In this document: piece after piece, positions 1 to 32,000 of the stretch | Position numbering within the stretch: the stretch's first letter is position 1 | Layout of the letters: every line of letters begins with the position of its first letter | Assembly: GCA_017429835.1 (NCBI GenBank) | Contig: JAFROD010000020.1 | Span: 27,927-59,926 of the forward strand | DNA: 32,000 nucleotides | Direction of reading: 5' to 3' | Source of the DNA: Oscillospiraceae bacterium | Lineage (GTDB): Bacteria; Bacillota; Clostridia; Oscillospirales; Oscillospiraceae | Position numbers and translations under genes: made by a program | Notes under the pieces: generated by a model | Database searches by the model: none | What the model was told of the DNA's origin: nothing | What the model saw: only the letters and a program-made list of their open reading frames with translations

Positions 1-26
1 GCCCCGGGAAAATAGCATAACGGTCG

Positions 27-59
27 AAAAAAGACGGCTGCATCCGCAGCCGTCTTTTT
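27..59 (-). terminator. Rho-independent terminator directly after the spoVT-type stop codon
   Basis: 9-bp stem GACGGCTGC (33-41) / GCAGCCGTC (46-54) with a 4-nt loop. It is flanked by an A-run (27-32) and a T-run (55-59), so it could act on either strand. Confidence 0.75.
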
Positions 60-511
60 CAGCTTTCCATCTGCTTGCCGAGGAAGCCCGCGACCGTCTG
101 CGCGAGCTTCTGCTCGGACTCGGTCGGCGCGCTGTCGTTTTCGTTCAAAAGCAGCATGACGCAGCCCATGAGATCGCCCTCGGCGATGATCGGCGCGGCG
201 ACGCCGAGATGATACCGCTCGACCGACTCCGCCGCGCGCAGCCGCGTCTCGCCGGCACGATAGCGGTAGCTTTTGCGCTGCTCCATGAGCTGCTCCAGCT
301 CCGCAGAGTTGCGCTTTTCCAACAGATCACGCTTCGGCGCGCCCGCCACGGCGATAATCGAATCCCGATCTGCGACCGCGGCAATGTGCCCCGTATTGCT
401 CCCGATGGACTCGCAGATCTGCGCCGCAAAATCCTGCAGATCACCCATCGGTGAATACTTCTTAAAAATGACCTCCCCGTCCTTCTCCGTATAGATCTCC
501 AACGGGTCACC
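59..511 (-). pseudogene. spoVT: 3' fragment of split spoVT (GAF-like C-terminal domain). The AbrB-type N-terminal part is not in this window.
   Basis: GDPLEIY-DGEVI-KKYSP...AGFLGKQMES closely matches my recollection of B. subtilis SpoVT (REGDPLEIFVDRDGEVILKKYSP...AAGFLARQMEQ). The residues just upstream (VFVANVVSG) do not match SpoVT. Confidence 0.8.
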
Positions 512-2224
512 GCCACTGACAACATTGGCGACGAAAACCTTGTCCGGCGTTTTCTTGGAACGTTGGACAATGCGGCGTCTTAAGCGGTTTCCGGCGCCTG
601 AATTAAAATTTACGGTGTCCTCCAACGCGCTGCAGTGAAGAACTGCATCGATGTCAGCCTGGAATCTGATCTCCAGATGATCTTCAAAGACGAGAATGCG
701 GTCGATGAGCAGTTCGAGGTCGTTGCGATCGAGATTCTCCTTGTTCATGATATCCTCAAACACATCCAGAGCCATTCTTGATGCACGATTGACCTGAATG
801 ACGGTGTTGCGCTTGTCGGACAGCATTCCGATCTGGTGATTGAGACCGTCGATCTTCTTCTGCAGCTCCGCTTCGATTTCTTCGTACATCGGAATGATGG
901 TTTCCTCACGTTCCGGGTACTTCGTGATCTCGCGGATGCGCTGGCGTTTTGTGACCTTCAGTTCTTCCGCCAGCTCGTCACGGACCTCGGCAAGATTATC
1001 GGCGGATTGCTCGGTTTCCACAACCTTCGCTTCGCTTTTTTCAAGATCTTCGTTGATCTTTTTCACCATTTCGCCGCAGTTCTCCGACAGCTTCCGCACG
1101 TAGCGTTTCAGCAGCATGTCCAGCGTTTTTACGTGGATATGATGGCTGGTGCAGCCCTTGCGGCCGCGGCGGTGGTAGGTGCCGCAGGTGTAGGCGGGTT
1201 CGAGGTCGCGGCGGCTCATCGCGAACATCGGACTGCCGCAGTCGCCGCACTCCAGGAAACCGGAGTACACGTTGTCGTTGATCTTCACGCCCCGGTAGTT
1301 GGTGCGCGAACGCTTCTCCCGCAGGGCGCGGGTGATTGCGAAGGTGCGGTAGTCGATAATCGGCTGGTGGTGATTCTCAATGACGATCTGTTCGTCTTCG
1401 TCGCGGCGGACGTCTTTGCCGTTGATCTTGATGCGGGTGTACTTCGCCTGACGGAACGTGCCGATATAAAAGTCGTTATCCAGGATTTCCTGGATGGTCA
1501 CGATCGCCCACGCGGCTTTCGCGCGCGGCTTGACGTCCCTGCCTTCTGCCTCCCTGCGCATCTCCGCCGCCATCCGCGGTGTGGGAATGCCCTCGTCGGT
1601 CAGATAATTTGCGATCCTCTTGTAGCCCCAGCCGTCGTTGTTGTACAACGAGAAGATTTTGCGGACAATCTCTGCCTCCGTGGGGACGATCTCAAACTCT
1701 TTCCGCTTGTTGATGATATAACCGTACGGCGCGGCACAGATCCATTGACCGTCCTGCTGCCGCCGTTTGATGACGTTCCGCACCTTGCGGGACGTGTCGG
1801 TCACGGGCATTTCGTTGACAAGGAACTGGAACTGGATTTTCAGCCAGTCGTCGTCGTTCGGGAAGTCGATGCCGTCGCCGATGGAAATGATGCGGACGCC
1901 GTTGTCGCGCAGGTCTTCCAGTTCGCAAAGACCGCGGCTGTTGCGGCGGGAAAAACGCGAAAAGTCCTTGACGACGAGGATGTCGAATTGCCGGGACATC
2001 AGCCCGCGGCGCATCTCCTGATAGGCCTCGCGCTGTTCGAAGGTGTAGCCGGATCGGTCGCGGTCTTCGAAGAAGGTGAGTCTGCTGCCGGGGAAGGTGC
2101 GTTTTACATAGTCCTGGATGATCGCCTTCTGGTTTTCGATGGAGACGTTCTTTTGATCGAGCTCGTCGTCCACCGAGATACGGGCATAGCCCGCGATGTC
2201 AAATATTTCGTTCGTTGATGTCAC
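59..2224 (-). CDS. Large serine recombinase (resolvase domain, recombinase domain, zinc ribbon, coiled coil), with its reading frame continuing without a stop into the C-terminal ~150 codons of SpoVT
   Basis: N-terminus IAGYARISVDD...ENQ and VKDFSRFSRR match the serine-recombinase catalytic motifs. The zinc ribbon is CGDCGSPM...CGTYHRRGRKGC. The tail from GDPLEIYTEKDGEVIFKKYSP to AGFLGKQMES is SpoVT-like. The GTG start at 2224 abuts AGGAG with no spacer, so the true start is uncertain. Confidence 0.88.
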   Translation of the reverse strand: MTSTNEIFDIAGYARISVDDELDQKNVSIENQKAIIQDYVKRTFPGSRLTFFEDRDRSGYTFEQREAYQEMRRGLMSRQFDILVVKDFSRFSRRNSRGLCELEDLRDNGVRIISIGDGIDFPNDDDWLKIQFQFLVNEMPVTDTSRKVRNVIKRRQQDGQWICAAPYGYIINKRKEFEIVPTEAEIVRKIFSLYNNDGWGYKRIANYLTDEGIPTPRMAAEMRREAEGRDVKPRAKAAWAIVTIQEILDNDFYIGTFRQAKYTRIKINGKDVRRDEDEQIVIENHHQPIIDYRTFAITRALREKRSRTNYRGVKINDNVYSGFLECGDCGSPMFAMSRRDLEPAYTCGTYHRRGRKGCTSHHIHVKTLDMLLKRYVRKLSENCGEMVKKINEDLEKSEAKVVETEQSADNLAEVRDELAEELKVTKRQRIREITKYPEREETIIPMYEEIEAELQKKIDGLNHQIGMLSDKRNTVIQVNRASRMALDVFEDIMNKENLDRNDLELLIDRILVFEDHLEIRFQADIDAVLHCSALEDTVNFNSGAGNRLRRRIVQRSKKTPDKVFVANVVSGGDPLEIYTEKDGEVIFKKYSPMGDLQDFAAQICESIGSNTGHIAAVADRDSIIAVAGAPKRDLLEKRNSAELEQLMEQRKSYRYRAGETRLRAAESVERYHLGVAAPIIAEGDLMGCVMLLLNENDSAPTESEQKLAQTVAGFLGKQMES

Positions 2225-2381
2225 CTCCTGAGTGAAATTTTTATATCTGCGCCGATTTCGCTCTCTACAGATAATATTGTATCACACAAATCAGAGAAAT
2301 GCAAGAGGAATAGTAAAAAACTTACAAGCGCAGCGAATTCTTAGTTTTGTTTTGAGAGAATCAATATTCCAATGTGTTCCG

Positions 2382-2410
2382 TTGCAGATGTGCTGATTGC
2401 GTGATATAAT
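2382..2410 (+). promoter_or_regulatory. Sigma-A-type promoter with extended -10
   Basis: TTGCAG (2382-2387), 17-nt spacer, TG-n-TATAAT (2402-2410), about 100 nt upstream of the ATG at 2515. Confidence 0.55.
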
Positions 2411-2514
2411 ACTATTGTTTATTTTATTATAGAAATGGCTCATTTTTGCAACCTTAATACGGAAATATCCTGGTTGGCAACGAAGCGGAAAGAACCGTTG
2501 GAAGGGAGAATACT

Positions 2515-3111
2515 ATGGAAACAATAGTAAAAACTGCAATTACTGATTGGATAATGATCATTATTACTGCGATTTATGTAATTGCAACTATTTGCATTTT
2601 TTGGGCAAACTGTCGATCGGCTAATGCAACACGAGAGCAAATAGTGGAATCCAAACGGCAATACGAGGATAGAAAGCGACTTGAAATTCTGCCGCACATT
2701 CAGTTTGAGAAAACGAATGATACTGCTAATTATGAATTACGCGTTAAGCTTGACTCGGACGACATACTAACAGAAGCGTATAACACACAGCTGTGTATCA
2801 AGAATATCGGGAACGGCACAGCTAAGGATATTACATGCGAACAGCTATGGGATAACAATTCGGAAGGCAAGAATAAAGTTGAGTTTCCGATACAAGCTCT
2901 AATTGCTGGCGAAAAACAAACAATAAAAGTGCGATTTTTCTATAATGCGAGAAAACCGGGGGATAGGTGCATAGAAATTATCTTGCACTATAAAGATTTG
3001 CTTGAGAACACCTATACACAAAGAGTACAGTTTAATGTTGTTTGCGAAAACAGTGCAAGACTAAACTCGGTTGTTTTTTCGACATCCTCACCGGTTTTTG
3101 AGTCAAAGTAG
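2515..3111 (+). CDS. Hypothetical protein with an N-terminal transmembrane anchor
   Basis: ORF preceded by GGGAGAA. The N-terminus has a hydrophobic helix (WIMIIITAIYVIATICIFW). It lies in an AT-rich segment. No family recognised. Confidence 0.6.
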   Translation: METIVKTAITDWIMIIITAIYVIATICIFWANCRSANATREQIVESKRQYEDRKRLEILPHIQFEKTNDTANYELRVKLDSDDILTEAYNTQLCIKNIGNGTAKDITCEQLWDNNSEGKNKVEFPIQALIAGEKQTIKVRFFYNARKPGDRCIEIILHYKDLLENTYTQRVQFNVVCENSARLNSVVFSTSSPVFESK

Positions 3112-3267
3112 AGGGCGTGCGTAATCTACGAGAATTGTTATTCAGGTGCGAATACCGTGCGGAATGATGGTGGCTGATGCTTTTGGGAGAAACATAAGAA
3201 GTGTATTTATGGAGGCATTATACAGATAAAAAAGCGGAAGGCTGAAAAGAAAACATAGAAAACTATT

Positions 3268-3313
3268 CCCCTTGTATTGCACGAGACGCTGCAATACAAG
3301 GGGGAACTTTTTT
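3268..3313 (+). terminator. Rho-independent terminator
   Basis: 13-bp stem CCCCTTGTATTGC / GCAATACAAGGGG followed by a T6 run. Confidence 0.7.
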
Positions 3314-3367
3314 ATGGCTCTTATGAACGATAAGTCTTTACATTTTCAAATCAGCTCTCTGAACTTA

Positions 3368-4039
3368 TCAACTATGATTTAATGAATCGGACAGGCTGCC
3401 TTGTTCAATGATCTCGGTATCGATCGTACCGTCCGCTTTGTCTGTGATCTTGGTGATCGTATATGTTCCTTTGTCGGTGTCTATCTCAAGATCATCATCC
3501 GTATCAACGGGAACGCCCAGCGAAGCCTCGGCCTTTTCCCTGAGCTTTGCGCCGAGTATACTGTTGCCGTTTGAATCGTGGGACTGATAGGCTTTTGCTT
3601 TTTTCAGGTATTCAGCCGGATAGTTTTCCTTCAGCCATCCTTCGTGCAGATCACCGTCAGCGCTCCATACTACCTCTGTCAGGGTGATGCCGCTGTCTGT
3701 GCAGTTGAACTTGATGATGACCTCTCCCGCTGAGCCGGACATATTATAGGCCTTGCCCTTAAGCACTGCATAATCTCCCTCGTTCAGATAAGCGTATGCG
3801 GTTCCCTGATCTCCGTCTTTGGTGACTCCGAAAACCTCCGCGACAGCAAAGGCTTCGTCCTTGAGATAATCTTTATAAAGGGTATCAACATCGCTTTCGG
3901 CGACCTGCTCCATAAGCGATTCCATTTCGGCGTCGCTGAGTTCAACGGCGTTATCCGGAGTACTGCCGGAGCACGCCGACATCGCTGAAATAAGAGCGAT
4001 GACCAATAGTATTATGATCGTATTCTTTAGTTTTCTCAT
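3368..4039 (-). CDS. Putative lipoprotein, function unknown
   Basis: Signal peptide MRKLKNTIIILLVIALISAMSAC with a lipobox cysteine. RBS AAGGAGA lies upstream. Confidence 0.7.
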   Translation of the reverse strand: MRKLKNTIIILLVIALISAMSACSGSTPDNAVELSDAEMESLMEQVAESDVDTLYKDYLKDEAFAVAEVFGVTKDGDQGTAYAYLNEGDYAVLKGKAYNMSGSAGEVIIKFNCTDSGITLTEVVWSADGDLHEGWLKENYPAEYLKKAKAYQSHDSNGNSILGAKLREKAEASLGVPVDTDDDLEIDTDKGTYTITKITDKADGTIDTEIIEQGSLSDSLNHS

Positions 4040-4106
4040 TTTTGTCTCCTTGTTAGAATAATCAATATGCTTTCAAGCATTGAGTCCTTCCTGTTTGGAG
4101 CCTCTG

Positions 4107-4760
4107 TTAACTCCACCCCCACACCGGTAAGAACAGCTGTATCAAAAGGGCAACGGGAATAGATAATGCAACTGCTATTGCGAACTCTTTCAGCTTTCGT
4201 CTCAAAATCAAAAGAGAAGCAAGCCAGACGATCACCTCAGGAATATAGGTAATTCTGACGCCCTGCAGCAAGTAAACGGTTTGTGAAAACAATACGCCGA
4301 TAATCAGCGCGGAAATGACGATTGCAAACCATCCGCTGCCCTTTGCATACCAACAAAAGAAAGCCGGGATCGGTGATAATACCGTAATGCAAAACCAAAT
4401 CATGGCATAGCTCTGAGGGAAAAATCCCGCAACGAACTTTGAATAGAGATAGTAGCTTGAAACCATTCCGATAAAGAACAGCAATACATTCAGCGCCGCT
4501 CTCTTCGGGGAATAGCTGTAAACAGATATGCATACGGCTATGAAGATCCAGATAGAAAAACGCCCCAAGAAGTTGCCAATATCCAAATACTCCAGAAAAG
4601 CCGGCAGCTCGTTGACCGCCGTTTCGTCGAGCGCTTTTGAAACTGTACCGAGTACAATGCCCAAAGCCAGAACGAGAACCGAGTATAATACTTTCTTCTT
4701 AACGGAAATATCATTTTGAGGCGTTCTGACTTTATCTAATCCGCGCAATATTTTCTGCAC
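4107..4760 (-). CDS. Polytopic membrane protein, function unknown
   Basis: Several hydrophobic helices. I prefer the GTG start at 4760 (VQKILRG) with GAGGGGG upstream. This start region shares 17 identical nt with the start region of the cassette gene at 23783. The longest ORF starts at TTG 4775. Confidence 0.65.
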   Translation of the reverse strand: MQKILRGLDKVRTPQNDISVKKKVLYSVLVLALGIVLGTVSKALDETAVNELPAFLEYLDIGNFLGRFSIWIFIAVCISVYSYSPKRAALNVLLFFIGMVSSYYLYSKFVAGFFPQSYAMIWFCITVLSPIPAFFCWYAKGSGWFAIVISALIIGVLFSQTVYLLQGVRITYIPEVIVWLASLLILRRKLKEFAIAVALSIPVALLIQLFLPVWGWS

Positions 4761-4771
4761 TTTTTGCCCCC

Positions 4772-5314
4772 TCAATCGCTGATTCCGTTTGGTCTCATTC
4801 TCTTTTCAAAACGGAACATCCCGTCATTCATAAGATTATCGGCTCCTGCGTCGGGATCGTTCGGATCGGGATGGTGGCTGTTGAAGAACTCGACGATATG
4901 AAATTCGCAGCGGTTGACGTAAAAGTGGATATTGCGCTTTTCAAAATACGGAGTGACGGTCTCCCATACCTTCACCTGCGGATACATCCGCTCGATCTCG
5001 CACCACGCGGTATAGCCGATACCCTTGCTGTGGATATGCGGAGATACAAAGAGCAGATCCAGATCACCTTTGTCGCCTTTCACACGGACAACTGCTCCTC
5101 CCGCGACTTCTCCGTTACAGATGATGCGGTAGGCGTCTCCTTCACTGATTGCTTTCTCGATTGTTTCTCGGGAGATGATCTCGCCGTCCTCCTCGAAGTG
5201 ATCGTCCCTCATGCCGAATTCCTCAGTTGCACCGTAACGGAACGCTTCCTGATTGTCGAGGATAAACTGTTCTTTATCGTCGGTCATCAGCGGAATCAGA
5301 TTTACATTATTCAT
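4772..5314 (-). CDS. GNAT-family N-acetyltransferase
   Basis: Pattern ...LLFVSPHIHSKGIGYTAW... matches the acetyl-CoA binding Q/RxxGxG/A motif. ATG at 5314 is preceded by AGAGGAG. Confidence 0.75.
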   Translation of the reverse strand: MNNVNLIPLMTDDKEQFILDNQEAFRYGATEEFGMRDDHFEEDGEIISRETIEKAISEGDAYRIICNGEVAGGAVVRVKGDKGDLDLLFVSPHIHSKGIGYTAWCEIERMYPQVKVWETVTPYFEKRNIHFYVNRCEFHIVEFFNSHHPDPNDPDAGADNLMNDGMFRFEKRMRPNGISD

Positions 5315-5822
5315 AATAATACTCCTCTTTTCTGTAGCCGTAAGCATAGCATATAAGAAGTAATGGAACAAGGTTTTAAATCATTAATTTACACATTTTT
5401 TACAACTACATAACTTTGTTTCTTAACAGAGTCCCATCACTTTTATTTTACAATTCTTTCATAATTCAATCAGCGAATCATCACCTTGACAGAATAGAAT
5501 ATGGAACATATCACACATATTGTCGTTGCCTTGAACGGAAGTATTTTCTAATCACTGAAAGTGAATGTATCGATTATTACAATTCGATGATAGCAAGTCA
5601 AGCCGAACGGTTTGTTTTTTCTTCTGATGGTGATTTTACATTGATAGAAAAAATGAAGTGCAAGAATCCAGCAGTTTTTATTCAGCCACACACCAAATTA
5701 ATCATGGGCAACAAGACGTACTTCCCCTCAAATCTGTGAGACATTTTCGTACAAAATGGGATCAATTACTGTTTCTGAAAAAGGTGAAACGAATTCCCGA
5801 AAGATACAATATATACTAGAAT

Positions 5823-5865
5823 TACGCGGATGAGACCTGAAGAATCTCATCCGCGTAGTCTTTTC
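5823..5865. terminator. Hairpin terminator between the AT-rich spacer and the mobilisation module
   Basis: 13-bp stem TACGCGGATGAGA / TCTCATCCGCGTA, with a T-rich tract after it on the plus strand. Confidence 0.55.
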
Positions 5866-5876
5866 TTATATGGTTA

Positions 5877-6137
5877 TCATTGTTCTGCTGCCGAACACTG
5901 CGCTTTTGCGCGTTGGACTTCCTGCTCGGCGAACCGCCACCGGTTTGTGAGGACCAGATCGCGGGTGAGTTCGTACAGGTCGCCCTCGCCGGATTCATAG
6001 ACGACGACAAGGTATTTCTTCGCCTTGTATGCTGTATAGATCGGCTTCAGTCTTTCCCGGAGCGCAGCGTTGCGCTTCTCTGCCTTCGTCAGCCAGATTT
6101 CCACGAGCTTTTCATCGTCCAAAACGTTCATTTCCAT
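5877..6137 (-). CDS. Small hypothetical protein downstream of the relaxase gene
   Basis: 86-aa ORF, 34 nt downstream of the relaxase stop on the same strand. No family recognised. Confidence 0.55.
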   Translation of the reverse strand: MEMNVLDDEKLVEIWLTKAEKRNAALRERLKPIYTAYKAKKYLVVVYESGEGDLYELTRDLVLTNRWRFAEQEVQRAKAQCSAAEQ

Positions 6138-6171
6138 ATGCGACCGTACTCCTTTTCCCTCTCTATTTTCC

Positions 6172-7119
6172 TCATCTTTCCTGCGCTTTATACGCGGCGA
6201 TGCGTTTTGCCGCGATCAGGATCTCGGGCGGGATCGAATCCACGATCAGCCGAAGTTCCTCCAGCTCCTCCTTCCGCTCGGCTTCTTCCAGTCTGCGCGC
6301 GAGACCGCCGCCTTTTGCCTCGGCAAGCTCCTGCTTCAACGACTTCTGCTCCGCGGTCAGATCCTGCAAGGTGATGTTGTACCGGCGCAGCTCCGTCTGC
6401 ATATCCTCCGCGCGGAGGACGTACTTGTTGATCAGTTTCTCTGTTGCCGCAACCGTCTCTTTTTTGTTGAACCAGTTGACGTCGCTCAGAAGCTGCATGA
6501 TTTTCTGCCGCATCGTGTTCAGGTGGATCGCCTCCTTGAACAGCCGCGGCGGAACGTGGGCGCGGCCGGTCTTGCTCGCGCTCTCGCCGCGTTCCAGGTC
6601 GGGGTATTTCTGCACCATCGTCTTCCAGAAGCCGTCCTGCCACCGGGTCAGGTTTTTCCTGTTGCCGATGATCTCTTTTGCGCAGAGCCGCTTGTCTTCC
6701 GTCAGCGGGACAAAACAAAGGTGCATATGGGGCGTTTTCTCGTCCATATGCACCACGGCGGACAGGATCGTCTCTTTCGACTGATTCTTTTCGATGAAGC
6801 GCAGCGCGAGCTCAAAGTATTCTCTGACCTCGGCGGGCTTTTTGCCTTTGAAGAACTCCGGGCTGGCGGTGATGAGCGCTTCGACCACGCGAACGCTGTC
6901 CGAACGGGTGCGGCAGCCGGCTTCGGCGATCTGCCGTTCCGCCTCGGCGCGATAGCTCTGCTTCGGCGTGATCAGATGAATGTTGAGGTGACTGCGGCTT
7001 TTGTCCACGTCGGGATTGCTCGCGTAGGTCTCTTTCGTGCGCTCGTTGTGCGCCTCGATGCGCCCGATCTCCGGGCCTTTGTATTTTGCGAATCGCAGGA
7101 TTCCGTATTGAGGGTTCAT
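6172..7119 (-). CDS. mob: MobV-family (Mob/Pre) relaxase
   Basis: N-terminus ILRFAKYKG...IEAHNERT and the HxDExxPHxH motif (VVHMDEKTPHMHLCFVP). ATG at 7119 is preceded by AAGGAGCA. Confidence 0.88.
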   Translation of the reverse strand: MNPQYGILRFAKYKGPEIGRIEAHNERTKETYASNPDVDKSRSHLNIHLITPKQSYRAEAERQIAEAGCRTRSDSVRVVEALITASPEFFKGKKPAEVREYFELALRFIEKNQSKETILSAVVHMDEKTPHMHLCFVPLTEDKRLCAKEIIGNRKNLTRWQDGFWKTMVQKYPDLERGESASKTGRAHVPPRLFKEAIHLNTMRQKIMQLLSDVNWFNKKETVAATEKLINKYVLRAEDMQTELRRYNITLQDLTAEQKSLKQELAEAKGGGLARRLEEAERKEELEELRLIVDSIPPEILIAAKRIAAYKAQER

Positions 7120-7148
7120 ATTTTGCTCCTTTCTAAGTTTTTGTGCGA

Positions 7149-7541
7149 TCAAACTTCTTTCCTGTCTTCTGCGATGATCTGTCTGACTCGTTCCTGCACC
7201 TGCGCAAGTTGACTGTCTTTCAGCAGCATGTCGACCGCCTCGGCGCGTTCCGATGTCAAGCCGTGGGACAGCATGTCCAGCATGCGCTCAACGGGATCGA
7301 GCAAAATGCAGGCTTCCGCGTAACGATCGTCGGGGATTTCGTCCGGCGAAGACGGCGCATATTTGTGCTTGCGGTTCTGCAAGACCCGCAGATAATCACG
7401 CAGCACGGCTGCGCAGTAACGCTCGTTTTTCTGCTGTGCGGAGTAGCGGCGCAGCGTTGCCAGAAGGGACGGCTTTTCTTCGGCAACGCCGGAGTCAGCC
7501 GCCGGCGTATCTGCGGCTTTGTTTTGATCAATTAGCGGCAT
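7149..7541 (-). CDS. Hypothetical protein upstream of the relaxase in the same operon, possibly a mobilisation accessory protein
   Basis: ATG at 7541 is preceded by AAGGAGGAA. Its stop lies about 30 nt before the relaxase start. Confidence 0.55.
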   Translation of the reverse strand: MPLIDQNKAADTPAADSGVAEEKPSLLATLRRYSAQQKNERYCAAVLRDYLRVLQNRKHKYAPSSPDEIPDDRYAEACILLDPVERMLDMLSHGLTSERAEAVDMLLKDSQLAQVQERVRQIIAEDRKEV

Positions 7542-7651
7542 GGCGATTCCTCCTTTCGTGTAAGATTTGACAGGTAATCTTACTGTCGCCGGGATTATAC
7601 GGAGAAATTGTCTGAGACCTGCAAAATCAGGCACAAATGCAAGAAAAAAGG

Positions 7652-7701
7652 AAAAGCCCTCCGGATTTCTTGCAGAAATGCAAGGTTTTCGGAGGGCTTT
7701 T
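7652..7701. promoter_or_regulatory. Nested inverted repeat upstream of the mob operon, either a candidate oriT or a bidirectional terminator
   Basis: Outer 12-bp arms AAAAGCCCTCCG / CGGAGGGCTTTT enclose an inner palindrome CTTGCA-gaaa-TGCAAG. T-rich tracts lie on both sides. It sits about 110 nt upstream of the start at 7541. Confidence 0.4.
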
Positions 7702-7834
7702 TCTTTTGAGGAAAAATGTTGTACGAATAGAGGCAATTATTGGCGATACAGACCGCTTTATTGGACAGGACTGAGAATAGAATAATCATACACAGCGAAT
7801 CTGTGGTAAAAGCGAATGAAGGAGGTTATCCATT

Positions 7835-8869
7835 ATGAGTGAATTTGAGTTCGGGAAACTGGAAGACGATCTGCTTCGACTGTGCAAAGCAGATCAACCG
7901 GATTACGATCAAATACGAAAGGTGATCGCCGACGGAGCAAATGTGAATGCAGTAAATCGGGACGGAAGGAATCTCCTGTCCGCTGAGTTCTGGAACTGCT
8001 GCGCTTCCGGAGAGAAATTTCCTCAAATAACCAAGCTGCTGTTGGATAACGGCTTTGACGCAGAAAGATTCGGACTTGCCTGCATCAGCCAGTTGATTTT
8101 CTCAACATACGACGAAGGCATTTTCTATGCCGCGAAGTTGCTGCTTGAGGCAGGGGCAAAGGGCACAAAGGAACAATGGGACAGATTGCTCGAATCAATT
8201 GGAACAGAAGAAAGCTACCAGAGGTGCTGTGACGGAAATCACAGATGCAAGAACATCTACTATGCGCTCTATAAGATTGTTGATGGTGCAAGAAAAAGCA
8301 TACCGTATTCCGATATTGACCTCTGGACTTCCATTTTGGGGAAAAAGATCAATTCCGTCTTTGTTTGCAGCGAGGAATCAAAACCGGTGCAGATACAGAA
8401 GGGCAGAAGGTATGAAATACCGGATAGTATCTTATTTGAAGCCGAAGATAGGACACTGATTATCGAAGCAAATCCGAATATCTACACCAGAGCAAACCCC
8501 GTACCGGCGTTAGAAATGGAAAAGCGCGTTTCTGTCGAAGGACTGAGATCTGTTATCGGTGCAACAGTAACGAGAATTACATTTCGCCACGCCGAAGTCA
8601 AAGACGGAACAACAGGATACCGTCAGCCGAACATTTACATTTCTTTCAGCAATGGAATCAGCATTCGTTTCTCAACGAATTTTGGCGAAGTGCCGAAAGA
8701 AGATACGGCAACCTATTTTGAAATTGGGGGCAGCGGAGCAGATATTACTGCAACCGAATGGATCAACGACTGGCTGGGGGAGTTCCCCGAGGACAAGGGA
8801 TTGGTAGACAGATGCAGAAATTGTGGAGAAACGGATGAACAAATCAAGGCGTTCCTTGAAGGGATATAA
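7835..8869 (+). CDS. Hypothetical protein with ankyrin-repeat-like N-terminus
   Basis: The N-terminal sequences (IRKVIADGANVNAVNRDGRNLL, ITKLLLDNGFD, AAKLLLEAGAKG) resemble ankyrin repeats. RBS GAAGGAGG lies upstream. Confidence 0.6.
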   Translation: MSEFEFGKLEDDLLRLCKADQPDYDQIRKVIADGANVNAVNRDGRNLLSAEFWNCCASGEKFPQITKLLLDNGFDAERFGLACISQLIFSTYDEGIFYAAKLLLEAGAKGTKEQWDRLLESIGTEESYQRCCDGNHRCKNIYYALYKIVDGARKSIPYSDIDLWTSILGKKINSVFVCSEESKPVQIQKGRRYEIPDSILFEAEDRTLIIEANPNIYTRANPVPALEMEKRVSVEGLRSVIGATVTRITFRHAEVKDGTTGYRQPNIYISFSNGISIRFSTNFGEVPKEDTATYFEIGGSGADITATEWINDWLGEFPEDKGLVDRCRNCGETDEQIKAFLEGI

Positions 8870-8887
8870 ACAGGAGGTGCTGCAGTA

Positions 8888-9688
8888 ATGGAACAGACAT
8901 ATTTATGCGGGACGATCCGCGAGCGGCTGCAGGATCTGATGAAATCCAGGAAGGTATCGCAGGCGGAACTTGCTACGAGGATCGGCTGCACGGAGAGTAT
9001 GCTGAGCCGCTTCATCAGCGGCAGGACGGATAAACTCGGCGACGAGAGCATCATCCGCATCGCGCGCGTGTTCAACGTCTCCACCGACTTCCTGCTCGGC
9101 GAAACCGACGTGCCCGACCGCGTGACCTACGACATTTCCGAACTCGGACTCTCCGTACAGGCAGCGCGAAATCTCTACACGCAGAAGGTCAATCCGAAGG
9201 TGGTGAACGCCCTGTTGGAGAATCCGGAATTCGCCGAAACGACGGAGCTGATCTATGGCTATCTGAACGACGAATTTGCGAAGGGCTTCGCGCTGCAGAA
9301 CGAACTATATTCGCTCGTCGGCGGGATGGTGCAGGGCGTGCCGGAAGCGGCTGCGGACGTCAGGCGGCTGGAGATGCCGCCGCACCAGTTCGACCTGACG
9401 CGGATTCAGGAATCGTTTATGGCGGCGGTCCGCTCGGTCAAAAACGAGGTCGGCTGCGACCTGAACGCCGACAACGAATTGACGGCGCAGATGATGAAAC
9501 GGATCTATGCCGAGGTGGCGAAAGGGCAGCGCCGGCGGCAGAAAAAAGTTTCGCCGAAGGACGTCGGCGCGGCGATCGCGAAGGCACTGCGGCTTCCGCC
9601 CGGCGAAAAAACGCAGGCGATCATTCAGCAGTTTCTGAATCTGACCGAGGCGGTCGCGAACGATGAAACGGGAAGAACTGTCCAATGA
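8888..9688 (+). CDS. XRE-family helix-turn-helix transcriptional regulator
   Basis: IRERLQDLMKSRKVSQAELATRIGCTESMLSRFISG is a typical HTH_3 region. Confidence 0.8.
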   Translation: MEQTYLCGTIRERLQDLMKSRKVSQAELATRIGCTESMLSRFISGRTDKLGDESIIRIARVFNVSTDFLLGETDVPDRVTYDISELGLSVQAARNLYTQKVNPKVVNALLENPEFAETTELIYGYLNDEFAKGFALQNELYSLVGGMVQGVPEAAADVRRLEMPPHQFDLTRIQESFMAAVRSVKNEVGCDLNADNELTAQMMKRIYAEVAKGQRRRQKKVSPKDVGAAIAKALRLPPGEKTQAIIQQFLNLTEAVANDETGRTVQ

Positions 9689-10301
9689 GGAACTCTGCGC
9701 GCTGGCGAAAAACGGCGACGCCGACGCGCTGGAGCAGCTCGTAAAAAACAATCTCCCGTTCATCAAAAAACGCGCGAAAGAAATCTGGGAATCGAAGCAG
9801 GCGCTGAACGAAACGCTGGGCGTCGACCGCGACGATCTGGAGCAGGAAGGCGCGATCGGATTGCTCAACTGCGTCGAAAAGTTTCAGCCCGAGCGCGGTT
9901 TCAAATTCCTGACCTATGCCGCGCCGGCGATTCGGAACGCGATGTATGATTATTTCGATGTGCAGGAAGCTGTCTTTGAAAAACGCGACGTGGATCTCGT
10001 AGATTCGCTGGATGAAATCGTGCGCGACGAGTGGACGACCAGGCACAATTTGCTTCCCGACCCGACGCGCAAAACGCCGGAACAAATCTATCTGAAGAAG
10101 GAATGGCTCGGCGAAATACATTGCGCACTGGACGCGGTTTCGGTCAGAGAAAATCAGTACCTGCGCTACCGCTTCGGCTTCGAGGACGAGACTGCGCATC
10201 CGCTGATCGAGACGGCAATTCATTTTCATCTTTCCGAAAGCCGCGCGAAAACTACGGAGAGGTCTGCGCTGAAAAACGTGCGATCGGCGCTGCCGTGGTG
10301 A
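9663..10301 (+). CDS. Sigma-70-family RNA polymerase sigma factor (regions 2 and 4)
   Basis: DDLEQEGAIGLLNCVEKFQPERGFKFLTYAAPAIRNAM resembles region 2. The C-terminal LSVRENQYLRYRFG...ETAIHFHLSESRAKTTERSALKNV resembles region 4. It overlaps the XRE gene by 26 nt. Confidence 0.78.
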   Translation: MKREELSNEELCALAKNGDADALEQLVKNNLPFIKKRAKEIWESKQALNETLGVDRDDLEQEGAIGLLNCVEKFQPERGFKFLTYAAPAIRNAMYDYFDVQEAVFEKRDVDLVDSLDEIVRDEWTTRHNLLPDPTRKTPEQIYLKKEWLGEIHCALDAVSVRENQYLRYRFGFEDETAHPLIETAIHFHLSESRAKTTERSALKNVRSALPW

Positions 10302-10663
10302 AAGCGAAAGCTGCGTCGCTGCGGCGGGTTTTATATCCCTTTTGCGCCCACGGCGAGGCGCCGCCGCTGCGGTCTGCGACCTCCGCTTCGCCGCCTCACC
10401 TGCGCCAGAAGGGCGGGCATTCGTCAGCGTGCGCGCTTCCGAATACCCGCCCTTCTTCTGCCGCGGAAAACGTGCTGTTGTCGTCGTCACAAGCTCCGTA
10501 TCGTTCGTCCTGCCGCAAGCGGCAGGACTCATTCACTCCGCTGTTCCTCCTCTCCCCACAAAACTTCGTTTTGCGGGGACCCCATCGCAGCAGCACCTTT
10601 TCCGCGTCCGCGGCCGCAAAAGGTATAACACACTAGACCTTGCGGGCAAGGTCGTGTGCCAAT

Positions 10664-10722
10664 GGGACGCCGTCCCCTTTGGATTCCCCCGCCAACGAAA
10701 CAGGTGTTTCTTTGGATTCTTC
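10664..10722 (+). repeat. Copy A of a duplicated module of about 57 nt: a GC hairpin followed by a 10-bp hairpin
   Basis: GGGACGCCGTCCCCTTTGGATTCCCCCGCCAACGAAACAGGTGTTTCTTTGGATTCTTC. The internal stem is CCAACGAAAC / GTTTCTTTGG with a 4-nt loop. Confidence 0.8.
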
Positions 10723-10777
10723 CCCGCAACAGAATTGTGAACGCAGCCGTCCTCACTCCCAATTCCGCTGTCCAAAA

Positions 10778-10833
10778 GGGCGCCGCCCCTTTACAATCCC
10801 CGCCAACGAAACCGGTGTTTCTTTGGAATCTTC
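10778..10833 (+). repeat. Copy B of the duplicated module
   Basis: GGGCGCCGCCCCTTTACAATCCCCGCCAACGAAACCGGTGTTTCTTTGGAATCTTC. It has the same two-hairpin layout and lies about 113 nt downstream of copy A. Confidence 0.8.
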
Positions 10834-10960
10834 ACGCAAAAAATATCGGAGCGAGACCAATGTGCTCCGAGATTTTTCTGCACAACCTATTATGGAGAAA
10901 AGAGAATATGAAAAGCGTCAAAGCAATGGCATTGCCTTTATGCTTGCCCCATGGTAGAAT

Positions 10961-11082
10961 AAAAAAGAAAAGAGCCCTATGAAAAGGACTCTAATCTTTC
11001 GCACACACTGTGCAGCCGGACAAGCCGACGAGTTGAGAATTCTTTTATTTGAACTCGTAGTGTAATTGCAGAGGTCATCTGC
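10961..11082 (-). ncRNA. tracrRNA: tracrRNA (anti-repeat, nexus-like stem, hairpin, intrinsic terminator)
   Basis: The minus strand reads GACCUCUGCAAUUACACUACGAGUUCAAAU. It pairs with the CRISPR repeat as a lower stem (GUUUGAG with UUCAAAU), a bulge, a perfect 10-bp upper stem (UAGUGUAAUU/AAUUACACUA) and a further 7 bp (AGAGGUC/GACCUCU). GGCUUGUCC follows, resembling the GGCUAGUCC nexus of S. pyogenes tracrRNA. Then comes the hairpin GCACA/UGUGC and the terminator AGAGUCC-UUUUCAU-GGGCUCU plus a U-run. The 5' end is inferred from the promoter only. Confidence 0.8.
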
Positions 11083-11088
11083 ATTATC

Positions 11089-11117
11089 AATATAAATCAT
11101 TATTTGGAGGATGTCAA
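11089..11117 (-). promoter_or_regulatory. Promoter of tracrRNA, overlapping the cas9 translation-initiation region on the opposite strand
   Basis: Minus strand TTGACA (11117-11112), 17-nt spacer, TATATT (11094-11089). Confidence 0.65.
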
Positions 11118-11118
11118 T

Positions 11119-14100
11119 ATGAGCGACGAAATTCTGCAGTATTTTTTTGGAATTGATATTGGAACAGACTCTGTTGGATATGCGGCGACGAGCAAAGAAT
11201 ACGACCTGTTAAAGTATCGCGGGGAGCCGGTCTGGGGCGTTCAGACCTTCGAGGCTGCCTCTGCTGCGGAAGATCGCCGTGTGAATCGGACAGCCCGCAG
11301 AAGACTGGACCGGCGGCAGCAGCGCGTTCGGCTGATCAATGAGATTTTTGCTCCCGCGATCTGCAAGAACGATCCAAATTTCTTCATTCGCCGCAAAGAG
11401 AGCGCACTGTTCAAAGAGGACGCGCAGCACGGCGTGCATCTTTTTGAGGGCGGAATTAGCGACAAGCAATTCCATAAGGAGTATCCCACGATTCATCACC
11501 TGATCGTTGACCTGATGAGATCCGATGCGCCGAAGGACGTGCGTCTTGTTTATCTGGCGTGCGCATGGCTTGTGGCAAATCGCGGACATTTCCTCTTTGC
11601 GGCAGACTCCGGGAACGTGGATGATTTTTCCGTGCCGTATCAGGAGTTCGCGGACATATGCCACAACGACTATGAATGCGGTCTGCCGTGGTCGGACGCG
11701 ACTGCGCCGGATACGGTTCTGGAAGTGATGCAGGCAGAGCTCGGCGTCACGAAGAAAACAGCACTGTTTGTCGAAAAAGTCTGCGGTGGGAAGAAGCCCT
11801 CCAAAAAACTTGAGGAAGACTGCCCGTTCCGAAGGGACTTGATCATCACCCTCCTCGCAGGCGGCAAGGCCTCAATGAAAGACCTGTTTGCCAATGAGGA
11901 ATATGGGGAACTGGATTCTCTCTCGCTGGGAATGGAGGAGGAAGCCTTTGATGCGATCCTGGCGGAGCTCGGCGATGATGGAGCGCTCGTCCGCGCCTTG
12001 CGGAAACTGTACGATTGCGCCTTGCTGAAGAAAACGCTCCGCGGCTACACGTACATATCCGATGCGAAAATCGCCGTCTATGAACAGCATGCGAAGGATC
12101 TGAAATGGCTCAAGCAGTTTATTCGCAAATACAAGCCCGGGGACTATGCCAGAGTGTTCCGTCGGGCGGAAGCGGGAAACTACGTCGCATACTCCTACAA
12201 CGTCAAAAGCTGCTCTGCGCCGCAGGAAATAAAGAAGAAAGCAAATAAGACCGTCTTCTGCGATTATCTAAAAAAGATCGTTGAAAAGACAGACGTCGCG
12301 CCGGAAGATCAGGAACGCTATGATGATATGATGTCGCGGCTGTCCCTGTATACGTTTCTCCCGAAGCAGAAGGACACCGATAACCGCGTGATCCCGCAGC
12401 AGCTCTACCGCTGCGAACTTGCTCAGATACTGTCCCAGGCAAAGCGCTATCTTCCGATGCTGACCGAGAAAGATGCGGACGGTCTCACGAACGAGCAAAA
12501 GATCCTGTCCGTTTTCGATTTCCGCATCCCATACTACGTCGGGCCGCTGAATCCCGCATCCTCGCACGCCTGGATCGTGCGCAAGGCGGGAAATATCTAT
12601 CCGTGGAACTTTGAGAAGATGGTCGATCTGGACGCCAGCGAGCAGGCGTTCATCAACCGTATGACCAACACCTGCACCTACCTGCCCGGAGAGGACGTCC
12701 TTCCGTATTGCTCGCTGCTTTACAGCCGTTTTATAGTGCTGAATGAGATCAACAATCTGAAGATCAACCAGCAGCCGATCCCAGTGGAGGTCAAGCAGGC
12801 GATCTATACAGACTTGTTTGAAAACGGAACGAAGAAAAAGATCACGAAGAAAGCCGTTTGCGACTATCTGAAAAGCCGCGGCTATCTGAAACCGTCGGAC
12901 GAGATCAGCGGCGTTGACAATACCCTGAACGCAAACTTGAATTCCTACCACTGCTTCAAACGACTGCTGGAATCCGGCACGCTGTCTGAGGAGCAGGTCG
13001 AAAGCATCATCGACCATGCTGCCTATTCCGAGGACAGGCTCCGCATGAGCAGATGGCTTGAGCGGGAATACCCCAATCTTTCCGCGGCGGACCGCAAGTA
13101 TATCCTGAGCCTGAAGTTGAAAGAATTCGGCAGACTGTCGCGGAAACTCTTGACGGGAATCTACGGCTGCAAGAAGAACGGCACGGGCGAAGCGTTCACG
13201 ATCATGGACGCCCTGTGGCAGACTAACGACAATTTGATGCAGCTGCTGTCGGAGAACTACACATTCAAAGATCAGATTTCCGACTTTGCGGAGAGCTATT
13301 ATGCTGATCCGAAGAACAAGAAAACGCTGTCCGAACGACTCTCGGATATGTATGTATCCAATGCGGTCAAGCGCCCCATTATCCGTGCGCTGGATATCGT
13401 TTCCGACGTCGTCAAGGCGGTCGGCTGTGCGCCGCAGAAGATCTTCGTAGAAATGGCAAGAGGCGGCACGCCGGATCAAAAGGGAAAGCGGACGGTTACG
13501 CGCAAACAGCAGATCCTCGATTTGTATAAGCAGGTCAAGCACGAGGACTTGCCGAAACTGAAGCAGCAGCTGGAAGATATGGGCGAAATGGCGAACAACC
13601 GTCTGCAGAGCGACAAGCTCTTCCTGTACTATATGCAGCTTGGCAGATGTATGTATTCGGGTGAAAGTATCGATCTGAGCCGTCTGACCACCGACACCTA
13701 TGACATCGACCATATCTATCCGCAGTCGAAGGTGAAAGACGACAGCATTAACAACCGCATTCTGGTGCTTTCCTCTGCGAACGGCGTAAAGAGCGACCGT
13801 TATCCGGTCGAGGCCTCCGTGCGCGCAAAAATGGGAGAGTTCTGGGATTATCTGCATAAGAACGGCTTGATTTCCGACGAGAAGTATGCGCGTCTGACCA
13901 GAACGACCGGCTTTACCGACGACGAGCTCCATCAGTTCATCAACCGTCAGTTAGTCGAGACGCGCCAGTCCACGAAGGTCGTGGCGCAGCTCCTGAAAGA
14001 ACGCTATCCCGACACGGAGATCGTATACGTCAAAGCGGGGATGGTCTCCGAATTCCGTCAGGAATTCGAGATGCTGAAATGTCGCACGGTCAACGATCTG

Positions 14101-15201
14101 CACCACGCGAAGGATGCCTATCTGAATATCGTAGTTGGCAACGTCTACCACGAGAAATTCACACGCCGATGGTTCGATACGACGCAGAAGTACAACGTTT
14201 CCGTCAAAAAGACGTTCGATAGGGAACAGAAACCTTACGGCAATCTCGTCTGGCGCGGCGCGGAGGACCTCGCGAAGGTACGGAAGATCATGGGCAAAAA
14301 CGCCGCGCACGTGACGCAGTACGCGATTTGCAAACACCGCGGGCAAAATGGTGGATTCTATGATCAGAATCCGCTGAAAGCGAAAGCCGGCTTGATTCCG
14401 CGCAAAGATGGATTGGATACCGAAAAATACGGCGGCTACAACGGCTTAACGACTACGTTCTTCACGCTCGTCAGTTTTACCAACGGTAAAAAGAAGGAAC
14501 TGATGTTCTTCCCCGTGGATCTCCTTTATTGCGAGAAATTTGTTAGCGATCCTGCTTTTGCGACGGCCTACGTTGCGAAGACTTTGAATGAGGCAAACAA
14601 AAAAGCAGACGATATCATATTCCCACTGGGAAGCCGCGTTCTGAAAGTCAATACTGTCCTTTCTCTTGACGGATTCCTGGTCTGCCTTGCGTCCGGCTCT
14701 GTAAAGGACGGCAGAGTGGGCTTCCTTCCTCTGACGCAGTTCGTCTGCGGGTATGAGACCGAGCGGTATATCAAACGGCTGGAACGCCTTAGCGAAAAGG
14801 TTAAGGCTTATCCGAAGTATACTGCTTCTGCGGAGTATGATGGCGTATCGGCGGAGCAGAACGCGAAACTCTTTGACCTATATATTGAAAAACTGACAAA
14901 ATCTGTATTCTCTAAGCGACCTGGCGTGAACGTTGCTGCGTTAGTTGAAAAACGCGACACGTTTTTGGCGCTTCCGCTGGAGCAGCAATGTGCGTCCTTG
15001 CTGAAAATGCATATGATTTTTGCTAGGCAGCCCAATGACGTCGACCTGTCTGATATCGGCCTTGGGAGCAGAGTGTTCAAAGCAAGAAAAAGCATGTTTT
15101 TGTCCGGATGGAAGATAGAATACAGCGAAGTCCGGATTATCGATCAGTCCTCCTCCGGGTTGTTCGCTTCACAAAGCAGAAACCTTCTGGACCTGTTATG
15201 A
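11119..15201 (+). CDS. cas9: Cas9 endonuclease (type II effector), catalytic motifs intact
   Basis: RuvC-I FGIDIGTDSVGYA, arginine-rich bridge helix RTARRRLDRRQQR, HNH YDIDHIYPQS...NNRILV, and RuvC-III DLHHAKDAYLNIV. ATG at 11119 lies 8 nt after GGAGG (11106-11110). The longest ORF begins at TTG 11104. Confidence 0.97.
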   Translation: MSDEILQYFFGIDIGTDSVGYAATSKEYDLLKYRGEPVWGVQTFEAASAAEDRRVNRTARRRLDRRQQRVRLINEIFAPAICKNDPNFFIRRKESALFKEDAQHGVHLFEGGISDKQFHKEYPTIHHLIVDLMRSDAPKDVRLVYLACAWLVANRGHFLFAADSGNVDDFSVPYQEFADICHNDYECGLPWSDATAPDTVLEVMQAELGVTKKTALFVEKVCGGKKPSKKLEEDCPFRRDLIITLLAGGKASMKDLFANEEYGELDSLSLGMEEEAFDAILAELGDDGALVRALRKLYDCALLKKTLRGYTYISDAKIAVYEQHAKDLKWLKQFIRKYKPGDYARVFRRAEAGNYVAYSYNVKSCSAPQEIKKKANKTVFCDYLKKIVEKTDVAPEDQERYDDMMSRLSLYTFLPKQKDTDNRVIPQQLYRCELAQILSQAKRYLPMLTEKDADGLTNEQKILSVFDFRIPYYVGPLNPASSHAWIVRKAGNIYPWNFEKMVDLDASEQAFINRMTNTCTYLPGEDVLPYCSLLYSRFIVLNEINNLKINQQPIPVEVKQAIYTDLFENGTKKKITKKAVCDYLKSRGYLKPSDEISGVDNTLNANLNSYHCFKRLLESGTLSEEQVESIIDHAAYSEDRLRMSRWLEREYPNLSAADRKYILSLKLKEFGRLSRKLLTGIYGCKKNGTGEAFTIMDALWQTNDNLMQLLSENYTFKDQISDFAESYYADPKNKKTLSERLSDMYVSNAVKRPIIRALDIVSDVVKAVGCAPQKIFVEMARGGTPDQKGKRTVTRKQQILDLYKQVKHEDLPKLKQQLEDMGEMANNRLQSDKLFLYYMQLGRCMYSGESIDLSRLTTDTYDIDHIYPQSKVKDDSINNRILVLSSANGVKSDRYPVEASVRAKMGEFWDYLHKNGLISDEKYARLTRTTGFTDDELHQFINRQLVETRQSTKVVAQLLKERYPDTEIVYVKAGMVSEFRQEFEMLKCRTVNDLHHAKDAYLNIVVGNVYHEKFTRRWFDTTQKYNVSVKKTFDREQKPYGNLVWRGAEDLAKVRKIMGKNAAHVTQYAICKHRGQNGGFYDQNPLKAKAGLIPRKDGLDTEKYGGYNGLTTTFFTLVSFTNGKKKELMFFPVDLLYCEKFVSDPAFATAYVAKTLNEANKKADDIIFPLGSRVLKVNTVLSLDGFLVCLASGSVKDGRVGFLPLTQFVCGYETERYIKRLERLSEKVKAYPKYTASAEYDGVSAEQNAKLFDLYIEKLTKSVFSKRPGVNVAALVEKRDTFLALPLEQQCASLLKMHMIFARQPNDVDLSDIGLGSRVFKARKSMFLSGWKIEYSEVRIIDQSSSGLFASQSRNLLDLL

Positions 15202-15689
15202 GTTGGCGCATTGTCGTTGTTTCCGAGCGCTGCAAACTGGATCTGAAAATGGGCTATATGGTCATCCGCGGAGAAGAAACGAGGCGGATTTTTCTGGATG
15301 AGATCGCGATCCTTATGATAGAAAATCCTGCAGTCGCGTTGACCGGGTGTCTGTTGGAAAAACTGACGGAGAAGAAGATTCGCGTCATCTTTTGTGACAC
15401 GAAGAGATCGCCGATTGCGGAGCTCGCCCCGCTCCATGGCAGTCACGATACGCCGCGCAAACTGCAGCAGCAGCTTGCGTGGCGTGAGGAAATAAAGGGG
15501 GCCGTTTGGAGCGCGATCATTGCAGATAAGATTTCAAAGCAGGCGCAGCTGCTGGCAGAGAAGAAAAAGCAAAAAGAAGCGCTGCTTCTCGAATCCTATC
15601 TGCCGCAGATCGAGAACGAACAGGGAAGGACACGCGGCGAAACTATGGTGCAGCATACACCATTGTTTGAGAGTAGTGTAATTCCGTAG
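15198..15689 (+). pseudogene. cas1: Truncated cas1: only the N-terminal ~155 codons remain, and the frame reads into CRISPR repeat 1
   Basis: MSWRIVVVSERCKLDLKMGYMVIRG...IRVIFCDTKRSPIAEL...QLAWREEIKGAVWSAIIADKI matches the N-terminal half of type II Cas1. Its ATG overlaps the cas9 stop (ATGA). Homology stops at ...TPLF, where repeat 1 begins (15665). Type II Cas1 proteins run to roughly 290-300 aa (from memory). Confidence 0.85.
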
Positions 15690-16360
15690 AGGTCTAAAAC
15701 AAGCTCCGACACGTTGACCGTCTGATAGTAGTTTGAGAGTAGTGTAATTCTGTAGAGGTCTAAAACTGTTTTTTCGGACTGCGTGAACCACTCGGTGTTT
15801 GAGAGTAGTGTAATTCTGTAGAGGTCTAAAACTAGCCCGCGGATTTCATCCTCCGTCAGCCCGTTTGAGAGTAGTGTAATTCTGTAGAGGTCTAAAACCT
15901 GCTTGGCATAGACCGAGACGGCGTGATGGTTTGAGAGTAGTGTAATTCTGTAGAGGTCTAAAACCAGGTGATCGACGTCCGCTTTCGGCACATAGTTTGA
16001 GAGTAGTGTAATTCTGTAGAGGTCTAAAACATTGTTTATTCGCCAGTGCTTTATGACGATGTTTGAGAGTAGTGTAATTCTGTAGAGGTCTAAAACTGCT
16101 GTGTCCGGATGTAATAGCAGATCGCGGTTTGAGAGTAGTGTAATTCTGTAGAGGTCTAAAACGCATCGTCTGCTCCTTTCTGCGCTTCAAGCGTTTGAGA
16201 GTAGTGTAATTCTGTAGAGGTCTAAAACATTGAGCCTGAGCCAACGCGCCTGAGCTGTGTTTGAGAGTAGTGTAATTCCGTAGAGGTCTAAAACTTTGCG
16301 CCGCCGCGCCTCTACGGAGGTAAGGTTTGAGAGTAGTGTAATTCCGTAGAGGTCTAAACC
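15665..16360 (+). CRISPR. CRISPR array: 11 repeats of 36 bp and 10 spacers of exactly 30 bp, on a 66-bp period
   Basis: The repeat is GTTTGAGAGTAGTGTAATTCTGTAGAGGTCTAAAAC. Repeats start at 15665, 15731, 15797, 15863, 15929, 15995, 16061, 16127, 16193, 16259 and 16325. Repeats 1, 10 and 11 carry C instead of T at position 20. The last repeat ends ...TAAACC, so it is degenerate. Orientation follows the GTTT...AAAC convention, tracrRNA pairing and the distal degenerate repeat. Confidence 0.98.
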
Positions 16361-16401
16361 CGTTTTCCCTTGAAAGCAATTCTTCTGATGAGGTAGAGCA
16401 A

Positions 16402-17019
16402 ATGAAAAACCCTGTGAGCAAACAGGATAAGCAGGCAACGAATCAAAAGCGCCGCCACATAAAAAGGTCTCCCGCTGCATTCGAAGCTGCATTTCAGCAA
16501 AGGATAGGTTTGACGCCGACTCAATGGGTAAAAACCAAAATTGAAAACGGCTCAAGGAAAGATGACGTTAAGTATCTTTTTGAAATATGTGCTGAAGAAA
16601 TTGCGAACGAGAACAATTGTAAGGCGCAGCGCTTTGAACGGTATTACGATCCCGGTATGGTAAAGAAAGAAGGGAAAACAGTGAGACCAAACGCCCCTAA
16701 GTTTTATAACAAACTGGTCCGGGATCTCATTCCCGAAATCATTGAAAAGAGCGGCAAGCGATGCGTTTGCGAAACGCTTTCTCAGGAACAGTACATTGTT
16801 ATGTTGGACGCCAAGCTGAACGAAGAACTCGCAGAATATCAACAGAGCAAATCCCTAGAGGAGCTGGCCGACCTGCTTGAGGTTATGGGCGCAGTCGTTC
16901 ACGCAAGAGGATATACATGGTCACAGCTCACCGAAACCAGAAAGAAGAAGTTAAGTGAGCGCGGCGGTTTTGAAAAGCGCATATTGCTGAAAGAAGTTTA
17001 CGAGGATAATACGAAATAA
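16402..17019 (+). CDS. MazG-like / PRA-PH-like all-alpha NTP pyrophosphohydrolase with an unusual ~100-aa basic N-terminal extension
   Basis: The C-terminal ~100 aa (FYNKLVRDLIPEII...EELAEY...EELADLLEVMGAV...KKKLSERGGFEKRILLKEV) matches the short house-cleaning NTP-PPase family. Start ATG 16402 follows GAGGTAGAGCAA. An internal start at MVKKEG is possible. Confidence 0.7.
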   Translation: MKNPVSKQDKQATNQKRRHIKRSPAAFEAAFQQRIGLTPTQWVKTKIENGSRKDDVKYLFEICAEEIANENNCKAQRFERYYDPGMVKKEGKTVRPNAPKFYNKLVRDLIPEIIEKSGKRCVCETLSQEQYIVMLDAKLNEELAEYQQSKSLEELADLLEVMGAVVHARGYTWSQLTETRKKKLSERGGFEKRILLKEVYEDNTK

Positions 17020-17050
17020 TCTTGGTCGGATATGAGCAATAACGAATAAT

Positions 17051-17084
17051 GAGAGACACCGCAAATGACGGCGTCTCTCATTTT
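17051..17084 (+). terminator. Hairpin terminator between convergent genes
   Basis: GAGAGACACCG / CGGCGTCTCTC stem with one mismatch and a 7-nt loop, followed by ATTTT. Confidence 0.55.
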
Positions 17085-17299
17085 GTTACATTGTCATTAT
17101 TGCGCTTGAGTGGGATGATATGCGGTGCGCTAGTTTCTTCCGAGTCAGGCGAGCTGTCGATATAAACCTCCTCGGCGGACAATAAAGCAGCACGCAGCTT
17201 TTCAACTTCGAAATGCGCCAGAGGAATCCGTTCCAACGGATCAATGACATCGTCGATCGCTGCGCATAAGATCATATACATTTTTCTATAGTCAGCCAT
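17078..17299 (-). CDS. Small hypothetical protein, divergent from the XRE gene
   Basis: 73-aa ORF beginning at an ATG. No family recognised. Confidence 0.5.
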   Translation of the reverse strand: MADYRKMYMILCAAIDDVIDPLERIPLAHFEVEKLRAALLSAEEVYIDSSPDSEETSAPHIIPLKRNNDNVTK

Positions 17300-17408
17300 A
17301 GGATCGCCTTCAATAATAGTCTATGTATAGCCCAATAGTAGCACGCATAGCCTAAAAAGTCCAGCGATTTTGGGTATTCTATCTTCAGAAATAAATGGAG
17401 GTAGGGCT

Positions 17409-17651
17409 ATGGATACGATCTCGGCAGTCAAAAACCGCATCCTGCAACTGTGCGAGGAACGGAATATGAGCATCAACAAGCTCTCCACGGTATGTGCGCT
17501 GCCGCCATCCAGCATCAAGAACATTCTGTACGGCAAAAGTCAGAATCCGAAACTGCTTACAATCAAAATGATCTGCGACGGTCTGGACATCACACTCGCG
17601 GAGTTCTTCTCCACCACGGAGTTCAACGAGTTGGAGCAGGAAATAAAATAG
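17409..17651 (+). CDS. Small XRE-family HTH protein
   Basis: ATG at 17409 follows GGAGGTAGGGCT. IKNRILQLCEERNMSINKLSTVCALPPSSIKNILYG is an HTH_3-type region. Confidence 0.78.
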   Translation: MDTISAVKNRILQLCEERNMSINKLSTVCALPPSSIKNILYGKSQNPKLLTIKMICDGLDITLAEFFSTTEFNELEQEIK

Positions 17652-17662
17652 GGAATCAAAGC

Positions 17663-17698
17663 AAGAGCACTTCTTTCCGCAGAAAGAAGTGCTCTTTT
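17663..17698 (+). terminator. Rho-independent terminator (perfect 15-bp stem). Copy A of a duplicated hairpin-plus-flank sequence.
   Basis: AAGAGCACTTCTTTC-cgca-GAAAGAAGTGCTCTT followed by TTTT. Compare 22287-22323. Confidence 0.85.
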
Positions 17699-17740
17699 GC
17701 AAATATAGAGAATCTTAGTTTGGAATGACAGTACGGCAAA

Positions 17741-18598
17741 TTAGTCACGTTGCTCACCATTGTTAACACTAATATTGTAACCCGGATGTTCGTTTAATGC
17801 TGTAAAGTATTGTATCATTACATCAATCGGAAAAGGATGCATTTCTTTGGCAGCATCATTTTCATTATCAAACGTCACGATTACTGGCTCCTTGAGTTCT
17901 TGTTCTTTACACAGTCTTTGATAATTTTCATATCCTTTTAGTGCATCATTAAACACAAACTCCAGTGCATGCAAGAATAACGTTTGTATTGCTGCTTGAC
18001 TTTCTCTGATATATGGCCGAAAATCAAAATTGTCTGGAAGAGTCATTATTTCATCCTTCAGTTTGCTCCATCCTTCAAATCTAAGCAATTCGTCTTTAAC
18101 ACACAGCATACTAACGCCGCTTTCCATGGACTGATTAAAAATCGTCAACGGCATACCAAAATGTGTCACATAATTTCGCATTCTTTTACATAGGCGGTAC
18201 CCAAACAATTCATCGTAAAGTTCAGAATCTAATTTTTGGAAACTTGCAAGATCATCTTTTTGATGTTTGGAAATCTCATTTTTTACTACATCAATGAACA
18301 CTGTAATAAAGGAAAGATATGCGATTAGAAGCTTGTTCCCCGTAATCAAGTATGGATCAGATTGAAAACCCTTTTGCTTCTTTAGTAAATCATTTAAAAT
18401 AGAATAGTAGTTTATAAAATCATTTGCGCTTTCATCAACCATTGCTTTTATAATCTTGCATCTTGAATAATATCCCGTAAAGCGAAACCAGTTGAAAAAC
18501 TGATAAAATTCCTCCTCAGAAATCTCGTTCTTTTTCCATAGATTTATCACAATTCCGTCTTTATCTGTACCTAATTCTGTTAGATAGTATTTTCTCAT
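17741..18598 (-). CDS. Hypothetical protein, AT-rich, with a possible HEPN-type Rx4H motif
   Basis: ATG at 18598. The sequence LCKRMRNYVTHFG contains R-N-x-x-x-H, as seen in HEPN/AbiD-F-like proteins. Motif-level evidence only. Confidence 0.6.
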   Translation of the reverse strand: MRKYYLTELGTDKDGIVINLWKKNEISEEEFYQFFNWFRFTGYYSRCKIIKAMVDESANDFINYYSILNDLLKKQKGFQSDPYLITGNKLLIAYLSFITVFIDVVKNEISKHQKDDLASFQKLDSELYDELFGYRLCKRMRNYVTHFGMPLTIFNQSMESGVSMLCVKDELLRFEGWSKLKDEIMTLPDNFDFRPYIRESQAAIQTLFLHALEFVFNDALKGYENYQRLCKEQELKEPVIVTFDNENDAAKEMHPFPIDVMIQYFTALNEHPGYNISVNNGEQRD

Positions 18599-18600
18599 GT

Positions 18601-18756
18601 TTATTGTGCTCCACACATTGTCTTAATATGACGCCCATGAGGAAGAGGCTCTCCATATGACTTCTCGCAAGCATCAATTATGTAGTTTTTTGCCTCTTGG
18701 ATTTGTTCCGAATTTGCAGTTTCATTCCAAATATCGCTGAAAGACAGGCGCTTTTG
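18601..18756 (-). pseudogene. Start-less 3' remnant of a gene formerly upstream of the 17741-18598 gene
   Basis: A 51-codon open frame (..SFSDIWNETANSEQIQEAKNYIIDACEKSYGEPLPHGRHIKTMCGAQ*) runs between an in-frame TAG (18757-18759) and a TAA (18601-18603). It has no canonical start codon, and its stop lies 2 nt before the downstream ATG. Confidence 0.35.
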
Positions 18757-18783
18757 CTATAAACAGCCGCAAACGAAAACTGC

Positions 18784-20922
18784 TCAGATTTCTTCAATCC
18801 CCAAGGATTTCAAATACCGATACGTTCCATCATAGAATTCCGGCAGGCGGGTGCTGTCTTCCCAGAAGCCGCTGGGGGTTTTGTTGGAATTGCCCTCGGG
18901 GACGCAGATCACCATGCCGGCGCGGGCGCGGGTGAGCAGGACGCGGTAGGCGTTCAGCATATACTTCATCTGCTCCTGCTGGTTTTCGGTGTTGCCCAGA
19001 ATCTCGTTCCACTTCGTATTGCCGTTGAAACGATAATAGCGCCATTTGCCGTTCTCATACCGCATATCTGCGTCCCAGAGCAGGCAGGTATAATCGAGCT
19101 CCAAGCCCTGGACCTGTATTTCCGTGGCGGCATCTTCGAGATAGTTGGACGATCGCGTGTCGATCTTATCTTCGAGGAACCAATGGACCGCGTTCTCATC
19201 ACCGGAGGGCAGGATATGTACCGCCAGCGGTTTGTAACGCGCGGACTCTTTCGTCACCAAGACGCCCGTGCGCTCTGTGCCTCGCACTTTGCTATGGAGC
19301 CATCTGCGCGCCTTTGCCATATCTCGCGTAAGCACGATCGGGTACTTGTCTTTGATTTCTTCATAGATCGTCTTTGCGCTTTCATCGAAGGATAGCAAGG
19401 CGTGGACAAACGCGGACAGCTTTTCGGCACGGTAGGAGCGCAAAGAAACGCCTAAGTGCAGGTCTTCTGAATAGGTGACGTTCTGGTTGTTCGCAAGCAG
19501 CTCGTTGACCCGGCCTTCGGCGTATTCCGCCTCGGTCAGCTTGGGCGAAATGTAAACCTTCCAGTGCGAGAATTCCTCGTTGATTGCCTGAATCCACTCG
19601 CTGATTCCGGCCTCGCCGGTGTTGATTTCCTGACCGCCGCCGACCAGACAGATGATCGTCGCCCAGTCTTCGCGCTGATCAAGCGACCAGATCAGGAACG
19701 CCGCTTCGGAAACAGGGAAGTTCGGTACTTTCAGCTTGTTGCCGTATGTTCCGCCACGTTTGAGGTAGTCAGCGAGCCGCTTGTGTGTCCAAGAACGCTG
19801 TGCCTCGTCGAAAATCGCAACATGCTCCACCTCGCCAAAGCCGGCTTCCTCCATTTTGACCGCTTTCGTTGGGTCGATCTCGAGAACGCCGTTTTCAACA
19901 GGGTTCTTGATCTTTGCAAGCATATTGTCACGATAGCGGTGAATCATCTGGATCGATTTGCTCACCTCACGGCGAGAATCGGTCATTTTCTTTTTCTCGC
20001 CATCCTCGCGGCAGCGCTTGTAGTTATCCTGCGCAAGTGCTTCGGTGAGAACAGCAACGAGAGGGCCGTTTCCGGACAGATAAACGGCGCCTTCGTCCTT
20101 CACGGGCTCGGTTTGTCCCTGATAGGTCTGTCGGATCGCCACGTCAAGACCGACAAGCGTTTTCCCTGCGCCGGGAACGCCGGTCACGAAGCAAATGCTC
20201 TTTTCCTGCCGTTCCTTGCTCTGCCGAATTACGTCGAGGATATACGCGATCGTCCGATCAGTGGAAACCTTGTCCGCCTCGTGCCGTGTGATGTTTTCGA
20301 CAGAATGGTTTTCGTACAAAGAGCGCGCAGCTTCGATAATCGTAGGCGTCGGTGCATACGGGCTGATAATCCAGTTGGGATCAACCGGCGTTTCGTTCGG
20401 GAAGCGATTCAGAACGGTGGAAAGCAGATTGAGAATCCCAGACGTGCCGGTCACTAACGGGTTTACCACCTGATCATCATAGACGGACATCTTCACGTCG
20501 GACGATGAACCGCGGTACTCCGTGGCGATGAGAACCGGGACAATGACTTTGTCCTGGCTGAATCTGTGGAAGTTTTTGAGGTCCAGCGCATAATCGAGGA
20601 CCTGATCCACGTCGGCTTCTAGTATAGTTGCCTGTCCGACCTTGAACTCCAAGCAGAAGATAATTCCTCGATAGAGCAGAACGACGTCAATCCGCTTGCC
20701 AAGACGGGGGATATCATACTCGAAAATGATGCGCCCATCCTTGTTGCTCAATAGGGACAAAGCGTCTTTCATTACCGAGATTTCGCCCTTCGACGCCTCT
20801 CTTGTGGTGGTTTTGGCGTCACCGTGGTAACGATCGCACAGCTTGCCGAGGATTGACACGTCTGATTCGTTGAGGAATCCTATAAAGTTGTTGTCATATA
20901 GGCAGCGGGGATTATTTCTCAT
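18784..20922 (-). CDS. DUF2075-type (Schlafen-like) protein: N-terminal PD-(D/E)xK nuclease-like domain plus P-loop ATPase/SF1-like helicase
   Basis: RIDVVLLYRGIIFCLEFKVG (D...ExK), Walker A VTGVPGAGKT, Walker B VAIFDEAQ, and C-terminal NAYRVLLTRARAGMVI (helicase motif VI-like). Confidence 0.78.
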   Translation of the reverse strand: MRNNPRCLYDNNFIGFLNESDVSILGKLCDRYHGDAKTTTREASKGEISVMKDALSLLSNKDGRIIFEYDIPRLGKRIDVVLLYRGIIFCLEFKVGQATILEADVDQVLDYALDLKNFHRFSQDKVIVPVLIATEYRGSSSDVKMSVYDDQVVNPLVTGTSGILNLLSTVLNRFPNETPVDPNWIISPYAPTPTIIEAARSLYENHSVENITRHEADKVSTDRTIAYILDVIRQSKERQEKSICFVTGVPGAGKTLVGLDVAIRQTYQGQTEPVKDEGAVYLSGNGPLVAVLTEALAQDNYKRCREDGEKKKMTDSRREVSKSIQMIHRYRDNMLAKIKNPVENGVLEIDPTKAVKMEEAGFGEVEHVAIFDEAQRSWTHKRLADYLKRGGTYGNKLKVPNFPVSEAAFLIWSLDQREDWATIICLVGGGQEINTGEAGISEWIQAINEEFSHWKVYISPKLTEAEYAEGRVNELLANNQNVTYSEDLHLGVSLRSYRAEKLSAFVHALLSFDESAKTIYEEIKDKYPIVLTRDMAKARRWLHSKVRGTERTGVLVTKESARYKPLAVHILPSGDENAVHWFLEDKIDTRSSNYLEDAATEIQVQGLELDYTCLLWDADMRYENGKWRYYRFNGNTKWNEILGNTENQQEQMKYMLNAYRVLLTRARAGMVICVPEGNSNKTPSGFWEDSTRLPEFYDGTYRYLKSLGIEEI

Positions 20923-20997
20923 AATGATGGTTCCCTTCGTTGAGTGTAATTTGCTGTCTATTTTGCACGTAACGGTGGTTGTGCCGAACGCTTCAAA

Positions 20998-22143
20998 CTA
21001 CGTATCCTTCCTGAGAATATCCAAATACTCATCATAGGTAAATACGAGCGATTTTCCGGATTTGGCGGAGTATTGCAGAATGCCCTTGTCGCGGAGGATC
21101 GTAATATAATTTGCTGTGCCATTTCTGGAAAAGCCGAGCGCAGCTGCTGTTTTGACCGTTTCGATGATTGGGTTTCGCTCGATATAGGCGAACAGATCCA
21201 GGATACGCTGGCGTGAACGGGTCGGAACATCTGCCAGCTTTGCTTCGTTCTTCTGGTGCAGCGCATTCAGACGGTCAATGGTTTCCGTGGCATCTTCGGC
21301 AGTTTCGGCGATTCCACGCAGGAAGAATTTAACCCATTGCTCGTAATTGCCGCTCTTGCGGATCTCGCTCATTCTGTCATAATACTCGATCCGGTTCAAC
21401 TTCAGATAGCAAGACAGATACAACACAGGAGAGGATAATACATTCGCTCCCATCAGGAACAAGGTGATCAACAGCCTGCCGACACGCCCGTTGCCGTCAA
21501 GGAAGGGATGGATCGTTTCAAACTGATAGTGAAGCAGTGCTGCTTTTATCAGTGGATCCATCGCATCGGCATCATTCATGAATCTTTCAAAGTCCGCCAT
21601 ACACTCGGCCATATCCTGCGGATTGGGCGGAATATAGCGGGCATTTTTCAGCGTGCTACCGGGAGGGCCGATCCAGTTCTGCGATACACGGAATTCTCCT
21701 GGCGTTTTATCACTGCCGCGAACGCTGCGCATCAACACTTCGTGTGTTTCCCGGATCAGCCGGTTGCACAAAGGGAGCTCCTTCAGCCGCTGAATGGCAA
21801 AATTGATCGCGCGGACATAATTCACGACATCGGAAACATCGGCGTTTGCATTCTCGTCGATCTCCGGGTCCAGTACATCTTCCAGCGTGCATTGCGTTCC
21901 TTCGATCTGTGAGGAGACCAGCGCTTCCTTCCGGACGTACATGGAGATAAACAGATCCTTATTCGGAATGCGGTCAGATAAGCCGTTGAGCAGCGACAGC
22001 TTCTTGTGCGCGTCGATCAGAAGCTGCTGCATCTCGGTATCAATTTCAAAACTCGGCTCCGGTGGCAGCGGCTGTGGATAGAATGAAGTATACTGCAGTT
22101 CGCCGCTGAGGTTCTGCACCGTTGTTCCCGCACGATTCTTCAT
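20998..22143 (-). CDS. Fic-family protein (AMPylase-type) with a probable C-terminal winged-helix domain
   Basis: Canonical Fic motif HPFLDGNGRVGRLL. The N-terminal region is Fic_N-like. RBS GGAGG lies upstream of ATG 22143. Confidence 0.88.
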   Translation of the reverse strand: MKNRAGTTVQNLSGELQYTSFYPQPLPPEPSFEIDTEMQQLLIDAHKKLSLLNGLSDRIPNKDLFISMYVRKEALVSSQIEGTQCTLEDVLDPEIDENANADVSDVVNYVRAINFAIQRLKELPLCNRLIRETHEVLMRSVRGSDKTPGEFRVSQNWIGPPGSTLKNARYIPPNPQDMAECMADFERFMNDADAMDPLIKAALLHYQFETIHPFLDGNGRVGRLLITLFLMGANVLSSPVLYLSCYLKLNRIEYYDRMSEIRKSGNYEQWVKFFLRGIAETAEDATETIDRLNALHQKNEAKLADVPTRSRQRILDLFAYIERNPIIETVKTAAALGFSRNGTANYITILRDKGILQYSAKSGKSLVFTYDEYLDILRKDT

Positions 22144-22175
22144 TGCGAAACCTCCAATTTGCGTTTTCTACCGGT

Positions 22176-22204
22176 AGTATAGCATAGAAAACGCACAAAA
22201 TCAA
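22176..22204 (-). promoter_or_regulatory. Promoter of the Fic gene, overlapped by an inverted-repeat operator
   Basis: Minus strand TTGATT (22204-22199), 17-nt spacer, TATACT (22181-22176). The inverted repeat GCGTTTTCTA (22161-22170) / TAGAAAACGC (22185-22194) brackets the -10 element. Confidence 0.55.
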
Positions 22205-22218
22205 TAGTTTGTGAGTTT
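22185..22218. repeat. 34-bp direct repeat, copy 1 (operator-like)
   Basis: TAGAAAACGCACAAAATCAATAGTTTGTGAGTTT. Confidence 0.8.
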
Positions 22219-22235
22219 TCCAAAGATAATTGTTT

Positions 22236-22269
22236 TAGAAAACGCAAAAAATCGACAGTTTGTGAGTTT
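22236..22269. repeat. 34-bp direct repeat, copy 2
   Basis: TAGAAAACGCAAAAAATCGACAGTTTGTGAGTTT, identical to copy 1 at 30 of 34 positions and 51 bp away. Confidence 0.8.
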
Positions 22270-22286
22270 GCCTAAAGCGGACAGAA

Positions 22287-22323
22287 AAGAGCGTTTCTTT
22301 CCGAGGAAAGAAGCGCTCTTTTT
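22287..22323 (+). terminator. Orphan terminator-like hairpin. Copy B of the sequence at 17663-17698.
   Basis: AAGAGCGTTTCTTTCC-ga-GGAAAGAAGCGCTCTT followed by TTT. No plus-strand gene ends upstream of it. The flank ATATAGAGA is shared with copy A. Confidence 0.6.
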
Positions 22324-22579
22324 GGGATATAGAGATAGAAACTTGTGATAAATCCGGAGAGCTATCATATCGTCAATGTACTGTTTTTCGCCCCAATGTA
22401 CTGTTCTTTCAGCTCACCGCTGATGTGCATCGTCCGGTCTGCATGCAGCGCAGAAATAAGCAGCACTAATTTTTCTGGAGAAGATGCGGCTCAAAAATTA
22501 GCGTTGCTAATTTTTCGGCAGATGCGGCAGATAGTTTACTTGAATTCTGATGAATCAGAAATATAACATCACATTGACA

Positions 22580-22677
22580 AAAGGGGATAAAAAAGGGGGT
22601 ATAAAATGGGGTATAAAAAGGAGTATAAAAAGGGGTATAAAAAGAGGGATAATACGGCGCATAAAAGGGCTGGAAAA
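22580..22677. repeat. Eight tandem iteron-like units of 12-13 bp
   Basis: AAAGGGGATAAAA AAGGGGGTATAAA ATGGGGTATAAA AAGGAGTATAAA AAGGGGTATAAA AAGAGGGATAAT ACGGCGCATAAA AGGGCTGGAAAA. Confidence 0.85.
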
Positions 22678-22730
22678 ACGATGCGGGGGGAATACTGCCG
22701 CAGCTTGCAATCAATGATTGCGCGTTTCGG

Positions 22731-22759
22731 TTGCGTTTCGGCGGCTTCGGCGGTATAAT
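22731..22759 (+). promoter_or_regulatory. Strong sigma-A-type promoter at the head of the cassette array
   Basis: TTGCGT (22731-22736), 17-nt spacer, TATAAT (22754-22759), about 70 nt upstream of the first cassette start. Confidence 0.65.
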
Positions 22760-22780
22760 CAGTACAGAGCGAACGCTTCG

Positions 22781-22819
22781 CAGAGGAAAAGCATCCCGGC
22801 AAATCGGGGTTTGAGGAGG
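22781..22819 (+). repeat. Cassette-junction repeat R0 (shortened; right half conserved)
   Basis: CAGAGGAAAAGCATCCCGGCAAATCGGGGTTTGAGGAGG. Confidence 0.7.
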
Positions 22820-22827
22820 AAATGAAA

Positions 22828-23700
22828 ATGCAATACGAAATCATGCCCTGTGTAGACGGCGATGCGGAATACATCGAAGAACAGGCGGATCAGGCGACAA
22901 ACGCCATCGCACCGCCGGTGGAAGGCGCGCAGGAAGAGGTGTTCATTTATCAAGTCACAGACACGGACGGACGTTTTCTGGGCGGGTGTATTCTGGTTAC
23001 AGAAGAATGGAAGACCGCGATCATCGTTGACCTGTGGGTGGAAGAAGCCTATCGTCATCAGGGAATCGCCTCCGCGCTGATCCGGGAATCCGAGCGGAAA
23101 GCCCGGGAAATGGGATGCTATCTTATGCTGATCGGCACCTTCGATTTTCAGGCGAAGCCCCTCTATGACAAACATGGCTATGCGCTGATCGAAACCATGA
23201 CGGATTATCCAAAGGGGCATGAACACTATTTCTTACAGAAGCGGCTTGACCGTCCTGACGGCGAAGCCGCCCCATCCGATCTCGGCAGTTACAAGATTAC
23301 CCTTGCGGGGGAAGAAATCGCAGAAAAGCTCTCTGCCAGGCTGAATCGGCATGACGAAGCCTGTGTTCCGCGGGAACACCCTTACATCTCCATTTGCAAA
23401 AAGGCAATCGACGAGAATGGGAAACTCATCGCCGGGATCGTAGGAGGCGTGGATGGATGGGATAATCCGGATATCGATGCGCTTTGGGTGGACGAAGCCT
23501 GCCGCAAGCAAGGGATCGCTTCCGCGCTTCTCCGTGCGTTCGAGCGGGAGGCAAAGGGAAACGGCGCCTACAGGCTGGCTATTGAGCCGTTCGATTGGAA
23601 CGTCGGTTTTTTCAGGAAGAATGGGTACGAAACAGTCACTGGCGTGCTGGAGGATTATCCGAAAGGGCATACCATGTACTGCATGGAGAAGCCTCTTTGA
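22828..23700 (+). CDS. Tandem-domain GNAT acetyltransferase (cassette 1)
   Basis: Two GNAT cores: VEEAYRHQGIASALI and VDEACRKQGIASALL. ATG 22828 lies 8 nt after GGAGG. The alternative ATG at 22822 lies only 2 nt after it. Confidence 0.8.
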   Translation: MQYEIMPCVDGDAEYIEEQADQATNAIAPPVEGAQEEVFIYQVTDTDGRFLGGCILVTEEWKTAIIVDLWVEEAYRHQGIASALIRESERKAREMGCYLMLIGTFDFQAKPLYDKHGYALIETMTDYPKGHEHYFLQKRLDRPDGEAAPSDLGSYKITLAGEEIAEKLSARLNRHDEACVPREHPYISICKKAIDENGKLIAGIVGGVDGWDNPDIDALWVDEACRKQGIASALLRAFEREAKGNGAYRLAIEPFDWNVGFFRKNGYETVTGVLEDYPKGHTMYCMEKPL

Positions 23701-23712
23701 CTGGCCCACTGA

Positions 23713-23776
23713 CAAATTCCGGTTTGCGGAGACAGGCAAATCATAAACGATCCCGGCAAATCGGGATTTGCGGAGG
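23713..23776 (+). repeat. Cassette-junction repeat R1
   Basis: CAAATTCCGGTTTGCGGAGACAGGCAAATCATAAACGATCCCGGCAAATCGGGATTTGCGGAGG. Confidence 0.9.
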
Positions 23777-23782
23777 CAAAAA

Positions 23783-24703
23783 GTGCAGAAACGAATACGC
23801 ATAATCACAGGATTTCTTGCTGGTGTAATAGTTATTTCGCTGGCAGCTTGTTCTGCAAGCAAAGAGGAATCAATGTTCGACAAGATCAAAGAGAGTCAAG
23901 CTGCAAAGATGGAATCAGATGAAGCGACGCTGTCTGATCTCCCGGTGTACAGTTACACCTGGAGGATGGCAGAAGCCCTCGATGATTCATCTTATGATGA
24001 ATACATGCATGATGACGGCCAGCGGTTTCATAGTCTTATGTCATTTTCTGAAAAGTTGCGGTCCTCGGAAGAACTTACATTTACACCTTATACAAGCAAT
24101 CTGGTGGAGCTACTCAATCTCACGATTCCGGATCAATGCATGGTAAACTACGGAACAGAGTTCGCCGGAGAGTCTGTTTATGAAATAGAGGGCGAACCTG
24201 CGGTAGCGGCAGAGGCTGTACAGGTGACAGAAAACTTCTTTGATCTGTTTCCTTTGCAGGTTGCAGAAGGTCGTGGATTCACCGACGATGATTATGACTA
24301 CCTGGGTAAAGGGAGGATTCCTGTAATTCTCGGAACGACATACAAAGAAACATTTTCAATTGGTGATACGTTTGAAGGATATTACATTTTTGAACGTTTC
24401 ACCTTTGAAGTAATAGGTTTTGCGGAAGGCGGAAGAGTTTTTTACAGCAGCGGCGACCGTATGCCTGTATCATACGATCGTTATATCATTATGCCTTTTG
24501 CTTCCATTTACGAAGATTCTGAAATCAGCCGGATCATACTACTGCAGCAAATCTGTGGATTGATTACAGATGGGGACGGAAGACAGGAAGCGCTGAATCA
24601 AGTTAATGAATTGCTCGCAGAAACCGGTCTGAAGGATTGGATTGGTCAAATCTATATTACGGACGACAGCTTAAGGACGATGATTCAGTATTACTTGAAC
24701 TAA
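23783..24703 (+). CDS. Lipoprotein with a MacB/FtsX-type periplasmic-domain-like region (cassette 2)
   Basis: GTG 23783 lies 6 nt after GGAGG. The signal peptide is QKRIRIITGFLAGVIVISLAAC. VTENFFDLFPLQVAEGRGFTDDD resembles the extracytoplasmic domain of MacB-like permeases. Confidence 0.65.
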   Translation: MQKRIRIITGFLAGVIVISLAACSASKEESMFDKIKESQAAKMESDEATLSDLPVYSYTWRMAEALDDSSYDEYMHDDGQRFHSLMSFSEKLRSSEELTFTPYTSNLVELLNLTIPDQCMVNYGTEFAGESVYEIEGEPAVAAEAVQVTENFFDLFPLQVAEGRGFTDDDYDYLGKGRIPVILGTTYKETFSIGDTFEGYYIFERFTFEVIGFAEGGRVFYSSGDRMPVSYDRYIIMPFASIYEDSEISRIILLQQICGLITDGDGRQEALNQVNELLAETGLKDWIGQIYITDDSLRTMIQYYLN

Positions 24704-24730
24704 CCTTCTCAAACAATCTCGGATGTTTAA

Positions 24731-24794
24731 CAAATTCTGGTTTGCGGAGGCAGCAAATCATAAACGATCCCGGCAGATCGGGATTTGAGGAAGG
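24731..24794 (+). repeat. Cassette-junction repeat R2
   Basis: CAAATTCTGGTTTGCGGAGGCAGCAAATCATAAACGATCCCGGCAGATCGGGATTTGAGGAAGG. Confidence 0.9.
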
Positions 24795-24799
24795 ACGTT

Positions 24800-25024
24800 A
24801 TGAACGAAAATAAGAATAACAAGAACGGCAAGAAAGGCAATAATTCATCCGGCCTTGCGATTGGTATGTGTATTGGAATTTCGATCGGGACAGCTATCGG
24901 AGCGGCAACGCACAATATCGGATTGTGGATGCCCATCGGACTTTCTGTTGGGTTGTGTCTCGGTATGGTGTTGGGACATAACAGTGAAGATGATAACGAG
25001 GATGGCACGGACGATAAGCAATAG
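24800..25024 (+). CDS. Small glycine-zipper membrane protein (cassette 3)
   Basis: 74 aa. The sequence GLAIGMCIGISIGTAIGAATHNIGLWMPIGLSVGLCLGMVLG forms two hydrophobic Gly-rich helices. Confidence 0.6.
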   Translation: MNENKNNKNGKKGNNSSGLAIGMCIGISIGTAIGAATHNIGLWMPIGLSVGLCLGMVLGHNSEDDNEDGTDDKQ

Positions 25025-25029
25025 GCATA

Positions 25030-25085
25030 CAAATTCCTGTTTGTCGAAGCAAAAAACGATCCCGGCAAATCGGAATTTACGGAGG
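25030..25085 (+). repeat. Cassette-junction repeat R3 (8-nt internal deletion, more diverged)
   Basis: CAAATTCCTGTTTGTCGAAGCAAAAAACGATCCCGGCAAATCGGAATTTACGGAGG. Confidence 0.85.
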
Positions 25086-25093
25086 AATATATT

Positions 25094-25708
25094 ATGACAG
25101 AAAAAGAAAAAATGCAAAAGAAGATGCTCTATGACGCAAATTACGACGAATCGCTTCTAAAAGAAAGAAACATAGCAAAAGATCTTTGCTATGAGTATAA
25201 TCAACTCCGACCGTCCGATGAACTGCATCAACAGGAGATTATGAAAAAGCTTCTCGGCAAAACCAAAGGAGCGTTTACCATCGTCGCTCCGTTTTGGTGC
25301 GATTACGGTTATAATATCGAAATAGGAGAAAATTTTTTTGCTAACCACAACACTATTATTCTTGACGGTGGGAAGGTGGTTTTTGGAGATAATGTTTTTA
25401 TTGCTCCGGACTGTGGCTTTCACACAGCAGGACATCCTATTGATTTTGAGAGAAGGAATCAAGGATTGGAATATGCCTATCCCATTACTGTCGGGGATAA
25501 TGTGTGGATTGGCGCAGGTGTTCAAGTAATGCCCGGCGTGACCATAGGAAGCAATGTTGTTATTGGCGGCGGCAGCGTGGTTGTTAAAGACATTCCTAAT
25601 AATTCAGTCGCTGTTGGTAATCCTTGCAAAGTGATTCGAGAAATCACGGAAGCGGATAAACTTAAATGCTGGGATAAATTCCGGTTTACAGAGGCAGGCA
25701 AATCATAA
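25094..25708 (+). CDS. Maltose/galactoside-type sugar O-acetyltransferase, left-handed beta-helix (cassette 4)
   Basis: N-terminal Mac-domain-like MLYDANYDESLLKERNIAKDLCYEYNQLRP. Hexapeptide repeats are VWIGAGVQVMPGVTIGSNVVIGGGSVVVKDIP. The stop TAA lies inside repeat R4. Confidence 0.85.
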   Translation: MTEKEKMQKKMLYDANYDESLLKERNIAKDLCYEYNQLRPSDELHQQEIMKKLLGKTKGAFTIVAPFWCDYGYNIEIGENFFANHNTIILDGGKVVFGDNVFIAPDCGFHTAGHPIDFERRNQGLEYAYPITVGDNVWIGAGVQVMPGVTIGSNVVIGGGSVVVKDIPNNSVAVGNPCKVIREITEADKLKCWDKFRFTEAGKS

Positions 25709-25737
25709 ACGATCCCGGCAAATCGTGATTGCGGAGG
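25675..25737 (+). repeat. Cassette-junction repeat R4
   Basis: TAAATTCCGGTTTACAGAGGCAGGCAAATCATAAACGATCCCGGCAAATCGTGATTGCGGAGG. Confidence 0.9.
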
Positions 25738-25742
25738 GGAGT

Positions 25743-26285
25743 ATGACAGAGATATCACTTTTGCAACTGGAATTGCTTTTTGCGCTTATCTGGCTTGCAT
25801 GCAGAATCGTTGTTTGGATAAGAAAACGGAGGATAGATTGGAAGCGGGAAGCCGTTCTCCTTCTGATGTTTGTTAATCTTGCGGTCATCATTCGGTTTGT
25901 TTTCTTTCCGATGTCCCGCGTTAACGGGAAGGTTCAGTCGCTAAGGTTCGACCCCGCTGCAGTCTTTCCTTTCAAGCTCAACCTGCTTCCTTTTGTGCAT
26001 CTGTTAGAGTATGACAGTAAAAAAGAAATGCTTCTCAACGTAATAGGAAATACGGCGATGTTCATCCCAACCGGTGTCATTCTTCCGATCATCTCTAAAA
26101 AGCTGAAAACATTTTGGAGGGTCATAGGTGTTGGCGCGCTGATTTCGCTATGCATAGAGATTATCCAACTTCCTTTCTTTGAAAGGACTTCGGATATCGA
26201 CGATCTGCTCCTTAACACGCTCGGTGTCGCGATCGGCTATTTGATTTATAAACTCGTGCTTAAACTGATTAAAAGAAGACGATAA
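25743..26285 (+). CDS. VanZ-family membrane protein (cassette 5)
   Basis: Four or five transmembrane helices. NVIGNTAMFIPTGVILP and DIDDLLLNTLGVAIGY are typical VanZ-like signatures. The stop TAA is the first three nt of R5. Confidence 0.78.
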   Translation: MTEISLLQLELLFALIWLACRIVVWIRKRRIDWKREAVLLLMFVNLAVIIRFVFFPMSRVNGKVQSLRFDPAAVFPFKLNLLPFVHLLEYDSKKEMLLNVIGNTAMFIPTGVILPIISKKLKTFWRVIGVGALISLCIEIIQLPFFERTSDIDDLLLNTLGVAIGYLIYKLVLKLIKRRR

Positions 26286-26346
26286 ATTCCAGCTTACAGA
26301 GGCAGGCAAATCATAAACGATCCCGGCAAATCGATATTTGTAGAGG
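26283..26346 (+). repeat. Cassette-junction repeat R5
   Basis: TAAATTCCAGCTTACAGAGGCAGGCAAATCATAAACGATCCCGGCAAATCGATATTTGTAGAGG. Confidence 0.9.
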
Positions 26347-26356
26347 TAATACGGAT

Positions 26357-26815
26357 ATGAAAATCAAACTGGAACCGATTAACGATACTAATCGCGAGGC
26401 TGTGCTGGCGCTAACTGTGCGTGAAGATCAGCTATTTGTCGCGCCGAACGATTATTCATTAAGCGAGGCCGATGAGGCCAATGCCAACGCGCCCGGCACG
26501 GCGAGGCCGTTTGCGATCTATGCGGGCGAAAAGATTGTCGGCTTCTGTATGCTCGCCCTGGACCCCGAGGATGAGAATCCTGTTGACAGATACTGTCTCT
26601 GGCGTTTTATGATCGACAAAAACGAACAGGGCAAGGGCTACGGTCAGGCGGCGCTTCATGAGATCATCAAGTATTTCAAAGAGAACGGTGTGGACACGAT
26701 CTATCTGTCGACTGCACCTGAGAACGAGGTCGGATTGCACGTGTACCATAAGGCGGGCTTTAAGGAAACAGGAGAGATGGAAGACGGAGAAGCTATTTTT
26801 GTTTTGACACTCTAA
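26357..26815 (+). CDS. GNAT-family N-acetyltransferase (cassette 6)
   Basis: FMIDKNEQGKGYGQAAL is the Q/RxxGxG motif. 152 aa. The stop TAA is the first three nt of R6. Confidence 0.8.
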   Translation: MKIKLEPINDTNREAVLALTVREDQLFVAPNDYSLSEADEANANAPGTARPFAIYAGEKIVGFCMLALDPEDENPVDRYCLWRFMIDKNEQGKGYGQAALHEIIKYFKENGVDTIYLSTAPENEVGLHVYHKAGFKETGEMEDGEAIFVLTL

Positions 26816-26875
26816 ATTCCGGTTTACAGAGGCAGGCAAATCATAAACGATCCCGGCAAATCGGGATTGCGGAGG
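26813..26875 (+). repeat. Cassette-junction repeat R6
   Basis: TAAATTCCGGTTTACAGAGGCAGGCAAATCATAAACGATCCCGGCAAATCGGGATTGCGGAGG. Confidence 0.9.
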
Positions 26876-26883
26876 TAAAGAAA

Positions 26884-27522
26884 ATGAAAGACGGAAAGAC
26901 GCCTGATCCGAATATAATCCATCCGATTGCAGGATACGAAAAAGAAATATATGTGAAACCGACGATAAAGAATCCGAATATCGTTGTCGGCGACTTTACC
27001 TATATCGCCGATTCGGACTTCGAAAGCCACGTGACGCACTTCTACGAATGGAACGGCGACAAGCTGATCATCGGCAAGTTCTGCCAGATCGCGGCGGGTG
27101 TGGAGTTTGTGATGAACGGCGCCAATCATCAGATGAACGCGGTTTCGACTTTCCCGTTTTATACGCTTGCGGGTTGGGATATGGCGCAGCCTGCCCCGTC
27201 GGATATGCCGCTGAAGGGCGACACGGTGATCGGCAATGACGTATGGATCGGACAAAACGCCGTTATCCTTCCGGGCGTTCACATAGGCGACGGCGCGATC
27301 ATCGGCGCAAACAGTGTGGTCGGAAGCGACGTTGAGCCGTACACGATCGCAGTCGGCAATCCCGCAAAGTTCTTGCGAAAACGTTTTGACGACGAATTGA
27401 TCGAGTTGCTGCTCAAATTCAGATGGTGGGATAAAAGCGTTGAAGAAATTAACGACTTGATCCCGATACTGACAAACAGCAATTTGGAGAAGGTTGAACA
27501 GGAACTGAGGACGAGAATATGA
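26884..27522 (+). CDS. vat: Vat-type xenobiotic (streptogramin A) O-acetyltransferase, hexapeptide family (cassette 7, gene 1)
   Basis: KLIIGKFCQIAAGVEFVMNGANHQMNAVSTFPF...LKGDTVIGNDVWIGQNAVILPGVHIGDGAIIGANSVV...GNPAKFLRKRFD...KFRWWD closely parallels my recollection of VatD. Confidence 0.85.
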   Translation: MKDGKTPDPNIIHPIAGYEKEIYVKPTIKNPNIVVGDFTYIADSDFESHVTHFYEWNGDKLIIGKFCQIAAGVEFVMNGANHQMNAVSTFPFYTLAGWDMAQPAPSDMPLKGDTVIGNDVWIGQNAVILPGVHIGDGAIIGANSVVGSDVEPYTIAVGNPAKFLRKRFDDELIELLLKFRWWDKSVEEINDLIPILTNSNLEKVEQELRTRI

Positions 27523-28040
27523 TAATTCTAATTGCCGGCGCGTCCCATACCGGGAAAACGCTTCTGGCACAGAAGATGCTTGAAAAGTATCACTATCCGT
27601 ATCTGTCAATAGATCATCTGAAAATGGGCCTAATCCGCAGCGGCATTACCGGTCTGACACCGGAGGATGACGATGCTCTGACAGAGTACCTGTGGCCTAT
27701 CGTCCGTGAGATCGTAAAGACGGCGATTGAGAATCGGCAAAATCTTATCGTTGAAGGATGCTATATTCCGTTTTCCTGGAGGCGGGATTTTGATGAGCGG
27801 TATTTACCGTCAATTCGTTTTATTTGCCTTGCCATGACCGGGAACTATATTGAGAATCATTTTGTTGAGATCATCGGCCATGAATCGAAAATTGAAGCCA
27901 GATTTGCAGATACGAATTGCACAAAGGAAGTGCTGAAAGCAGAAAACAGGCGTACGGTTGACGGATTTGAAAGTGCCGGAGAGCAGGTTTTGCTGATCGA
28001 TTCCAACTATGAACAGGCAATAGAAAGGATACTGGACTGA
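27519..28040 (+). CDS. P-loop kinase-like ATPase (cassette 7, gene 2), coupled to vat by an ATGA overlap
   Basis: Walker A is IAGASHTGKT. It is 173 aa, the size of a small nucleotide or small-molecule kinase fold. No junction repeat separates it from vat. Confidence 0.65.
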   Translation: MIILIAGASHTGKTLLAQKMLEKYHYPYLSIDHLKMGLIRSGITGLTPEDDDALTEYLWPIVREIVKTAIENRQNLIVEGCYIPFSWRRDFDERYLPSIRFICLAMTGNYIENHFVEIIGHESKIEARFADTNCTKEVLKAENRRTVDGFESAGEQVLLIDSNYEQAIERILD

Positions 28041-28055
28041 AAAATTCCGGTTTAT
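28041..28055 (+). repeat. Cassette-junction repeat R7 (left end only; marks the end of the array)
   Basis: AAAATTCCGGTTTAT lies immediately after the stop codon. Similarity to the consensus ends after about 15 nt. Confidence 0.6.
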
Positions 28056-28478
28056 CTATCCGATTCTCTGAAAACCCTTGATTTTCCTGCATTTTCCGCA
28101 GGACTGCTACCATAAAAAGCTCCGTTTTCCCTTGTTTTTGCCCTTATGGGGCAAAACAAGGGAAAGTGTATTACATGACGAATACACTTCCAAGGCCTCG
28201 CCGTATGAGAGCGAAATACACGTCTCGCACAAAGCCGTGCTTTATACAAGGGGTATTTCGCCTTACTTCCAAAACCGCTTGAAAAAGAGAGCATCCGAAA
28301 GAAGCTCCGTGACATGGAAGCGGAGGCCAAGCGCCGGAATGATACACGGCGGCAGCAGACCCGACCTCGCAGCCACGATTATGACAGAGGACGCTAAAAC
28401 AGAAGAAAACACCGCAGGAGGTCCCTGCGGTGCCTACATAGAAACGCCCTGCAAGTTTGCGGCTTGCAGGGCGTACAA

Positions 28479-29015
28479 TTATTTCATTCCATGTGAGGAA
28501 AAAAGCGCAGCCATCGTTTCCGCAGCTTCCTGCATTCCTCTGTTGATCCACTCTTCAATCCAACCATAAGTGCCGTATGTGATGAACGCAGTCGTGTAAG
28601 CCCACATATTCGCATATTCCGGTTTGGGACCGAATTTCTCCAAAAACACCTCAAGGAACAGGTGCATCAGGTTTCTTTCCTTCAGGAGAAGATAAAAGTC
28701 CGCATTATCTTTCAGATGTTTGAACAGGCTGCCGTATAACTCAGCGTTGGAGTCTTTGCCGGACGCCTTATAATCCCGATCCCATTTTTCGATCAGATCA
28801 ACGATGTGCTTTTTTACTACGTCTTCCTTTGTTTCATAATTTCTGTAAAAAGACGTGCGGCCAACTCCGGCGGCATCCACAATCTCGCTTATGGATATTT
28901 CCTGCAAGGATTTCTCTTTCAGCAGTTTCAGCAAAGCATCCGTAATGTGTTCTATGACATAAGCGTTTCTTGCTTCATTACTGAAAGGTGAAACATTTCG
29001 GCTCTTTTGTTCCAT
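28479..29015 (-). CDS. TetR/AcrR-family transcriptional regulator
   Basis: The N-terminal HTH is LQEISISEIVDAAGVGRTSFYRNYETKEDV. It is divergent from the downstream hydrolase operon. Confidence 0.85.
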   Translation of the reverse strand: MEQKSRNVSPFSNEARNAYVIEHITDALLKLLKEKSLQEISISEIVDAAGVGRTSFYRNYETKEDVVKKHIVDLIEKWDRDYKASGKDSNAELYGSLFKHLKDNADFYLLLKERNLMHLFLEVFLEKFGPKPEYANMWAYTTAFITYGTYGWIEEWINRGMQEAAETMAALFSSHGMK

Positions 29016-29136
29016 TTTGCTCGCTCCAATTGATTTTTGACGTTTCTGGTGTTATGATTGTTACGCCGAAACAAATGACACATCTATACTACCACATAGA
29101 TGCCTTGGTTGTCAATACCTTGAGGAGGAAATGAGA

Positions 29137-29271
29137 ATGTCGATTACTGCAAAGAGAATCATCATACTGGTCGTGATTATTGCTGTGGCGTTTTGCCTTG
29201 GCAGACTCGTGGTCAGAGCTGTCATGAATATGCTGCTGGGAGGCACGCTGTTTGGAGGGAACTTCTTATGA
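29137..29271 (+). CDS. Small (44-aa) membrane peptide, translationally coupled to the next gene
   Basis: ATG 29137 lies 8 nt after GGAGG (29124-29128). The product is MSITAKRIIILVVIIAVAFCLGRLVV.... Its stop overlaps the next ATG (ATGA at 29268-29271). It is below the size cut-off of the ORF track. Confidence 0.5.
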   Translation: MSITAKRIIILVVIIAVAFCLGRLVVRAVMNMLLGGTLFGGNFL

Positions 29272-30241
29272 GCAGTAATAGAAAAGAAAAGAAGGTAAGA
29301 GCTGTGCTGTAGGAATCGGAATTCTGATATTTATCCTCGCCTTTGGAGTAGGAGTAGTTTCAAAGTTTGCTATTCAGCCTTCTTGGGCAAAAGAATACAG
29401 CGTCAAGTGGAGTGATGAAGTCGGAACACTCAAGTCTGACCTGCCCTATGGTGACGGAGAGGCAAACAAGTTCGATCTATATTTGCCGAAAGACAACTCA
29501 AAGGATTCATACGGCCGGGTCGTTTATCTTCATGCGGGCGGTTTCACAACCGGTGACAAGACCGATGACAGTGAGATGCTGGCATGGCTGTGCAGCAAGG
29601 GCTACGTGGCAGCAGGCATCAATTATACTCTGCGAACAGATACGAACAGCGCCAGTGTCCTTTCACAGTCCAACGAAATCAAAGCGGCAATCCCGATTGT
29701 GATCGAGGCGGCAGAAAAAGCGGGTTACCATATCGATAAGATGACGATGGCTGGTGGCTCTGCGGGGCATTGCCTTGCCATGATCTATACCTATCGTGAC
29801 GGAGCGGAGGCTCCCGTTCCCGTGGTGTTCACCTTCGGAGCCGTTGGGCCTTCCTGCTTCTATCAAGAGGATTGGGGCATCTACGGGCTGGATCAGAACG
29901 ATGAAGCCTGCGCCGGAATGTTCAGCGTCATGGCCGGTGAAGAAATTACGGAACAGGATATTCGTGACGGTTCCTACCATGAGAAAGTGAAACCGATCTC
30001 CGCTATGGAATGGATCAGCAGCAATCCTGTTCCTTCCGTAATCGCTTATGGAAAGTGCGACAAGGTTCAACCTTACCTCGGCTCGCTGCGATTGAAAGCT
30101 GCGTTGGAAGAAAACAATGTGGATTTCAGGTATTTTGAGATGCCGCACTCCGGACATGGACTGCAGAATGACAACGCCATTCAGCGGCAATGGATGGAGG
30201 CCGTAGAAGAATATCTCGATAAGTATATGCCTGTACATTGA
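29268..30241 (+). pseudogene. Alpha/beta hydrolase (esterase/lipase type) with an apparent frameshift near 29305-29312
   Basis: The frame from ATG 29268 reads MSSNRKEKKVRAVL then stops at 29310-29312. A different frame continues GIGILIFILAFGVGVVSKF...FDLYLPKDNS...VVYLHAGGF...MAGGSAGH (HGGG-like motif and GxSxG). Only a TTG at 29483, inside the conserved region, could restart translation. Confidence 0.6.
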
Positions 30242-30250
30242 GGGAAGAGA

Positions 30251-31171
30251 TTGAAAAAGGTGTTGAAGATCATCGGAATCATTGTTCTTGTTTTAGCGTT
30301 TGGTCTCGTAGGCTTATACCTTTTTGCCGACAACAAACCATATATACACAAGGGATATCAGGAGGGCATAGAAACAGGCGGTGATATTGAAGCGAAATAC
30401 CTGCATAGTGGTGAGTATCAAACGAAAAAGACAACTGCAAAAGCGGAAGATCCCATCAAAAAATACACGATCTATTACCCTGCGGAGCTGGAAACTGAAA
30501 ACCGTACATATCCAATGATCCTTGTCGTAAACGGCACAGGTGGCAAAGCCACGAAATACGAACCGGAATTCGAACTGTATGCTTCCTGGGGCTTTATAAC
30601 CGTAGGTACGCAGGACAAGGGTACCGGTTCCGGCCAAACAACGGTAGCGACGCTTCGGTATATGCTGGAACAGAACGAGAATCCTGACAGCGTGTTCTAT
30701 CATAAGATTGACTTGGACAACATTGGTATTACAGGATTCTCGCAGGGTGGAGCTGCCGTGTTCAATGTTTTGACGAAGTATGAGGAAGCATCATTCTTTA
30801 AGGCAGCAGCTCCGCTTTCTCCTGTCAGCGAACATACCGCAGAGACCACAACGGACTATCCCTATGATTCGGCTGACGTGAAATGCCCTATCATGATCCT
30901 TGCAGGAACGAGCGGGGAATTTGAAACAGAAATCGTCATCCCTCTTTCAGAGCTGAACCGGCAGTATGACAAAATCACGACCCCGAAGGTCATGGCGCGC
31001 CGTGTCGGAATGGATCATGACCACATGATGTATTCCGCAGGAGGCTATGTGACTGCATGGTTCCGCTGGCAGCTCATGGGCGATGAAGAAGCGGCGAAGG
31101 CGTTTGTCGGCGAGACGCCAGAGCTTCTATCCAATGCGTTGTATCAAGACCAACAGATAGATATTCACTAA
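30251..31171 (+). CDS. Membrane-anchored alpha/beta hydrolase (dienelactone-hydrolase/esterase-like)
   Basis: N-terminal transmembrane helix IIGIIVLVLAFGLVGLYLF and nucleophile elbow GITGFSQGG. The TTG start follows GAGGGAAGAGA. Confidence 0.75.
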   Translation: MKKVLKIIGIIVLVLAFGLVGLYLFADNKPYIHKGYQEGIETGGDIEAKYLHSGEYQTKKTTAKAEDPIKKYTIYYPAELETENRTYPMILVVNGTGGKATKYEPEFELYASWGFITVGTQDKGTGSGQTTVATLRYMLEQNENPDSVFYHKIDLDNIGITGFSQGGAAVFNVLTKYEEASFFKAAAPLSPVSEHTAETTTDYPYDSADVKCPIMILAGTSGEFETEIVIPLSELNRQYDKITTPKVMARRVGMDHDHMMYSAGGYVTAWFRWQLMGDEEAAKAFVGETPELLSNALYQDQQIDIH

Positions 31172-31179
31172 TACGACAG

Positions 31180-31203
31180 GCGGCGGGGAGTAATCCCCGC
31201 CGC
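31180..31203. terminator. GC-rich hairpin after the hydrolase gene
   Basis: Perfect 10-bp stem GCGGCGGGGA / TCCCCGCCGC with a 4-nt loop. No clear U-run follows. Confidence 0.45.
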
Positions 31204-31396
31204 TCGATACGTTATGCGTAGATCAGATCATGGTTTACGGTCTCCATTGCCCTGTCCCGTATGCTGTTCATCCGCTGCACCCACTGCATCTAATTGTCTG
31301 CTTTGAGTTTTTCGGTGATGCCTTCCTTTTCGGAACGCCCTATGTAACTGTAGCTTTTGCTACTCCAACTAAGCAACAAATTAACATCATTTTAAT

Positions 31397-31960
31397 TTAT
31401 TCACATTTCTCGATAATTGTTTTAATTGAAGCGGCAAGATCCTGCTCATCATCGAGTTCGTCTCTCAATTTTAATATTAGGCTTTCTAGTGCTTCCAAAA
31501 CATCTTCTACCGCATAGTCGATACTATCCTCGATGCCATCAGAAGCGCCTCCGTCTTCATCAAAATCAAGATAACCTATTGTTAGCTTAACATAGCCTCT
31601 TGCAATCGTTTCTCTGTTGGATTTTAGCGACACCTCGATCGCCTCTTCTGAGCCTGCTTCTGGGATTCCGTGAAGTTCGTCAAGAATCAAAGTGTATTCC
31701 TGCCCATTTGCTCCAACAATGCTGATAGATTCTCCGTATCCTATTATGTCTGGTAATCTTACCTCTGCTTTATCGGATAACGTTTCACTTTTTTGGCTCA
31801 GCCATTCACAAACATCCCCTAATAGATTGTCATTGCTATTGTCGGAAAAATCAATGGGGATACGCTTCTCTGATGAAAGTGAAGTAATAAATGCTTTCTT
31901 ATCAGCTTCTGAAACTTTCGCTTTTGCGCATGTGTAAAAATCGTCATAGGAAATAGCCAA
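31397..31960 (-). CDS. Acidic hypothetical protein
   Basis: 187-aa ORF in an AT-rich segment, rich in D and E. No family recognised. Confidence 0.55.
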   Translation of the reverse strand: MAISYDDFYTCAKAKVSEADKKAFITSLSSEKRIPIDFSDNSNDNLLGDVCEWLSQKSETLSDKAEVRLPDIIGYGESISIVGANGQEYTLILDELHGIPEAGSEEAIEVSLKSNRETIARGYVKLTIGYLDFDEDGGASDGIEDSIDYAVEDVLEALESLILKLRDELDDEQDLAASIKTIIEKCE

Positions 31961-32000
31961 ATCTTCATACGCAGAGGAAATGTCATTATATTGTTCAAAT

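What the first reader, a model, noticed from the sequence alone, without database searches (positions are those of the whole stretch)
59..2224. Large serine recombinase reading in frame into the C-terminal domain of SpoVT, marking an element integrated in a forespore-expressed sporulation gene
Seen: one 721-codon frame joins a complete large serine recombinase to about 150 codons that match the SpoVT C-terminal domain through to its normal stop and terminator. SpoVT similarity begins abruptly at GDPLEIY (about position 511).

Established knowledge:
- Intervening elements with large serine recombinases split sporulation genes, for example skin in sigK and SPbeta in spsM. Those cases are mother-cell-expressed genes that are rejoined by excision in the terminally differentiated mother cell.
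- spoVT is a sigma-G-dependent forespore regulator in B. subtilis.
- attP inside an integrase gene, so that integration changes the integrase C-terminus, is known for Myxococcus phage Mx8 intP.

Inference, with several possibilities:
- The host has lost functional SpoVT.
- Excision would have to occur in the forespore, which is the germ line, and would cure the element.
- The recombinase-SpoVT(C) chimera is itself functional, with a recombinase carrying a GAF-like sensor domain only while integrated.

The recombinase start codon (GTG) directly abuts its SD, suggesting poor translation in the integrated state.
Basis: partly seen in the sequence, partly recalled or inferred. Interest (0 to 1): 0.7.

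Follow-up and report, generated by a model that had tools for sequence, protein, structure and literature searches.

The report
Mobile island splitting forespore gene spoVT
The 721-codon gene is the right-hand junction of a 38-kb mobile DNA island that a serine recombinase inserted into the sporulation regulator gene spoVT. The island belongs to a large, apparently undescribed family in gut Clostridia that may be cut out again inside the developing spore.

Summary
ORF 59-2224 (-) joins a complete large serine recombinase (LSR, aa 1-571) in frame to SpoVT residues 31-180, through to spoVT's own stop and terminator.

The SpoVT part comes from the host. It is 99.3% identical to the intact SpoVT of a same-genus genome with matching downstream gene order. 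Across at least 29 other fused genomes it follows the host, not the recombinase.

The missing 5' half of spoVT lies 6.85 kb beyond the window, on a contig that overlaps the window's last 2,981 nt at 99.93%. There, SpoVT(1-33) is fused to the LSR's own 24-aa tail. The island is therefore about 38.3 kb, and all of window 512-32000 is island interior (MobV relaxase, regulators, Cas9-CRISPR, Fic and other cargo).

The attP site lies inside the LSR gene: a perfect 12-bp inverted repeat, 7 bp, GA, 7 bp, inverted repeat. Integration therefore swaps the LSR C-terminus for SpoVT's C-terminal domain.

A conserved 86-aa orphan ORF, present in about 40 family members, carries a conserved promoter of the sigmaF/sigmaG (forespore) type. 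By analogy with skinCd it is a candidate directionality factor. This supports, but does not prove, programmed excision in the forespore.

Rating: a new variant of the sporulation-gene intervening elements, of high interest.

The parts
59..2224 (-). Chimeric ORF at the right junction (attR): LSR aa 1-571 fused in frame to SpoVT aa 31-180
512..2224 (-). Island-derived part of the LSR gene (resolvase, recombinase and zinc-ribbon domains, long coiled-coil/DUF4368-like region). It lacks its native last 24 codons.
   Evidence: The native tail was identified in L104, L030 and more than 120 attL products.
59..511 (-). Host spoVT codons 31-180 plus the stop codon (3' half of the split gene)
   Evidence: 93.6% nt and 99.3% aa identity to the intact spoVT of L060
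503..511 (-). Recombination core GGTGACCCG. The inferred crossover dinucleotide is GA at 508-507.
   Evidence: The core is shared by attR (window), attL (L104) and attB (L060). GA is the exact centre of the attP dyad.
516..527 (-). P-arm 12-bp repeat CAATGTTGTCAG, 7 bp from GA. Its perfect inverted copy lies 7 bp on the other side of GA in attL.
27..60 (-). Intrinsic terminator of spoVT (hairpin plus T-run)
2276..2304 (-). SigmaA-like promoter candidate for the LSR: TTGCAT, 17 nt, TG-n-TACAAT (inferred)
   Evidence: The extended -10 is seen in several relatives.
2213..2228 (-). LSR translation-start region: the Shine-Dalgarno sequence GGAGG overlaps the GTG, and ACG sits at the canonical start position
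5877..6137 (-). orf86: conserved 86-aa orphan ORF present in about 40 family members; candidate recombination directionality factor (inferred)
   Evidence: No Pfam, NCBIfam or PHROG match.
6164..6193 (-). Forespore-type (sigmaF/sigmaG-like) promoter of orf86: GTATA, 15 nt, GAGGAAAATA. It is the only strict match in the window on either strand.
6172..7152 (-). MobV-family relaxase (Mob_Pre)
   Evidence: NF041497, 3.6e-47
8888..10301 (+). Island regulators: XRE/RstR-like repressor (8888-9688) and a sigma-70-family factor (9663-10301)
11119..16359 (+). Cargo: cas9 (11119-15201), cas1 fragment (15198-15689), CRISPR array of 11 x 36-nt repeats (15664-16359)
17741..32000 (.). Further island cargo: SLFN-like helicase, Fic, acetyltransferases, MacB_PCD, VanZ, TetR, hydrolases. 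The island continues 6.85 kb beyond the window to attL.
   Evidence: The block 173-aa / Hexapep / MacB_PCD / Fic appears in the same order in the 32-kb sister island L106.

Best explanation
**What it is (shown).** The ORF is the attR junction of a 38.3-kb integrative, mobilizable island. Its large serine recombinase (LSR) inserted the island into codons 31-33 (GGN GAC CCG) of the host's forespore regulator gene spoVT.

- The LSR gene spans attP. Its last 24 codons lie on the far side of the crossover.
- Integration therefore produces two in-frame chimeras. At attR (in the window) it gives LSR(1-571)::SpoVT(31-180). At attL, 38.3 kb away on the overlapping contig L104, it gives a 57-aa ORF: SpoVT(1-33) fused to the LSR tail, still behind the spoVT promoter.
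- The fused ORF is thus a structural consequence of integration, not a native domain architecture.
- The island belongs to a very common Oscillospiraceae family with a constant target. Every complete attR junction examined has the same junction, but L049 (a different ORF), L050 (truncated) and L053 (unfused LSR beside an intact spoVT) depart from it. The backbone is constant (LSR, orf86, often a MobV relaxase and TnpV) and the cargo varies, mostly defence genes.

**How it works (inferred).**
- Conservative recombination at the central GA between attL and attR would excise a circle. That would rebuild both an intact 180-aa spoVT and the native 598-aa LSR gene.
- While the island is integrated, spoVT is split and should be non-functional.
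- The most likely trigger for excision is the conserved 86-aa ORF (orf86), acting as a directionality factor expressed from its conserved sigmaF/sigmaG-type promoter. Excision would then happen in the forespore, the compartment where spoVT is needed. This is the skinCd logic (constitutive LSR plus a small RDF under a sporulation sigma factor), moved from the mother cell to the forespore.
- The LSR gene rebuilt on the circle could then re-integrate the island.

**Confidence by part.** Structural part about 0.95. orf86 as a forespore-expressed RDF with developmental excision about 0.45.
For: **Structure**
- Domain matches.
- The SpoVT part is host-derived.
- The junction is identical (...V.VIS[DNGS]|GDPLEI[YF]) in every fused genome examined (34 fused loci counted).
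- All 120 best homologues of the LSR part carry SpoVT_C.
- Both junctions are present, with a shared core, in L030 (8,046 bp), in the window plus L104 (38.3 kb) and in L016 plus L106 (about 32 kb).
- attP is a perfect 12-bp inverted repeat placed 7 bp either side of GA.
- attP-configured copies exist.
- More than 120 attL-product clusters have a tail that varies at the amino-acid level but keeps the motif W/S-E-x-F/Y-C-x-G/A-M-x-D/N-L-A-K-R-x-G-W. One of them is on 402 contigs.
- The NCBI MAG carries both junction proteins on one 93.6-kb contig, 36 protein accessions apart.

**Mobility**
- MobV relaxase and TnpV.
- Insertion at a secondary site in L049.
- The recombinase is less diverged than the host in the Butyricicoccus trio.

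**Developmental excision**
- orf86 is present in 39 unique loci, with invariant W15, Y42, S49, G50 and N65.
- 30 of 39 upstream windows hold a strict match to G[TCA]ATA-N13-16-GNN[AG]A[AT]A[AC]TA at a fixed distance. The boxes are conserved and the spacers vary.
- The same pattern occurs only 40 times in 2.83 Mb. Four of those are host spoVT promoters and only 5 are unrelated.
- With a PWM built only from mapped C. difficile sigmaF/G promoters (Table S6 of PMC3789822), orf86 windows have a median score of 9.2. Host spoVT promoters score 6.3. Random windows score -0.1, with a 95th percentile of 7.1.
- SpoVT_C is intact in all 34 fused loci. Its omega (0.06-0.13) equals that of intact spoVT (0.05-0.11).
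- A C. difficile spoVT mutant makes no heat-resistant spores (PMC3789822).
- skinCd uses a sigmaA-driven LSR plus a 72-aa orphan RDF under sigmaE (PMC5025042).
Against: - No experiment supports it. The sigma-factor assignment rests on sequence alone, and the strict pattern was partly shaped after the motif had been seen. The independent PWM gives only p of about 0.02 for the window's own site.
- orf86 has no recognisable family, and its single-sequence AF2 model is unusable (pLDDT 51).
- Excision in the forespore would remove the island from the germ line unless it re-integrates. No such cycle is known.
- The exact repaired SpoVT and the exact native LSR of this strain are absent from a 15-billion-protein collection. 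This is weak evidence, because only exact matches count.
- This particular copy shows signs of relaxed constraint. It has ACG at the start position. Its LSR omega against L016 is 0.21, compared with 0.02-0.10 in 21 other close pairs. It has a C-to-R change at the otherwise conserved Cys of the tail.
- Several carrier genera are described as non-sporulating (from memory, not checked here).
Confidence: 0.55

Rival explanations
1. Passive insertional disruption. The island is simply a mobilizable defence island whose integrase happens to target spoVT. Carriers are spoVT-null (sporulation-defective or with altered spores). spoVT is restored only by sporadic LSR-mediated excision or by loss of the island in the population. 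orf86 and its promoter serve another purpose.
For: - Close relatives with intact spoVT exist next to carriers: L060 and L061 against the window and L016. This fits frequent gain and loss.
- The recombinase is less diverged than the host in Butyricicoccus, and relaxase genes are present. Both indicate horizontal spread, so the intact SpoVT_C may only reflect recent insertion.
- A decayed remnant with a truncated LSR and no 5' half nearby exists (L014).
- This copy has a non-canonical start codon and a raised LSR omega.
- No repaired form of this strain is on record.
Against: - It does not explain why a promoter of the forespore class is conserved in front of a conserved small ORF in about 30 of 39 diverged elements.
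- It does not explain why none of 34 fused SpoVT_C segments shows a frameshift, a stop codon or a raised omega.
- The island is very common among spore-forming gut Clostridia, although spoVT is essential for heat-resistant spores in C. difficile.
Confidence: 0.33
2. The chimera is itself functional. While integrated, the LSR carries the GAF-like SpoVT C-terminal domain in place of its own tail. This state-specific C-terminus changes its activity. It might act as a built-in directionality or sensor module that makes the integrated-state enzyme excision-competent, while the circle-encoded enzyme with the native tail integrates.
For: - The C-terminal swap is universal and in frame in all family members.
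- The native tail is conserved at the protein level, so the C-terminus matters to the enzyme.
- SpoVT_C stays under strong purifying selection (omega 0.057) even in the window/L016 pair, where the LSR itself is relaxed.
- A solved structure of an engineered fusion of the SPbeta integrase with its RDF exists (9dxd). This shows that a C-terminal fusion can be tolerated by this enzyme class.
Against: - The in-frame fusion is inherited automatically once attP sits in the LSR reading frame and attB in the spoVT frame. Its conservation therefore needs no selection.
- The SpoVT part follows the host sequence with no element-specific changes.
- Purifying selection on it is equally explained by its role in the rebuilt spoVT.
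- The secondary-site insertion in L049 fuses the LSR to an unrelated protein.
Confidence: 0.1
3. The SpoVT_C domain is a native part of this recombinase family (no integration), or the fusion is an assembly artefact.
For: All 120 best homologues show the same four-domain architecture.
Against: - The SpoVT part follows host phylogeny and is 96-99% identical to intact SpoVT of related hosts.
- attL with the complementary half is found in three genomes.
- attP-configured copies end in the short tail.
- An unfused homologue sits next to an intact spoVT in Angelakisella.
- The identical ORF is on 9 independent contigs.
Confidence: 0.02

Closest known systems
skinCd of Clostridioides difficile (LSR CD1231 plus RDF CD1234, inserted in sigK)
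   Same: - An LSR-bearing element splits a sporulation regulator gene.
- The recombinase has a vegetative-type promoter.
- A small orphan protein (72 aa there, 86 aa here) sits behind a promoter of a sporulation-sigma class.
- Precise excision would restore the gene (PMC5025042).
   Different: - The target there is a mother-cell gene and the RDF promoter is sigmaE/SpoIIID. Here the target is the forespore gene spoVT and the promoter resembles the sigmaF/sigmaG class.
- Here attP lies inside the LSR gene, so both junctions are in-frame chimeras.
- This element carries a relaxase and defence cargo.
- The RDF role of orf86 is untested.
- The LSRs are only distantly related.
SPbeta / SprA-SprB in spsM, skinBs, vfbin, vrin and gin (gerE) of Bacilli
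   Same: These are gene-intervening elements with serine recombinases that split sporulation genes. The solved SprA structure is the best-matching recombinase among solved structures (9dxh, 4.5e-20).
   Different: All described cases are in mother-cell-expressed genes, and excision is confined to the terminally differentiated mother cell, so the spore keeps the element (PMC4191935). spoVT is expressed in the forespore, which is the germ line.
Tn4451/Tn4453 mobilisable transposons (TnpX, TnpZ, TnpV)
   Same: - LSR at one end.
- Mob/Pre-type relaxase (MobV).
- A TnpV-family gene (PF14198).
- Crossover at a central GA, inferred here from the dyad symmetry.
- A circular intermediate in which the recombinase gene is reorganised. 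In Tn4451 the circle joint creates the tnpX promoter (from memory).
   Different: - The LSR is under 30% identical to plasmid-borne LSRs. Only the N-terminal domain matches TnpX (2mhc, 1.5e-7).
- This family has essentially one target site.
- It is 8-38 kb long and carries defence cargo.
- The joint restores the C-terminus, not a promoter.
Myxophage Mx8 intP (attP inside the integrase gene)
   Same: Integration changes the 3' end of the integrase gene, so the prophage encodes an integrase with a different C-terminus. This is recalled from memory. The papers found mention it but were not read.
   Different: Mx8 Int is a tyrosine recombinase that targets tRNA genes. Here the enzyme is a serine recombinase, and the new C-terminus is a folded 150-aa host domain.
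Active lysogeny (Listeria phi10403S in comK; SpyCIM1 in mutL)
   Same: A conceptual precedent for reversible excision in cells that go on to propagate, restoring a host gene without losing the element (from memory).
   Different: Those elements are phages or phage-like and are not tied to sporulation. Nothing here shows reversibility.

Membership tests
Large serine recombinase (integrase type) | N-terminal resolvase catalytic domain with the Ser nucleophile motif | tested here: met
   PF00239 matched over 1-145 of 145 positions at aa 10-161. The motifs YARISVD and DFSRFSRR are present.
Large serine recombinase (integrase type) | Recombinase domain plus zinc-ribbon domain C-terminal to the catalytic domain | tested here: met
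   PF07508 6e-24 and PF13408 1.5e-11. SprA structure 9dxh matches aa 7-419.
Large serine recombinase (integrase type) | Short att sites with a common core and a central crossover dinucleotide | tested here: met
   attL, attR and attB share GG(N)GACCCG. attP has a perfect 12-bp inverted repeat 7 bp either side of GA. The crossover position itself is inferred.
Large serine recombinase (integrase type) | Catalyses attP x attB integration, and attL x attR excision with an RDF | not testable with these tools
   Needs in vitro or in vivo recombination assays.
Sporulation-gene intervening element (skin / SPbeta / gin type) | Element inserted inside the coding sequence of a sporulation gene, with both halves retained | tested here: met
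   The 3' half is at window 59-511. The 5' half (codons 1-33) is at L104:9921-9823, on a contig overlapping the window at 99.93%.
Sporulation-gene intervening element (skin / SPbeta / gin type) | Precise excision restores an intact ORF | tested here: met
   Tested in silico only. Joining attL and attR at the core gives a 180-aa SpoVT that differs by 1 aa in the C-terminal 150 from the intact L060 protein. Excision itself was not observed.
Sporulation-gene intervening element (skin / SPbeta / gin type) | Excision controlled by a sporulation sigma factor, through the recombinase or an RDF | tested here: inconclusive
   A conserved sigmaF/G-like promoter lies before orf86. Its function and the role of orf86 are untested.
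Sporulation-gene intervening element (skin / SPbeta / gin type) | Target is a mother-cell gene, and excision is confined to the terminally differentiated mother cell | tested here: not met
   spoVT is sigmaF/sigmaG-dependent in C. difficile (PMC3789822) and in B. subtilis (established knowledge). Host spoVT promoters here also match the forespore pattern.
Tn4451-type mobilisable transposon | TnpX-like LSR, Mob/Pre relaxase, TnpV | tested here: inconclusive
   MobV relaxase 3.6e-47 and TnpV PF14198 are present. The LSR is only remotely similar to TnpX (2mhc 1.5e-7; under 30% identity to plasmid LSRs).
SpoVT (stage V sporulation protein T) | N-terminal AbrB-type DNA-binding domain joined to the C-terminal GAF-like domain | tested here: not met
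   Only model positions 27-180 are present. The score of 145.8 bits is below the 235.9-bit cut-off. The first 30 residues are absent from this ORF and from the whole window.

The most novel reading that the evidence does not exclude
This would be a programmed, reversible DNA rearrangement in the bacterial germ line.

1. In the forespore, sigmaF/sigmaG drives orf86, acting as an RDF. Together with the chimeric LSR it excises the island and rebuilds spoVT just when SpoVT is needed.
2. The non-replicating circle cannot be lost, because the forespore no longer divides.
3. Excision also rebuilds the native LSR gene with its conserved tail.
4. At germination, once orf86 is gone, the native LSR re-integrates the island into spoVT.

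The state-dependent C-terminus (host SpoVT_C against the native tail) would be part of the directionality switch. The 57-aa SpoVT(1-33)-tail peptide, made from the spoVT promoter, could supply the missing tail in trans.
Probability: 0.3. Interest if true: 0.92.

Novelty: new variant of a known kind. Interest (0 to 1): 0.8.

Why it matters
All described sporulation-gene intervening elements sit in mother-cell genes. Excision there is harmless to inheritance because the mother cell dies. This family, which is abundant in gut Oscillospiraceae, splits the key forespore regulator instead.

Two outcomes are possible:
- A large share of gut 'spore-formers' carry a mobile off-switch for spore maturation. 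That bears on transmission and on culturing by spore selection.
- These bacteria perform a programmed rearrangement in the cell that becomes the next generation. That would be a new principle for endospore development and for the control of serine-integrase directionality.

The family also offers:
- a ready set of diverged LSR/att pairs with a defined 40-bp attP;
- a natural example of an integrase whose C-terminus depends on its integration state;
- a hotspot that carries defence systems, including a Cas9 locus without adaptation genes.

Cultured carriers exist, so the question can be tested directly: Agathobaculum hominis M2 (L034) and Oscillospiraceae bacterium CM710M_45 (L031).

Tried and rejected
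- **Search for the spoVT 5' half in the window.** Regex and tblastn found none.
- **Search of the window for the predicted P' arm and for the conserved tail peptide.** None found. A weak hit at about 17.3 kb is only the ribosome-binding site and ATG of a 73-aa gene.
- **Idea that the island carries its own replacement SpoVT_C, so that integration keeps spoVT intact.** Rejected. The attL products end after a 24-27-aa tail.
- **Idea that the island ends at about 10.86 kb, where similarity to L016 stops.** Rejected once attL was found at about 38.85 kb and the sister island L106 showed the same cargo block.
- **Phage origin.** There are no relatives in IMG/VR and no PHROG match for orf86.
- **Walking off the window end.** The 306-aa and 187-aa ORFs are not on record. 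The 252-aa ORF worked.
- **Look-up of the repaired SpoVT by the look-up of encoding contigs.** The exact-sequence look-up found neither the repaired SpoVT nor the native LSR.
- **Vertical or horizontal history of the window/L016 pair, from dS of flanking genes.** Inconclusive.
- **AF2 model of orf86.** The single-sequence model has pLDDT 51, so no fold search was run.
- **Rfam.** No match anywhere in the window.
- **Tandem repeats at 10-11.2 kb.** None found.
- **Literature.** No paper linking spoVT to an intervening or mobile element was found.


Full report
**1.

The - strand carries one open frame from 2224 to 59 (721 codons). Its first 571 residues are a complete large serine recombinase (LSR):
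- Resolvase domain, full length, 5.9e-20.
- Recombinase domain, 6e-24.
- Zn_ribbon_recom, 1.5e-11.
- Best solved relative: the SPbeta integrase SprA (9dxh, 4.5e-20).

Residues 572-721 are SpoVT residues 31-180:
- SpoVT_C matches 1-128 of 128 model positions at 1.1e-41.
- TIGR02851 aligns model positions 27-180.
- B. subtilis SpoVT structure 2w1t aligns residues 28-177 at 1e-27.

Similarity starts sharply at GDPLEIY, whose first base is window 511. The frame ends at spoVT's own stop codon, followed by a strong hairpin and T-run (-24.3 kcal/mol, z = -5.2). The identical product is on nine contigs from several samples, so this is not a mis-assembly.

**2. The SpoVT part belongs to the host, not to the recombinase**

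All 120 best homologues of the recombinase part (76-97% identity) have the same four-domain architecture. A scan of species-representative genomes found the fusion in Faecousia, Agathobaculum, Butyricicoccus and many unnamed Oscillospiraceae. Every complete fused junction examined reads ...V.VIS[D/N/G/S]|GDPLEI[Y/F] (three loci depart from this, see section 9). On its own this could mean a native domain. Three results exclude that.

- **The two parts evolve independently.** Recombinase identity to the window stays at 58-77%. SpoVT_C identity ranges from 41 to 91% and follows the host. Each fused SpoVT_C is nearly identical to an intact 180-aa SpoVT in a related genome: window vs L060 99.3%, L025 vs L071 99.3%, L036 vs L094 96.7%.
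- **A close relative has the empty site.** L060 shares downstream gene order with the window's strain at 89-93% nucleotide identity and has an uninterrupted spoVT.
- **The complementary junction exists** (section 3).

**3. Both junctions, the att sites and the true size**

In MAG L030 the first 33 codons of spoVT lie 8,046 bp upstream of the fusion. They continue into 24 foreign codons, SQISLTRWEKFCVGMFNLAKRRGW*. attL and attR share the core GGCGACCCG.

A search with that attL product returned more than 120 clusters of 57-97-aa proteins, each SpoVT(1-33) plus a tail. The tails differ at many positions but keep the motif GDPSQ.(S/T)L..(W/S)E.(F/Y)C.(G/A)M.(D/N)LAKR.GW. One such product is on 402 contigs. 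That pattern is protein-level conservation. The tail is the real C-terminus of the LSR, encoded across attP.

The window itself has no 5' half, no P' arm and no tail. Contig L104 supplies them:
- It overlaps window 29020-32000 at 99.93% and carries, on the same strand as the fusion, MKATGIVRRIDDLGRVVIPKEIRRTLRIREGDP|HLTTLKNAEIFRFSLLDLAKREGW*.
- In window-equivalent coordinates the crossover lies at about 38,847, so the island is about 38.34 kb.
- Everything from 512 to 32000 is therefore island interior.
- NCBI's MAG annotation has both junction proteins on one 93.6-kb contig, 36 accessions apart.
- The sister island in the L016 genome is about 32 kb. It shares the cargo block 173-aa / hexapeptide transferase / MacB_PCD / Fic in the same order.

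The reconstructed attP is CAATGTTGTCAG, 7 bp, GA, 7 bp, CTGACAACATTG. This is a perfect 12-bp inverted repeat centred on GA. Both arms carry the same lineage-specific base (GTTGTC, where other elements have GTTATC), which argues that the sites are maintained.

Two metagenome contigs hold an attP-configured copy of a related LSR that ends in the short tail. One genome shows the same P arm joined at GGCGAC to a different gene (L049). Both facts fit a mobile integrase that crosses over at GA.

**4. What the island is**

The backbone consists of:
- the LSR;
- an 86-aa ORF (orf86, 5877-6137);
- a MobV relaxase (6172-7152; 3.6e-47);
- an XRE/RstR-like repressor and a sigma-70-family factor (8888-10301);
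- TnpV, near attL.

The cargo is variable and mostly defence-related:
- In the window: cas9, a cas1 fragment and an 11-repeat CRISPR array, an SLFN-like helicase, Fic, acetyltransferases and a PIN_12 protein.
- In relatives: type I and type III restriction-modification systems, McrBC, Abi, HipA and DpnII.

There are no relatives in IMG/VR. In organisation the island resembles the Tn4451 mobilisable transposons (LSR, Mob/Pre relaxase, TnpV, GA crossover). The LSR, however, is under 30% identical to annotated plasmid LSRs.

**5. Consequence for the host**

While the island is integrated, spoVT is split after codon 33, inside the AbrB-type DNA-binding domain. In C. difficile a spoVT mutant gives no heat-resistant spores, and spoVT depends on sigmaF and sigmaG (PMC3789822).

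All described intervening elements interrupt mother-cell genes and excise only in the mother cell, so the spore keeps them (PMC4191935). I found no paper that describes an element in spoVT.

**6. Evidence on when excision happens**

orf86 is present in 39 distinct family members and is clearly a conserved protein, with invariant W15, L16, Y42, V44, S49, G50, L54, L61 and N65. It has no Pfam, NCBIfam or PHROG match.

A two-box motif lies 51-60 nt upstream of its start codon. In the window it is GTATA, 15 nt, GAGGAAAATA (6193-6164). The boxes are conserved and the spacer sequence is free.

*Pattern test.* I took a strict pattern from the mapped sigmaF/sigmaG promoters of C. difficile (Table S6 of PMC3789822): G[TCA]ATA-N13-16-GNN[AG]A[AT]A[AC]TA.
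- It is found in 30 of 39 orf86 upstream windows.
- It occurs only 40 times in 2.83 Mb of all fetched loci, both strands.
- Apart from the orf86 sites (including one truncated orf86-like remnant in L071), four matches are host spoVT promoters and five are unrelated.
- One of those five precedes the small DUF6870 ORF in front of the three recombinases of a second, unrelated element family. That family also sits in spoVT, at codon 10/11 (L015).

*Independent PWM test.* The pattern was tuned after I had seen the motif. I therefore also built a two-block PWM from the C. difficile promoters alone.
- orf86 windows: median score 9.2.
- Host spoVT promoters: 6.3.
- Random windows: -0.1, with 95th percentile 7.1 and 99th percentile 10.2.
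- The window's own site: 8.8, an empirical tail probability of 0.02.

So the conserved small ORF next to the recombinase has a promoter at least as forespore-like as the host's own spoVT promoter.

*Parallel with skinCd.* The LSR gene has a sigmaA-like extended -10 (TTGCAT, 17 nt, TGaTACAAT; 2304-2276). This is the arrangement shown experimentally for skinCd. There the LSR is transcribed from a sigmaA promoter in all cells, and a 72-aa orphan RDF under sigmaE confines excision to the mother cell (PMC5025042). Here the sigma class matches the compartment in which the interrupted gene is needed.

*Selection on the host half.* All 34 fused SpoVT_C segments are intact. Their omega is 0.06-0.13, the same as for intact spoVT at 0.05-0.11. 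The window differs from L060 by 1 non-synonymous and 28 synonymous changes.

**7. State of this particular copy**

Signs that it is intact:
- The att arms, the LSR catalytic motifs, orf86 and its promoter are all intact.

Signs of relaxed constraint:
- The canonical start position is ACG, as in L016. Relatives have ATG, GTG or TTG there.
- LSR omega against L016 is 0.21, compared with 0.017-0.10 in 21 other close pairs.
- The tail has R where its closest relatives keep the family's conserved Cys.

The ACG is shared by two islands whose hosts each have a closer relative with intact spoVT (L060 and L061). An LSR with this start must therefore have integrated or excised after the change arose. 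The start is weak, not dead.

**8. Verdict**

*Shown:* the ORF is the attR junction of a 38-kb LSR island integrated at a GA-centred core in codons 31-33 of spoVT. attP lies inside the LSR gene, so both junctions are in-frame chimeras. The island belongs to a very common family that I could not find described.

*Inferred:* excision restores spoVT and the native LSR. orf86 is the directionality factor and is made in the forespore. I put this at about 0.45. A passive, sporadically reversible disruption is at about 0.33. A functional role for the chimera itself is at about 0.1.

The decisive experiments are junction-specific read counts in the existing metagenomes and junction PCR on vegetative cells, forespores, spores and outgrowing cells of a cultured carrier.

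**9. Other things seen**

- A second spoVT-targeting family with three tandem LSRs.
- An unfused LSR homologue directly upstream of an intact spoVT in Angelakisella massiliensis.
- A decayed remnant (L014).
- A fossil carrying both junction types upstream of an intact spoVT (L071).
- A variable region immediately upstream of the spoVT promoter.
- An LRR/SLH gene next to attL that is 95.9% identical to a segment inside the L016 island.

Noticed in passing
window 11119-16359: A type II CRISPR-Cas locus inside the island. It has cas9 (1360 aa), a cas1 fragment of 163 aa that runs into the array, and 11 repeats of GTTTGAGAGTAGTGTAATTCYGTAGAGGTCTAAAAC with 30-nt spacers. There is no cas2 or csn2, and no Rfam tracrRNA match. 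It looks like an interference-only Cas9 carried by a mobile island.
   Followed up: partly
L015:5072-10675; L073; proteins P0002, P0043: A second, unrelated element family with three tandem serine recombinases is inserted in spoVT at codon 10/11 (junction ...|DDLGRVVIP). In L015 a strict sigmaF/G-like match (4650) precedes the small DUF6870 ORF upstream of the recombinases. L073 lacks a strict match.
   Followed up: partly
L053:9995-12400 (Angelakisella massiliensis Marseille-P3217): A 581-aa homologue of the LSR with its own stop codon lies 120 nt upstream of an intact 179-aa spoVT. It lacks the P-arm peptide. This is a family member placed next to the target rather than inside it.
   Followed up: partly
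L049:9956-13384: The same P arm (AATGTTATCAGTGAC GGCGAC) is joined at GGCGAC to an unrelated ORF, again in frame (1142-codon frame). This is an apparent insertion at a secondary site.
   Followed up: partly
L071:1300-1700: A fossil 1.3 kb upstream of an intact spoVT. It contains a truncated orf86 with its promoter, a family-2 junction, spoVT codons 11-33, then the family-1 P' arm and tail. It is evidence that both families once occupied one spoVT copy.
   Followed up: no
L014:10001-10735 (protein P0045): A decayed copy. Only the last 95 or so codons of the LSR remain, fused to an intact SpoVT_C and lying next to a glycosyltransferase cluster. There is no 5' half within 10 kb.
   Followed up: no
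L104:10030-11222 and L016:4504-5698: The LRR_5/SLH gene next to attL in the window's strain is 95.9% identical to a segment inside the L016 island. That is far above the host divergence (flank dS 0.7-1.1). The sigma/XRE module (window 8756-10833) is likewise 95% identical, against 87-88% for the LSR and Mob genes. This points to mosaic exchange between islands.
   Followed up: no
L096, L097, L100: 9800-10000: Only about 85-115 nt upstream of the spoVT start (the promoter) is conserved between genomes that share an identical attL. Further upstream the content differs completely: LysR/TetR genes, a type I-C CRISPR-Cas locus, or a transporter. The region upstream of spoVT looks like a second variable hotspot.
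   Followed up: partly
window 2276-2290 vs 516-527: The LSR's -10 region (TGATACAATATTATC; L052 has ACAATGTTATCA) resembles the att-arm repeat CAATGTTGTCAG/CAATGTTATCAG. It may be a recombinase-binding site overlapping its own promoter.
   Followed up: no
window 10687-10833: Two 36-nt direct repeats (CCCCGCCAACGAAAC.GGTGTTTCTTTGGA.TCTTC), 111 nt apart, lie at the end of the backbone shared with L016. Their function is unknown.
   Followed up: no
L017, L026, L029, L032, L037, L044 (locus starts): Many assemblies break 0.5-1.2 kb upstream of the LSR start. This suggests repeated or strain-variable sequence just inside the island's right end.
   Followed up: no

What the first reader, a model, noticed from the sequence alone, without database searches (positions are those of the whole stretch)
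15198..15700. cas1 is truncated and fused directly to CRISPR repeat 1, leaving a Cas9 locus without an adaptation module or leader
Seen: the Cas1-like frame starts with an ATGA overlap on cas9 and keeps only the N-terminal half. Its last conserved residues (..TPLF) are encoded by ...CCATTGTTTG, which runs into GTTTGAGAG of repeat 1. No cas2, csn2 or cas4 is present, and there is no AT-rich leader between the cas genes and the array. Cas9 motifs, the tracrRNA and 10 unique spacers are intact.

Inference: a deletion removed the 3' half of cas1, cas2, any fourth gene, the leader and possibly some leader-proximal spacers. It may have occurred through microhomology between a cas1 ..TTGTTTGG.. (LFG) site and a repeat. 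The locus would then be fixed for interference only. crRNA expression would depend on read-through from cas9 or on a weak repeat-internal -10-like box (TGTAAT at repeat positions 13-18).
Basis: partly seen in the sequence, partly recalled or inferred. Interest (0 to 1): 0.6.

Follow-up and report, generated by a model that had tools for sequence, protein, structure and literature searches.

The report
Decayed Cas9 locus without adaptation genes
A deletion removed the spacer-acquisition genes and the leader from this gut bacterium's Cas9 CRISPR locus, leaving half a cas1 gene joined almost directly to the array; partial CRISPR loci like this are well known, and the mildly notable point is that relatives lost the same genes through other deletions.

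Summary
cas9 (11119-15201) overlaps by ATGA a cas1 frame that matches only the N-terminal half of type II Cas1 and runs into repeat 1 (15665). cas2, csn2 and the leader are missing.

Relatives with the same repeat family have cas9-cas1(289 aa)-cas2-csn2, then a ~75-nt leader ending ATTTGAG, then the array. So this is a deletion of a type II-A adaptation module.

- 'TPLF' is out of frame. An extra 11-nt deletion at 15614/15615 shifts the frame. The last real Cas1 motif is NREGHAAK (15619-15642).
- About 22 nt of unexplained DNA (15643-15664) lie between cas1 and repeat 1. The proposed LFG/repeat microhomology is not supported.
- A sister allele has the same junction without the 11-nt deletion. 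The truncation is therefore older, and the remnant is still decaying.

The junction ORF occurs on 7 contigs of other assemblies, so it is not an artefact. A lineage with 97% identical Cas9 has a different deletion (cas1 codon 111 to mid-csn2, leader kept). At least three more relatives have other deletions.

Cas9 is under purifying selection, the tracrRNA is intact, and spacer 4 matches a phage terminase gene. The genome's only cas1-cas2 belongs to a type I-C system. This is probably a frozen, interference-only locus. Its crRNA expression is untested.

The parts
10962..11082 (-). Predicted tracrRNA: anti-repeat at about 11045-11077, then hairpins and an intrinsic terminator.
   Evidence: A repeat-like sequence on the + strand at about 11048-11076. 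Terminator 10992-10971 followed by a T run. Fold -42.8 kcal/mol, z -4.06. Duplex with the repeat -34.3 kcal/mol over repeat positions 1-31. 185 nt are 100% identical in L028, against 95.8% for the surrounding block. No Rfam match.
11089..11117 (-). Promoter-like site for the tracrRNA (TTGACA-17-TATATT). It overlaps the cas9 ribosome-binding site.
   Evidence: 11 of 12 consensus matches. This is a consensus match only.
11119..15201 (+). cas9, 1360 aa counted from ATG 11119. The frame is open from TTG 11104, and GGAGGA lies at 11106-11111.
   Evidence: TIGR01865, 870 bits, full profile. Full-length match to a solved Cas9, 9jwk_A, E 1e-194, with the RuvC-I DIGT and HNH DIDH motifs present. dN/dS 0.096 against L028. 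The exact protein is seen on 7 contigs.
15198..15689 (+). cas1 pseudogene ORF of 163 codons. Codons 1-139 are Cas1. The rest is frameshifted sequence that reads through the junction into repeat 1.
   Evidence: 77% identity to residues 1-146 of an intact 289-aa Cas1. No conserved short-Cas1 family exists.
15614..15615 (+). Site of a secondary 11-nt deletion in the cas1 remnant. It removes most of the codons for FRDE and causes a frameshift.
   Evidence: The sister allele P0123 reads ..PQIEFRDETNREGHAAK.., while the window reads ..PQIE|NEQGRTRGE. DNA alignment to five intact cas1 genes shows an 11-column gap.
15619..15642 (+). Last recognisable Cas1 sequence, NREGHAAK (the motif with the catalytic Glu). 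It is out of frame with the start of the ORF.
15643..15664 (+). Junction DNA of unknown origin, 22 nt (the first 4 nt may still be cas1). Its size and position fit the 3' part of a 30-nt spacer cut by the deletion.
   Evidence: It is not the leader: relatives end in ATTTGAG, the window ends in ACACCATT. No match in relatives above shuffled controls. No match in IMG/VR. The single 14-mer elsewhere in the genome does not extend.
15665..16360 (+). CRISPR array: 11 repeats of 36 nt and 10 spacers of 30 nt. The last repeat (16325-16360) is degenerate, ending AAACC.
   Evidence: It is the only array with this repeat in the genome. Spacer 4 (15899-15928) matches a viral contig 30/30 and a prophage TerL gene 29/30.

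Best explanation
This is a type II-A CRISPR-Cas locus that lost its adaptation module through a deletion of about 1.5-2 kb.

Shown:
- The left end of the deletion lies in cas1 at about codon 152-154.
- The right end lies just upstream of a complete repeat, most simply inside a spacer.
- The 3' half of cas1, cas2, csn2, the ~75-nt leader with its leader-anchoring sequence, and an unknown number of leader-proximal units were removed.
- What remains of cas1 is a pseudogene. It lacks the C-terminal catalytic domain.
- In this lineage the remnant has since taken a further 11-nt frameshifting deletion.
- cas9 and the tracrRNA gene are intact.

Inferred:
- Interference still works. cas9 transcription reads through the 464-nt cas1 remnant into the array, since no terminator-like site lies in that interval. 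The tracrRNA pairs with the repeats, and Cas9 uses the 10 fixed spacers.
- New spacers cannot be added, because there is no type II integrase, no Csn2 and no leader-anchoring sequence.
For: - Eleven related loci (Cas9 35-58% identical) were found in species genomes. Those with an intact module have cas9-cas1(289 aa)-cas2(106 aa)-csn2(221 aa), a leader and the same GTTTGAGAG..AAAC repeat family.
- The leader ends in ATTTGAG in 14 of 15 relatives. The window has neither leader nor csn2 nor cas2.
- The window's cas1 is 77% identical to residues 1-146 of an intact relative, then stops matching.
- The 163-aa junction-spanning ORF is on 7 contigs of other assemblies. A 164-aa sister allele without the 11-nt deletion reads NREGHAAKLWCSIHHCLRVV* into the same repeat.
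- L027 and L028 (Cas9 97% identical, 95.8% nt identity over 6.5 kb) carry a different deletion. It joins cas1 codon 111 to csn2 at about residue 126 and keeps the leader. Neither state can be derived from the other.
- Evidence for retained interference: cas9 dN/dS is 0.096. The Cas9 proteins that appear to go with the two junction-sharing alleles differ at 59 residues and both are full length. The tracrRNA region is 100% conserved. No + strand terminator-like site lies between 15201 and 15665. Spacer 4 matches a phage TerL gene.
- The only cas1-cas2 elsewhere belongs to a complete type I-C system on contig C28. Its repeat is unrelated and is 33 nt long as read from the sequence.
Against: - No promoter-like site was found for the array. 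The consensus scan gives none between 15201 and 15665, so expression of pre-crRNA is an inference.
- One member of the same 90% Cas9 cluster has cas9 split into 912 + 460 aa. Decay of the whole locus does therefore happen in this population, though that case could also be an assembly error.
- The link between the sister cas1 allele P0123 and Cas9 P0247 rests only on identical contig statistics: 2 contigs, longest 5540 nt.
- dN/dS between the window and L028 mostly reflects history before the deletions.
- The origin of the 22 junction bases is unresolved.
Confidence: 0.85

Rival explanations
1. The whole locus is functionally dead. Without a leader promoter the array is not transcribed usefully, and cas9 and the tracrRNA are only recently orphaned and on their way to decay.
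For: No promoter-like site lies upstream of the array. The cas1 remnant is visibly decaying. One related lineage has a split cas9.
Against: cas9 dN/dS is 0.096. cas9 is full length in 8 of 9 cluster lineages, including two that seem to share the junction yet differ at 59 residues. The tracrRNA with its promoter and terminator is 100% conserved over 185 nt inside a block that is 95.8% identical. No terminator-like site lies between cas9 and the array.
Confidence: 0.2
2. One reading: the deletion joined the cas1 LFG codons (TTGTTTGG) directly to GTTTGAG of a repeat by microhomology, so TPLF is the true end of Cas1.
For: Some relatives do encode LFG as TTGTTTGG about 18 nt after the AAK codons (L022). 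With a 2-residue gap, PLF falls level with A(I/L)F of intact Cas1 in a BLASTP alignment.
Against: In the true Cas1 frame, as kept in sister allele P0123, the text after NREGHAAK is LWCSIHHCL against VYFNAIFGM. That is 0 of 9 identical. The interval from AAK to TTGTTT is 20 nt instead of 15 and does not align. Of the LF codons, all but two T's belong to the repeat itself.
Confidence: 0.08
3. The short Cas1 N-terminal protein is kept because it does something, for example as a regulator or as a partner of Cas9.
For: The first 139 codons are open in both alleles, with only 4 amino-acid differences. The ATGA coupling to cas9 is retained.
Against: The C-terminal tails differ by a frameshift between the two alleles. 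The L028 lineage truncates at codon 111 with an unrelated out-of-frame tail. No conserved family of short Cas1 proteins exists beyond this one cluster; the other short hits are 87% identical or less and mostly sit on short contigs. The catalytic domain and Cas2 are absent.
Confidence: 0.07
4. Assembly artefact: the region between cas1 and the array was collapsed by the assembler.
For: CRISPR arrays are repetitive and often misassembled.
Against: The junction lies mid-contig in a 93.6-kb contig. The left side (cas1) is not repetitive. The exact junction-spanning ORF occurs on 7 Logan or ENA contigs, and a variant on 2 more.
Confidence: 0.02
5. The type I-C Cas1-Cas2(-Cas4) encoded on contig C28 adds spacers to this array in trans.
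For: It is the only integrase in the genome, and it is complete.
Against: Its repeat is unrelated in sequence and differs in length, 33 nt as read against 36 nt. No leader or leader-anchoring sequence lies at the type II array. All 10 spacers are 30 nt, as in type II-A relatives.
Confidence: 0.03

Closest known systems
Canonical type II-A CRISPR-Cas loci (cas9-cas1-cas2-csn2-leader-array with a divergent tracrRNA, as in Streptococcus pyogenes or S. thermophilus CRISPR3)
   Same: Large Cas9 of 1360 aa. tracrRNA upstream on the opposite strand. 36-nt repeats of the form GTTT..AAAC with 30-nt spacers. Relatives have csn2 and a leader ending in ATTTGAG. A 7-nt leader-anchoring sequence with a conserved terminal GAG is described in PMC7999890. 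That the S. pyogenes motif is exactly ATTTGAG is from my own memory of McGinn and Marraffini 2016.
   Different: Here cas2, csn2, the leader and half of cas1 are deleted, so the array is joined to a cas1 pseudogene.
Partial or atypical CRISPR-Cas loci that lack their own adaptation module (surveyed in PMC7145637)
   Same: Interference genes and an array without a cognate cas1-cas2, in a genome that holds another CRISPR-Cas type.
   Different: In the complex loci described there, different types usually share one adaptation module and have compatible repeats. Here the other system (I-C) is on another contig with an unrelated repeat, and the deletion scar is still visible.
Sister deletion alleles in relatives: L027/L028 (cas1 codon 111 to csn2), L019, L020, and the in-frame Cas1(1-156)-Csn2(115-221) fusion P0131
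   Same: Loss of part of cas1, cas2 and/or csn2 next to an intact cas9 and the same repeat family.
   Different: The endpoints differ. L027/L028, L020 and probably P0131 keep the 3' end of csn2 (and L027/L028 and L020 the leader). The window and L019 lost the leader and are joined near a repeat.

Membership tests
Type II-A CRISPR-Cas | Cas9 effector with RuvC and HNH nuclease domains | tested here: met
   TIGR01865, 870 bits, full length. Full-length alignment to solved Cas9 9jwk_A. DIGT and DIDH motifs present.
Type II-A CRISPR-Cas | tracrRNA with an anti-repeat complementary to the repeat | tested here: met
   Predicted only. Duplex -34.3 kcal/mol. Promoter-like and terminator-like sites present. 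Fold z -4.06. No Rfam hit.
Type II-A CRISPR-Cas | csn2 as the subtype signature gene | tested here: not met
   Absent from the window and from the genome by tblastn. The Pfam search of the genome had no positive control. Present in relatives that share the repeat family and the Cas9 clade. The subtype is therefore assigned by descent.
Type II-A CRISPR-Cas | cas1-cas2 adaptation genes in the locus | tested here: not met
   cas1 covers only profile positions 1-140 of 278 and is frameshifted. There is no type II cas2.
Type II-A CRISPR-Cas | Leader whose 3' end is a leader-anchoring sequence (..GAG) next to repeat 1 | tested here: not met
   Relatives end in ATTTGAG (14 of 15). The window has ACACCATT.
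Cas1 integrase (functional) | C-terminal alpha-helical catalytic domain with the His and Asp metal ligands | tested here: not met
   No match beyond profile position 140. The Glu motif NREG is out of frame.

The most novel reading that the evidence does not exclude
Loss of the adaptation module may be selected rather than neutral in this clade of Cas9 loci. According to earlier notes of this scan, which I did not test, the locus is cargo of a mobile island. Repeated independent deletions would then freeze a useful anti-phage spacer set while removing the self-targeting risk of spacer acquisition. Leaderless arrays would be expressed by read-through from cas9. Processing at repeat 1 would also yield an eleventh guide from the 20 nt of junction DNA, which may be a former spacer.
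Probability: 0.15. Interest if true: 0.5.

Novelty: new member of a known kind. Interest (0 to 1): 0.3.

Why it matters
Mostly it matters for annotation. The 163-codon 'Cas1' is a pseudogene, and the locus should not be counted as adaptation-competent.

The population-level picture has modest wider interest:
- two alleles share one junction;
- a 97%-identical Cas9 lineage carries a different deletion;
- further deletions occur in other relatives.

Together these form a small natural series for asking how long Cas9 interference persists after adaptation is lost. They also allow asking whether an array with no leader can be expressed by read-through. One caution applies to any claim that cas9 is preferentially retained: all loci were found by searching with Cas9, so that result is ascertainment-biased.

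Tried and rejected
I could not fetch DNA for the sister allele P0123 or for the closest intact Cas1 proteins (P0003-P0005, 83% identical). Exact endpoints and dN/dS between the junction-sharing alleles could therefore not be computed.
- A csn2 origin for the 22 junction bases looked possible by eye (15 of 20 matches to the L028 csn2 3' region). Local alignment against all relatives scored no better than shuffled sequence, so I rejected it.
- Leader origin of the junction bases: rejected.
- Templated filler copied from elsewhere in the genome: only one 14-mer match, which does not extend.
- The junction bases in IMG/VR: no match.
- Array against GenBank phages: no spacer match.
- Rfam gave nothing for the tracrRNA.
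- A first regex scan for the anti-repeat timed out.
- A Pfam Csn2 search of the genome had no positive control. I replaced it with tblastn and with a Pfam hit on the L028 fragment.
- My first Cas9 cluster look-up used wrong start codons. I repeated it correctly.
- A 26/30 self-match of spacer 5 on contig C42 was judged chance or a diverged homologue.
Full report
**What is in the sequence**

- cas9 is open from 11104. The likely start is ATG 11119, preceded by GGAGGA. It ends with TGA at 15199-15201.
- It matches the Cas9 equivalog TIGR01865 over the whole profile (870 bits). It also aligns end to end with a solved Cas9 (9jwk_A, E 1e-194).
- A second frame starts at 15198 within ATGA. Its 163 codons match type II Cas1 (TIGR03639) only at profile positions 1-140 of 278. 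The score of 112 bits is below the 120-bit cut-off.
- This frame runs into the first CRISPR repeat, which begins at 15665, and stops inside it.
- The array has 11 repeats of 36 nt and 10 different 30-nt spacers. The last repeat is degenerate.
- This repeat occurs nowhere else in the 2.35-Mb genome, which is rated 100% complete.

**What the intact form looks like**

- A scan of species genomes with Cas9 found 11 loci, 35-58% identical. A metagenome scan found 34 more.
- Nearly all that extend far enough read cas9, cas1 (289 aa), cas2 (106 aa), csn2 (about 221 aa), a leader of about 75 nt, and then an array of the same repeat family in the same orientation with a degenerate distal repeat.
- The last seven leader bases are ATTTGAG in 14 of 15 relatives.
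- This fits the 7-nt leader-anchoring sequence with terminal GAG that directs polarised integration in type II systems (PMC7999890).
- The window has ..ACACCATT in that place.
- The locus is therefore a type II-A locus that lost about 1.5-2 kb: the 3' half of cas1, cas2, csn2 and the leader.

- tblastn with intact Cas1 proteins matches the window at 77% identity for residues 1-146. The conserved NREGHAAK motif, however, sits in the +1 frame.
- The DNA alignment shows an 11-base gap right after ..CAG ATC GAG, between 15614 and 15615.
- The tail 'GRTRGETMVQHTPLF' is therefore frameshifted sequence, and 'TPLF' is not Cas1.
- An exact look-up in the protein collection found the 163-aa ORF on 7 contigs from Logan and ENA assemblies.
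- The same cluster holds a 164-aa sister, P0123, on 2 contigs. P0123 reads ..PQIEFRDETNREGHAAKLWCSIHHCLRVV*.
- P0123 is the same cas1-to-repeat junction without the 11-nt deletion.
- The big deletion therefore came first and is shared by two diverged alleles (4 differences in 139 residues). The frameshift is later decay in the window's lineage.
- This also disposes of an assembly artefact.

**The junction**

- Cas1 homology ends at AAA (15640-15642), or perhaps four bases later.
- The 22 nt up to the repeat (15643-15664) do not align with cas1. In the true frame LWCSIHHCL stands against VYFNAIFGM.
- They are not the leader.
- They have no match in relatives above shuffled controls, none in IMG/VR, and only one non-extending 14-mer elsewhere in the genome.
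- The simplest reading is inference only: the right endpoint fell inside a 30-nt spacer.
- L019, another leaderless relative, likewise has 16 unexplained bases between its truncated csn2 and a complete repeat.

**Independent deletions in relatives**

- L027 and L028 are two JGI metagenome contigs. Their Cas9 is 97% identical, and they share 95.8% nucleotide identity with the window from about 8888 to 15530 and again downstream of the array.
- In them, cas1 codons 1-111 are joined out of frame to the C-terminal part of csn2 (Pfam Cas_Csn2 positions 89-180).
- That is followed by an intact leader ending ATTTGAG and 11 spacers, none shared with the window.
- The window keeps cas1 codons 112-152, which they lack. 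They keep csn2 and the leader, which the window lacks. The two deletions are therefore independent.
- Further deletions are seen in three other relatives:
  - L019: cas1 residues 1-46, cas2, csn2 residues 7-52, then a repeat.
  - L020: only csn2 residues 100-220 plus the leader.
  - P0131: an in-frame Cas1(1-156)-Csn2(115-221) fusion.
- All of these loci were found by searching with Cas9, so retention of cas9 is partly a matter of ascertainment.

**Is the rest alive?**

- Between the window and L028, cas9 has dN/dS 0.096 with dS 0.16.
- dS is uneven: 0.06-0.08 in the first two thirds, 0.37 in the last third and 0.54 in the cas1 remnant. This points to recombination within the locus.
- The 90% Cas9 cluster has 10 members. 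Eight are full length or nearly so. The other two are the 912-aa and 460-aa pieces of one split gene on a single contig.
- The Cas9 that appears to accompany P0123 differs from the window's at 59 residues and is also full length. This link rests on identical contig statistics only.
- The tracrRNA lies on the minus strand at about 11082-10962. It has a TTGACA-17-TATATT promoter-like site and a terminator.
- Its fold has z -4.06, and its duplex with the repeat is -34.3 kcal/mol. The region is 100% identical in L028 over 185 nt.
- Spacer 4 matches an IMG/VR viral contig 30/30. It matches the terminase large-subunit gene of a prophage in another genus of the family 29/30.
- No promoter-like or terminator-like site lies on the + strand between the cas9 stop and the array. 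Read-through from cas9 is thus the most economical route to pre-crRNA, but this is inferred and not shown.
- The repeat-internal TGTAAT has G at the second position of the hexamer and is shared by relatives that have leaders. It is weak evidence at best.

**Adaptation in trans**

- The genome has only one other cas1 and cas2. They belong to a complete type I-C system (cas3, cas5c, cas8c, cas7, cas4, cas1, cas2) on contig C28.
- That system's repeat is unrelated and is 33 nt long as read from the sequence.
- With no leader-anchoring sequence at the type II array, cross-use is unlikely.

**Verdict**

- This is a real deletion scar in an otherwise ordinary type II-A locus. Partial CRISPR-Cas loci are well known (for example PMC7145637).
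- What goes beyond routine is the documented order of events (deletion, then frameshift) and the set of independent deletions in close relatives.
- Earlier notes of this scan place the locus in the cargo region of a mobile island inserted in spoVT.
- I tested that only as far as seeing synteny with L027 and L028 end at about 8888 and 17651.

Noticed in passing
window 15665-16360: Repeat position 21 is C in repeats 1, 10 and 11 and T in repeats 2-9. C is also the state in several relatives (L016-L018, L021), while all L027/L028 repeats have T. New repeats are copied from the leader-proximal one, so the present repeat 1 was probably not the template for repeats 2-9. This fits a rearrangement or recombination at the junction.
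   Followed up: partly
window 14200-15530 compared with L028: Synonymous divergence from the sister lineage jumps from about 0.07 in the first two thirds of cas9 to 0.37 in the last third and 0.54 in the cas1 remnant. The last 136 residues of the window's Cas9 differ at 12-13 positions from every other cluster member compared. The locus is a recombination mosaic.
   Followed up: partly
Cas9 cluster members P0250 and P0251 (one Logan contig of 8671 nt): In one lineage of the same 90% Cas9 cluster, cas9 is split into 912 + 460 aa by a frameshift near residue 897, in the HNH region. It could be real decay or an assembly error.
   Followed up: no
L027 8741-8776 and L028 7569-7604, compared with window 16325-16401: In the sister lineage the last repeat is cut after ..GTAGAGGT and joined to AGAGCAA-ATG of the downstream gene. 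This looks like a deletion between two GAGGT copies that removed the trailer. The arrays share no spacer.
   Followed up: no
window 8888 and 17651: Synteny with L027 and L028 covers only about 8888-17651. That stretch holds an XRE-type HTH gene, a sigma-70-like gene, a GC-rich spacer region, the tracrRNA, cas9, the array, a 205-aa ORF and a small HTH gene. The flanks differ, as expected for a module in a variable cargo region.
   Followed up: partly
window 16402-17019: The 205-aa ORF 41 nt after the array has no Pfam or NCBIfam hit. It is conserved next to the array in L027 and L028.
   Followed up: no
G000 contig C28:3596-12070 (L004): A complete type I-C CRISPR-Cas system with an array of about 11-12 repeats. 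Several repeats are degenerate toward the distal end.
   Followed up: partly
L020, L028 and P0131: Three independent deletions have their right end in csn2 between residues 100 and 126 and keep the 3' end of csn2; L020 and L028 also keep the leader (not seen for P0131, which is known only as a protein). This may hint that the crRNA promoter region must be kept, or it may be chance with n = 3.
   Followed up: no

What the first reader, a model, noticed from the sequence alone, without database searches (positions are those of the whole stretch)
17663..22345. 4.6-kb three-gene island (Fic, DUF2075 nuclease-ATPase, Rx4H protein) bracketed by diverged direct copies of a terminator hairpin, making it a candidate defence module
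Seen: the sequences at 17663-17720 and 22287-22345 are related.
- Copy A: AAGAGCACTTCTTTCCGCAGAAAGAAGTGCTCTTTTGCAAATATAGAGA
- Copy B: AAGAGCGTTTCTTTCCGAGGAAAGAAGCGCTCTTTTTGGGATATAGAGA
- Base changes on the two arms of the hairpin preserve pairing.
- Copy B terminates no gene.

Between the copies, all on the minus strand, are:
- a Fic protein with motif HPFLDGNGRVGR;
- a 712-aa DUF2075-type protein with a PD-(D/E)xK-like N-terminus and Walker A/B motifs;
- a start-less gene remnant;
- an AT-rich 285-aa protein with RNYVTH (an HEPN-like Rx4H motif).

Inference: the block is an insertion next to the XRE gene's terminator. Its domain set (AMPylase, nuclease-helicase and possible HEPN RNase) resembles anti-phage or abortive-infection gene sets. 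I do not recognise this combination as a named system.
Basis: partly seen in the sequence, partly recalled or inferred. Interest (0 to 1): 0.62.

Follow-up and report, generated by a model that had tools for sequence, protein, structure and literature searches.

The report
Stacked single-gene phage-defence modules
The three genes are not one defence system: they are three separately acquired anti-phage genes stacked in the cargo slot of a mobile island, and only the third, a 285-aa protein of an undescribed family with an invariant RNxxxH motif, is new.

Summary
Hairpin copies A (17663-17711) and B (22287-22335) match at 40 of 49 bases; the next best match in the 2.35-Mb genome is 30 of 49. 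All four reading frames are as described.

The "three-gene island" reading does not hold.
- The Fic gene is a SoFic-type single-gene defence protein. A congeneric genome (G004) has Fic, hairpin B and the right flank at 94-98% identity, but restriction-modification genes in place of everything to the left.
- The 712-aa gene is a nuclease plus DUF2075 helicase (Nhi-like architecture; PADLOC candidate PDC-S41). In 16 other loci only the ORF is shared. None carries Fic or the 285-aa gene; the neighbours scanned were mostly other defence systems.
- The 285-aa gene has 34% GC in a 57% GC genome. Its family is absent from Pfam, NCBIfam and PADLOC.
  - Y134, R141 and H146 are invariant in 89 diverse members.
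  - The structure model is confident, but has no significant PDB or BFVD match.
  - Relatives lie inside a type I R-M operon, next to Shedu, and on Bacillus subtilis plasmid pBS32.
  - A HEPN-like RNase role is plausible but not shown.

The hairpins are related terminators. B belongs to the island backbone. Earlier scan notes describe similar junction repeats on other DNA.

The parts
17663..17711 (.). Hairpin copy A: 15-bp stem, 4-nt loop, T-run and ATATAGAGA. It lies between the converging XRE gene (+) and 285-aa gene (-), so it is probably their shared terminator.
   Evidence: It is unique to this genome among those searched.
17741..18598 (-). 285-aa protein of an uncharacterised family with an invariant Y134...R141-N-x3-H146 motif. 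Candidate HEPN-like abortive-infection RNase. GC is 33.9%.
   Evidence: no family match; family and invariant residues; AF2 pLDDT 94.5; no fold match; defence contexts.
18604..18756 (-). 51-codon frame without a start codon, with its stop at 18601-18603. It looks like the 3' remnant of an unidentified gene that arrived with the 285-aa gene.
   Evidence: No homologue was found.
18784..20922 (-). 712-aa nuclease-helicase: an N-terminal PD-(D/E)xK domain plus an SF1 / DUF2075 (SLFN-g3 helicase) ATPase. It matches PADLOC candidate PDC-S41 and has the Nhi-like architecture.
   Evidence: Pfam E 4e-64; PDC-S41 E 7e-241; nuclease fold; moves alone, among defence genes.
20998..22143 (-). 381-aa class II Fic AMP-transferase of the SoFic type. 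It has the inhibitory motif SSQIEG (residues 77-82) and the Fic motif HPFLDGNGRVGR (212-223). It is part of the island backbone shared with G004.
   Evidence: G004.
22176..22275 (-). Fic promoter-like site (22204-22176) and two tandem 40-nt units. Each unit holds a 13-nt inverted repeat (GAAAACKCACAAA-N8-TTTGTGMGTTTTC). The first unit overlaps the -35 hexamer, so it is a likely operator.
   Evidence: One unit also lies beside hairpin B in contig L041, which has no Fic.
22287..22335 (.). Hairpin copy B: 16-bp stem with an A-tract before and a T-tract after. It follows no gene. It is conserved at the same place in G004 and occurs in metagenome contig L041.
10834..20997 (.). Variable cargo slot of the island. 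Here it holds Cas9, a truncated cas1, a CRISPR array, a MazG-like gene, a 73-aa gene plus XRE, the 285-aa gene and the DUF2075 gene. In G004 the same slot holds about 14.7 kb, including restriction-modification genes.

Best explanation
The 4.6-kb stretch is a mosaic of three independent single-gene anti-phage modules. They are stacked head to tail in the variable cargo slot of a low-GC mobile island.

1. Fic is a SoFic-type class II AMP-transferase. On infection it is expected to AMPylate host proteins and abort the infection. It belongs to the island backbone together with hairpin B.
2. The 712-aa protein is a PD-(D/E)xK nuclease fused to an SF1/DUF2075 motor, the Nhi-like architecture. It is expected to degrade phage DNA. 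The gene moves between genomes as a bare ORF.
3. The 285-aa protein came from a low-GC donor with a stub of a neighbouring gene. I infer that it is a stand-alone abortive-infection effector, probably a metal-independent RNase using R141/N142/H146.

No terminator is predicted between the genes. They are therefore probably read from the Fic promoter through to hairpin A. Hairpin B would shield the Fic promoter from upstream transcription. The two hairpins are truly related terminators, but they do not delimit a unit that moves together.

Shown here: the identities, the mosaic origin and the lack of conserved linkage. Inferred: the activities, the co-transcription and the role of the hairpins.
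For: Identities:
- PADLOC SoFic E 3e-118 and PDC-S41 E 7e-241, both nearly full length. Pfam Fic_N + Fic and SLFN-g3_helicase.
- The nuclease-domain model has only PD-(D/E)xK nucleases among its best PDB matches (Cdn1, McrC, Can2, Hjc). E68, D79, E92 and K94 are invariant.

Mosaic origin:
- GC is 33.9% (285-aa gene), 53.6% (DUF2075) and 51.0% (Fic), against 57.4% for the genome.
- G004 shares the recombinase, backbone segments, and Fic + hairpin B + right flank at 87-98% identity. Its slot content is entirely different, with the break at the Fic stop codon.
- DNA homology in 14 DUF2075 loci is limited to window 18784-20925.

No linkage:
- 0 of 16 DUF2075 loci and 0 of 12 Fic loci hold the other genes.
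- Seven of the 10 DUF2075 neighbours scanned match defence families: IetS, GmrSD-like, CBASS, type I restriction enzymes and a GajB-like helicase. One more is a second DUF2075-type protein.

285-aa family:
- 1387 cluster representatives. Y134, R141 and H146 are invariant and N142 nearly so.
- AF2 pLDDT 94.5, with the motif at the end of helix 132-146. That is where HEPN motifs lie (PMC3710099).
- Relatives lie between hsdS and hsdR, next to a Shedu gene and on pBS32.

Literature: SoFic and Nhi-like are each single-protein systems (preprint 10.1101/2022.05.11.491447).
Against: - No experiment.
- Co-transcription rests only on the absence of predicted terminators.
- The Fic protein scores far below NCBIfam's SoFic equivalog cut-off (181 against 550 bits).
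- The 285-aa protein has no significant fold or profile match to any HEPN protein. hhalign against Abi_2 aligned only the motif (probability 1.4%).
- One relative of the 285-aa family stands beside rimM, with no defence gene in the 1.7-kb contig.
- A distant, shortened member in G977 lies about 500 nt from a SoFic-type Fic. A loose Fic link is therefore not fully excluded.
- Why hairpin A resembles hairpin B remains unexplained.
Confidence: 0.72

Rival explanations
1. One reading: the three genes form one cooperating defence system that was inserted as a single block.
For: The genes share a strand and are closely spaced (75 and 185 nt), with no predicted terminator between them. Related hairpins flank the block. 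In G977 a distant 285-family member lies near a SoFic-type Fic.
Against: G004 has Fic and hairpin B without the other two genes. 0 of 16 DUF2075 loci and 0 of 12 Fic loci carry the partner genes. The three genes have three different GC contents. A gene stub lies between two of them. SoFic and Nhi-like are each reported as single-protein systems, and the PADLOC models matched here are SoFic and the candidate PDC-S41.
Confidence: 0.06
2. The hairpin is a junction element of this island family. Cargo blocks are gained or swapped by recombination at copies of it, for example by single-crossover integration of a circular intermediate. Copies A and B would then be the scars of one such accretion.
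For: A and B are related far above background. Hairpin B lies next to different genes in three contexts: the window, G004 and L041. Hairpin A lies exactly at the step from about 46% to 34% GC. Earlier scan notes report similar junction repeats in gut Clostridia islands (unchecked).
Against: Only two or three independent instances are known. No copy was found beside DUF2075 or 285-family genes elsewhere, nor a second copy in G004. None was found in 53 other genomes of the genus or in viral contigs. No empty site was found, and no recombinase lies nearby. The slot boundary seen against G004 lies at the Fic stop codon, not at a hairpin.
Confidence: 0.3
3. The 285-aa protein is not a nuclease or defence effector. 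It could be a regulator, an immunity or anti-defence partner, or a decaying passenger gene. On this reading its RNxxxH motif serves binding, not catalysis.
For: There is no fold or profile match to HEPN proteins. The fold has large beta inserts. One relative stands alone beside rimM. No promoter-like site was found for the gene. Its presumed upstream partner survives only as a stub.
Against: The frame is intact and matches the family model over its full length (E 4.6e-84). R, N and H are invariant across 89 sequences with only about 23% mean column identity. It recurs next to defence genes. It is rare and patchy, found in 3 of about 800 other Bacillota genomes, as defence genes typically are.
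Confidence: 0.3
4. The hairpin similarity is convergence. Terminators of this bacterial family share a common style, so two of them can look alike without common descent.
For: Covariance-model matches in 56 other genomes of the family are ordinary terminators of the form A-tract, GAGC..TTCCG-NN-GGAA..GCTC, T-tract. One terminator elsewhere in the same contig reaches 30/49 against copy B.
Against: 40/49 stands ten matches above the best unrelated hit in 4.7 million positions. The copies also share ATATAGAGA beyond the T-run.
Confidence: 0.07

Closest known systems
SoFic (stand-alone class II Fic defence protein; Millman et al. 2022; Sofic toxin study PMC12249575)
   Same: Fic_N + Fic domains. 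N-terminal inhibitory motif SxxxEG. HxFxDGNGRxxR motif. Full-length match to the PADLOC SoFic model. No conserved partner gene.
   Different: It is only distantly related to the Shewanella protein, scoring below NCBIfam's equivalog cut-off. There is no room for an AS1-like small gene downstream (75-nt gap). Here it is preceded by two palindromic operator-like units and a hairpin.
Nhi-like (Millman et al. 2022) and Nhi (Bari et al. 2022); PADLOC candidate PDC-S41
   Same: One protein with an N-terminal PD-(D/E)xK nuclease and a DUF2075 / SF1 ATPase with Walker A and B motifs. It is found among defence genes and moves as a single gene.
   Different: There is almost no match to PADLOC's Nhi model (E 0.0014 over about 25 residues). 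Whether PDC-S41 contains the tested Bacillus cereus Nhi-like protein could not be checked here. No pyrophosphatase partner is adjacent.
HEPN abortive-infection RNases (Abi_2/AbiD-F, AbiV, and PrrC/RloC embedded in type I R-M loci)
   Same: An R-N-x3-H motif at the end of a helix in an all-alpha core. About 280-300 aa and stand-alone. One subfamily lies between hsdS and hsdR, as prrC does.
   Different: No Pfam HEPN family matches. hhalign against Abi_2 aligned only the motif. Foldseek found no HEPN structure. Beta hairpins are inserted before and after the helical core.
Defence islands and cargo hotspots of integrative mobile elements
   Same: A conserved backbone with a slot whose content differs between close relatives. 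The slot is filled with unrelated defence systems: CRISPR-Cas9, R-M, and the SoFic and Nhi-like types.
   Different: The bounding element here is a short terminator-like hairpin duplicated at 82% identity. It is not an att site, and no recombinase lies beside the slot.

Membership tests
SoFic-type Fic defence protein | Fic active-site motif HxFx(D/E)GNGRxxR | tested here: met
   HPFLDGNGRVGR at residues 212-223. Pfam Fic E 1.7e-22.
SoFic-type Fic defence protein | Class II N-terminal inhibitory helix motif (S/T)xxxE(G/N) | tested here: met
   SSQIEG at residues 77-82. Pfam Fic_N E 6.9e-26. The class definition is taken from PMC12249575.
SoFic-type Fic defence protein | Full-length match to a curated SoFic model | tested here: inconclusive
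   PADLOC SoFic E 3.4e-118, covering 5-360 of 361 positions. NCBIfam's equivalog model gives 180.9 bits against a cut-off of 550.
SoFic-type Fic defence protein | Protects against phage as a single gene | not testable with these tools
   Needs a phage-challenge assay. The comparative data fit a stand-alone gene.
Nhi-like / PDC-S41 nuclease-helicase | N-terminal nuclease domain | tested here: met
   E68, D79, E92 and K94 are invariant. The best-scoring PDB fold matches shown are almost all PD-(D/E)xK-type nucleases, with best E 1.6e-3 and probability 0.99.
Nhi-like / PDC-S41 nuclease-helicase | DUF2075 (PF09848) ATPase with Walker A and B motifs | tested here: met
   PF09848 E 4e-64. GVPGAGKT at residues 248-255 and IFDEAQR at 370-376. 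PDC-S41 E 7e-241.
Nhi-like / PDC-S41 nuclease-helicase | Sequence relationship to a tested Nhi or Nhi-like protein | tested here: inconclusive
   PADLOC's Nhi model matches at only E 0.0014 over residues 236-263. The tested B. cereus Nhi-like sequence was not at hand.
HEPN superfamily (285-aa protein) | Conserved Rx4-6H motif with a polar residue after R | tested here: met
   R141 and H146 are invariant, and N142 is conserved in at least 90% of 89 diverse members.
HEPN superfamily (285-aa protein) | Motif at the end of helix 3 of a four-helix up-down bundle | tested here: inconclusive
   The motif ends helix 132-146, within long helices 40-72, 81-112, 114-130 and 194-232.
HEPN superfamily (285-aa protein) | Fold or profile similarity to known HEPN domains | tested here: not met
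   Foldseek found no match with E <= 0.001 in PDB or BFVD, and no HEPN entry in the top 50. No Pfam HEPN family matched any of 89 members. hhalign against Abi_2 gave probability 1.4%.
Multi-gene defence system (Fic + DUF2075 + 285-aa) | The genes are co-localised in other genomes | tested here: not met
   0 of 16 DUF2075 loci, 0 of 12 Fic loci and G004. The only exception is a distant 285-family fragment near a Fic gene in G977.
Inserted element flanked by direct repeats | An empty site with one repeat copy in relatives, and a block that moves as a unit | tested here: not met
   Single-copy sites exist in G004 and L041, but they still carry Fic or other genes. No empty site was found in 60 relatives, in the other 54 genomes of the genus, or in one metagenome scan.

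The most novel reading that the evidence does not exclude
The 285-aa protein founds an undescribed family of single-gene anti-phage effectors. The family has at least 1387 cluster representatives and includes a gene on B. subtilis plasmid pBS32. It carries an HEPN-like R-N-x3-H catalytic site in a fold with no solved or catalogued relative. It would act as an infection-triggered RNase, and one subfamily would guard type I restriction-modification loci as PrrC does.
Probability: 0.3. Interest if true: 0.6.

Novelty: new member of a known kind. Interest (0 to 1): 0.36.

Why it matters
The region shows how defence islands are built. Single-gene modules of different origin are stacked one behind another inside a mobile element, and come to look like an operon. 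Taking such stacks for multi-gene systems would inflate catalogues of "new systems".

The one real lead is the 285-aa family. It is large but absent from Pfam, NCBIfam and PADLOC. It has a confident predicted fold and an invariant nuclease-like motif, and it recurs next to restriction-modification and Shedu genes. A member on pBS32 in the laboratory organism Bacillus subtilis NCIB 3610 makes it directly testable.

Tried and rejected
- Three-gene system: rejected on the neighbourhood data and on G004.
- Hairpin A as the ancestral XRE terminator: rejected. Eight XRE-module relatives carry unrelated downstream sequence.
- Hairpin as a dispersed repeat: rejected. There are only two copies in the genome. 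In the genus only G004 has it. One metagenome contig has it and no viral contig does. Covariance-model matches elsewhere are generic terminators.
- Rfam: no family in the window.
- Identity of the 51-codon remnant: no match to the neighbours of 285-family genes, to plasmids, or to 100 related genomes.
- A conserved upstream partner for the 285-aa gene: rejected. The neighbours differ in every context, and one relative stands alone.
- Family assignment of the 285-aa protein: nothing consistent from Pfam, NCBIfam or PADLOC on the protein or on 89 relatives, from a PDB sequence profile, or from Foldseek against PDB and BFVD. hhalign against Abi_2, against the DUF5677 neighbour and against the 185-aa neighbour in L020 also gave nothing.
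- Phage or viral copies of the 285-aa family: none.

Full report
**Observation**

Copies A (17663-17711) and B (22287-22335) match at 40 of 49 positions without gaps. I slid each copy over the whole 2,346,236-base genome on both strands. Each copy's best non-self match is the other (40/49). The best unrelated match is 30/49. No dinucleotide shuffle of the window gave a match with three or fewer mismatches.

Both copies fold into strong hairpins, at -24.6 and -26.0 kcal/mol on the plus strand, with z near -6. The stem differs at two pairs. One is a double change (A-U to G-C). The other is one-sided (C-G to U.G), which pairs only in plus-strand RNA. Pairing is kept, but one compensatory event carries no statistical weight: 121 of 500 shuffles do as well. 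Beyond the hairpin, the T-run and ATATAGAGA, the flanks are not alike.

**The three proteins**

*Fic, 381 aa.* It has Pfam Fic_N and Fic domains, the class II inhibitory motif SSQIEG, and HPFLDGNGRVGR. It matches PADLOC's SoFic model over its full length (E 3.4e-118). It falls below NCBIfam's equivalog cut-off.

*DUF2075 protein, 712 aa.* It matches Pfam PF09848 (SLFN-g3 helicase, formerly DUF2075; E 4e-64) and PADLOC candidate PDC-S41 from end to end (E 7e-241).
- Its first 235 residues have invariant E68, D79, E92 and K94.
- A model of that domain (pLDDT 82) has restriction-endonuclease-fold proteins as its best PDB matches: Cdn1, McrC, Can2, Card1, Bax1 and Hjc. E-values are marginal, from 1.6e-3, but the fold class is consistent.
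- Nuclease plus DUF2075 is the architecture that Millman et al. named Nhi-like and tested as a single protein. The same paper lists SoFic as a stand-alone defence protein.

*285-aa protein.* It matches nothing in Pfam, NCBIfam or PADLOC.

**Are they one unit? No**

1. Base composition differs. GC is 33.9% for the 285-aa gene, 53.6% for DUF2075 and 51.0% for Fic, in a genome of 57.4%.
2. G004, another species of the genus, carries a related island.
   - It shares the large serine recombinase gene at 87% identity, backbone pieces at 88-95%, and window 20998-22450 (Fic, its promoter, hairpin B) and beyond at 94-98%.
   - Between window 10833 and 20998, G004 has about 14.7 kb of other genes: two cytosine methyltransferases, a restriction-enzyme-like gene, Vsr, an HNH protein and others.
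   - Homology resumes exactly at the Fic stop codon. Fic and hairpin B therefore belong to the backbone. The DUF2075 and 285-aa genes lie in a variable slot together with Cas9 and the CRISPR array.
3. Of 16 loci encoding DUF2075 relatives (all but two at 78-96% protein identity), none has Fic or the 285-aa gene. Where DNA similarity was detectable (14 loci), it stops within 3 nt of the ORF. Seven of the ten neighbours I scanned match defence families: IetS, a GmrSD-like protein, CBASS E1-E2 and effector, type I restriction enzymes and a GajB-like helicase.
4. Twelve Fic orthologue loci (43-64% identity) lack both other genes.

An earlier scan note places the window inside a 38-kb recombinase-borne island in spoVT. 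I confirmed only that G004 shares the recombinase and backbone.

**The 285-aa family**

- *Size and conservation.* A profile search of 1.84 billion cluster representatives found 1387 members at E <= 0.001, and 384 at E <= 1e-10. In an alignment of 89 members with 23% mean column identity, Y134, R141 and H146 are invariant. N88, D129, F136, N142, P150, L171 and W177 are nearly so.
- *Predicted structure.* AlphaFold2 gives pLDDT 94.5 and pTM 0.91. The model has an N-terminal beta hairpin, long helices and beta inserts. RNYVTH closes helix 132-146. [quoted passage not shown]
- *No match to known HEPN proteins.* Foldseek found no significant match in PDB or BFVD and no HEPN entry among the top 50. 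No Pfam HEPN family matches any member. hhalign against 26 Abi_2 proteins aligned just the two RNxxxH motifs (20 columns, probability 1.4%, P 0.037). The HEPN-like site is well supported. HEPN membership is not.
- *Genomic context.* One subfamily lies between hsdS and hsdR of a type I R-M operon on four contigs. A member in G333 lies next to a Shedu (SduA_C) gene. Forty-two pBS32-type Bacillus plasmid records carry one in an accessory region. One stands alone beside rimM.
- *Distribution.* It was found in 3 of about 800 other Bacillota genomes and in no phage or viral contig. The pattern is rare, patchy and defence-linked.

The 51-codon stub upstream has no detectable relative. Since family members have different neighbours, the stub is probably a piece of the donor context and not a lost obligate partner.

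**The hairpins**

- Hairpin B is conserved in G004 at the same place. It also occurs in metagenome contig L041, together with one operator-like unit. Both outer flanks there are different, and a methyltransferase operon stands where Fic would be.
- Hairpin A is unique to this genome. It lies where GC drops from about 46% to 34%.
- XRE-module relatives in eight genomes end with unrelated sequence.
- A covariance model built from the copies finds only ordinary terminators elsewhere. They share a house style of A-tract, GAGC...TTCCG-NN-GGAA...GCTC and T-tract, and score about half as high.

My reading is that A and B are related by descent. A ends the convergent XRE transcript and the Fic-DUF2075-285 read-through transcript. 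B insulates the Fic promoter. Whether the pair is a scar of cargo accretion at a junction element stays open (about 0.3). Other windows of this scan have been read that way, but those notes are unchecked.

**Verdict**

This is an ordinary defence-island mosaic made of one tested single-gene system (SoFic), one catalogued single-gene candidate (PDC-S41, Nhi-like architecture) and one uncharacterised candidate. The hairpin bracket is real, but it does not define a mobile three-gene module.

Noticed in passing
window 22185-22275: Two tandem 40-nt units in the Fic promoter. Each holds a 13-nt inverted repeat (GAAAACKCACAAA-N8-TTTGTGMGTTTTC), and the first overlaps the predicted -35 hexamer. One unit also lies beside hairpin B in contig L041, where no Fic gene follows, so the repressor may belong to the island and not be Fic itself.
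   Followed up: partly
L110 (G977:C87) 8106-8723 and 9230-10438: A shortened, distant member of the 285-aa family (RNYFLH kept) lies about 500 nt from a divergently oriented SoFic-type Fic. That Fic is 57% identical to the window's, but its motif reads HPFLDRNGRIGR (G to R). This is the only other case of the two families being near each other.
   Followed up: partly
L044 (NC_021809.1, pBS32) 5941-6780: Bacillus subtilis NCIB 3610 plasmid pBS32 encodes a 279-aa relative (WP_009968507.1, 24% identity). It lies between a tetratricopeptide-repeat (TPR) protein gene and hypothetical genes, a few kb from the prophage-like terminase genes. I found no paper on it.
   Followed up: partly
window 22749-26880 against L014 17009-19535: The plus-strand gene array right of hairpin B is joined by a repeat of about 66 nt. 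G004 lacks the GNAT cassette (22840-23750) and the stretch 24785-26814, so cassette content differs between the two species. This was already noted in the scan (e1-3800909).
   Followed up: partly
window 15108-16360: The Cas1-like frame is only 193 codons long and runs straight into a CRISPR array of 66-nt period with at least 11 repeats. No cas2 was seen. This was already noted in the scan (e1-3800910).
   Followed up: no
window 16402-17019: A MazG-like 205-aa gene lies 1.8 kb from the DUF2075 gene. Earlier scan notes report nuclease-helicase genes paired with NTP pyrophosphatases. Here the two are not adjacent, and no relative of this gene occurs in the 16 DUF2075 loci.
   Followed up: partly
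L061-L072; G000:C58:72392-72449: Terminators across this bacterial family share a common form: A-tract, GAGC, stem, TTCCG-NN-GGAA loop region, GCTC, T-tract. This raises background similarity between unrelated hairpins to about 60%.
   Followed up: partly
L041 139-245 against L014 4372-4478: The metagenome contig that carries hairpin B also shares 107 nt at 79% identity with a spot inside G004's variable slot. This is another sign that short non-coding pieces are shared between differently loaded islands.
   Followed up: no
G000:C30:32941-33480: The same genome encodes an Abi_2 (AbiD/F-type HEPN) protein elsewhere, with the motif RNAAAH.
   Followed up: no
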